DNA of 38,083 nucleotides from a virus. Lineage: Duplodnaviria; Caudoviricetes. Below the pieces are notes generated by a model, which saw nothing but the letters and a program-made list of their open reading frames with translations, did not search any database and was not told the DNA's origin. Position numbers and translations under genes: made by a program. The stretch is from positions 1 to 38,083 of IMG/VR virus record IMGVR_UViG_3300020044_003239; one strand, given 5' to 3'. Shown in pieces: positions 1 to 38,083 of the stretch (position 1 is its first letter; each line of letters starts with the position of its first letter).

Positions 1-216
1 CATGGTGGGAAAGAGTGGGTGAAGACCGAATCAGCGAGTATCTATCAGACACCTGCTTGGCGCATTATTCGGGACAGACAATTATCACTACAGCCCCTGT
101 GTCAAGCCTGTCTGTTAGACGGACACGTTGAAATAGGCAATCACGTTGACCACGTGTTCCCTTGGAAACAGATAGGTAATAGGGCATTCCTTAACAACGT
201 GTTTCAGACCTTATGT
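1..216 (+). CDS. Terminase-associated HNH endonuclease (HK97 gp74-like), internal fragment; open at window start, truncated at inversion junction ~216
   Basis: Frame 1 is open from base 1: HGGKEW..IYQTPAWRIIRDRQLSLQPLCQAC...HVDHVFPW...NNVFQTLC. The expected CxxCH..K tail is replaced by the antisense of the neighbouring region. Confidence 0.8.
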
Positions 217-237
217 ATCTTGTGTATCTTCTGTAGG

Positions 238-1014
238 TCAATCCCAATAGGTATTGAATGCTTTGAGAGGGTAGAACACTAGACTGTTGCGATAGCCTCC
301 CTTTTGGGTAGGCAATATGGGGGTTACTCCATGGACATTGCGCCAAGCCGGGTATACAAGCATGGAGTTATCTCTACTGTCCACTGTAGCGCCGTAGTCT
401 GGAACAGTCGTGTTACCGCCCCTTGCATTCTGTTTTTTGGCGATGATGACGTTGACACAGCCCTCAAGATTGCCGGCATCCCGGTGGAATGGTGCGCTAA
501 TGTTGAAGTTGCTAATGCTCGATGTGAATAATTCCCCAAACCGCCATTGCGGTGGTACTTTTGTCTCAATGATAGATTTTTGTCGTTCATAAATGCTTGG
601 TGTAATCTCTTTGATGAGTTGCTCTGATTCCCTACAGGCAAGCATCATCGCTTTGATAAATGTCGAGGCTGATTTCACTGAGTGAACGCTAGACATTGTT
701 GGGTAAGGTCGCCTCATGTGAGGCTTTGGAGGGCAAGAACCGATTATGGTACTGTATTGCTCCACTTCGTTCTCAGCGTTTGTTAGGCCGCTTGACCGCC
801 TCATTACGCTTTTGGGGACTCGGTCCGAAAGCAATTCAGCGTTAGCAACGTCAATAAATTGCGCTAATTTGCCCGTGATTTGTTTGATGTAAAAGCCTAC
901 AGGCTCACCATCGGCATAAAACACGCAATCCTCTGTTACGTTTGGCTCAATATCACCGCAAGTGTCGCCAATCTTCACGTTATGAGGGATTTGTACAAGT
1001 TCAACACGTTTCAT
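238..1014 (-). CDS. TET/JBP-family 2OG-Fe(II) dioxygenase (5-methylpyrimidine oxidase)
   Basis: HxD (FHRDAGN), distal His (NVHGVTPI) and RxS (GYRNSLVFY) in the TET/JBP arrangement, preceded by FTSSISNFN. Confidence 0.88.
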   Translation of the reverse strand: MKRVELVQIPHNVKIGDTCGDIEPNVTEDCVFYADGEPVGFYIKQITGKLAQFIDVANAELLSDRVPKSVMRRSSGLTNAENEVEQYSTIIGSCPPKPHMRRPYPTMSSVHSVKSASTFIKAMMLACRESEQLIKEITPSIYERQKSIIETKVPPQWRFGELFTSSISNFNISAPFHRDAGNLEGCVNVIIAKKQNARGGNTTVPDYGATVDSRDNSMLVYPAWRNVHGVTPILPTQKGGYRNSLVFYPLKAFNTYWD

Positions 1015-1892
1015 TTCTTTTCCTTCAGAAATTTTGGGTGATAGTTTTTATTCCGAAACTGATATAAAACAGACCAATCCACGCCTCTTGGCACGTTTTT
1101 TTCCATTGTCTCAATTTCCTTACGCATACGCTCAATGTAAAAGCCTACATAGCGTTTGCCAAGCTTTACCTTTTTGTAAGCGCAAAGGGTTGTTTCGATG
1201 TTGAAAATGTCTTGATGCCTGATAGGTTCGTATTGAACGGCCTCAAGGATTCGGAGAAACCCTTTTTCAAGGTCTGCGTAGTTTTCGTTTGTTAGCGCCT
1301 TGTCATTGAAATGCGTGAATATGTCTTGTCGGCCTAATGCTAAAGCCAACCCGTTGCGACAACTTTCAGCATTGCGTAAGTCTAGCGTGTGCGGTGTCAT
1401 CTTCGTGTTAGTAAGCACTGACACCATCTCAAGGTAAATAAACATAGTGAACCTACCGAAATAATGTAGGCTGTCTAAGGCTTTCAGGCTGTTCTTGTAG
1501 GTTTCTACCGATGAGGCGTGTTGTAGACGTTTAAAAAAAGCCTCTTGGTTGTTACCTACAATAGCTTTGTAGGATTTGAAGCAATTTACAAACTCATTAT
1601 TGCTTCGCACCCGCGCCCGGTCTGTTTGAAACACTAGCTTTTCCCTGTTAGCGGTCCACCAACGCTGTAATCGGCCTACATCGACTGTTTGATAGTCGGG
1701 AAATTCATTGTAAATGTAAAAGACTGTAGGGGCGCAGTAACACGTACCAAACAAAAAAGCTAACCAATATCTTTGCTCAGTGTTGAGTTCGTATCTGTCG
1801 CTTATGTAGGACAAACAATCATTTTGAGGGTCAATATCATTTGCGGCAGACGATTCCCGGTGAAACCTCAAGTATTCAGTTATGTTGTCCAT
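1011..1892 (-). CDS. aGPT-Pplase2 / amino acid:DNA transferase (HhH glycosylase-like fold)
   Basis: Motifs RYWLAFLFG, FQTDR, YFGRFTMFIYLE, IETTLCAYKK and RYVGFYIER; ATGA-coupled to the dioxygenase. Confidence 0.82.
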   Translation of the reverse strand: MDNITEYLRFHRESSAANDIDPQNDCLSYISDRYELNTEQRYWLAFLFGTCYCAPTVFYIYNEFPDYQTVDVGRLQRWWTANREKLVFQTDRARVRSNNEFVNCFKSYKAIVGNNQEAFFKRLQHASSVETYKNSLKALDSLHYFGRFTMFIYLEMVSVLTNTKMTPHTLDLRNAESCRNGLALALGRQDIFTHFNDKALTNENYADLEKGFLRILEAVQYEPIRHQDIFNIETTLCAYKKVKLGKRYVGFYIERMRKEIETMEKNVPRGVDWSVLYQFRNKNYHPKFLKEKK

Positions 1893-2479
1893 TCGTACAC
1901 CTCATGCGCGTTCAAAGGTTCGGGTTCAAGCAAACACCTACGCAAAATGTCGGCAGTAGAAGCAATGTAGGTTGCGCCGTGCCGGGTTGCCCTGTACCCT
2001 GGCCTACCCTCATTGCGAAAAAACGCAAGGGCATGCGATTTGAGTGTCAGGCCACTGAACGTAATCCCGGACTTCAGCATGCCAAGCCGGTTTTCGGACT
2101 GAAGCATGATTTCCCCGTCATTGTCGGATTCCATTTTGATTTTGTAAGCCGCTTCCATTTCGGCCTTAGTTCGCATATCAATCACGCCATTGAACACTAA
2201 ATATTCATCGCCAAAACGTAATGGCTGATTGTTCATCATGTGTTTGTAGTCGCCGCTTGTGCTGTAGCGGCAGTGACCTATAAGCCTAGTAGGGCTGTCT
2301 ATCGTTGTGAGCAAAGACTTTAGGCCGTTAGATTTGTGTTCCATGAGCCGCCCATCCTGAATAGCGGCGTATCCATAGGCGTGCATCCCGCGAATCTTTG
2401 ACTCAATGAAAACTCGCTTGAGTGTTTCTACAGCAATCGCAGTAGGGTTATCACTAATAAAACCTATGATGGCGCACAT
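1880..2479 (-). CDS. Stand-alone class II (Ntn) glutamine amidotransferase domain protein
   Basis: N-terminal M-C-A-I-I-G nucleophile Cys, RG.HAYG, GHCRYSTSG, NNQP, FNGVI, SDNDGE. Confidence 0.88.
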   Translation of the reverse strand: MCAIIGFISDNPTAIAVETLKRVFIESKIRGMHAYGYAAIQDGRLMEHKSNGLKSLLTTIDSPTRLIGHCRYSTSGDYKHMMNNQPLRFGDEYLVFNGVIDMRTKAEMEAAYKIKMESDNDGEIMLQSENRLGMLKSGITFSGLTLKSHALAFFRNEGRPGYRATRHGATYIASTADILRRCLLEPEPLNAHEVYEWTT

Positions 2480-2922
2480 ATTTGCCTCAAGTCTTTAAAC
2501 ACTTCTTCTGTAGGTCGGTTGTTGTTCACTATGTGAAGCCCAAAAGGGTAAACTTTTTTCCATCCCGGTAATTTTTTAATGAAACTGTAGTGCGCTTTGA
2601 ATTTGTCTAGGTTGTAAGAGGCCGCGCCACGCTTCAATGTTCTTTGTTTGACTGTTTCCGGGAGACTGTGCATCACGATTATTTCCAAGCTTGTTAGCCG
2701 GGATAAGCGCATCAATGTAGGTTCGGTTTGAAAGATACAGCCGTGTATGACCATATCGGTTTTGCTTGCTTTCACTAAGCTTACAAGTTCATTCACGCTA
2801 CCAATAGCGTCTAAACCGGCTTTCCCGCCAATGTAGTTGTAATGAGGAAATTGTTTTTCAAGCAGATTTGCTTGGGTCGTTTTTCCGCATCCGTGATAGC
2901 CGACCAGATAAAAACACTTCAC
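2464..2922 (-). CDS. P-loop nucleotide/DNA kinase-like protein
   Basis: Walker A GYHGCGKTT after a hydrophobic strand and an RxxxR-like lid (KQRTLKRG); GTG start at 2922 overlaps the ParB stop (GTGA). Confidence 0.75.
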   Translation of the reverse strand: MKCFYLVGYHGCGKTTQANLLEKQFPHYNYIGGKAGLDAIGSVNELVSLVKASKTDMVIHGCIFQTEPTLMRLSRLTSLEIIVMHSLPETVKQRTLKRGAASYNLDKFKAHYSFIKKLPGWKKVYPFGLHIVNNNRPTEEVFKDLRQICAPS

Positions 2923-3521
2923 AGCTTGTCTTTTTCGGCCTTCAGGTAGGTGAGAAGCATATACCCGACATAGCCGCCCTGTTCGCGCCAAAACTTGACC
3001 AGTTCCTGTGCTTCTTCATAGTGGTCAGGCTCAAACTCGATTTGAATGGCTTTACGAACACCCTTTGCCATATCGTCAAGTTGGTCATCAATTTCCTCAT
3101 CGTCTAACACGGAGTAATCAACGCTTGCTGATTTGAGTTCAGACGGGTCAAACGCTAACAAATCAATGTTGAACCCGGCATCTCGGAGGTCTTGAATCTC
3201 TAGTTCAAGCATCTGCTCATCCCAACCACTGTTCAACGCAATTTTGTTATCAGCAATGACATAAGCCCGTTTCTGAGCCTCTGTTAGGTGTGAAAGGTCG
3301 ATTGTAGGGACTTCACGCATACTCATCTTGAGTGCGGCCTGATAGCGCCCGTGACCGGCAATGATGCCGTTTTCACCATCGAGCAATATAGGGGATGTAA
3401 ACCCGAATTCTTTGATGCTTGAGGCTATTTGCCCCACTTGTAATTCGCTGTGTGTACGCGAATTTCTAGCATAAGGAATCAGGTCAGTTGTTTGTTTGTA
3501 AACAATCTTCAGTTTTGTCAT
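2919..3521 (-). CDS. ParB/Srx-like N-terminal domain protein (no methylase domain attached)
   Basis: LIPYARNSRTHS..QIASSIKEFGFTSPIL..IIAGHGR..A..IADNKIALNSGWD; acidic linker and short C-terminal domain. Confidence 0.88.
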   Translation of the reverse strand: MTKLKIVYKQTTDLIPYARNSRTHSELQVGQIASSIKEFGFTSPILLDGENGIIAGHGRYQAALKMSMREVPTIDLSHLTEAQKRAYVIADNKIALNSGWDEQMLELEIQDLRDAGFNIDLLAFDPSELKSASVDYSVLDDEEIDDQLDDMAKGVRKAIQIEFEPDHYEEAQELVKFWREQGGYVGYMLLTYLKAEKDKL

Positions 3522-3535
3522 ATCTTGTCCTGTGG

Positions 3536-3937
3536 TTATTTTAGGAATCTTATTTTGTAAATAGTCGAATCAATCAGTTGTGCGATTTCATCAGTGATAT
3601 TTTGCAGTTCTGAATCTTCAGGAAAACCATCAGCAACTCGCAATGTTTCCACTTCTTTGCTTAAATATCTCATGTATTCCAAAGCTGATTTTGGCAATTC
3701 ATAGTCTGTAGTGAATTTGGTCAACAAACCATATTTCCCTTGAAAAGCCTCTATAAAATCATCAACAAGGTCGCCGATTTCTGTGTAATACGTTTCAAGC
3801 GCCTTATGTTCGGAATAGCTTGTCGTTGTCAGGTGCAATATGTGCCCGTTAGTGACGCTATGCAACAAACACATGGTGAATTGCATTACGGGGTCATTGG
3901 GCTGAACCGCCTCTACCCTAGCTGTGAATTTGACCAT
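3536..3937 (-). CDS. Ferritin/Dps-like four-helix protein (DUF5856-like)
   Basis: HILHL...SYSEHKALETYY..I.DLVD.FIEAFQGKYG...ELQNITDEI...IYKIRFL. Confidence 0.7.
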   Translation of the reverse strand: MVKFTARVEAVQPNDPVMQFTMCLLHSVTNGHILHLTTTSYSEHKALETYYTEIGDLVDDFIEAFQGKYGLLTKFTTDYELPKSALEYMRYLSKEVETLRVADGFPEDSELQNITDEIAQLIDSTIYKIRFLK

Positions 3938-3954
3938 GTAGCCTCCCTTTGAAG

Positions 3955-4212
3955 TTACATTGTAAGCCTACGGATTGTTTCGTTCAAGACTGATAACTCA
4001 TTTTTTTTCAACACGTTCCAAATACTTCTGCGCCCGTGTATGCCGTTGTGTGAACCTTGATGGCAATCCTTACACAAAGGAATACACAGGTATTGCATAT
4101 GTTGTTCAACGTGATGAGCGTCTGATGGCCCGGCTTGACCGCATACCCCACAGGGCATATCTTTGACTCTTGCTAGGTGTAGACGTTCTGTAGATGTTAG
4201 TTTGTTGTTCAT
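3955..4212 (-). CDS. Small Zn-binding HNH nuclease (Ref/DUF968-like)
   Basis: PCGVCG..SDAHH..IPLCKDCHQG..GIH. Confidence 0.7.
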   Translation of the reverse strand: MNNKLTSTERLHLARVKDMPCGVCGQAGPSDAHHVEQHMQYLCIPLCKDCHQGSHNGIHGRRSIWNVLKKNELSVLNETIRRLTM

Positions 4213-4667
4213 TCTATTTCGACAACCAAATTGCCGTTTGATTTGATGTAATCTCTTGTTTTCTTAACATAGCGTTCAAATTCAGCCCGGCTGATGCTTG
4301 CCTGTTGTAAATCAGCATACTCTAACAATTCCCTGACAGCCTGAATGCCAAGGCCATCAAACCCCATTCTCATTGTGGACTGATAGCGCATAGCCGCTTT
4401 GTGTAGGGCATCTTGGGCTTTCTCACATACGGGTAGGACTTCCGGCCCAATTCCGTTTTTTGCCATCATTTCTGACAAGTTAAGCACATCTACAAGTGTT
4501 CGCCAATCACCAACTGTTCCCATTCCCCTAGTGATAGCGTCTAATGCCGCGTATTCAGTGAACCGCAGTTTGTCTAACGTCTGTCTTGGGGTAATAGCCG
4601 CCCCAATGATTCCGTGTTGTATTGGGTCTATCAGCGCCCAAAACTTTCTTTTTGTGTATTTTCTCAT
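4209..4667 (-). CDS. Hypothetical phage protein
   Basis: 152 aa ORF with ATGA overlaps at both ends. Confidence 0.75.
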   Translation of the reverse strand: MRKYTKRKFWALIDPIQHGIIGAAITPRQTLDKLRFTEYAALDAITRGMGTVGDWRTLVDVLNLSEMMAKNGIGPEVLPVCEKAQDALHKAAMRYQSTMRMGFDGLGIQAVRELLEYADLQQASISRAEFERYVKKTRDYIKSNGNLVVEIE

Positions 4668-4996
4668 TCGTGCGACCTTACAAGCATCCTTTCAGTGGCT
4701 TGCCGGGTGCGCCATATCTCAATGTCAAGCCGTGCGGCCTCGATTTTCCATTTGAGTGTTTCTTCTTCCTCAATGGCGCAAGCCAAACCCTCTAGCAATT
4801 CTCTGTACTCAGGATTGGCATAGGCTTCACGTTCCTGTGCATTAGCGGCCTCGATGCCTTTACGCAAAGCATCTTTCATCAGCAAAGCTTTTTTTGACTT
4901 CCGAAATTCGTCAAGGTATGTTCTGCGGCCTTTGGCATTGCCATAAGCCCCGGCATTGTCCCGGATGAATTGCGCCCGTTCTTCAACATCTTTCAT
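4664..4996 (-). CDS. Hypothetical helical phage protein
   Basis: 110 aa coiled-coil-like ORF (QEREAYANPEY..IEIWRT), coupled to its neighbours. Confidence 0.75.
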   Translation of the reverse strand: MKDVEERAQFIRDNAGAYGNAKGRRTYLDEFRKSKKALLMKDALRKGIEAANAQEREAYANPEYRELLEGLACAIEEEETLKWKIEAARLDIEIWRTRQATERMLVRSHE

Positions 4997-5282
4997 TTTT
5001 TATCTCCAATGCGTCTATTGCGTCATGTACGCTTGTTACTAAAAAAACTACACCCTTCCACGATGTATGCCAAACAATTTGGTCTTCGGTCAATTTGCGC
5101 TCAGATGGCGGCTTACGTCCGTCTTTTATTTCCATGAGGATATTTTTTCCTCGATAGCCTACCAGTAGGTCAGGACAGCCTTGCCCAACAGCAGACAGTA
5201 ATTGAACTGTAGCGCCGACAGCCCTTAGTGCTGACACGATTTGTGTTTGGTTTGCATCAATTCTTGCGGCGTATCGCATCAT
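4983..5282 (-). CDS. VRR-NUC / PD-(D/E)XK nuclease (putative Holliday junction resolvase)
   Basis: DANQ..IV.ALR..G, GCPDLLVG, MEIKDG, KLTEDQ. Confidence 0.82.
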   Translation of the reverse strand: MMRYAARIDANQTQIVSALRAVGATVQLLSAVGQGCPDLLVGYRGKNILMEIKDGRKPPSERKLTEDQIVWHTSWKGVVFLVTSVHDAIDALEIKNERC

Positions 5283-5469
5283 TTTCCTTTTGTATGTTCA
5301 TTCTGCGTTTCAAATCGTCTGCAATGATTTGTCCCCTTTTTTTTGCTATTTCGCTGATAGTTATGTTCCACCATTCAATAGCCTCTCCACGACCTTCCTC
5401 AAGGTGTTTTTTTCTGTATCTTGAAATCCACTCGCGGGCTTCACAGTCCCTAAAATGTTCCATATCCAT
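5257..5469 (-). CDS. Hypothetical protein
   Basis: ORF (EHFRDCEAREWI...IAKKRG) overlapping neighbours in the operon. Confidence 0.65.
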   Translation of the reverse strand: MDMEHFRDCEAREWISRYRKKHLEEGRGEAIEWWNITISEIAKKRGQIIADDLKRRMNIQKENDAIRRKN

Positions 5470-5572
5470 CAAGGTCGCCTGTCATTTCTAACGCTTTTGT
5501 AATAATTGACTCAGGGTAAGGTATACCCTCACGCACCCTGTCAAGGATTTTCATCGCCATTTCGTATGTCAT
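5450..5572 (-). CDS. Small hypothetical protein (40 aa, MTYEMAMKILDRVREG...TGDLDGYGTF)
   Basis: Below the ORF-track cutoff; fills the operon gap with an ATGA overlap. Confidence 0.6.
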   Translation of the reverse strand: MTYEMAMKILDRVREGIPYPESIITKALEMTGDLDGYGTF

Positions 5573-5736
5573 TCTTTTAGCATTCCTGAGATGTAGGGCC
5601 ATTCGTGTTTAACAAAATGTTGATGATTGGCCCAAGCCAATAAAAAATACCAACAGGACCTTGAACTGCTTATAAAACCGGCATCATAAATTTCTGCCAT
5701 TTTTAAACACGTTTTTTTGGATGGTGCTTTATTCAT
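5569..5736 (-). CDS. Small hypothetical protein (55 aa, MNKAPSKKTCLKMAEIY...)
   Basis: ATGA overlaps with the replication gene stop and the next start. Confidence 0.55.
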   Translation of the reverse strand: MNKAPSKKTCLKMAEIYDAGFISSSRSCWYFLLAWANHQHFVKHEWPYISGMLKE

Positions 5737-6482
5737 GCTTTTCTCCGGAGTTCAGCCATTCTTGCTAATTCGGCTAGGGTTGGTGGTCTTGTTACACGTT
5801 CATCAGCTTTAATTTTTTCTAAAGCCGGGTCAGGCTCATTTTTCGAAGGGACTGTGAGCCTTACTATGTCAGCCGGGTTTATCTTTGGGGTTGTTGTGCT
5901 ACGGACCCAATTACGCCATGTTGCATCCCAATCAAGCTTTACGCCTTTTTGTCCCGGTTGAGCAATCCAATAATCCTTGAATTTTTCAAAGGTTTTCAGC
6001 GGGTCTAATTCGGGCCTTTCGTCTTTACAAAATCTGAACCATAGACCGGGCAAAGGCAAATCGGGTTGGAGGCGTGAGCCTCTGTTGACCTTAACTATTG
6101 GTTCTTGGTTCTTGGTTCTCGGTTCTTGGTTACTATTGCCCCCGCTAATGGGGAGGCTATCCGCACCCTTTGACCATCGCTTTGCCGCCCCACGTTTACC
6201 GGCCTCGATGAATCCTTGGTACTTGGCAATCTCATCATCGCACCGGGAATGATGCCAACAACCATCGTCTTGCAAGGTAAAAAATTCCTCCAATATTGCG
6301 TCTACTAACGTCTCATGTTGTCCCATGCGAATTCGTCTTGCAACTTGTTTCCCATCATTGGGTAAAGGTTTTTCACTGGTGTAATAAAGGTCCAACAGTC
6401 GCCGGTATGCGATGTCTTCCTCAATGCTGAGATGCGCGGTGTCGGCAATGTAGTCGCCAACGTGAAACGGATAATGAAACAT
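5733..6482 (-). CDS. DUF1376 (YdaU-family) replication initiator protein
   Basis: MFHYPFHVGDYIADTAHLS.EE..AYRRLLDLYY...LEEFF..G.WHHSRCDDEI; C-terminal FKDYW..K.DWDATWRNW; GGAG RBS before the ATG at 6482. Confidence 0.85.
   Translation of the reverse strand: MFHYPFHVGDYIADTAHLSIEEDIAYRRLLDLYYTSEKPLPNDGKQVARRIRMGQHETLVDAILEEFFTLQDDGCWHHSRCDDEIAKYQGFIEAGKRGAAKRWSKGADSLPISGGNSNQEPRTKNQEPIVKVNRGSRLQPDLPLPGLWFRFCKDERPELDPLKTFEKFKDYWIAQPGQKGVKLDWDATWRNWVRSTTTPKINPADIVRLTVPSKNEPDPALEKIKADERVTRPPTLAELARMAELRRKA
6099..6133. repeat. Five tandem 7-bp repeats (TGGTTCT) inside the replication gene; candidate origin iterons
   Basis: tggttct-tggttct-tggttct-cggttct-tggttac, encoding NQEPRTKNQEP. Confidence 0.65.
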
Positions 6483-6510
6483 ATTTTCTCCAACTGTCCT
6501 CCACTGAAGA

Positions 6511-6572
6511 AACACCGGCAAGTGGGGAGGCTCACTTTTCAAACTGTTCATGACTTCAGTTCTAGCCGGGTT
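6511..6572 (-). ncRNA. Putative three-way-junction leader RNA upstream of the replication gene
   Basis: Outer stem CCGGC/GCCGG enclosing hairpins AACTG/CAGTT and AAGTG/CACTT. Confidence 0.45.
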
Positions 6573-6579
6573 CGCCGTG

Positions 6580-6607
6580 ATTATGCCGCCGGTCCGGGAC
6601 ACTGCAA
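6580..6607 (-). promoter_or_regulatory. Candidate sigma70 promoter for the leftward replication/modification operon
   Basis: TTGCAG-16 nt-CATAAT just upstream of the structured leader. Confidence 0.35.
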
Positions 6608-6728
6608 AACTATATTTTTTTCTAACACGAAAATGCGAGGTTCAACGATTGCAATGACCCCGAACCGAATATCTATCTGCATCAAAAAATTGCTTAAACG
6701 TGCGATTTTTGCTGTTCTTACGCATCAC

Positions 6729-6742
6729 CAGGGAATTCCCTG
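6729..6742. promoter_or_regulatory. Perfect 14-bp palindrome in the divergent control region (candidate operator)
   Basis: CAGGGAATTCCCTG. Confidence 0.4.
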
Positions 6743-6867
6743 AATTTGAATTTTCCGACATTCCCCTACGTTTTAGTTAAGTATAAAAAATAGTTCTTGC
6801 CGTATTTTTTTTAAGCATCAGAATTCCTTTCATGCCTCTATTTCGAGGTCTTTTTAAAGGAACTAGC

Positions 6868-7239
6868 ATGAAATGCTATTGGGATAACACAGGCAAGTTT
6901 CAACAACAAGCCGACATTCTTCAGAAACTGTTGCCTGACTCAGGCCAATGCCCCAACGTCACTCAGAACGAAGCACTTGATTTGTTTCGCCGCGCAGTGA
7001 ACTGCTACTACGATTTGTACAACAACGGCCTGTGCAACAAAGCACAACAGTTTGCGGCTATTTTCCGCATCTCCGGCGTACCGGCAGAGATTCGCTCACG
7101 CCGTGGTTTTTCAACAGATTTGTCATTGGAAACAATGATGGCTATCGAGTACCGCATGGACCAAATCGTCACTGCCGCTGTAATGGAACAGTTTTCAAAA
7201 GATTTTGTTGTTGCCGAATATATGAAAGGATCAAAATAA
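6868..7239 (+). CDS. Hypothetical early protein
   Basis: AAAGGA RBS before ATG 6868; YWDNTGKFQ...YYDLYNNGLCN. Confidence 0.75.
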   Translation: MKCYWDNTGKFQQQADILQKLLPDSGQCPNVTQNEALDLFRRAVNCYYDLYNNGLCNKAQQFAAIFRISGVPAEIRSRRGFSTDLSLETMMAIEYRMDQIVTAAVMEQFSKDFVVAEYMKGSK

Positions 7240-7496
7240 TGGGCCGCTACCTTTCATCACTCAGCTTGTACTTAGGCCAACTGGTTGTTGTTTCTGATGC
7301 AAAAGATGCACAGGTCTACACCATCGGTCATTTCGATGACAGAACAACAGTATTTTTGTTGTGGCGTGAAGGCACACGTTTGTGCGGTTGCAATCACGAT
7401 TCATTCATGCTAAAAAAACCGACCTTGCAACAGATTGAAAACAGCATTCTGACAGGCCCACTGGTTTCATCTAAGGAAATTACAACACGCTCATGA
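7239..7496 (+). CDS. Hypothetical early protein (85 aa)
   Basis: TAATG overlap with the previous gene; AAAGGA RBS. Confidence 0.65.
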   Translation: MGRYLSSLSLYLGQLVVVSDAKDAQVYTIGHFDDRTTVFLLWREGTRLCGCNHDSFMLKKPTLQQIENSILTGPLVSSKEITTRS

Positions 7497-7587
7497 CCTA
7501 TCCTGAGGCTCATTATGTGAGCCTTGGGATGTGCCATCCGGTTCATCACAACTTTGCCCTTCGGGGTCTTTTATACAGGAAAATACA

Positions 7588-8583
7588 ATGGCTCACTTAA
7601 TCGAAAACAACGCAATCACTGGCAAAGCCGAAATTGCTTATGTAGGCGCGAAACCTTGGCATGGTCTCGGTCAGGATTTGTCCCCTAATGCTCCCATTGA
7701 TGTGTGGCGCAAAGAGGCCGGTCTTGCTTGGGATGCTGAAGTCACTCCCGTGCTGTTCAAGCCCAATGATTCTTTGTCCTCAATGGTCGCTGTGACAGGC
7801 CGCAAGGTCATCTATCGCAATGACACAAACCAACCTTTGGGTGTTGTGACAGACCGCTACCGCATTCACCAACCCGGTGAAATCCTTGACTTTTTCAACA
7901 CACTTGTGTCTTCAGCCGGTTTCACTCTTGAAACAGCCGGTTGTATCAGTGGTGGTAAACGTATTTGGGCCTTGGCTAACGTCAACAAAGAGGCTTGCGT
8001 GATGAACGATGATGCTGTTCGTGGTTATCTGTTGTTGTCTACAAGCTTCGATGGCTCAACAGCGACTATGGGCCAGTTTACAAGTGTTCGTGTGGTGTGT
8101 AACAACACTTTGTCTATGGCAGACCGCGAATCAGCCCCAAGCCGTGTATCAATCACTCATGGCGCACGTTTCGATGCAAGCATAATGCGTGACCGCCTTG
8201 GCTTGGTTGTTGGAGGCTTTGAGGGGATGATGGACAACTATCGCAAGTTGTCCCGGACACTTGTTGGTCATAGATACGTCAAAGACTTTTTGACTGAATT
8301 ATTCCCGCCCACACAACAACAAGTTAAGGTTGAGGGATGGCCTTCAAAGCAGACTGTTATGGCTGATAGCCGGTCTTACAAAAAGGTTTTGGATTTGTTC
8401 AATGGCAAAGGCATGGGTTCAGAGTTGAAAGGCTCAAATGGCACACGTTGGGGCTTGTTGAACGCCGTGACGCAGTATGTAGACCATGAGCGAGGCCACA
8501 ACGCCGACACTCGCATGACTAACGCATGGTTTGGTGATGGCAATCGTCTTAAATCACAAGCAGAAGCTTTGTTGTTGGCATGA
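7588..8583 (+). CDS. DUF932 family protein (phage/plasmid TIGR03299-like)
   Basis: MAH..E, PWHGLG, EAGLAW, LETAG.I.GGKRIW, YLLLSTSFDGS, VRVVCNNTL, WGLLNAVTQYVDH, AWFGDGNRLK. Confidence 0.9.
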   Translation: MAHLIENNAITGKAEIAYVGAKPWHGLGQDLSPNAPIDVWRKEAGLAWDAEVTPVLFKPNDSLSSMVAVTGRKVIYRNDTNQPLGVVTDRYRIHQPGEILDFFNTLVSSAGFTLETAGCISGGKRIWALANVNKEACVMNDDAVRGYLLLSTSFDGSTATMGQFTSVRVVCNNTLSMADRESAPSRVSITHGARFDASIMRDRLGLVVGGFEGMMDNYRKLSRTLVGHRYVKDFLTELFPPTQQQVKVEGWPSKQTVMADSRSYKKVLDLFNGKGMGSELKGSNGTRWGLLNAVTQYVDHERGHNADTRMTNAWFGDGNRLKSQAEALLLA

Positions 8584-8630
8584 CCGGTTTTAACAGCAAG
8601 CGGGCTTCGGCCCGCGACAAAGGAAAACAA

Positions 8631-8747
8631 ATGAAATATATGACAGAACAACAGTTTGAATCCATGAAGTGGAATGTAATTTGGTTCGCTGTGTATGCCC
8701 TAGGCATCGCAGTGCTTGTTCTTGACTTACTTGTGTGGAGGCCGTAA
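8631..8747 (+). CDS. Small single-TM membrane protein (38 aa)
   Basis: AAAGGA RBS; MKYMTEQQFESMKWNVIWFAVYALGIAVLVLDLLVWRP; TAATG overlap with the next gene. Confidence 0.65.
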   Translation: MKYMTEQQFESMKWNVIWFAVYALGIAVLVLDLLVWRP

Positions 8748-9118
8748 TGAAATTTGAATTTGAAATGACTTTGCCTTCTACAGATGAAGACGTTGTTGTG
8801 AAATATGAGTTTTTTTTGGGCGACCCTGAAACTGGTCAACCTGACGGATTTGATTACTCACTCAGCAATGAGCAAGGTGAAATCATGTATGGCCTCACAG
8901 AAAAAGACTATGAAACCATTATTGCCAAAATTGATGCTCATTTTTTTCTACAAGTTGAATCAGACAATTTGAAGCCGCTATTGCTCGATGGGAATCCGAC
9001 AATGAGTAATTTTGTAACAACAAAAACCGGTATTGTGATTGGCTCACGATACACAACGCCCATAACAATGTCTGATGAAGATTTGTTTTGGCAAGCAATT
9101 CTGTTGGGGGTTGTATGA
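8747..9118 (+). CDS. Hypothetical acidic protein, possibly two genes fused by a 1-bp deletion near 8968-8970
   Basis: The alternative frame gives ...FEAAIARWESDNE* overlapping an ATG (MSNFVTTKTG...). Confidence 0.6.
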   Translation: MKFEFEMTLPSTDEDVVVKYEFFLGDPETGQPDGFDYSLSNEQGEIMYGLTEKDYETIIAKIDAHFFLQVESDNLKPLLLDGNPTMSNFVTTKTGIVIGSRYTTPITMSDEDLFWQAILLGVV

Positions 9119-9348
9119 CCTATGACTACAGAAGCATGGTTGAGGACTGCGAATCACTCGCAAGACGCAAATTAGACGGAATGCCCCGCGAGGACATTTT
9201 GGCTTATGAATGCGGTTTGTTGCGCGGCGTTGTTCAAACACTTTGCAAAATTTTAAACACGCATGAGCTTACCATTGAAGCCCAAAACGCAGTAATTGAA
9301 ACATATAAAAGGATTATTCATGACAATAGTAACAGCACAAGACACTAA
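9115..9348 (+). CDS. Hypothetical protein
   Basis: ATGA overlap at 9115. Confidence 0.6.
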   Translation: MTYDYRSMVEDCESLARRKLDGMPREDILAYECGLLRGVVQTLCKILNTHELTIEAQNAVIETYKRIIHDNSNSTRH

Positions 9349-9913
9349 TGAGGACGCTGTTTTGTTCAGCGCCTTTGTACGCGCACAGCGCAAATTCAAA
9401 CAGGCACTCAAAAAAGTGGAGAACAACCACTTCAAGAGCCGCTATGCTGACCTTGCAGAGTGCATTGATGCCGTAATAGATGGCCTACACGATGAGGGTT
9501 TTGGCCTGTCACAGTGGGCCGAAAGCAAAGACAACGGCGTGTTTGTTAGAACAGTTATTTTCCACGAATCAGGCGGGTTGTTGACGCTTGGTGAGTTGCA
9601 CATGCCTGTAGCTGATTCGCGCCCTACAGCCTTTGGGAGTGCCTTGACGTATGCCCGCCGTTATTCGCTTATGTCAGCCTTTGGCCTCGCACCAGTAGAC
9701 GATGATGGCATGGCGGCTTCAAACAACCAACAATTTTTGATGCCCGAAAAAGAATTGGTTGACCACTTGTCTGCTATTGACGCTTCAACAGACGCTGAAA
9801 GCCTCAAGGTCGCATATTTTGCCGCCTATGAAGCCGCCCACACCGACCTGATTTCTCAAAAGAAAATCATCGCCGCCAAAGACAAGCAGAAAAAACTGTT
9901 GGGGAGCAAATAA
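9320..9913 (+). CDS. erf: ERF-family single-strand annealing protein
   Basis: NNHFKSRYADL, FHESG, FGSALTYARRYSL...G.APVDDDG. Confidence 0.9.
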   Translation: MTIVTAQDTNEDAVLFSAFVRAQRKFKQALKKVENNHFKSRYADLAECIDAVIDGLHDEGFGLSQWAESKDNGVFVRTVIFHESGGLLTLGELHMPVADSRPTAFGSALTYARRYSLMSAFGLAPVDDDGMAASNNQQFLMPEKELVDHLSAIDASTDAESLKVAYFAAYEAAHTDLISQKKIIAAKDKQKKLLGSK

Positions 9914-10527
9914 TGGACCAAGGAACAGATGATTGGTTCGCCGCCCGCTTGGGCAAGGTGACAGCCTCGCGCATCGCAGACGTTGTCGCCAAGACCAAGA
10001 CAGGCGTATCTGCAAGCCGGGGCAATTACATGGCTCAGTTGATTGTTGAGCGCATGACCGGGAAACCGACTGAGTCATACAGCAACAGTGCCATGCAGTG
10101 GGGTACAAGCACAGAGCCGCTTGCCCGCGCCGCCTATGAGATGACAACCGATTTGATGGTTGATGAGGTAGGGTTTGTTGAACACGAATCTTTGTCTATG
10201 TGTGGCGCATCTCCGGATGGCCTAGTGGGTGATAAGGGCCTGATTGAAATCAAGTGTCCCAACACCGCTACACACATCGAAACCCTTATCAACGGAACTA
10301 TCGACAACAGGTACGTGCTACAGATGCAGTGGCAGATGGCATGTACTGACCGGGAGTGGTGCGACTTTGTGTCGTTCGACCCCCGTATGCCTGAGGCCCT
10401 TCAACTCAAAATCATTCGTGTAAATATGAATGAAATGTTGATAGCGGAATTAGAAAATCAGGTGGAACAGTTCTTGAACGAAGTGCAAGAAAAAGTGGAA
10501 TTTCTCAACAAACTAAAGGTCCTTTAA
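9913..10527 (+). CDS. YqaJ/lambda-exonuclease family recombinase
   Basis: QGTDDWFAARLGKVTAS, MQWGT..EP.AR, GASPDGLVG, IEIKCP, QMQWQM, CDFVSFDPR. Confidence 0.92.
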   Translation: MDQGTDDWFAARLGKVTASRIADVVAKTKTGVSASRGNYMAQLIVERMTGKPTESYSNSAMQWGTSTEPLARAAYEMTTDLMVDEVGFVEHESLSMCGASPDGLVGDKGLIEIKCPNTATHIETLINGTIDNRYVLQMQWQMACTDREWCDFVSFDPRMPEALQLKIIRVNMNEMLIAELENQVEQFLNEVQEKVEFLNKLKVL

Positions 10528-10739
10528 TGGCTAAAACTTTAAAAATCGTAAAAGCTTCTGTTGGTACATACACCGATAAAGACGGCAAAGAAAAGAACCG
10601 CTACCGCACCATTGGTAGCGTCATTGAAACCCGTGCCGGTCAGATGCTAGTCCTTGACCTGATGCCTTTCAAGGATTGGGATGGTCGGGCCTTCCTAAAT
10701 GACCCTGAACCTGAGGGTGAACAAGAACCACAGTTCTGA
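10527..10739 (+). CDS. Small protein, possibly ssDNA-binding
   Basis: GTYTDKDGKEKNRY..IG beta-rich core with an acidic tail ending in F; follows the recombinase pair. Confidence 0.5.
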   Translation: MAKTLKIVKASVGTYTDKDGKEKNRYRTIGSVIETRAGQMLVLDLMPFKDWDGRAFLNDPEPEGEQEPQF

Positions 10740-10859
10740 TGAGGTGGTGGGGTTTGTAGCCCCACCCCGCACCGGCATTACCAGTTTTAACACGAACTGG
10801 TCTTTGTTCTGAACCATAGACAATGCTTCATATTGGCTAAAAGCCGCAAAGGACACTAC

Positions 10860-11213
10860 ATGAAACCTATAGGACAACGCTACCTAGACCTGATTGAAGA
10901 AAATCGAGACCAGTTTTCAGATGAGTTTGTAGAATGGTTGCCACAAAACGCTCACATTTGGCATTATTTTGCTGTTGAGACTTTTAAAATTATTGACATT
11001 GGTTTTAAGCACTACTCAGCTAGAACCATTCTTCATTTTTTGAGACACCACACAGCCATTGAGCAAAAGTCAATGGACGGGTTCAAACTCAACAACAACT
11101 ATTCCCCTTACCTTGCCCGACTTTGGGCATTGAGTTATCCGGACCGGGGTTATATTTTTGAGTACCGAAAAACTCCAAAAGCTAACTCAGACAACCGGGA
11201 TGATGAAGAATGA
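10860..11213 (+). CDS. Hypothetical phage protein
   Basis: AAAGGA RBS; HYSARTI..LRHH..FKLNNNY.PYLARL. Confidence 0.75.
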   Translation: MKPIGQRYLDLIEENRDQFSDEFVEWLPQNAHIWHYFAVETFKIIDIGFKHYSARTILHFLRHHTAIEQKSMDGFKLNNNYSPYLARLWALSYPDRGYIFEYRKTPKANSDNRDDEE

Positions 11214-11323
11214 AGTACATTTATGCAATGTTGGGATGGTGCTTGAGCACGATTCTGTTAGGAATCATTTTTCGCATCAATTTTGAGCTTTTTTCTTTTG
11301 GTTGGGGGTTGCTATGGCCCTAA
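11210..11323 (+). CDS. Small membrane protein (37 aa)
   Basis: ATGA overlap; MKYIYAMLGWCLSTILLGIIFRINFELFSFGWGLLWP. Confidence 0.5.
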   Translation: MKYIYAMLGWCLSTILLGIIFRINFELFSFGWGLLWP

Positions 11324-11362
11324 CCTCAATCGTTGCACTGCGCACGTTTTAACTGCACAAAT

Positions 11363-11436
11363 GGGGGAAAATTAAGCCACTGGTGTCCTTTCGGGGTCGC
11401 GGCGAAGCAGAGGCTTGATAAGTACCCCGCCTTTTT
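11363..11436 (+). ncRNA. Structured RNA with a loop-E-type GAA/AGUA internal loop where the early and late transcripts converge
   Basis: GGGG-GAA-A-ATTAAGCC...GGCTTGAT-A-AGTA-CCCC, inner UUCG hairpin, then a T-tract. Confidence 0.5.
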
Positions 11437-11863
11437 AGGCAAACGGCCTAGTGCCTGTCTTGTCAATAATCAAAGCTTGTTTCTTTGGCGCTGTCCCCGC
11501 CTTGTTGGGGATGCTAACGTGTGTCCATCGGTCAAATTCACGAATCACTTGGTCATAGCCTAATCCTGACCCAATAATGGCTCGCACTACTTGGTCAGGC
11601 GACATCCCGGGGACGCGAATATCTGCGGCGCAACCAACCCTGTGTTGTGATGTGTCTTTGCTTCCTACGGCATCATTTACTGCTTTAGATCGAAAAGCAC
11701 TGTTGACCATGATAGGCTGACCAAACAGCAATGTTTTGATTTCCTCAAGGAATTCCGCAAGCCTACGGAGATTTGCCAACTCAGCCTCATTAGGCGTGTT
11801 GTCCAATTCCCTGTGGTCCGTGTGAGTCAATTCGTCTAATGTGAAATGTTCTGTCAGGTTCAT
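11435..11863 (-). CDS. Endolysin, peptidase M15 family
   Basis: HFTLDEL, NSAFRS..VN.AVGS..TSQH..G.AADI, WTHVS zinc ligands. Confidence 0.9.
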   Translation of the reverse strand: MNLTEHFTLDELTHTDHRELDNTPNEAELANLRRLAEFLEEIKTLLFGQPIMVNSAFRSKAVNDAVGSKDTSQHRVGCAADIRVPGMSPDQVVRAIIGSGLGYDQVIREFDRWTHVSIPNKAGTAPKKQALIIDKTGTRPFA

Positions 11864-12267
11864 TTTTTCACCCTATCGGCAATTTTTTCCATTGTGCGTC
11901 CACCAAAATAAAACGACATTACCAACATACCCCATTGGCCTAGCAGTTCAACGTAAGCGCCACGTGTCTCAAGTTCAAATATTGAAGCTATCGCAAATCC
12001 TGAATAAGCGACTAACAGGAAAATGAGTGTCATTGGGCGAATGTTTTTTGACAACCAGGAATCGCTTGCCATGTCGGCTTCTACACGCCGTGTTACATTT
12101 TCTTGCTCAACCTCAAACAGCTTGGTTTCGTTAGCCATCCTAGCCAACTCACCATCCTGAACCATTTTTTGTAATTCAAGCTGTGCTTTTGCTTTCGCTT
12201 CCGGGTCGGGAATCAGCTTGTCCACTAGCTTCGTGCCGATACTCAAAATCGCATCTAATCCCATCAT
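11860..12267 (-). CDS. Holin (GTA 3TM-holin-like)
   Basis: DKLIPDPEAKAKAQLEL, SWLSKNIRP, TM segments, FYFGGRT.EK; Met-Met start. Confidence 0.78.
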   Translation of the reverse strand: MMGLDAILSIGTKLVDKLIPDPEAKAKAQLELQKMVQDGELARMANETKLFEVEQENVTRRVEADMASDSWLSKNIRPMTLIFLLVAYSGFAIASIFELETRGAYVELLGQWGMLVMSFYFGGRTMEKIADRVKK

Positions 12268-12514
12268 TTTTATTCCCCTTTGGTTGTTCATCTTCAGTTT
12301 GATTGAGTTTGATACCACTCAGAAAACCAATCATGCCTCCAATGAGTGTAGAAAAAGCCGGTGAAATCATTTTAAAAATTTCAGCATTGTCGACTTCTTT
12401 TGCCCACAAGCCCATTAAAAAAGCTATCACCATAGCTAACACAGAAAAACACAAAGTAACGCTAATCATGAACGTCACCCAAAACGTAAGTTTTTCGCGC
12501 ATTGTTGTTCCCAT
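12176..12514 (-). CDS. Two-TM membrane protein in the lysis cassette
   Basis: Two hydrophobic segments; the 92-nt overlap with the holin suggests the true stop may lie near 12270. Confidence 0.6.
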   Translation of the reverse strand: MGTTMREKLTFWVTFMISVTLCFSVLAMVIAFLMGLWAKEVDNAEIFKMISPAFSTLIGGMIGFLSGIKLNQTEDEQPKGNKNDGIRCDFEYRHEASGQADSRPGSESKSTA

Positions 12515-12523
12515 GTGACTACC

Positions 12524-12757
12524 CTATACAAATATCTGAAAACGTCTCCTGTTAGAAAACATTTCTAGTTCAATCGTATTTTGTCTTGCGCGTTTGTTGT
12601 ACAACTCTACATCCAAAGCGTTTGTCTCATCTCAATTTTATTGGCTTTTACGGCTTTTGTAGTCCTCTTGCACTTTTGCAACAGCCCTAGCAAACGCTAC
12701 CCGTTCAACGCCTTGACGCTCAATAATGTATGGATACCACTTGTCCAAAAATATCAT
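12524..12757 (-). pseudogene. Hypothetical protein broken by apparent compensating indels
   Basis: MIFLDKWYPY...VQEDY and TNALDVELYNKRARQNTIELEMF...IFV* lie in one frame, separated by a short stretch with TAA/TGA. Confidence 0.5.
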
Positions 12758-13041
12758 TTTGCAGACCTCGCGTTAGCTTGTTCATACAAATGGAGAATTT
12801 TTGCTCTAATTTCGGCGCTGTCAGCCGTACCCGCCCATCCCGCCAATCCATTCCAAATGATTACGAGTTGTTCAGCAGAACAGTTTGGACCTTGTAATGT
12901 TAACCATCGTGAAAGCTGTAAATGTCGCTCAGATGGATTGTGTAGTGTGTGCGCTATGCCGACAAAATCTTGGACATTGCATCTGTTTTGTGCTGATACC
13001 ATAACTGTCACCGCTAAGAGGGCAACAATCATCCATTTCAT
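12754..13041 (-). CDS. Secreted/periplasmic protein with signal peptide
   Basis: MKWMIVALLAVTVMVSA signal sequence; two Cys; coupled overlaps. Confidence 0.7.
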   Translation of the reverse strand: MKWMIVALLAVTVMVSAQNRCNVQDFVGIAHTLHNPSERHLQLSRWLTLQGPNCSAEQLVIIWNGLAGWAGTADSAEIRAKILHLYEQANARSAK

Positions 13042-13202
13042 TACCTCAAGTGTATCAGGGACGAATAAATCACGCCCGCCATTCCTAGTAGCATTGCACC
13101 ACAGGCTTTGATGAGGATGCTCTCTAGGCGCTTGATACGCGCACAGAGCATCTCATATCTCAACGTACAGATTTCCTCATGGGCTTCTAATGGCGTTGGC
13201 AT
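13041..13202 (-). CDS. Small membrane protein (53 aa; coiled coil plus C-terminal TM)
   Basis: MPTPLEAHEEICTLRYEMLCARIKRLESILIKACGAMLLGMAGVIYSSLIHLR; TAATG overlap. Confidence 0.65.
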   Translation of the reverse strand: MPTPLEAHEEICTLRYEMLCARIKRLESILIKACGAMLLGMAGVIYSSLIHLR

Positions 13203-14285
13203 TTTCTACCTTGTCAAAGGTTTGTATATCAGGTTTCATAAATTGCAGATTGTTCCGCAATCGTTGGTCTTCAGGGTCTAATTCTATGGCTTTTGTAACA
13301 GAGCATAAGCTTCGTCTTTTAAGCCCAAGTGCCATGCAGATATGCTACCTAAGTCCCAAGGTCTAGCACCCCACACTTCGGGGTCCATTGTGTAAACCAA
13401 AGCTTTATCTTTGACTTCTAAACAAGATTTGGCGGCTGAATAGCACTCTACCCACAAGCCTCTGCGATAGCAAAACATCGCCAATTCACACCAAGGCTCA
13501 CGGGTGTTAGGGGCTTCTGCAATAGCCAAACGAAACCATTTGTGGGCTTCATTAGACAACCCGATTTCATCGTGTGCTTTGCCTAACAGTCGCATTGCAT
13601 AGCATCTTTCGTTTTGCCAAGTCGCTTCAGGCATTGCTAGGTAATTGTTCAAAGCAACAATGGCCTCTTGCCACCGCGCATAGAAAGTCAATTCACGGGC
13701 ACGATAAAAAGCATTACGGGGACAATGCGGGTCTTCTTTGACAGCTAAGTCAAGCAATGGCATATATTGACCACGGGACTTTGTGTTGTCAGGGTGATGG
13801 CTGACTAACAACATATCCGTGTGGGCGTAGACTTCATTTGTTCTGCCATCAGGTCTAGGATATTCGTGAACTGGATGATGCCAGTGATAGCCGGTCCGGT
13901 GATGAATCTTCTCATAGAAAAAACTGATGCCGCAACCCCAATCAAATTTGTATCGCAGACGGGTCGTGTTTTCTTGCCAAACGCGCTCAATTTCCTCACG
14001 CCAGTGCGGTTCTAGCACTTCGTCTAGGTCAAGGGATATGCAAACATCGAAATCACCAGGAATCAGGTTTAAAGCAGTATCGCGGGCTTTATCAAAACGC
14101 CAAGGCTTAACGCAGATGTTATGCACAACAGCGCCGCAATCTAAGGCAATATCAACAGTTTTGTCAGTTGAACCGGTGTCAGCAATAACAATGAGGTCAG
14201 CATCATCTGCTGATTCACAGAATCGTTTTACAAATTCTTCCTCATTTTTACTGATTGCGTAAACTGCTATCTTGAGTTTTTTCAT
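13177..14285 (-). CDS. GT2 (GT-A) glycosyltransferase with C-terminal TPR repeats; 1-bp deletion at ~13291-13294 truncates the last TPR
   Basis: AVYAISKNEE, DTGSTD.T, FDKARD, DxD (LDLDE), VHE; TPR helices; adding one A restores ...QKAIELDPEDQRLRNNLQFM. Confidence 0.88.
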
Positions 14286-14301
14286 GTCTTGTAATGTTGT
14301 T

Positions 14302-14544
14302 TTATGTTGTAGGTTTTGTGAAGCTGTAAGTGTTATCTGCATTTTTTGTGGCAATGTCACCACAGCTAACCATTACATCATCCGCTACATCAACATAGAT
14401 AATTTTATTAAATGGAAATTTCTCATCAAATCCACCCGTTTCCGGATTGTAATTTGGATGTGTTTCATCAAACAAAATTACGGCTTGCACCAGTAATGGA
14501 TTTGTTTCTTTAAATTCTATTGAATGAATGTGTAGGTGTTTCAT
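14302..14544 (-). CDS. Hypothetical protein
   Basis: 80 aa ORF with ATGA overlap. Confidence 0.6.
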   Translation of the reverse strand: MKHLHIHSIEFKETNPLLVQAVILFDETHPNYNPETGGFDEKFPFNKIIYVDVADDVMVSCGDIATKNADNTYSFTKPTT

Positions 14545-14768
14545 ACTTCCTCAGTTTCATTTGACTTGGCCATTACATCAACAATTTTTGCTACAGCTTC
14601 CTCATGCTTTTGTGCTTGCGGAATTGCTTGGTCTTGGATCATTCGCATAACAGGCGCTACCTGATGAAAAGGCAAATGCGAAAGTGTTTGCAAAATTTCA
14701 TTGACTTGATCTACAGTAAACCTTAAATCAATAATCATTTGCCCAATTGGGTTTGTTTGTTTTGTCAT
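14541..14768 (-). CDS. Hypothetical protein (fibre-module associated)
   Basis: FTVDQVNEILQTLSHLPFHQVAPV..IQDQA.PQ; AAGGA RBS. Confidence 0.7.
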   Translation of the reverse strand: MTKQTNPIGQMIIDLRFTVDQVNEILQTLSHLPFHQVAPVMRMIQDQAIPQAQKHEEAVAKIVDVMAKSNETEEV

Positions 14769-14778
14769 GTTTTTTCCT

Positions 14779-17151
14779 TTAACTAATTTGAACTATAGAA
14801 GCCGTTGCGACACCAACATAGATATTAGCACTTGGCGTAAACGCTTTGCCAATTTGACCTACAGCAGGGGCGGGCTGTGCGGCGCTTGCCACAATAGCCG
14901 TGCCTGAACCAGAATACGCCAAACCCATACCCGACGTAGCCATATATGTTGTATCGTTTATTTGCGTTGAATTGTAGGCTTTACTAGTCCAAGTAATCAA
15001 ATCAGTGGATGAATACATAGTTGCGCTTGTGTCCATCAAATAATAAACAGAATTTGCATATATCAATCTGTTAACAGACGGATTTGTTGCAGAAACAGGA
15101 TTTGTTTTTGGTGTAAACGCATTCACAACTCCTGTTGCAGAAGTAGTAAGTGCAGTTGAACTTAGAAACACATTTTGAGAATTTAAGTAATAAATACTTT
15201 CAATTCCGCTTGGCATTGTTATCCAACTTAGTCCATCTGTACTTGTAAGAATTAACCCTTGAGAGTTTGATGCTACAAATCTACCATTTCCATATTGAAT
15301 GCAAGTATTTCCATAACCTGCTTGCATTGTAGGAAAACTGCTTGCTCCAACATTACCTTGCGTCCAAGATGTTCCTTGGTTTGTTGATGTTGCATAAACA
15401 CCATTTTGCCATAAGATGACAATAGTGCTTGTTGCTAAATCACCGCTTCTAGCAAAACCCGCAACTGCTACACCACCAAACAAGTTCCAGTTAATTCCAG
15501 TAGGGTTTGAAACATAAGAAGGATTACCTATGTACCCACTCCAACTGGCGCTGTAAGATGTAGAAACAAAAACCCAACCTCCCTCAGTACCGCCGTAATA
15601 TTTATTGCTTGCGGGAAAAACTCCAACTGCTGTGCCGTAACTAAAGCCTTGTCCGGAATTGTAAAAACCGGCACTTCGCTGTCCATCAGTACCATTACTT
15701 GGACTTGATCCATAATAAAACGGCGTAGAATACGTTCCACCATCTTGGTAATACGCACAGGCTCTCCAAGAACCATCATTAGGATTTCCCGCAAACATCA
15801 ACATTCCTTGCCAAGAACCATTTGTAATTACAGTTGAAGAAAAACTAAAATTTTCTGTGCTAAAAACCCCGCTTGTGCTGACATTACATCCTTGAACATA
15901 ATTGTTACCACCGGCGTATTGATAAATTAAAATTTTATCGTTGTAAGAAGCATTGGTTGTATTTCTATAGGCGGGAACAAACATTTTTGTTCCTGTATTT
16001 GAATATCCAGTCAAAAATGTTGGCGTAGTTTCAGCCCATGATGTTCCATTACTAGAATACAAATATCTGCCGTTGTTTGGAGATTGAGTTGTATATTGTT
16101 GAATGTAATAACCGCCATTTGCCGCATAAAATGGTTGCGCTGAATAATTGTTTAAATTATTAGCTACAGTATTTTGATAAGACCAACTAGAACCATCTGT
16201 TGATGTGGTTAAAAACGTATTAGAAAAATCATAAGGGGCTCTACTATTTGTGTATAAAATTTTATTGTCAGAAACACCAAGACCAGTTCCCGTTGGTTGA
16301 TTAGTTCCGGCGACTAGCGCAACATAAGGTTGCGTAAAATTTGTAAAATCTGCTGTGTAGTATGAAATGCCACTTGTTCCATAAAAATAATTAGTTCCAA
16401 TGTAAGCAATTTCGTAAATTGTATCTGCTGATTTAAATACAGTTGCCGCAGTCCATGTTACTGGAGTCGTAGTTGCGTAATAACTACGACCACTTGCACC
16501 ACCGGCTACAAATTTATCATTACCAAAAGTTATTGTGTAACAGGCAAAAAATGAAGGCAATGTGGTTTGTGTCCAAGTAACCAAATCTGTGCTGTAATGA
16601 ATTGTGGCGCTTGTTCTATTACAAACAACATAATATCCATTGCCAAATGTTACATTTGTGACAGTTACTGCAAACGGAAATGTTCTTCTTGTATATGTTA
16701 ATCCGTCAGAACTTGTCAAAATTAAACCATTGCCTGATGTATCAACGCCAACAGCAATATAGTTTCCATTTAAATATGCAATATTGGCAATTTTATACGA
16801 ACTATTATTAACAGCATTTTCTGTTTTGTATGCGCTTGTTCCAGTAGTAGAAATTGAAATTGAATCCCCTGCGCCAAGCGTAATTGGTGATTGCAATAGG
16901 TTAATAGTTTTTACACCATTCACTAAATAGTAGGTACTTGATTGAGTTATGTACCCTGTCGTTTGATCTTTGACAAGTGGATAAGTGATACCGCTAGATA
17001 CTTTATTTAAAGTGACAGTATCAAAAGTAGTGGTTAATGATTGCGCAAGCACACCTTTAACAATTGCAGTTTGACCCGCCGGTACTGTATAGATTGATGT
17101 GGGCGTTGTTGAGTTATATAACGCCGTCGCAGAGATTGGAGTTTGTGCCAT
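14779..17151 (-). CDS. Putative receptor-binding / fibre-tip protein with BNR/Asp-box beta-propeller repeats
   Basis: Repeated S.DG.(T/S)W motifs (SSDGLTY, STDLVTW, STDGSSW, SSNGTSW, STDGLSW, STDLITW); S/T/G/N-rich. Confidence 0.75.
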   Translation of the reverse strand: MAQTPISATALYNSTTPTSIYTVPAGQTAIVKGVLAQSLTTTFDTVTLNKVSSGITYPLVKDQTTGYITQSSTYYLVNGVKTINLLQSPITLGAGDSISISTTGTSAYKTENAVNNSSYKIANIAYLNGNYIAVGVDTSGNGLILTSSDGLTYTRRTFPFAVTVTNVTFGNGYYVVCNRTSATIHYSTDLVTWTQTTLPSFFACYTITFGNDKFVAGGASGRSYYATTTPVTWTAATVFKSADTIYEIAYIGTNYFYGTSGISYYTADFTNFTQPYVALVAGTNQPTGTGLGVSDNKILYTNSRAPYDFSNTFLTTSTDGSSWSYQNTVANNLNNYSAQPFYAANGGYYIQQYTTQSPNNGRYLYSSNGTSWAETTPTFLTGYSNTGTKMFVPAYRNTTNASYNDKILIYQYAGGNNYVQGCNVSTSGVFSTENFSFSSTVITNGSWQGMLMFAGNPNDGSWRACAYYQDGGTYSTPFYYGSSPSNGTDGQRSAGFYNSGQGFSYGTAVGVFPASNKYYGGTEGGWVFVSTSYSASWSGYIGNPSYVSNPTGINWNLFGGVAVAGFARSGDLATSTIVILWQNGVYATSTNQGTSWTQGNVGASSFPTMQAGYGNTCIQYGNGRFVASNSQGLILTSTDGLSWITMPSGIESIYYLNSQNVFLSSTALTTSATGVVNAFTPKTNPVSATNPSVNRLIYANSVYYLMDTSATMYSSTDLITWTSKAYNSTQINDTTYMATSGMGLAYSGSGTAIVASAAQPAPAVGQIGKAFTPSANIYVGVATASIVQIS

Positions 17152-17162
17152 GATTTATCCTT

Positions 17163-19325
17163 TTAACCCATGAAATACCAAAGAAGTGAATTGTCAGCAG
17201 AAGCCGGTGCGCTTGCCACCCATGCCGCGCCGTTCCAAGTTGCAATTTGACCGGCTGTAGTGCCAACCAAAGATGTGTCCCACGCCGTGCCTGTAGATAC
17301 GGCAATGCCGGTTGCGGGATAAGTTGTAGGACCGGTTGGGCCAGTAGGTCCGGTAGAACCCGTTGGACCGGCAACTGTTGAGGCCGCTCCGGTCGGGCCT
17401 GTCACGCCTTGGATGCCCTGTGAGCCGGTCGGCCCTGTAGGTCCAACATTTCCCTGCGCTCCAGTAGACCCCGTAGGTCCTTGAATTCCTTGTATGCCTT
17501 GAATTCCCTGTACGCCTTGTGGTCCTGTTGGGCCGACTACACCTTGAATTCCCTGTGCGCCCGTAGGTCCTGTGGGTCCGACATTTCCTTGAGCGCCCGT
17601 AGACCCTGTCGGGCCTGTAGGTCCAACAACTCCCTGTATCCCCTGCGCTCCAGTAGGTCCTGTCACGCCCTGTATTCCTTGAGCGCCTGTAGGTCCTGTA
17701 GGTCCAACTACCCCTTGAATTCCTTGCGGTCCTGTTGGGCCAGTAGCGCCAACATCCCCTTGTGCGCCTTGAATTCCTTGTATACCTTGTGGGCCGGTAG
17801 GTCCGACAACGCCTTGCGCTCCAGTAGGTCCGACATTTCCTTGAATGCCTTGGCTTCCTGTAGGGCCGACTGCTCCAGTAGGTCCAACAACACCTTGTAT
17901 GCCTTGTGTTCCCTGTGGTCCTGTAGGGCCGACATCGCCTTGGATGCCTTGAATTCCCTGTATTCCTTGATTTCCTTGCGGGCCAGTAGGTCCGACATTG
18001 CCCTGTGTCCCGGTAGGTCCGGTTGCGCCTGTCTGTCCTGTAGGGCCAGTAGGACCGGCTACTGTGGAATTAGCGCCAGTAGGACCAGTTGGACCTTGAA
18101 CACCTTGTGCGCCATCTAAGTTAACTGTCCAATCGGCGTATGTTCCTGAACCCGTGTGATTTTTAACATCAACAACTAACACACCAGTGCCGTTGTTGTA
18201 TGTCAAAACAGCGCCGTGCATGTGACTAACAGTATCGCCATTCCAACTAATAATGACGTTTTGTGCTTCGCTGTAGGCTAATCCTGTTGCCACAGTTAGC
18301 GTTTGCGTACCATTACCAAATGTTAACGATGTTGTGCTTGTTGTTAAATAGCGGTCGCCATTAGCACCCGCAGAACCGGTTGGTCCTGTAGGACCGGTAA
18401 TGGTATTTCCCTGTATTCCGGTAGGTCCAGTAACGCCTTGTGCGCCTGTAGTTCCTGTAGGGCCTGTTGGTCCAACAACGCCTTGAATTCCTTGACTTCC
18501 TGTTGGGCCAACATCACCCTGTATTCCTTGTACGCCTTGAATTCCTTGTGTTCCTTGAGCGCCAGTAGGGCCTGTAGGCCCTGCTACTGTAGATGGCGTG
18601 CCAGTAGCACCCGTTGGTCCTGTAGCGCCAACAGAACCCGCACTTCCAGTAGGACCGGCTACGCCTTGAATGCCTTGGTCGCCTTGAATGCCCTGTGGTC
18701 CGGTAGGTCCGTGATCGCCTACATTACCCTGTGTTCCTGTTGGCCCGGTAGCGCCAATGTTTCCCTGAATGCCTTGCGCCCCGGTAGGTCCTGTAGGGCC
18801 GGCAACAGTTGAAGCCGCGCCAGTAGAGCCTGTTGGCCCTGTTGGTCCGTTACCGCCTTGTGCGCCAGTGGGACCGGCAACAGTAGAAGCCGCGCCTGTA
18901 GGCCCTGTTGGGCCAAGGTTTCCTTGAATGCCTTGAATGCCTTGTACGCCTTGAGCGCCCGTAGGCCCTGCAATCCCGTTAGCGCCTGTTGGACCAGTTG
19001 CGCCCGCATTTCCCTGTGGGCCTGTAGGCCCGGCGACTGTAGATGCTGAACCAGTTGCACCCGTTGGACCTTGTGAACCAGTTGGACCGGCTACTGTAGA
19101 TGCCGCGCCGGTAGGCCCGGTAGGTCCGGCAGAACCCGAAGCCCCGGTAGGTCCGGTTGTTCCCGCGCCGGTTGCGCCGGTAGGTCCAGTTGCGCCTACT
19201 CCCGTTGGCCCGGTCGGACCAGTTGGACCGCTACCTTGAGGTCCGGTTGGCCCTGTAGCGCCCGAAACACCTCGGTCTACAACAACAGTGACATTACTAG
19301 CGGGTTGAACTTTGATAGCTGTCAT
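17163..19325 (-). CDS. Collagen-like (Gly-X-Y) fibre protein
   Basis: Two long Gly-X-Y tracts (GPT, GAT, GIQ) interrupted by a globular insert at ~18115-18360. Confidence 0.92.
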
Positions 19326-19813
19326 AACACCACCACTCCGTCAGAACGGACTAGGAACAAAAGAAAAATGATTAAATCATCGGCGGGAGTCGCGCCTGAT
19401 GCGGGCAAAGAAACCTTAACACGTCCTGAATAGCCCACAGGGTCAGCCGCATTGATTTCTAATTCAGGGTCAGTCGCCATTAAAGACCAAGCACTAGCAT
19501 CAATAACCAATGTACACGTCCCATTAGCCGCAGTGATGTTGGTAATAGTCAGGGGAATTGAAGGCGGTGTTGGGTTGAAATCCCGAATGTCAAAAGTCAG
19601 CCCGTTGCGTGTGTCAATGATGTTTGACAGTTCGCGGCGAACAATTTGAGCATTGATGGTAGCGCCTGTTAGGTTCACAGGCGTGTTGGTATTTGGATTG
19701 CTTTGGAAGGTAAGATTCCAGTAGGTTTGTTGATTCCAAACCAATTCGCCCGCAAGAATGGGGTTGTCAAAACCCGATACTTGCGCAAGAGTATTCTTGT
19801 TGAAAATCGCCAT
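19322..19813 (-). CDS. Fibre adaptor / BppU-N-like structural protein
   Basis: [14 protein letters not shown] and ITAANGT.TL.I motifs; directly precedes the collagen gene. Confidence 0.55.
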
Positions 19814-19879
19814 AGCGTTCCCTAAACTTAGTCAGAACATCCGCGCTACTCGCGGGCTAATGGTGTCTTATTTTTTAAT

Positions 19880-19908
19880 ATTCTATCAAGATTGTGCCAA
19901 CAAATCAA
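19880..19908 (-). promoter_or_regulatory. Candidate internal sigma70 promoter for the fibre/glycosyltransferase/lysis module
   Basis: TTGATT-17 nt-TAGAAT followed by a ~65 nt leader containing a hairpin. Confidence 0.45.
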
Positions 19909-20158
19909 TAAAGTGCCATAAATCTTGATTTCGATATGTACCAGTTGGCTTGTCAGGAGACCATGAAGTGGGTGGCCCATTCAATTCTATGTAGTTTTCG
20001 CCATCAATTAAATAACTTGTGTATTGTTGTGGAACAACAAATTCTCCATCTGCATCAGTTTGCCCTACAAGCACTCTGACTGAAATGTTGGGGACTTCTT
20101 CAATAGTCCTAATTTCTTGGAAAATTGTTTCGGCGGGTATGTTGATTTCTCTTGGCAT
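19886..20158 (-). CDS. Hypothetical protein (possible fibre assembly factor)
   Basis: 90 aa ORF immediately after the central fibre gene. Confidence 0.65.
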   Translation of the reverse strand: MPREINIPAETIFQEIRTIEEVPNISVRVLVGQTDADGEFVVPQQYTSYLIDGENYIELNGPPTSWSPDKPTGTYRNQDLWHFIDLLAQS

Positions 20159-20160
20159 AT

Positions 20161-23100
20161 TTAACCTTTGATTTGTGCTTCTAATGACTCAACTTTAGCG
20201 GTCAATTCCTGAATGGCCTTAGTCAAAACAGCGATGTATGAAGGGTAATGAATCGTGTTAAATCCGGTTTCATCGCCCACTTTCCAATCCGGCTCATAGT
20301 ACACCAAAGACGAATCGCCGCCAATCAAAGCTTCAACTTCTTGAGCAATAAACCCATAGCCTTTTTGATGTTTGGGGTCTGCTTTAAGTTTGTAGGAAAC
20401 GGGACGTAATTGTTTAACAAACGCCAAGCCTAAATCACTGTCCGCAATTTGTTCTTTTAAACGAATGTCTGATGGGCTTGTTGTTTGTACTGTCCAAGTA
20501 ACAATGTTGCTTGTTCCACTTGTCCCAACATAAGCGCCGGCAATTCCTGTAGATGTACTGCCAAGCAAATTAACGCCTGAGCCGCCCGCATTAGCCGTTC
20601 CTGAATTGGTTGGGAAAATCCTAGCCCATGATGATGCTGTTACACCGCCAAGCGCATTTGAATCTGTTGCCGTGCTACCCGTCAACATAAAATTGCTTGC
20701 GGTATATCCTTGCAGATAGTTTGCGTTTAAATTGGTAACAACAGTGCTATCGCTAACTCCAAATCGACCATAACAATAAACGCCATAATTTCCACCATTT
20801 GACCCATAGAGAGCCGCGCCATCAGTAGTTGAACCATATCCAACAGCAAGAACAGCATTTCTAGTTGGGCCTGTACTATTGGCAACCGATGTAATTCCAT
20901 GACCAGTTCCATTGTTAGTGACGTTCAAACCCGCGCCACCAAATCCCGCCGCATTGCTAACAGATAAAGCACCAATACCAAATGTATTACTTGCTCCAAC
21001 AACTTGCACATTGGTATACAAACCCGCAACACCCGCAACACGAAAAACTGTATTGCCAATTGAATCGTAAACTTTTAAATATTCTGAAGCCGATTCACCC
21101 AAAATAATTCGACTACCAGACACGGCAGATTCAACTGTGCCTCTAAATATTCCACGATTGAAATAAGCATCTCCTGTTGATTGTTGAATGTAGTAACCAA
21201 CAGTTCCATAAGTCCCCGTGCTTCCATAAGTTGGAGGGTTAGAACCATTCCAGTTGTCAGAACGAATATCTTGAAAAATGCTTGCGGCAACCGGGCCTGT
21301 CCAAGCTGTTTGTCCCGCACCGACTCCATCTACAGTAACCGCATTAGCGTTGTAACGACCTTGGATATACCAAAGGACTTGTCCAATTCCAACGCTTGGG
21401 GTTGTTAATGACCATCCGCTTGGAGCATTAGGGCCGGTTGTTGGGGTTGTAAATGTTGGTGCAGAAAGATTTTGAGCTTGAACATAATATGCTGTCAAAG
21501 CTGATAAACCCAACAAACCATTGCTACCGGTTGTTCCGTTTGTTCCGTTTGTTCCCGCACCGCCTACGGCGTAAGCTGTAGATGTTGTCCACGCCACAGT
21601 AGATGTTGCGGTTGTTAATGAATCAGCGTAACGAACAGAACACGCATATAAAGTGTATCCCGCTATTGAAGCCGCCGGAGTTAACAACCATCCATTAGGT
21701 GTAGTTGGTGCAGTAAACCCCCCCGTTGCCCACGTGTATGTTGAATTGCCTGATGGGAATGTTGTTGGCGTAGATAAAGCCCATTGATAAAGCTCAAGAA
21801 AGGCCGTGCGAGTCCCGTTTGTTCCCGCCGCACCCGCCGCATAAGCCACAGTAGCAGACCATGTCACAGTAGATGTTGCTGTAGTCAAACTGTCAACATA
21901 AATTGTTCTAGCAATCCACAGAGTTTGTCCAAGCACAGTAGCCGGAGGCGTAAGAGACCATCCGTTAGGTGTAGCCGGGGCAGTGAACTGTCCTGTAGCC
22001 CAAGTGTAGACAGACGTACCTACAGGAAATATTGTTGGGGCAGTAGCAGACCACTGATACATATCGAGGATGGCAGTGCGTGTTCCGTTTGCCCCGGTCG
22101 GCCCTGCGCCCGCTACAGGATTCCAAACAAAAGAGGCGCTAATAGGGCTGATGACAGAATTGCTGACTTCATTACCGACTTGATACGCAAAATAATATGT
22201 TCCCGTATTGAGGGTCAAATTTGTGTATGTGTAATACGTGTTGTTAGTAACAGGCTGATTGTTTGCTGTGGAGGCGCTTGTCAGCAGTTGCCAATCACCG
22301 GCTGTAGGTGTAGGGCTTGTTGTGAAAAACAAATTACCAAACGTCACCCGCCCGGTTGTTGGAACAAAAACAGTAACGCTGAAATTGGGGATTGTTGCTG
22401 ACGGATAACCCGTCACTGTTGGTGCGGATAACGGACTGAAGTAGCTAACCGATGGCAACCCACTGTTGGGTACAGGCGTGAAGGCCGTGATGTCTAAATC
22501 ATCATAAACTTGCGCGTTGTATTCCGACAGTTCTAATTTTGCACCCAATGAACCATCCGGCAATGATGCCTCATTTACTTTCATGACCCGGAAAAGCTTG
22601 GCATTCCAACCATAGTCCGTATTTGTGACGGAAACCACGTTTCCTGCATCGACTTGAATGCCGTAGTAGGTAGTGCTGAAGCTGACAATTAAATCCTCCC
22701 TCGCTTGCTCTAAGAGCCGATTTGCTAGGTATCCGGTCTGCACCGAATCATTGACCAAATCGTAGGTGATGGAATACTTGTTGACAGGCTCATTCGGGTA
22801 AAGCAACCCAACTGGGGTTTTGATATTGACAAAGGCCGCTTGGTCTCTGTTTTCCTTGAACGGGAATCGGGCCTCAATTTGATTGATTGAAGACGTAATG
22901 TCTGTAGCACTAACGCGAATCTCACCAATGATGTTGTTATCGTTGAATGCGTAAGACGCTGTTTCAGCTTTGTTGATAACTATTGACCACTGACCTAATG
23001 CGGCGTTGTATGTCATCCAAGAATCACTTGCTGACATGATGCGGTCAATGTTTGACAACACAGTTTGTCCGGCATCTAACACGCCATTGATTCTGTACCG

Positions 23101-23946
23101 GGATTGCGTAGACGGAACACCGCTTGAATTTTTAAATGTAATCAGTTGGTCGCTGTATGAGTTCAAAGCTGTTGCGCTTGCCGTATCAATAGAAGCTAAC
23201 GGAACAGCCCCACCATAAACAGTGCTTGTAATGTAGTCTTTCCATACATCACCAGGTTTAGCCGCACCAGTACTGTTCAAATAATGATTGACGCTGAATG
23301 TGATTGGAGAGAGTTGAGTGGTGTCGGCATCCCGGTTGTAAACCAATTTAACAATGGCAAACGCCAAACCATTCATTTGCCTGTTGCTTGAAGCCCATCG
23401 TTGAGCAACAGAAATGTCTGAGCCGCCCATAACAGTGCTAGGTGCAGAAGCGCCATTAGCAGACGTGATTGTTCCACCGGCTGTAGATGTGTACAGGCTA
23501 ATGTATAAATTGCCGCTAATCTTTGTGTTTACATTTCCGGCTTCATCGGTCAATGTTAAAACTTTAGTTGAGTCTGCGCCTGTGCCAAATGTAATCAGCC
23601 TGTCGCCGTAATACATCGTGCTTGTATTGAACGAAAATTGCCCATCAGGGCTGATACAGGAAATAGCCAAAACGTAGTACATCGTCTTTTGGTCTTCCGT
23701 TAACACGGCATCTACAAACGTGCCGCCCATGTAGGCGCTACCATACACAACAGGAATAGCGTTAACAGCACTTGGCGGGACTTGTTGCCTCACGCCCATG
23801 TCTTGCTGTGTTTCGGGATTGTCACCAAACACTCTTGTAACAATCATTGACAAAGCAAAGTTGACAGCAAAAACAGTAGCGGCATAAGCAAACGTACCCG
23901 CCGCCGCCGCGCCCAAAAGTGCTGATGCTATTAGTGTGCCGACCAT
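20161..23946 (-). CDS. Tip attachment / central tail fibre protein (gpJ-like) with C-terminal peptidase S74 intramolecular chaperone
   Basis: IPVVYG, RYRINGVLD, LFRVMKV..LELSEY...VYDD; C-terminal SDIRLKEQI..LRPVSY..GFIAQEVE..LTKAIQEL. Confidence 0.88.
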   Translation of the reverse strand: MVGTLIASALLGAAAAGTFAYAATVFAVNFALSMIVTRVFGDNPETQQDMGVRQQVPPSAVNAIPVVYGSAYMGGTFVDAVLTEDQKTMYYVLAISCISPDGQFSFNTSTMYYGDRLITFGTGADSTKVLTLTDEAGNVNTKISGNLYISLYTSTAGGTITSANGASAPSTVMGGSDISVAQRWASSNRQMNGLAFAIVKLVYNRDADTTQLSPITFSVNHYLNSTGAAKPGDVWKDYITSTVYGGAVPLASIDTASATALNSYSDQLITFKNSSGVPSTQSRYRINGVLDAGQTVLSNIDRIMSASDSWMTYNAALGQWSIVINKAETASYAFNDNNIIGEIRVSATDITSSINQIEARFPFKENRDQAAFVNIKTPVGLLYPNEPVNKYSITYDLVNDSVQTGYLANRLLEQAREDLIVSFSTTYYGIQVDAGNVVSVTNTDYGWNAKLFRVMKVNEASLPDGSLGAKLELSEYNAQVYDDLDITAFTPVPNSGLPSVSYFSPLSAPTVTGYPSATIPNFSVTVFVPTTGRVTFGNLFFTTSPTPTAGDWQLLTSASTANNQPVTNNTYYTYTNLTLNTGTYYFAYQVGNEVSNSVISPISASFVWNPVAGAGPTGANGTRTAILDMYQWSATAPTIFPVGTSVYTWATGQFTAPATPNGWSLTPPATVLGQTLWIARTIYVDSLTTATSTVTWSATVAYAAGAAGTNGTRTAFLELYQWALSTPTTFPSGNSTYTWATGGFTAPTTPNGWLLTPAASIAGYTLYACSVRYADSLTTATSTVAWTTSTAYAVGGAGTNGTNGTTGSNGLLGLSALTAYYVQAQNLSAPTFTTPTTGPNAPSGWSLTTPSVGIGQVLWYIQGRYNANAVTVDGVGAGQTAWTGPVAASIFQDIRSDNWNGSNPPTYGSTGTYGTVGYYIQQSTGDAYFNRGIFRGTVESAVSGSRIILGESASEYLKVYDSIGNTVFRVAGVAGLYTNVQVVGASNTFGIGALSVSNAAGFGGAGLNVTNNGTGHGITSVANSTGPTRNAVLAVGYGSTTDGAALYGSNGGNYGVYCYGRFGVSDSTVVTNLNANYLQGYTASNFMLTGSTATDSNALGGVTASSWARIFPTNSGTANAGGSGVNLLGSTSTGIAGAYVGTSGTSNIVTWTVQTTSPSDIRLKEQIADSDLGLAFVKQLRPVSYKLKADPKHQKGYGFIAQEVEALIGGDSSLVYYEPDWKVGDETGFNTIHYPSYIAVLTKAIQELTAKVESLEAQIKG

Positions 23947-23948
23947 TT

Positions 23949-24395
23949 TTATTCCTTCACGAAGCTTGCGCCTACTGCTTTATATCCACGCCGTGTGTAA
24001 TCAATAAACGGCCCATTAGCCGAAATTGAAGTGCTTACAACATCTACATTGCCCAAATCTAACATTTTCTGAGCATGGGAATCAAACGCTTTCCATAGTC
24101 TGCCGCCAATTGTTCCATTCCTGTATTCGGGTTCTACCCACCACAGAAGTTCGTGTAGTTCACGGACCTTTGGCGACCATATATTGTTTTGTTTTATAGC
24201 AATGATTGCGCCACGCATATGATTGTCTATGTAGACAAACCCTTTGCCCTGAATGATGCTGAACAATAATTCTTCCACGTGACGGGGAAAATGGTTGCAA
24301 GGCTCACCAAGTATTTTTATTGGGTTCTCATAGGCGTAAGCTTCCACAATTTCTAACAATCTCGGGATGTCGTATCTTGTTGCTTGTCTTATCAT
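23949..24395 (-). CDS. GNAT-fold acetyltransferase-like protein in the tail-tip operon
   Basis: MIRQAT..DIP; WWVEPEYRNGTIGGRL (motif A-like); Y.RRGY. Confidence 0.75.
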   Translation of the reverse strand: MIRQATRYDIPRLLEIVEAYAYENPIKILGEPCNHFPRHVEELLFSIIQGKGFVYIDNHMRGAIIAIKQNNIWSPKVRELHELLWWVEPEYRNGTIGGRLWKAFDSHAQKMLDLGNVDVVSTSISANGPFIDYTRRGYKAVGASFVKE

Positions 24396-24397
24396 TT

Positions 24398-25054
24398 TTA
24401 GTCGCCACCAGTTCCTGATGAGTCTTCTACCATTGTCGTTGTTGTTTCGCTTGCTTGAGTATTTCTCATAGGCGGCGGACCAAAATCAAAAAACGTGTTT
24501 GAAATTTGAGCAACACGATTCATTGAGGTTTCGCTAGTGCCATACACAAATTGCCACGCATCTTGATTTGTTTTCATCCCGGACAATCTGTTTTCAAGGA
24601 TGCGCCTCATAGACGAACACGCAATAGAACAAGTGGCAATACGTTGCCGCAGTTCGGTGTTGAAATCTTCTGTGATTGAAACGCTGTTAATAATGCCTTG
24701 ATAGCGTTTAAAAAATTGTGTTGTAGGTGTAGTAATGATTTGATTGTTCGTGTCAAAGAACCCGCGCCAAACCTCTACCAATGAGCCTTTGATTTCGTTA
24801 CCAAGTATGATGCCCACGTTTGTAGGGTCAATCCCGGTCAACTGAATAGTCATGTCATCAGATGTGGCCTTAATGTCCCTCTGAACATCTCCAACATTAA
24901 GCAATGCGCCAAGGTTGGCAAACGTAATTCCATCAACAGTTATGGGTGCGGCGGCATTACAAAATGTATAGACTGTAGCGGCTGTGCCAACAGTAAGCTT
25001 TACAAATTCCGCATGGTTTATCTGTGAGCCACTAACGGCGGCTATTGTTGTCAT
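24398..25054 (-). CDS. Minor tail/hub protein (gpL/DUF2163-like)
   Basis: Position after the distal tail protein; LGALLNVG...IQLTGID...KGS.VEVWRGFFD..RYQG.I. Confidence 0.7.
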   Translation of the reverse strand: MTTIAAVSGSQINHAEFVKLTVGTAATVYTFCNAAAPITVDGITFANLGALLNVGDVQRDIKATSDDMTIQLTGIDPTNVGIILGNEIKGSLVEVWRGFFDTNNQIITTPTTQFFKRYQGIINSVSITEDFNTELRQRIATCSIACSSMRRILENRLSGMKTNQDAWQFVYGTSETSMNRVAQISNTFFDFGPPPMRNTQASETTTTMVEDSSGTGGD

Positions 25055-25647
25055 GTAATGTACTCCCTGAAAATAAATGGCGCATCCCACTGAACAAACG
25101 CGCCGCTAGTCATTGGGTTAAGAGTATATGTTGGGCAGACCTGTGCCACGACATTGAACGTGACAGCAGACCCTAAAATCAATGATGTACCCGATGCGGG
25201 TGAACCAATCAATGGCCTGTGAATCCCTACAGACGAACCGGCGCTGTCGGCTGTTACCTTGTACACATACCCGCCAACCTGAAGAAAATCACCGGCTTTG
25301 AATGTTCCATTAGAAGTCAGCGCCAAAGTCTGCGTGTTAGGCGTAGGTGTCCCGTTCAATACAGATGTTGTAGCCGTGCCTCGATTTGTAGTGAACCAAG
25401 ATAACGTGTCACCGGCAAAACTGATTGATTCAGGCAGTTGTCGGTCTTTGTTGTCAATAGCCTGTATCACATCCCGGACTTGCGGATAGTACAAATACGA
25501 ATGAGGCGTGATAGTAAATTCCCAAGGCACAGCAGTAAGGTACTGAGCCACAGTGATGTAGCCTGACCTAGCGACTTGTTGCCCAACCATACGGCGGTTG
25601 TTCACTGTCATAGACTGCTGTATGTTAAAAATGGTTTGAAAGCTCAT
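25051..25647 (-). CDS. Distal tail protein (Dit-like)
   Basis: Directly after the tape measure gene; FKAGDFLQVGG.VYKVT; F.FREY end. Confidence 0.65.
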   Translation of the reverse strand: MSFQTIFNIQQSMTVNNRRMVGQQVARSGYITVAQYLTAVPWEFTITPHSYLYYPQVRDVIQAIDNKDRQLPESISFAGDTLSWFTTNRGTATTSVLNGTPTPNTQTLALTSNGTFKAGDFLQVGGYVYKVTADSAGSSVGIHRPLIGSPASGTSLILGSAVTFNVVAQVCPTYTLNPMTSGAFVQWDAPFIFREYIT

Positions 25648-28019
25648 GCTCTACCTCTGCTTGTCGCTAGTGTTTTGTTTGCGTAACTGTTAGCGGCCCA
25701 TATAGCGTTTGAACTGCCAAGCAATCTTTCCTCGAATGATTTTGTATCAATAGCGTTGATGTAATTGTTTGTAACAGTGGTAGTGCTACCCATACCGCCA
25801 AGGGCGTGATTTGGAATGATTGTTCCTGAACCCTTTGGAACAAACAACTCCGGACCGCGCTCACCCACGATTGATGGTCTGCCTACTGGCGGGTCACCAC
25901 CATCAGCCCATCCCGGCATTCCCATTACAGCCGCGCCCGCCGGTCCTGAACCCGCACCAAACCCGCCAAACAAAGTTTTCAGAATTGTTGAAGCTTGTGC
26001 TTTTAGCTGAATAGCAATCAAGTCTTGAATGATGCTTCTAGCCAAACTTTTGAATGACAACTTGCCGGTTTTGACAAAGTTATCCAAGGCTGAATTCATG
26101 TTTGAAGTAAGCGCATTGAACGAATCAGCGCCTGTCTTAGCGGCATTAGTTGCGTTCTCAACATAGCTTGTCATAGCTTGGCTGTAGCCAAATTCGTATG
26201 TGCGCTCATTTTGCAAATTAGCCATTTTCAAATCGTGTCTAGCTTGCTCAAATTCTATTTGGGCTTTGATTGCATCAATTCTGTCATTGTTAGCTTTAGC
26301 CTCTTTAGACAGCATATCTTCAGGCATGTCAATGTATTCAGGCAATGCCTGTAACTGCAATTTCAACTTCTCTACTGTGCGCTGTGTTTCCAGACTTTGC
26401 GTCAACATATTTTTGGCAAACTGTGTCATAGTCGCTGACCCGTCAGTAGCCAATTTGTTTAACTCAAACGCATTTTCAATTTCACGCTCTTGTATTGACA
26501 GAATGACTTTAGCTTGGTCCAAACGAATTTTCGTTTCATCTTCAGCCATCTTTACAGCGCCCGCACGATAGCCCTCTTGTCGTGTTTGCTCTAGTGTTAG
26601 GTCGGCAATCTCTTTCTCATATTGCAATTTTCCGATTGTGTAGCGGGTGTTGCTAATGATTTGTTTTTCTTGCTCTTTCAGTTTGCCTAATTCAAGGTTT
26701 AGCAAATCAGGACTCTTTTTGTATTTGTCCTGAAGTTCAGCACGCTTTGTGTTGAGTTGTTGTAATTGATCGCTTGCGTTTGTCCCAACGTCTACAAGTG
26801 ATTTTAAATACGTGTCTGAATAAGCAATGCCATTTTTTGCTTCTGTGTTTAAAGTTTTAATGCGTTCTGTTTGTAAAGCAATGCTTGCGGCAAATTCTTG
26901 TTTTGTAAGGTCATCGCTTTTTTTACCACTATCAGCTTCGCTTGCGCTACTAGCCGCACTACTTGCTTTCCCGCTTGATGCAGGGCCGCTATCAGATTCT
27001 CCATCTGTGCTTACAACATTACCGGCGGCATCGTATTGAACTTGTGAAACCTTACTGATGCCTTGACCGGATTCGTGTTGGTAAATTAAAAACGCTGTAC
27101 CCGCCGCCGCTAGTTTCAACGCAAGCATCAATGGCGAACCATTAGCCATAATGTTGAACGCCATACCCGCCGCTGTAGCATTCCTCAAAGCTACAACAAA
27201 CCCCGTCATAGCCGCTGTGAACGTGACAATCCGGGATGCAACAAAATACGCCGCCATACCCGCTAAAGCACCCGTAAATTTCTCCACGGACACTGTACCT
27301 TCATGAGCAAATCTACCTGTCAGATTTGCAAAAGCAATCATCAGGTTATTCATTGACGATGTTAGTTGGTCTTTTACTTTGGAGACGTTTTTGATCCCCT
27401 CACCATACTTTTCCCATTTGTCAACACCGCCTGAAATAATCTGTTCGACCTGTTGCATGTCCAAGCCCAAACCACCTTTACCAAGTTGCTTGCGGAGTTC
27501 AGATACATACTTGACAGTGTCTTTGGCTTGTAAATCTGCCAAAGCAGACACAACACGCCTAACAGCGTCTTCAGGTTGTAATGATTTGATTTCTCGGAAT
27601 GTGATACCTAGTTCGCGGAATTGGTCAACTGTTTCTTGATTGCCATCTTTTGCGTTTTGAATGTTCTCATACAGCTTGGAAAGAATCCGGGTTGCGGCCT
27701 CTCCGGATGACCCGGCTTTTAACAGTGCATCGTTGAATTGCAATGCAAAGCCTGTACTTACCCCTAGGCCATCGGCTAAATCTTGAATTCGGTCAGCAAA
27801 TGATGCAGTCTGGGCAATCAAAGCGCCCATACCAACCGAACCAAGGACCAAACTGCCGCCCATCTGTTTCCAAAGGTTGTTTAGGTCTTTTACGCCGCTA
27901 CCCAACTCATTGAAAGATTTTTGAAGGTCTTTAGCCTTTTGTTTAGCGTCTGCTGTAGCCTTGTCCCACTCACCAGTGATGAGGCCAAGTTTTACGGATA
28001 GTGAGCCAATGACTGCCAT
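25644..28019 (-). CDS. Tape measure protein (lambda-type C-terminus)
   Basis: 791 aa helical; IGSLSVKLGL start; ALDNFVKTGKLSFKSLARSII.DL; ADGG..VGERGPELFVP. Confidence 0.9.
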   Translation of the reverse strand: MAVIGSLSVKLGLITGEWDKATADAKQKAKDLQKSFNELGSGVKDLNNLWKQMGGSLVLGSVGMGALIAQTASFADRIQDLADGLGVSTGFALQFNDALLKAGSSGEAATRILSKLYENIQNAKDGNQETVDQFRELGITFREIKSLQPEDAVRRVVSALADLQAKDTVKYVSELRKQLGKGGLGLDMQQVEQIISGGVDKWEKYGEGIKNVSKVKDQLTSSMNNLMIAFANLTGRFAHEGTVSVEKFTGALAGMAAYFVASRIVTFTAAMTGFVVALRNATAAGMAFNIMANGSPLMLALKLAAAGTAFLIYQHESGQGISKVSQVQYDAAGNVVSTDGESDSGPASSGKASSAASSASEADSGKKSDDLTKQEFAASIALQTERIKTLNTEAKNGIAYSDTYLKSLVDVGTNASDQLQQLNTKRAELQDKYKKSPDLLNLELGKLKEQEKQIISNTRYTIGKLQYEKEIADLTLEQTRQEGYRAGAVKMAEDETKIRLDQAKVILSIQEREIENAFELNKLATDGSATMTQFAKNMLTQSLETQRTVEKLKLQLQALPEYIDMPEDMLSKEAKANNDRIDAIKAQIEFEQARHDLKMANLQNERTYEFGYSQAMTSYVENATNAAKTGADSFNALTSNMNSALDNFVKTGKLSFKSLARSIIQDLIAIQLKAQASTILKTLFGGFGAGSGPAGAAVMGMPGWADGGDPPVGRPSIVGERGPELFVPKGSGTIIPNHALGGMGSTTTVTNNYINAIDTKSFEERLLGSSNAIWAANSYANKTLATSRGRA

Positions 28020-28021
28020 GA

Positions 28022-28549
28022 TTACCTCTTTATGCCTTTGGAACGATCATAGGATGCAATGAACCTTATCAAATGTTCCGTCATTATTTTTTCCACATTA
28101 CCCGCATTCCTACGCATTGAGGGCAATAAAAACGGGTGTCCCGGACCAACCCTTGCGTTGCCGAATTCTTGTGACACTGGTACGGGTTTCTTGTTAACAG
28201 CGACAGTTTGTCCTCTGCCTTTTTTGTTGATGATGTAATTCAACACAGTGTCATCGCGCAATGTACTTGCTGTAACACGGGCCATGTAGACCTCACCAGG
28301 CATGTAGGCTTTGCCTTCTTTGTCCCGCGCCATTGGGCGGTGGACTTTCATGTATATGTTTTGAGAAAGTTGTCCGGTGTTTCTAGGTGCTTCGCGTTTG
28401 GCATCTTCTAACACGGGTGTCATGGCGGCTTTCATCATTTCGCGCCATACTTTGTCGGTCTTGCCTTTGCCGATTTCCTCTGAAATTTCTTTCATGGCGG
28501 CAAATAAGTCTTCAAACCCCTCAACCTTGAATGAAGCTTCAACCGACAT
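28022..28549 (-). CDS. HK97 gp10-like tail/neck component
   Basis: VEGFEDL..., AKREAPRNTGQL, QEFG, HPFLLP. Confidence 0.8.
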   Translation of the reverse strand: MSVEASFKVEGFEDLFAAMKEISEEIGKGKTDKVWREMMKAAMTPVLEDAKREAPRNTGQLSQNIYMKVHRPMARDKEGKAYMPGEVYMARVTASTLRDDTVLNYIINKKGRGQTVAVNKKPVPVSQEFGNARVGPGHPFLLPSMRRNAGNVEKIMTEHLIRFIASYDRSKGIKR

Positions 28550-28889
28550 TTTTGAACCTTTCTATGTTGAAATCCGGCGCATTGGTCATAAACATGAGCA
28601 ACGCATGGTTTGTTTTGTCTTGTGGTGTCGGTTCTGTATCAGGATTCTTTTCGTATTCGTTAACCCACGGGAACAAATCGTCAACTTTGAACGCCGGTGT
28701 GCTAGGTTGTCTTATGTAGTTAAAAACAGCCGTTGTCAGGGGTGCGATTGCATCATAAATCGCTTTGCCGCCTAACACGCCATCACCATACATAACGCAA
28801 ATGTCGGTGAAAGTTTCTTCGTCTATTTCGTCAATAGATTCTACAGTATGACCATTAAATATCAAAGCGGCTTTCACTTGCCGCCGCAT
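28539..28889 (-). CDS. Tail assembly chaperone, gpT-like part (probably expressed as a G-T fusion by -1 frameshift)
   Basis: In the -1 frame of the upstream gene, with no stop after the slippery site. Confidence 0.7.
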   Translation of the reverse strand: MRRQVKAALIFNGHTVESIDEIDEETFTDICVMYGDGVLGGKAIYDAIAPLTTAVFNYIRQPSTPAFKVDDLFPWVNEYEKNPDTEPTPQDKTNHALLMFMTNAPDFNIERFKNVG

Positions 28890-28897
28890 TGAGGTTC

Positions 28898-29416
28898 TTA
28901 GTTTTTTTTTGCGTCTTTGTATGAGGGCCGGATAGCTTCATCAATAGCTTTGACAATATCCCTAATGACCGCCTCAGGGAATTCGTCTGCAATCTCTTGG
29001 AATGATTCTGTAACAGGCTCACCAGTTTGTGTTTGTAGCAAACCAAAGAAAATCTCTACTTGTCTTTGCCACAAGGCTGACAGAGTGGCTACATGACGGA
29101 CTGATGTGCCGCTAACAATCACATCGTTGTCTTTGAAACTCATTTTTTCGCCATCGGCATTCAAGGCTTCAAGGAAACCATCCTCTGCGGAAGCCATTGT
29201 TGCCTTGAGTGGACCTGCCATTTCCTCATACAGCTTTTCAACCAAGTCTGAATCGGGTGTGGCTAGTTTTGCGGTGATTTCGTCCATCTCCCGCTTAACA
29301 GGAACACGAACCTTTAGTTCACATTCTGAATCGTTGATTGCGACTTTGATTGTTTTGATTCGAGCCGCCGCACGAATAGACTCATAAGATGCGCCAAGCT
29401 TATTTGAAATTGTCAT
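28898..29416 (-). CDS. Tail assembly chaperone (gpG-like)
   Basis: Ends GCA AAA AAA AAC TAA (AKKN*); lies between the tail tube and tape measure genes. Confidence 0.75.
   Translation of the reverse strand: MTISNKLGASYESIRAAARIKTIKVAINDSECELKVRVPVKREMDEITAKLATPDSDLVEKLYEEMAGPLKATMASAEDGFLEALNADGEKMSFKDNDVIVSGTSVRHVATLSALWQRQVEIFFGLLQTQTGEPVTESFQEIADEFPEAVIRDIVKAIDEAIRPSYKDAKKN
28901..28910 (-). other. Programmed -1 ribosomal frameshift site (A AAA AAC)
   Basis: -1 frame reads KKLRTS-MRRQVKAAL into the downstream ORF. Confidence 0.75.
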
Positions 29417-29639
29417 GTGTTACTTTGATTATCTTGTTGTATATAGATTGATTCAGCCTTACAGCGTAATCAACAACCTCATCAGGGGTCATTTTGTCAG
29501 CGTGAAATTGAGCAATTTGATGCGCCAATGTAATGGCTGTTAGCCGCTGTTGGGTAAACCCGAACCAATCTTTGTGGGATTCGGAACGGGTTGCCAAATA
29601 CGTTAACAAGTCTGATGTGTCTTTTATTATCGTACTCAT
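29400..29639 (-). CDS. Hypothetical protein
   Basis: 79 aa ORF in the tail operon. Confidence 0.65.
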   Translation of the reverse strand: MSTIIKDTSDLLTYLATRSESHKDWFGFTQQRLTAITLAHQIAQFHADKMTPDEVVDYAVRLNQSIYNKIIKVTHDNFK

Positions 29640-29642
29640 GTT

Positions 29643-29855
29643 TTATTCTGTTGTTTGTGGTTCTGTTTTGATTGGCTCATACGGGTTGTATTTCGCCAAA
29701 TATGTCAAAGCCACAAATTCTTCAGATGTAGGGTCAGCTTTTGCTAAAGCACTAGCGACCTCTTTGGCATCAACGGGTAAGCGTTGAGCCACAGTATCTA
29801 ATGAGCCATAGGTGTTAACCAGTGACTCAAGGGCCTGTTTAAGTGCGTTTGTCAT
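29643..29855 (-). CDS. Hypothetical protein (70 aa)
   Basis: ATG 2 nt after the tail tube stop. Confidence 0.6.
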   Translation of the reverse strand: MTNALKQALESLVNTYGSLDTVAQRLPVDAKEVASALAKADPTSEEFVALTYLAKYNPYEPIKTEPQTTE

Positions 29856-29857
29856 GA

Positions 29858-30352
29858 TTAGGTGGAAGCAGACCAACCATACTGATTGCCACGGGGATGA
29901 ATAGTGAACGTCACTTTGGCTTCTGCGCCGGGTGCATTGTCTACAGTCCACTGGCTAACACGACCATTGAACGCATAGTTGACGATGCCAGTACCATCTG
30001 TGGCGCTGATAACAAATGTGCGGTCAATAGTGCCGTTGTAAGCATCGCCACGGAGCAACAACAAAACTGTGTCTGAAGGATTCCAAGCCGCAGTGATGGT
30101 CATGCTTGTAGGCGCTGACTGTGCGGGAATCTTGTCAGATTGACGTGAACCGGCAACAGAGAAAGATGCCACGGCATCATCTTGACCGAAAGCAGGGATA
30201 GCTTCTACAGGAACAAGGTTGCCTGACACAGCTAAAGCTGAAACGCTTGAGTATGTAGACAAATTTGTTGTAGTCAAAGCAGTAGGGGTTGTGCCGGGTT
30301 GAGCGTACAGCGTTGCACTAAAGCCGGGTAGAATTTTATTTGGGAGAGCCAT
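29858..30352 (-). CDS. Major tail tube protein
   Basis: AAGGA RBS; gpV-N-like pattern (IPAFGQDD...SMTITAAWNP...FNGRVSQW...VTFTIHPRG). Confidence 0.75.
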   Translation of the reverse strand: MALPNKILPGFSATLYAQPGTTPTALTTTNLSTYSSVSALAVSGNLVPVEAIPAFGQDDAVASFSVAGSRQSDKIPAQSAPTSMTITAAWNPSDTVLLLLRGDAYNGTIDRTFVISATDGTGIVNYAFNGRVSQWTVDNAPGAEAKVTFTIHPRGNQYGWSAST

Positions 30353-30383
30353 TTTGATTTCCTTTTGAAAGTTTAAAAAAATC

Positions 30384-30806
30384 TTATGTTGGAATATCTA
30401 AGGTGCAATCTAAAAAGACTTGCCCCAACTTGTTTTCATTGTCATAGCTGTTGTACAGCCATTCCACATCAGCCTTTGAGATATTGAACCCGCCGTCTGA
30501 GGGATTGCCGAACATACCGCTATAACCATGTAGGGATTGTAATATCTGATTTGAAATTGTGAAACCATCTTCTATCACTTGCGTGAAAACAGAAATCCGG
30601 ACAATCGGGCGGTCAATGCCTTTAACCGACTGATAAATGCCTGTATATACGGGTTGGTGAACATTTTGAAGCATCCATGTTAAAAACTTGGGCTGTGTGG
30701 CGTAATTGCGGTTGAATGTCGCATATACGGGTACAGGCGTGACAATGCTTTGCAGTTGGTACTGAATAGCTTTGCCATATACAACTGGATTTTGCTGTGT
30801 TGTCAT
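30384..30806 (-). CDS. Tail terminator protein (DUF3168-like)
   Basis: Position before the tail tube gene; RISVF...ILQSLHGYSG. Confidence 0.65.
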   Translation of the reverse strand: MTTQQNPVVYGKAIQYQLQSIVTPVPVYATFNRNYATQPKFLTWMLQNVHQPVYTGIYQSVKGIDRPIVRISVFTQVIEDGFTISNQILQSLHGYSGMFGNPSDGGFNISKADVEWLYNSYDNENKLGQVFLDCTLDIPT

Positions 30807-31147
30807 ACTGCTGTAGTTGGGTCATTTCTGACACAAGTAATCATTACCTTCATTCGGTCATCAGTTTCCCGTATGCTGTCAATACGCCAATCAAAGTTTT
30901 TCCAATTGATGGAATACAGGTTCTGATTGTCAACAATCTCTTTTGTGTTAGGCGTGTAGTTCAGCGTAAAGTTAACGATGTCCGAATACACCCGGTATTT
31001 GTCGCTAATCCTGACGTTGTTAGCCACGGAATGAACCCTTGCGCGTGTAGCAAACCACAAAGACACAGTTGTAGACTGTTCACCAAATGAACTTTTACCA
31101 AAGGTCAGTCGGTTTACATTGATGTTCTCAAACCGCGCTATTGCCAT
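30803..31147 (-). CDS. Head closure / head-tail joining protein (SPP1 gp16-like)
   Basis: SSFGEQ..WF.TRA.V, FTLNY, I.W....W.I.SI. Confidence 0.75.
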   Translation of the reverse strand: MAIARFENINVNRLTFGKSSFGEQSTTVSLWFATRARVHSVANNVRISDKYRVYSDIVNFTLNYTPNTKEIVDNQNLYSINWKNFDWRIDSIRETDDRMKVMITCVRNDPTTAV

Positions 31148-31148
31148 G

Positions 31149-31820
31149 TTACATCACCAAGGGTTTGTATGGACGCAAAAGGGTTGCCACGCCAAAAGGA
31201 ATTTCTCGCAAGATTCCCTCTGTAGTGTTTGAACGATTGTTATACAAATGTGTAAGCAACAACAGGCCCGCTTGTTTGATAACAGGGTAAGCCGATAACG
31301 GGTTAGCAACAGTCGTGTAGGTAATCGTAATCGGGGCAGTCATGCTCGAATTGATTTCTGTTGGCAGACTGTTGATAATTACTTTGTTGCCTGAATTGTC
31401 ATAGTAATAATTTGATGAGGCAATGGTCGTGAACACGGGCGGGAAATTGTCATTCCAATACCCGACCGATTCAATTGAAACCGGTAATTGGTCGGGGTAA
31501 AAGTTTTGACTCACTTCCGGCATGTCTAAACACACCGGAGAGGCCGCGAGGGACTCTGTCCCATACCAAACCCTATACGTCACCGAAAAAATGCTTAAAC
31601 CAAGGAAATCTTCAATTGCTTGCCGGGTGGCAATTTCGAGGCTTTGCAAATAGCTGTCCTGACTTTCGTCATTGAACAAATTAAGTTGCTGTGTGATTTC
31701 GTCTAGCGTGAGCCAAGGTGTGCTACTGTCCCGGTTGATTTGCTCAACCTTGACGTAGTTGAAAGGGTTGCGGGTCTGCGCCCCAAAAGGCGCACCCTGT
31801 TGGTATTCGGTGGCGCTCAT
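31149..31820 (-). CDS. Head-tail connector (HK97 gp6-like)
   Basis: LTLDEI.QQL..D..QDSYL..L..A..AIE.FLG; P.IKQAGLLL.THLYNNR..IPFGV..LLRPYK. Confidence 0.85.
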   Translation of the reverse strand: MSATEYQQGAPFGAQTRNPFNYVKVEQINRDSSTPWLTLDEITQQLNLFNDESQDSYLQSLEIATRQAIEDFLGLSIFSVTYRVWYGTESLAASPVCLDMPEVSQNFYPDQLPVSIESVGYWNDNFPPVFTTIASSNYYYDNSGNKVIINSLPTEINSSMTAPITITYTTVANPLSAYPVIKQAGLLLLTHLYNNRSNTTEGILREIPFGVATLLRPYKPLVM

Positions 31821-32848
31821 TAGACACCAACTAAACGAATGCCGGCAAACGGGTCGCGCACTGTACTGACTAAACGCTTCTCAGCATACAAATTTATAAA
31901 TCCGGGTTGTGTTTGTTCCATTGCTTGAATTGTCATTTCTTCAATATCAGCAACAGTAACAAATCGAGGCCAATTTGCCAAATAAATATTGAAATTACCC
32001 GCGCCTGTTACAGACATGTTAGGATTGGCAATGACCGGGAAACCAAAAATGTTGACAACAGAACCGCCATCATCATCACCAGTTTCAGCAAATTGTTTGA
32101 TTGCTGTTGCGCCACCTAAATTACGCAATTCATGAATTGTTTGTGGGTGCATCATCCACGCAGTACCGGGCAAATTCCAATACTGAGCAGGGAACAATCG
32201 AACAATATCAGTTATGTCAGAATATGTGACTGCCGCCGCCGCTTGCGTGTATGTAGCAATGCTGTGGCGACCATTTGTGATTGCCGTGCCGCTAGAGCCG
32301 TATGCAGATGCACTTGCACTAGGATAGCTGTTAAGTCCACGGAGGCCGTTTGTACCACCAGTAGAAGTTGTTGTAGAACCGGCTTGGTCGTTGTTCAAGA
32401 CCATTGAAGCGCCTTCAATTTGACCAAATTCAAACATCAAATCTTGAACAATTGTTTCGTTCAAATAATTTACATCTGACATAACTGCTGTACGAATTGG
32501 CAACTGTGCTGAAATTACACGTGTTGGTAGTTGCCAAATTGTTGTGTTGATGTCTGGTGAACCGCTATTAGGGTTAACTGTGTAAAGCCAAGGATTTGTA
32601 CTGTTAGCCGCATTACCGGTTTTAGCTACAAACTGAACGCTTGAACCTGACGCTCCAATAACACGTGATAAATCACGAATTGGATTTGTAAAACGTAATG
32701 CCGCAAATGCGTCATCAAAATATGTGCGACCACCTACACCATCACCTGAACCAGTAAGCGCAGAGGCTTCACGCAAATCGACTTTTACAGGTGCGCCAGT
32801 TTGTATGGTTTCTTGAATCGCTGATAGGATTTTTTTGGTGACAGTCAT
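31820..32848 (-). CDS. Second HK97-fold capsid protein (paralog lacking the long delta domain)
   Basis: Colinear similarity to the upstream MCP (EASALT..GDG.GGRT, KTGNA, GG.NGLRGL, EKRL..VRDP); AAAGGA RBS. Confidence 0.82.
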   Translation of the reverse strand: MTVTKKILSAIQETIQTGAPVKVDLREASALTGSGDGVGGRTYFDDAFAALRFTNPIRDLSRVIGASGSSVQFVAKTGNAANSTNPWLYTVNPNSGSPDINTTIWQLPTRVISAQLPIRTAVMSDVNYLNETIVQDLMFEFGQIEGASMVLNNDQAGSTTTSTGGTNGLRGLNSYPSASASAYGSSGTAITNGRHSIATYTQAAAAVTYSDITDIVRLFPAQYWNLPGTAWMMHPQTIHELRNLGGATAIKQFAETGDDDGGSVVNIFGFPVIANPNMSVTGAGNFNIYLANWPRFVTVADIEEMTIQAMEQTQPGFINLYAEKRLVSTVRDPFAGIRLVGV

Positions 32849-32863
32849 GGTGATTCCTTTGAG

Positions 32864-32891
32864 AAAAAGGGCAGAGGCCGAAGCCCCTGCC
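32864..32891 (-). terminator. Rho-independent terminator between the two capsid genes
   Basis: GGCAGGGGC-TTCG-GCCTCTGCC followed by CTTTTT. Confidence 0.8.
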
Positions 32892-32910
32892 AATGGCAAC
32901 TACATGGAGA

Positions 32911-34266
32911 TTATGTAGCTGTTCCTGTTGAGCGATAACGCACACCCGCATTAGGATCACGCACGCTAGTTGCCAAGCGTTTTTCCCCGAAGAAAGTTAT
33001 ATATCCGGGCAATGTTTGATCGTATCTGCGCATAACCATGTTCAGGCGATCAATGATTGTGTGGAAACGTGACCAGTCAGCAAAGTACATTGGGTACAAG
33101 CTGTTAGTACCGGCTGAACCGCTAGTGGTTTGTGAAGGTGTATCGAGATACTTGTTCATCACCACGTCGAAGCCCAACATTTGACCAATGATGCCATCGG
33201 GGTTCAATGATTCCATTGAATTGAAGATGGGGCGACCATTAGTGTCTTGCAGACCGCGAATAGCTTGAGCCAAAATTGGGCTAACCATCCAACGTGCAGA
33301 AGGTGTCCAATATTGTTGTGGCAAAGCGTACATCGTATTGATAACGTCTTTGTATTGGATGTTGTTAGCGCCAACAGTGTTAGCATTGGTTGTGATTTGG
33401 TCATAGGTCGCCAAGCTGTGCAAACCGCTTGAAGAACCAGTACCACTAGAACCAAATGCGGCTGTTGAAGATGTACCACCCGCATAAGTGCTGTTAGCAC
33501 CGGCGTATTGGTCTAAGCCTCGCAAGCCATTGCTTCCACCATAGGGCAATGAAGTAGCACCTTGGTCATTATTTTGAATCATGGACAAGGCTTCTTGTTG
33601 GCTGAATTCGGCCAACATGTCATCAACAACATTGGCTTCCAAGCCATCAATGTCATCCAATGCCGCTGTACGGATAGGAAACTGGACGTTCAAGTCTTGC
33701 AACACAAGTTGCCAGATTGAAGTGTCTTCAGTTGTGGGGTTAGCGCCTGAGGAGGTATTGTTGTTAATACCATAGCCCCACATTGCACCCGCATTGCCCG
33801 TTTTTACGCGAAACTGGTAGCTTGAGCCATCAGTTGCAACAGTGCGTGACACACCGCGCAAAGGATTCATCAGACGCAAAGCAACGAATGTAGGGTCATA
33901 CGCTGTGCGACCACCCTTGCCATCACCACCGGCTGTCAAAGCAGAAGCTTCTGCAATGTATGCGCCGTATTGGCTTTCGTCTTCAAACATCTTCAGTTCT
34001 TTTTCCACTCGGTTGTTAGCCTTGTAGAAATTAGACAGTTGTTCACGCACAGAACGATTCACGTCTTGGCGAACAGTCTTAGCGGGTGCTTTGATGATTG
34101 TGGGCGCTTGTACAGAAGCAACTTTGGCTTCCAAAGCGGCAATCATTTCGCTCATCTCAGCTTTAACAGCTTCAACAGCGGCGGGAATTTTTGCTTCAAC
34201 GGCGGCAATGCTTTCGCTTTGCTTTACGTCCATAGCGTCCAATTTTTCAATGATAACTTGTGACAT
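32911..34266 (-). CDS. Major capsid protein, HK97 family, with N-terminal coiled-coil delta domain
   Basis: Follows the protease; Ala/Glu/Lys-rich N-terminus; ALDDI..LEA.V, IRGLQDTNGRPIF, MLGFDVV. Confidence 0.9.
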   Translation of the reverse strand: MSQVIIEKLDAMDVKQSESIAAVEAKIPAAVEAVKAEMSEMIAALEAKVASVQAPTIIKAPAKTVRQDVNRSVREQLSNFYKANNRVEKELKMFEDESQYGAYIAEASALTAGGDGKGGRTAYDPTFVALRLMNPLRGVSRTVATDGSSYQFRVKTGNAGAMWGYGINNNTSSGANPTTEDTSIWQLVLQDLNVQFPIRTAALDDIDGLEANVVDDMLAEFSQQEALSMIQNNDQGATSLPYGGSNGLRGLDQYAGANSTYAGGTSSTAAFGSSGTGSSSGLHSLATYDQITTNANTVGANNIQYKDVINTMYALPQQYWTPSARWMVSPILAQAIRGLQDTNGRPIFNSMESLNPDGIIGQMLGFDVVMNKYLDTPSQTTSGSAGTNSLYPMYFADWSRFHTIIDRLNMVMRRYDQTLPGYITFFGEKRLATSVRDPNAGVRYRSTGTAT

Positions 34267-34268
34267 GA

Positions 34269-35048
34269 TTAACCTTTCAGGCGTGTGTCTAGGATTTTTA
34301 GAAGTTCACGGGCTTCAAGAGCCGCAAGAATTTCCGCTTCGGTGGTTGCCTCCGCATCAGAATCACTCTGTTGTGGCGCAGTTTCAGGCTGAATCGAGAC
34401 AGCATCCCGCTGTTCAATCACTTGCTTGAATACAGATGCGGCGGCAACCGCATCCTTTCGGTTAAGCCCTGCATCCCGCAGAGCCGTTTCCAAAACTTTT
34501 AAATCAGCAGAGCCATCAGGCCGGAAATATTCCAACTTGTTGACATTTGCTTCAGGGTTGTTTGGGTACATCACTATGGACACTTCGCGCAAGCCGCCTT
34601 TTGTGATTTGAAAATAAGCTTCGTCTGATTGGTCAGGTTCGCCATCAGCGTTGACCATTTGATAATCTTCAGCGTAAGCGCCAACAGAAACGCCGCCAAA
34701 CATTGTGGGGCTTTCTTGCATGATTTTGTAAAGGTCTGAACCGGCTGTTGTGTTGGTATAAATCCGGCCTTCTGCCATCATACCTTCATCGGTGAATTCA
34801 AACGATGTCCACAATCCAACCGGGATTGCATCAGCGTTGTGATTAACAAACATTGGAAGGGGTCTGCCTTCTTTGGCGAAATTTTCGGCCCATTCCATAA
34901 AGCCTGATGGTTGATAATTGAAACGTCTACCATCAGCGCCTTCACGTGCGCCCCATGTAGTAACTGTAGCTTCAATTTTTCCGCTTGTAATGCCTTGCGC
35001 CTCGACCTTGAGTTGAGCTTCGCATACCATCATTAAGTTTTGTGTCAT
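34269..35048 (-). CDS. Prohead maturation protease (HK97/S78 family)
   Basis: PMFVNH..PVG.W, GGVSVG, LREVSIV.YPNNP.A, LE.ALRDAG. Confidence 0.9.
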   Translation of the reverse strand: MTQNLMMVCEAQLKVEAQGITSGKIEATVTTWGAREGADGRRFNYQPSGFMEWAENFAKEGRPLPMFVNHNADAIPVGLWTSFEFTDEGMMAEGRIYTNTTAGSDLYKIMQESPTMFGGVSVGAYAEDYQMVNADGEPDQSDEAYFQITKGGLREVSIVMYPNNPEANVNKLEYFRPDGSADLKVLETALRDAGLNRKDAVAAASVFKQVIEQRDAVSIQPETAPQQSDSDAEATTEAEILAALEARELLKILDTRLKG

Positions 35049-35172
35049 GGATTACCTCATCGACTTTTGTTCGGTCAATGTCGTTTATTGTCTTAGGTCG
35101 CCCACGCTTCGGCGAATTTCTTGCAGTGTAACTTTGCAACAATGCTACCATCTTTTTAAAATCATTGGGCAT
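34972..35172 (-). CDS. Small basic protein with an AT-hook-like KRGRPK motif
   Basis: ATG 1 nt after the portal stop; overlaps the protease start by 77 nt. Confidence 0.4.
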   Translation of the reverse strand: MPNDFKKMVALLQSYTARNSPKRGRPKTINDIDRTKVDEVIHDTKLNDGMRSSTQGRGARHYKRKN

Positions 35173-35173
35173 T

Positions 35174-36568
35174 TTATTTGCCAATGTTCATTTTCTTTGT
35201 CTGATTTCCCCCGCCGCCGCCAGTGCTTTGTGGGCTTGAACCCGGTATTGGTTCGGGTTTGCTGTTATCCGTCAACTCATCAGCACCCTCTTTGTTGGGC
35301 ATTCCAAGGTATTCGCGTGCTTCATTAGGGGTCATAATTCCCGCGCCAACACCCGCCACAGCAAAATTCATTTGGCTTAATGGGTCGCCTTTGAGGAAAT
35401 TTCGAGTGTCAAATTCAATAGACAAATTTGGGTAGCCAACAAACAGATGTTGTTTGATTTTTTGCCCGATAGCGACTGTCATAGGGTACATAGACGATTT
35501 GTAGAATTCGTCCATCATCGTCTGTGTGTTGTTGTATTTTTGGTCAGCAATGCCAATCATTGCCGGTGGCACACCAAACAACCCGCAAATTCGCTTCATG
35601 GTTTGTTCTTTGAGTTTAGCCGCATCGGTGTCTTGCAACGTCAACATATCCAATGGTGTGTATTTCATGCCTTGGTCCAAAAGCATACCCTGACCGGCTT
35701 TGCTTGGGTCTGACTGCTTGCTACCGACCATCGCAGACCATGCTTCCTTGAGCCTAGCGGCAATTTCTTTGTACTTGGCATCCGGGATTACATTCTCAGT
35801 CGTAAACATCCCGGAGGGCTTTGCGCCGTTTTGCATGATGTAGTTGGCGTACAAGTCAATGTCTTGGTCTAATGAAACCAATTCAGCCGCCAAAATGCCT
35901 TTGTTGAAACCGGCTGAACCTTGCCATGCCATTTCTTTGATGTGCATGATTTGATGAGCCGCTAATGGTTCATCCCGATTAAACCCGTAAGCCGGTGTAG
36001 ACAGGCGATATGAAGGGTAGCGTGTAGGCGTGATTGTGACCGCAATCAAGGTGCTGTCTAGGATGTACATTTCTAAAGGTGTTTCAATACTAGACTTTTG
36101 GTCTTTTCTCCACCACAGGGTAAAAGCTTCGCCTGACAATTCGTACCACATTAGCCATTGATACCAAAACTCATAAGTGCTTTGGAAATTATTTGGCTGT
36201 GCTAATAGGTTTGCTACTTGTTTGGCTTTGGCTTTGTCTCTTGGGCCAACAGTATCGGACTTAATTGCATCTACATAAGCGCCATCGTCTGTTTGGCTTA
36301 CAACACGAATCGGTAATTGGCTTAATGCTCTTGCTTTGGCGGCGACACAGGCCATGATTGTGCTGTTGCGTGTCAACAGCGACATATCTACCGGCCTACC
36401 GGCGCTGTTAGTAGCACCAGTAGTTACATATAAAATTTGCGTGTTTACGTTCGGATTCTGATTGTTTCCTTGGTAAACAATGTTATTTCCTAACGCTGTT
36501 TGACCGAAAAGTGTATTACTTTCAACGGATTTTTTGTCGTTGCGTTTGAAAATATCAAAGATTGCCAT
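35174..36568 (-). CDS. Portal protein, HK97 family
   Basis: ACV..A..LSQLP, LL.QPN.FQS.YEFW, NGAKPSG, LLDQGMKY, ICGLFGVPP.MIG, MTPNEARE.LG. Confidence 0.93.
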   Translation of the reverse strand: MAIFDIFKRNDKKSVESNTLFGQTALGNNIVYQGNNQNPNVNTQILYVTTGATNSAGRPVDMSLLTRNSTIMACVAAKARALSQLPIRVVSQTDDGAYVDAIKSDTVGPRDKAKAKQVANLLAQPNNFQSTYEFWYQWLMWYELSGEAFTLWWRKDQKSSIETPLEMYILDSTLIAVTITPTRYPSYRLSTPAYGFNRDEPLAAHQIMHIKEMAWQGSAGFNKGILAAELVSLDQDIDLYANYIMQNGAKPSGMFTTENVIPDAKYKEIAARLKEAWSAMVGSKQSDPSKAGQGMLLDQGMKYTPLDMLTLQDTDAAKLKEQTMKRICGLFGVPPAMIGIADQKYNNTQTMMDEFYKSSMYPMTVAIGQKIKQHLFVGYPNLSIEFDTRNFLKGDPLSQMNFAVAGVGAGIMTPNEAREYLGMPNKEGADELTDNSKPEPIPGSSPQSTGGGGGNQTKKMNIGK

Positions 36569-36576
36569 AAGTCACC

Positions 36577-36980
36577 TCAAAAGGACCTGAACCCAAAACC
36601 ACTAACCATCGCGTTGTCTAGTGAGCAGTGCATCGCAATAATTAGACTGATAATACCATCAACCTTTGCCGATTTGTCAGCTTCGTTCTTACGAATCTTG
36701 ATGTTTCCGTTCACATCCTCATACAATTCGCAGTTTCCAAGTTGCCAACCTAAAAATGGGTTGCCATCGTGTTTTATCTGATACTGCATTATCAGTTTCT
36801 CCACGTGCTTGGACGGGTTGCTCAACACCGACATACCTTGCCCAACACGCTTCACTGGCATCCCTGAATCGTTCAATCGCGCCACAAGACTTGATGCGTT
36901 GTAAGCATCATAGCCAACCTCTTTAATGTCGTAAATAGCGGCCTGTTGTAATATGTAGTCGCTGATCTCCCTATCGTCCA
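36577..36980 (-). CDS. terL: Terminase large subunit, C-terminal nuclease fragment (5' part cut at inversion junction)
   Basis: IKEVGYDAYNA, VGQGM..LS.P.K..E, HDGNP.L.W, KVDGIIS. Confidence 0.88.
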
Positions 36981-37401
36981 CGGGACAAAGGCGGCTCACA
37001 ACGCTACACCACTACCTGAGAAGGTCCGGCAACGCATCCCGAAAGCCACTTGGCTTGATGACCCGGACAGTTGGGATAGAAACACGTTCATTGCGGAGAC
37101 TGCGGATTTCCTGTGGGATACCTACGGCATCGGCTCAGACCAAGACAAACACATCTTGGCGGCGCTTGCTACACAAATCGACATTTATGTGAAGTGTTGG
37201 AAAGGTGTTCAAAAAGGCGGGGTGATTACACAGTTCAACAACGGGCAGACTGTAGGGCCAAATCCGTTCCTAACAGCCGGTGATAAAGCCTTGGCACGGG
37301 CAATCGTGCTTATGAATGAACTTGGCTTGACCCCAAGAGGCCGCTTGGCGACTAACAAACAGGAAGGCGGCAAGTATTCCCGCTTGTTGAACGGCCCATG
37401 A
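36973..37401 (+). CDS. terS: Terminase small subunit (P27 family), 5' end cut at the junction
   Basis: Open frame IVHGTKAAH...GVI..FNNG....NP...ELGLTPRGR; ATGA-coupled to terL. Confidence 0.82.
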   Translation: MVHGTKAAHNATPLPEKVRQRIPKATWLDDPDSWDRNTFIAETADFLWDTYGIGSDQDKHILAALATQIDIYVKCWKGVQKGGVITQFNNGQTVGPNPFLTAGDKALARAIVLMNELGLTPRGRLATNKQEGGKYSRLLNGP

Positions 37402-38083
37402 CCTTTGAAGACGGAATTTTGTATGCGGTTTCTGTTGTCAAAGGCGAAATTGCGGTATGTAGAAACATCAAGTTGGCCTGTCAGAGATTCCTGAATCAGC
37501 TTGAGGACAAGCAATGGGAGTATGAATTCCACATCAAGTATGTTGAGCATTTCCTTGAATTCGCCTCAACACTGGTACACACGAAAGGCCCGGATGCCGG
37601 TAAGCCTCTGATACTTGAGCCATTTCAAATCCTGATTATTTGCGCCATATACGGGTTTAGAAGCAAAAAGAATCCCGCAAGGCGCATGGTGACGGATGTT
37701 ATCGTTTTCATTCCTCGCAAGGCCGGCAAATCTACCCTAACAGCGGTTGTGGCTTTGTATGAACTTCAGTGGGGTGAGGCGGGCGCTGAAGTCTATACAT
37801 TGGCGACTAACAGAGACCAAGCAAGCTTGGTTTTTAATGCCGCACAGGGTTTTGTAGAGAATATGCCTAGTGATGTAGCGCAACTTTACAACCCAAGCCG
37901 ATACCAAATCACCAAGACGGGAGACAGTCAGACTGTATTCAAAGCTTTGAGCCGCGACACAAAGAAAAGCGGTGATGGTATGAATCCTGGTTGTGTAATC
38001 GTGGATGAGGCCGCGCAGATTGTAGACCGCAACGCTATTGAGGTGCTTCACTCCGGTATGGTGGCCCGTATGAATCCCCTCAG
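37398..38083 (+). CDS. terL: Terminase large subunit, N-terminal ATPase part (runs off the window; absent from the ORF track)
   Basis: MTFEDGILYA..IKLACQRF; GKPL.LEPFQ; Walker A IPRKAGKST; LATNRDQA.LVF; Walker B VIVDE. Confidence 0.92.
   Translation, partial: MTFEDGILYAVSVVKGEIAVCRNIKLACQRFLNQLEDKQWEYEFHIKYVEHFLEFASTLVHTKGPDAGKPLILEPFQILIICAIYGFRSKKNPARRMVTDVIVFIPRKAGKSTLTAVVALYELQWGEAGAEVYTLATNRDQASLVFNAAQGFVENMPSDVAQLYNPSRYQITKTGDSQTVFKALSRDTKKSGDGMNPGCVIVDEAAQIVDRNAIEVLHSGMVARMNPL

What the first reader, a model, noticed from the sequence alone, without database searches (positions are those of the whole stretch)
238..3521. Five-gene DNA base-hypermodification cassette (ParB, P-loop kinase, GATase-II, amino acid:DNA transferase, TET/JBP) in a small siphovirus
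Seen: five minus-strand genes whose stops and starts all overlap, each with recognisable catalytic motifs. Established: TET/JBP enzymes hydroxylate the 5-methyl group of 5mC or T in DNA, and aGPT-Pplase2 enzymes transfer amino acids or amines onto phosphorylated 5-hmU in large phages such as ViI and M6. Inference: this is a self-contained route (methyl oxidation, phosphorylation, then amine or amino-acid substitution, with the GATase supplying or trimming the amine) that may yield an undescribed base. The individual families and similar neighbourhoods have been predicted computationally, but I know of no biochemical characterisation of this exact combination.
Basis: partly seen in the sequence, partly recalled or inferred. 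Interest (0 to 1): 0.92.

Follow-up and report, generated by a model that had tools for sequence, protein, structure and literature searches.

The report
Glutamine-fed phage thymine amination cassette
This small uncultured phage carries five intact, overlapping genes that likely oxidise thymine in its finished DNA, phosphorylate it, and swap the phosphate for ammonia passed from a glutamine-splitting partner, which would give the known base 5-aminomethyluracil by an untested short route; the gene cluster type itself is already published.

Summary
Confirmed: five overlapping minus-strand genes (ParB, P-loop kinase, class II GATase, AADT/ADDT, TET/JBP), all under purifying selection, beside the packaging genes. 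The cluster type is in print (Lee 2021; O'Toole 2026, who showed ParB-activated T-to-5hmU oxidation in related enzymes). My searches found no paper giving the GATase's role or the final base.

Four lines point to glutamine-derived ammonia giving 5-aminomethyl-dU (5-NmdU):
(1) AADT and GATase always travel together and fold as a dimer (0.90 vs best control 0.00) through the GATase's ammonia-exit face.
(2) The AADT keeps its catalytic residues but lacks both glycine-carboxylate lysines.
(3) In relatives, GATase+AADT swaps, in one slot, with glycine-AADT+FAD oxidase, the proven 5-NmdU route.
(4) 48 of 88 distinct relatives add a homologue of PaMx11 gp48, the 5-NmdU acetyltransferase.

Against: the nearest characterised AADT transfers serine and also lacks those lysines; the window's TET and kinase are divergent, untested subtypes. 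The likely novelty is the route, not the base. This scan noted the same idea on other DNA before. New variant of a known kind; interest 0.55.

The parts
2919..3521 (-). ParB-like protein (N-terminal nucleotide-binding domain, acidic linker, short C-terminal domain); likely activator of the T-dioxygenase
   Evidence: PHROG 620 E 9e-53; Pfam ParB_N 22.1 bits, under cut-off; 29% over 104 aa to the L240 ParB that matches ParB176 by eye; dN/dS 0.03-0.04
2464..2922 (-). P-loop kinase, 152 aa, GTG start; likely 5-hmU DNA kinase of a divergent subtype (Walker-B Glu replaced by His)
   Evidence: AF2 pLDDT 89.9; Foldseek best hits UMP/CMP and adenylate kinases, E 3e-7; profile link to the other cassette kinase subtype 88%; pooled profile 97% to M6 gp54/PaMx11 gp49/Tonitrus gp7, own subtype only over the P-loop; dN/dS 0.04-0.11
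1880..2479 (-). Stand-alone class II (Ntn) glutamine amidotransferase; predicted ammonia-supplying subunit of the AADT
   Evidence: Pfam GATase_6 over cut-off; C2, R30, R71, T74, N97-G98, D121 invariant in 35 of 35; profile hits PurF and asparagine synthetase glutaminase domains; complex with AADT 0.90 vs best control 0.00
1011..1892 (-). AADT / aGPT-Pplase2 DNA transferase with catalytic D21, E233, T234, C237 but without the glycine-carboxylate lysines (I152, A238)
   Evidence: Pfam ADDT 68.2 bits; AF2 pLDDT 94.5, Foldseek top three hits PaMx11 gp46, TM 0.6, E 2e-3 to 7e-3; those residues invariant in 80 of 80 homologues
238..1014 (-). TET/JBP Fe(II)/2-oxoglutarate dioxygenase of a short subtype (no C-terminal extension); likely T-to-5hmU
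   Evidence: Pfam Tet_JBP over cut-off; H177, D179, H228, R242 invariant in 26 of 26; 54% to Prochlorococcus phage MED4-184/P-HS2/MED4-117; 26% over 190 aa to the 5mYOX176-matching L240 TET
3536..3937 (-). DUF5856 gene just upstream; accessory, moves with the cassette in some relatives, role unknown
   Evidence: Pfam DUF5856 76.8 bits; PHROG 858; in 16 of 80 loci, upstream of ParB in 13 and downstream of TET in 3
1..216 (+). Inverted fragment of the HNH endonuclease gene that follows TET in relatives and precedes the terminase genes (likely assembly inversion)
   Evidence: Pfam HNH; blastn to L001/L003 shows the opposite orientation

Best explanation
The cassette likely modifies thymine in finished phage DNA in three steps: a ParB-assisted dioxygenase would make 5-hydroxymethyluracil, the kinase would phosphorylate it, and a predicted GATase-AADT dimer would replace the phosphate with ammonia released from glutamine, leaving 5-aminomethyluracil (5-NmdU). 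Shown here: the five genes, their intact catalytic residues, purifying selection, constant GATase-AADT linkage, loss of the glycine pocket, and module exchange with the glycine/FAD route in relatives. Shown in papers for homologues only: ParB-dependent T oxidation, 5-hmU kinases, AADT chemistry through a cysteine-bound exocyclic methylene, and acetylation of 5-NmdU by PaMx11 gp48. Inferred: the dimer, ammonia channelling, the product, and activity of this TET and kinase subtype. This genome has no gp48-like acetyltransferase, so the free amine would be its final base; relatives with the acetyltransferase would make 5-acetamidomethyl-dU. The purpose is probably protection from host nucleases at a subset of T sites; the position beside the terminase suggests late timing, not an essential packaging role.
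For: Linkage: GATase found in 79 of 80 AADT-anchored loci, the 80th holding its cut 3' end. AADT found in 77 of 80 GATase-anchored loci, the other three ending at the contig edge. The pair persists across five or more gene orders, two TET clades and two kinase subtypes.

Complex: score 0.90, best of 3 controls 0.00; the mark was reached by 116 of 157 solved complexes and 2 of 215 mismatched pairs (counts hold only roughly with my alignments); runs agree in 100% of contacts; partner pLDDT at least 92. The GATase side includes residues 28-33 and 72-74. R30 aligns with PurF Arg26; Y72 sits at the GlmS Trp74 position (numbering recalled). Those residues couple the two sites and gate the ammonia channel (PMC7000685).

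Pocket: PaMx11 K150/K248/Y257/D262 read I/A/R/Y in the window, invariant in 80 of 80. These positions set glycine selectivity (PMC13458397).

Module swap: L074 and L240 are 90% identical over ParB-TET and 96% over the kinase, but differ in between. L074 has GATase-GNAT-AADT; L240 has a 241-aa AADT with all ten glycine-pocket/catalytic residues plus a gp47-like FAD protein. Of 54 TET-anchored loci, 35 have the GATase module, 13 the glycine-AADT+FAD module, 3 glycine-AADT alone, 3 other genes, and none both.

Acetyltransferase: the optional GNAT profile matches PaMx11 gp48 over its length (34.8 bits). Its tblastn hits only 18 of 50,697 phage records, 15 of them Pseudomonas phages including PaMx11 gp48 itself. 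gp48 acts on 5-NmdU and not on glycinyl-T (PMC8989533).

Absences: no C5-methyltransferase, thymidylate synthase family gene, DAO-family FAD enzyme, PALP-family PLP enzyme or gp48-like GNAT in the genome.
Against: No activity was measured. The nearest characterised AADT is ViI gp247 (29%, E 8e-18), a serine O-transferase that also lacks both lysines and shares the window's R247, so the pocket only excludes the glycine mode.

The window's TET is 20-29% identical to the tested clade-C1 type and lacks the C-terminal extension that 5mYOX176 needs. None of six short motifs (five from the window TET) occurs in the paper's construct list, and several ParB-associated enzymes in that paper were inactive.

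The kinase misses the Pfam HMUDK and Ploopntkinase3 families and has His for the Walker-B Glu; the proven PaMx11 gp49 also scores under the HMUDK cut-off. The FAD assignment in the swap loci rests on phmmer to gp47 (E 4e-8 to 5e-5) and motifs; Pfam DAO hit none of the 4 tested. Loci are redundant (88 AADTs = 59 clusters at 95%, 8 at 70%), so counts are not independent events. Swapped modules need not make the same product. I could not see model coordinates, so no tunnel was measured.
Confidence: 0.68

Rival explanations
1. The AADT transfers an amino acid or small peptide (serine by its hydroxyl as in ViI, or glutamine, glutamate or a gamma-glutamyl thiol), and the docked Ntn enzyme trims the adduct hydrolytically, giving an undescribed base.
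For: Closest characterised AADT is the serine transferase ViI gp247, sharing the basic residues after the catalytic Cys. Weak NCBIfam hit of the GATase to EgtC, a gamma-glutamyl hydrolase (E 0.029). AADT donor range is broad (PMC13458397). A free alpha-amine could also be acetylated.
Against: PurF and GlmS glutaminase domains score far better (E 5e-8 to 8e-7). The full glutamine site is invariant. Docking uses the ammonia-exit face. The module swaps with a 5-NmdU-making module, and the GNAT is of the gp48 type. No PALP-family decarboxylase, which ViI needs, is in the genome.
Confidence: 0.15
2. In this lineage the pathway does not run as drawn: the short TET or the His-substituted kinase has another specificity or needs another partner, so the DNA carries only 5hmU or a different intermediate.
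For: The TET subtype is untested and lacks the extension required in 5mYOX176; the kinase lacks the Walker-B Glu; many ParB-associated dioxygenases were weak or inactive in E. coli.
Against: All five genes have dN/dS 0.02-0.12. The short TET also occurs with the ordinary kinase subtype and the gp48-like GNAT (L170, L173, L178, L227, L229, L231, L232). Elsewhere it sits with glycosyltransferase or FkbM methyltransferase genes that would need a hydroxyl acceptor.
Confidence: 0.1
3. The cassette acts on 5-methylcytosine made by the host, giving an aminomethyl-cytosine at methylated motifs.
For: 5mYOX176 oxidised 5mC and T comparably in vitro (PMC13229309).
Against: No C5-methyltransferase in the genome. 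AADTs are shown only on 5-PmdU, with metal bound to thymine O4 (PMC11472151). The same AADT-GATase clade sits beside a TET 95% identical to the 5mYOX176-matching protein.
Confidence: 0.04

Closest known systems
ParB-dependent phage T-dioxygenase clusters (5mYOX clade C1, e.g. 5mYOX176/ParB176; O'Toole et al. PNAS 2026, PMC13229309)
   Same: ParB without an obvious DNA-binding domain, TET/JBP, GATase, P-loop kinase and AADT beside terminase genes, no C5-methyltransferase; the paper names this gene association.
   Different: The window's TET is a short subtype (26% over 190 aa, no C-terminal extension), its kinase is divergent and the gene order differs. The paper stops at 5hmU and gives no role for the GATase and no final base. 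Contigs with the 5mYOX176 sequence itself carry the glycine/FAD module, not the GATase.
Pseudomonas phage PaMx11 5-NmdU/5-AcNmdU pathway (gp46 AADT, gp47 FAD lyase, gp48 GNAT, gp49 kinase; Lee et al. NAR 2021, PMC8989533; structures PMC11472151)
   Same: AADT fold and catalytic residues, kinase-activated 5-hmU, predicted product 5-NmdU, gp48-like GNAT in relatives.
   Different: PaMx11 incorporates 5-hmU during replication, adds glycine, then cleaves it with an FAD enzyme. Here 5-hmU would be made on DNA by TET and the nitrogen would come as ammonia in one step; no FAD enzyme, glycine pocket or GNAT in the window.
Salmonella phage ViI gp247 serine:DNA transferase (5-NeOmdU pathway)
   Same: Nearest characterised AADT by sequence (29%); also lacks the glycine lysines.
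   Different: 411 aa, needs a PLP decarboxylase, no GATase in the 17-kb region read; pocket differs at window positions 21, 148, 152, 238 and 252.
Rhodococcus phage Tonitrus thymine-hypermodification genes (PMC11955845)
   Same: ParB, TET/JBP, AADT and P-loop kinase near the terminase in a small cultured phage.
   Different: No GATase; its AADT keeps Trp146/Lys150 but not Lys248; an extra Rossmann-like gene follows the kinase. Untested.
Class II glutamine amidotransferases (PurF, GlmS, AsnB); phage 9g Gat-QueC (recalled, seen only in a search listing)
   Same: Ntn glutaminase with N-terminal Cys feeding ammonia to a synthase through the R-loop/Q-loop face; Gat-QueC is a recalled precedent for glutamine nitrogen reaching a phage DNA base.
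   Different: Here the synthase would be a separate base-flipping DNA transferase and the acceptor a phosphomethyl-uracil in duplex DNA.

Membership tests
TET/JBP dioxygenase (PF12851) | Family score over cut-off; HxD...H iron triad and 2-oxoglutarate Arg | tested here: met
   36.4 vs 34.9 bits; H177, D179, H228, R242 invariant in 26 of 26
ParB-dependent T-dioxygenase (clade C1) | Neighbouring ParB and no C5-methyltransferase | tested here: met
   ParB in the same operon; PF00145 absent, control rang in 9 of 14 genomes
ParB-dependent T-dioxygenase (clade C1) | C-terminal extension and C1 sequence type | tested here: not met
   Ends 10 residues after the last conserved strand; 26% over 190 aa to the 5mYOX176-matching protein
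ParB-dependent T-dioxygenase (clade C1) | T-to-5hmU activity that needs ParB | not testable with these tools
   Needs co-expression and nucleoside analysis
AADT / aGPT-Pplase2 (PF18724) | Family score, fold, catalytic Cys and metal-binding Glu-Thr | tested here: met
   68.2 vs 26.2 bits; TM 0.6 to 8Z2N/8Z2M, though E only 2e-3; E233, T234, C237 in 80 of 80
Glycine:DNA transferase (PaMx11 gp46, M6 gp51, YuA) | Carboxylate-binding W146/K150/K248/Y257/D262 | tested here: not met
   F148, I152, A238, R247, Y252 in 80 of 80 (sequence alignment, not a structural superposition)
Serine:DNA transferase (ViI gp247) | ViI-type pocket and PLP decarboxylase partner | tested here: inconclusive
   29% identity and shared Arg, but different at five pocket positions; no PALP-family gene; I did not see ViI's serine-binding residues defined
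Class II glutamine amidotransferase | Cys at position 2, R-loop Arg, H-x-R-x-x-T, Asn-Gly oxyanion hole, Asp of the glutamine site | tested here: met
   C2, R30, H69, R71, T74, N97, G98, D121 invariant in 35 of 35; aligned to PurF
Class II glutamine amidotransferase | Synthase partner joined by an ammonia channel | tested here: inconclusive
   Predicted dimer on the right face, 0.90 vs 0.00; no coordinates available to measure a tunnel
[quoted passage not shown] | P-loop, NMP-kinase fold, lid arginines | tested here: met
   G13-K14, R94, R98 invariant in 33 of 33; fold hits
[quoted passage not shown] | Pfam HMUDK/HMUD2/Ploopntkinase3 match and Walker-B acid | tested here: not met
   No hit; His60 for Glu in 20 of 20 of its subtype; proven gp49 also under the cut-off
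PaMx11 5-AcNmdU pathway | FAD lyase, gp48 acetyltransferase and dUMP hydroxymethylase in the genome | tested here: not met
   None found in the window; gp48-like GNAT present in 48 of 88 distinct relatives

The most novel reading that the evidence does not exclude
GATase and AADT form a two-subunit glutamine:DNA amidotransferase that channels ammonia to a flipped-out phosphomethyl-uracil and writes a free primary amine on DNA in one step. It is interchangeable in nature with the glycine/FAD route and makes 5-aminomethyluracil the final base of many small uncultured phages. A bolder reading, an undescribed adduct trimmed by the Ntn enzyme, is not excluded (about 0.1-0.15).
Probability: 0.62. 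Interest if true: 0.72.

Novelty: new variant of a known kind. Interest (0 to 1): 0.55.

Why it matters
Two papers (PMC8989533, PMC13229309) list glutamine amidotransferases beside thymine-hypermodification genes without assigning a role. The evidence here turns that open point into one mass-spectrometry prediction (257 u, amide-15N labelled; 299 u with the acetyltransferase). If true, it adds ammonia to the donor range of AADT enzymes and shows two interchangeable routes to the same base. It also gives a five-gene, replication-independent way to put a primary amine on DNA, a handle for labelling. No cultured phage carrying this GATase clade was found, so synthetic expression is the route to test it.

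Tried and rejected
Sequence searches of the PDB with the AADT, single and profile, found nothing meaningful; only the fold search found PaMx11 gp46.

No close cultured carrier: GATase tblastn gave only distant hits, about 28% in the 30 rows listed of 125 records; AADT hits listed were Ackermannviridae-sized phages at 26-31% (40 rows of 377). One scan of 185,579 prokaryote genomes with the AADT alignment found none (47 pattern hits, 0 confirmed). The metagenome scan did not complete, so prevalence outside IMG/VR is untested.

The PHROG/RefSeq label 'queuine tRNA-ribosyltransferase' for the TET is rejected: Pfam and the iron triad say TET/JBP. The tail-region GNAT-like gene (23949-24395) is not the gp48 type (score -0.8 against the profile). 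The second optional GNAT (5 of 88 relatives) shows no similarity to gp48 or to the first GNAT, so it counts only as a generic acetyltransferase.

Promoter scan was at chance level (9 found, 11.6 expected). A formyl-uracil/imine route was considered and dropped: no reductase gene, and it leaves the kinase unexplained (inference). An essential packaging role is disfavoured: the nearest cultured relative by portal, Methylophilaceae phage P19250A (70%), shows no gene of cassette size in that region. My early note that 5mYOX176 sits beside the GATase was wrong; contigs with that sequence carry the FAD module. Iyer et al. 2013 is not held and may already discuss this GATase. Supplements of PMC8989533 and PMC13458397 were not read; the latter's pocket logos for other clusters may bear on the donor.
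Full report
OBSERVATION. The five ORFs are present on the minus strand and overlap by 4, 16, 13 and 4 nt. TET/JBP, ADDT and GATase_6 pass their Pfam cut-offs; ParB passes only in PHROGs; the kinase has weak family hits but models as an NMP-type P-loop kinase (pLDDT 89.9; best Foldseek E 3e-7). Nei-Gojobori dN/dS against five relatives, without indel correction, is 0.02-0.12 for every gene. The contig ends are inverted relative to L001 and L003, but the cassette is colinear with L001 at 94% over 214-5578. In relatives of this type it is followed by HNH and terminase genes or directly by terminase genes. The genome is a 38-kb long-tailed phage; its nearest cultured relative by portal is Methylophilaceae phage P19250A (70%), which shows no cassette-sized genes in that region. 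The host is not known.

CONSERVATION. An AADT query found 96 IMG/VR relatives, of which 80 were kept. Thirty share the window's order, six of them with an extra GNAT; fifty read ParB-TET-GATase-(GNAT)-AADT-kinase, some cut by contig ends. The GATase was found in 79 of 80 by clustering, the last locus holding its cut end. A GATase query (80 kept of 145) found the AADT in 77; the other three end at the contig edge. Pooling four scans gives 88 distinct complete AADTs (59 clusters at 95%, 8 at 70%), all with the GATase; part of this pool was found through the GATase or GNAT and is biased. The pair stays together while TET (short type versus clade-C1 type, 20-29% identical), kinase subtype and gene order change. 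GATase-AADT is therefore the fixed core.

FIRST STEP. O'Toole et al. (PMC13229309; I read parts 1-6 of 7 of the main text, parts 1-2 of Dataset S11 and supplement search hits) show that ParB-associated phage dioxygenases oxidise T to 5hmU, need ParB, reach about 25-35% of T at best, and are 'consistently linked' with GATases, P-loop kinases and AADTs. They give no final base. Loci L238-L240 encode proteins that match 5mYOX176 and ParB176 by eye, and L074's TET is 95% identical to them and sits beside this GATase-AADT clade. The window's own TET is a different, shorter subtype: 26% over 190 aa, no C-terminal extension, nearest cultured homologues in Prochlorococcus phages (54%). Elsewhere that subtype sits with ParB alone or with TAGT or FkbM genes. 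The genome lacks a C5-methyltransferase and a thymidylate-synthase-family gene. T oxidation is thus a good inference but untested for this subtype.

KINASE. The P-loop and lid arginines are kept, and a short motif matches M6 gp54 by eye, but the Walker-B Glu is His throughout its subtype. The pooled profile matches the reference kinases at 97%; the window's subtype alone matches only over the P-loop. It fills the same role as the other subtype in the gene set, which hits Ploopntkinase3 weakly. 5-hmU kinase activity is inferred.

AADT AND GATASE. The AADT model (pLDDT 94.5) matches PaMx11 gp46 best (TM 0.6, E 2e-3). D21, E233, T234 and C237 are invariant in 80 of 80. The glycine-binding positions defined in PMC11472151 (passages and the active-site section) and PMC13458397 (abstract and sections 33, 36, 37, 38, 48) are replaced: W146/K150/K248/Y257/D262 read F/I/A/R/Y. 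This excludes the glycine mode but not every amino acid, because ViI gp247, the nearest characterised AADT (29%), transfers serine and also lacks both lysines. The GATase keeps the whole class II glutamine site in 35 of 35. The two fold as a dimer: score 0.90, best of 3 controls 0.00; 116 of 157 solved complexes and 2 of 215 mismatched pairs reached the mark, roughly applicable since my alignments were used; runs agree in 100% of contacts; partner pLDDT at least 92. This supports binding and does not show it. My PDB searches showed no solved complex of these two families. The GATase surface includes R30 and Y72, matching Arg26 and Trp74, which couple the sites and gate the ammonia channel in GlmS (PMC7000685, passages; R30 from the PurF alignment, Y72 numbering recalled). 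By my count, 12 of 22 AADT and 12 of 24 GATase interface residues are invariant, against 94 of 293 and 40 of 199 overall; this is partly circular because the same alignments fed the model. The AADT segments at 62-74 and 269-275 are missing from the FAD-paired glycine AADTs, though ViI gp247 has similar segments.

NATURAL SWAP. L074 and L240 are 89.7% identical over ParB-TET and 95.8% over the kinase, with no match in between. L074 has GATase-GNAT-AADT there. L240 has a 241-aa ADDT (Pfam over cut-off in 5 of 5 tested) that keeps all ten PaMx11 catalytic and glycine-pocket residues in 6 of 6 aligned, followed by a gp47-like FAD protein (phmmer E 4e-8 to 5e-5 in 13 loci; Pfam DAO silent in 4 of 4). 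Among the 54 loci of that TET scan, 35 carry the GATase module, 13 glycine-AADT+FAD, 3 glycine-AADT alone and 3 other genes; none carries both, and gp47 hit no GATase locus. In PaMx11 the glycine/FAD pair makes 5-NmdU (PMC8989533; passages and section 21). The simplest reading is that the GATase module reaches the same product directly.

ACETYLTRANSFERASE. 53 of 88 distinct relatives add a GNAT: 48 of one type and 5 of another. The common type matches PaMx11 gp48 over its length, and its tblastn search of 50,697 phage records returns 18, of which 15 are Pseudomonas phages including PaMx11 gp48. gp48 acetylates 5-NmdU and not glycinyl-T. The window lacks it, as do the 13 FAD-route loci, so a free amine is a plausible end point.

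MECHANISM. T is oxidised to 5hmU (TET, ParB), phosphorylated to 5-PmdU (kinase), activated by AADT Cys237 as an exocyclic methylene as shown for M6 and ViI, and trapped by ammonia from the docked GATase to give 5-NmdU. Confidence 0.68. Rivals: an amino-acid or peptide adduct trimmed by the Ntn enzyme 0.15; a pathway that stalls or differs in this lineage 0.10; a 5mC substrate 0.04. Function is probably nuclease protection (established for other T hypermodifications; PMC6449724 seen as a listing only). O'Toole et al. note that partial, sequence-selective oxidation could equally mean a regulatory or packaging mark.

WHAT IS KNOWN. Lee et al. list 'glutaminotransferase' domains as of unknown function and TET_JBP-linked clusters. 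Burke et al. (PMC8256090, passages) and the Tonitrus report (PMC11955845, passages) describe related neighbourhoods. Searches found no paper assigning the GATase or a product to this cluster; subscription papers and Iyer 2013 were not available. Five earlier notes of this scan propose the same ammonia idea or cluster type on other genomes; my reading was set before I saw them, and they are not evidence.

VERDICT. Real, intact and of a published kind; a new variant whose likely novelty is a glutamine-dependent one-step route to a known base. Interest 0.55.

Noticed in passing
window 1-216 and about 36976-38077: Both contig ends are inverted relative to close relatives (HNH fragment; small and large terminase fragment), leaving the terminase gene in two pieces on opposite strands. 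Probably an amplification or assembly chimera.
   Followed up: partly
L238-L240, L247, L258-L260, L262, L264, L265, L273, L274, L278 (between TET and kinase): The operon matching the characterised 5mYOX176/ParB176 carries a glycine-pocket AADT and a PaMx11 gp47-like FAD protein, predicting 5-NmdU by the glycine route behind a proven T-dioxygenase; L242-L244 lack the FAD gene and would stop at glycinyl-T.
   Followed up: yes
L237:2075-3100: AADT fused in frame to what looks by eye like the N-terminal part of the gp48-like GNAT, as if the GNAT was lost by deletion.
   Followed up: no
window 3536-3937: DUF5856 gene (PHROG 'starvation-inducible transcriptional regulator'; ferritin/Dps-like by recall) flanks the cassette on either side in 16 loci; could handle iron for the dioxygenase.
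   Followed up: partly
L081:4662-6786 (Prochlorococcus phage MED4-184): A cultured cyanophage has ParB, an FkbM methyltransferase and the window-type TET before its terminase, predicting an O-methylated hydroxymethyluracil; its virion DNA could test whether this TET subtype acts on T. RefSeq labels the genes 'DNA methylase' and 'queuine tRNA-ribosyltransferase'.
   Followed up: partly
L082:3761-4642 (Rhodococcus phage Tonitrus gp8): Rossmann-like unannotated gene after the kinase; aligns by eye with FAD lyase motifs but phmmer did not link it to gp47.
   Followed up: partly
L170, L173, L178; L227:680-2152: Some cassettes carry two tandem ParB genes; one has a 490-aa ParB fusion with an unassigned extension.
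   Followed up: no
L127:5072-5317 and L130:5403-5858: Small inserts without Pfam hits between AADT and TET in two close relatives.
   Followed up: no
window 13284-14363: Family-2 glycosyltransferase near the tail-fibre genes, 10 kb from the cassette; not examined as a DNA modifier.
   Followed up: no
window 14779-17151 and 17163-19325: A low-GC 790-aa gene with no Pfam, PHROG or NCBIfam hit lies beside a collagen-like repeat fibre gene; and the genome has two major-capsid-like genes in tandem (31820-34266).
   Followed up: no
L281:4962-6778: A C1-type TET followed by a radical SAM/SPASM gene and a TET-associated glycosyltransferase, another downstream module.
   Followed up: no
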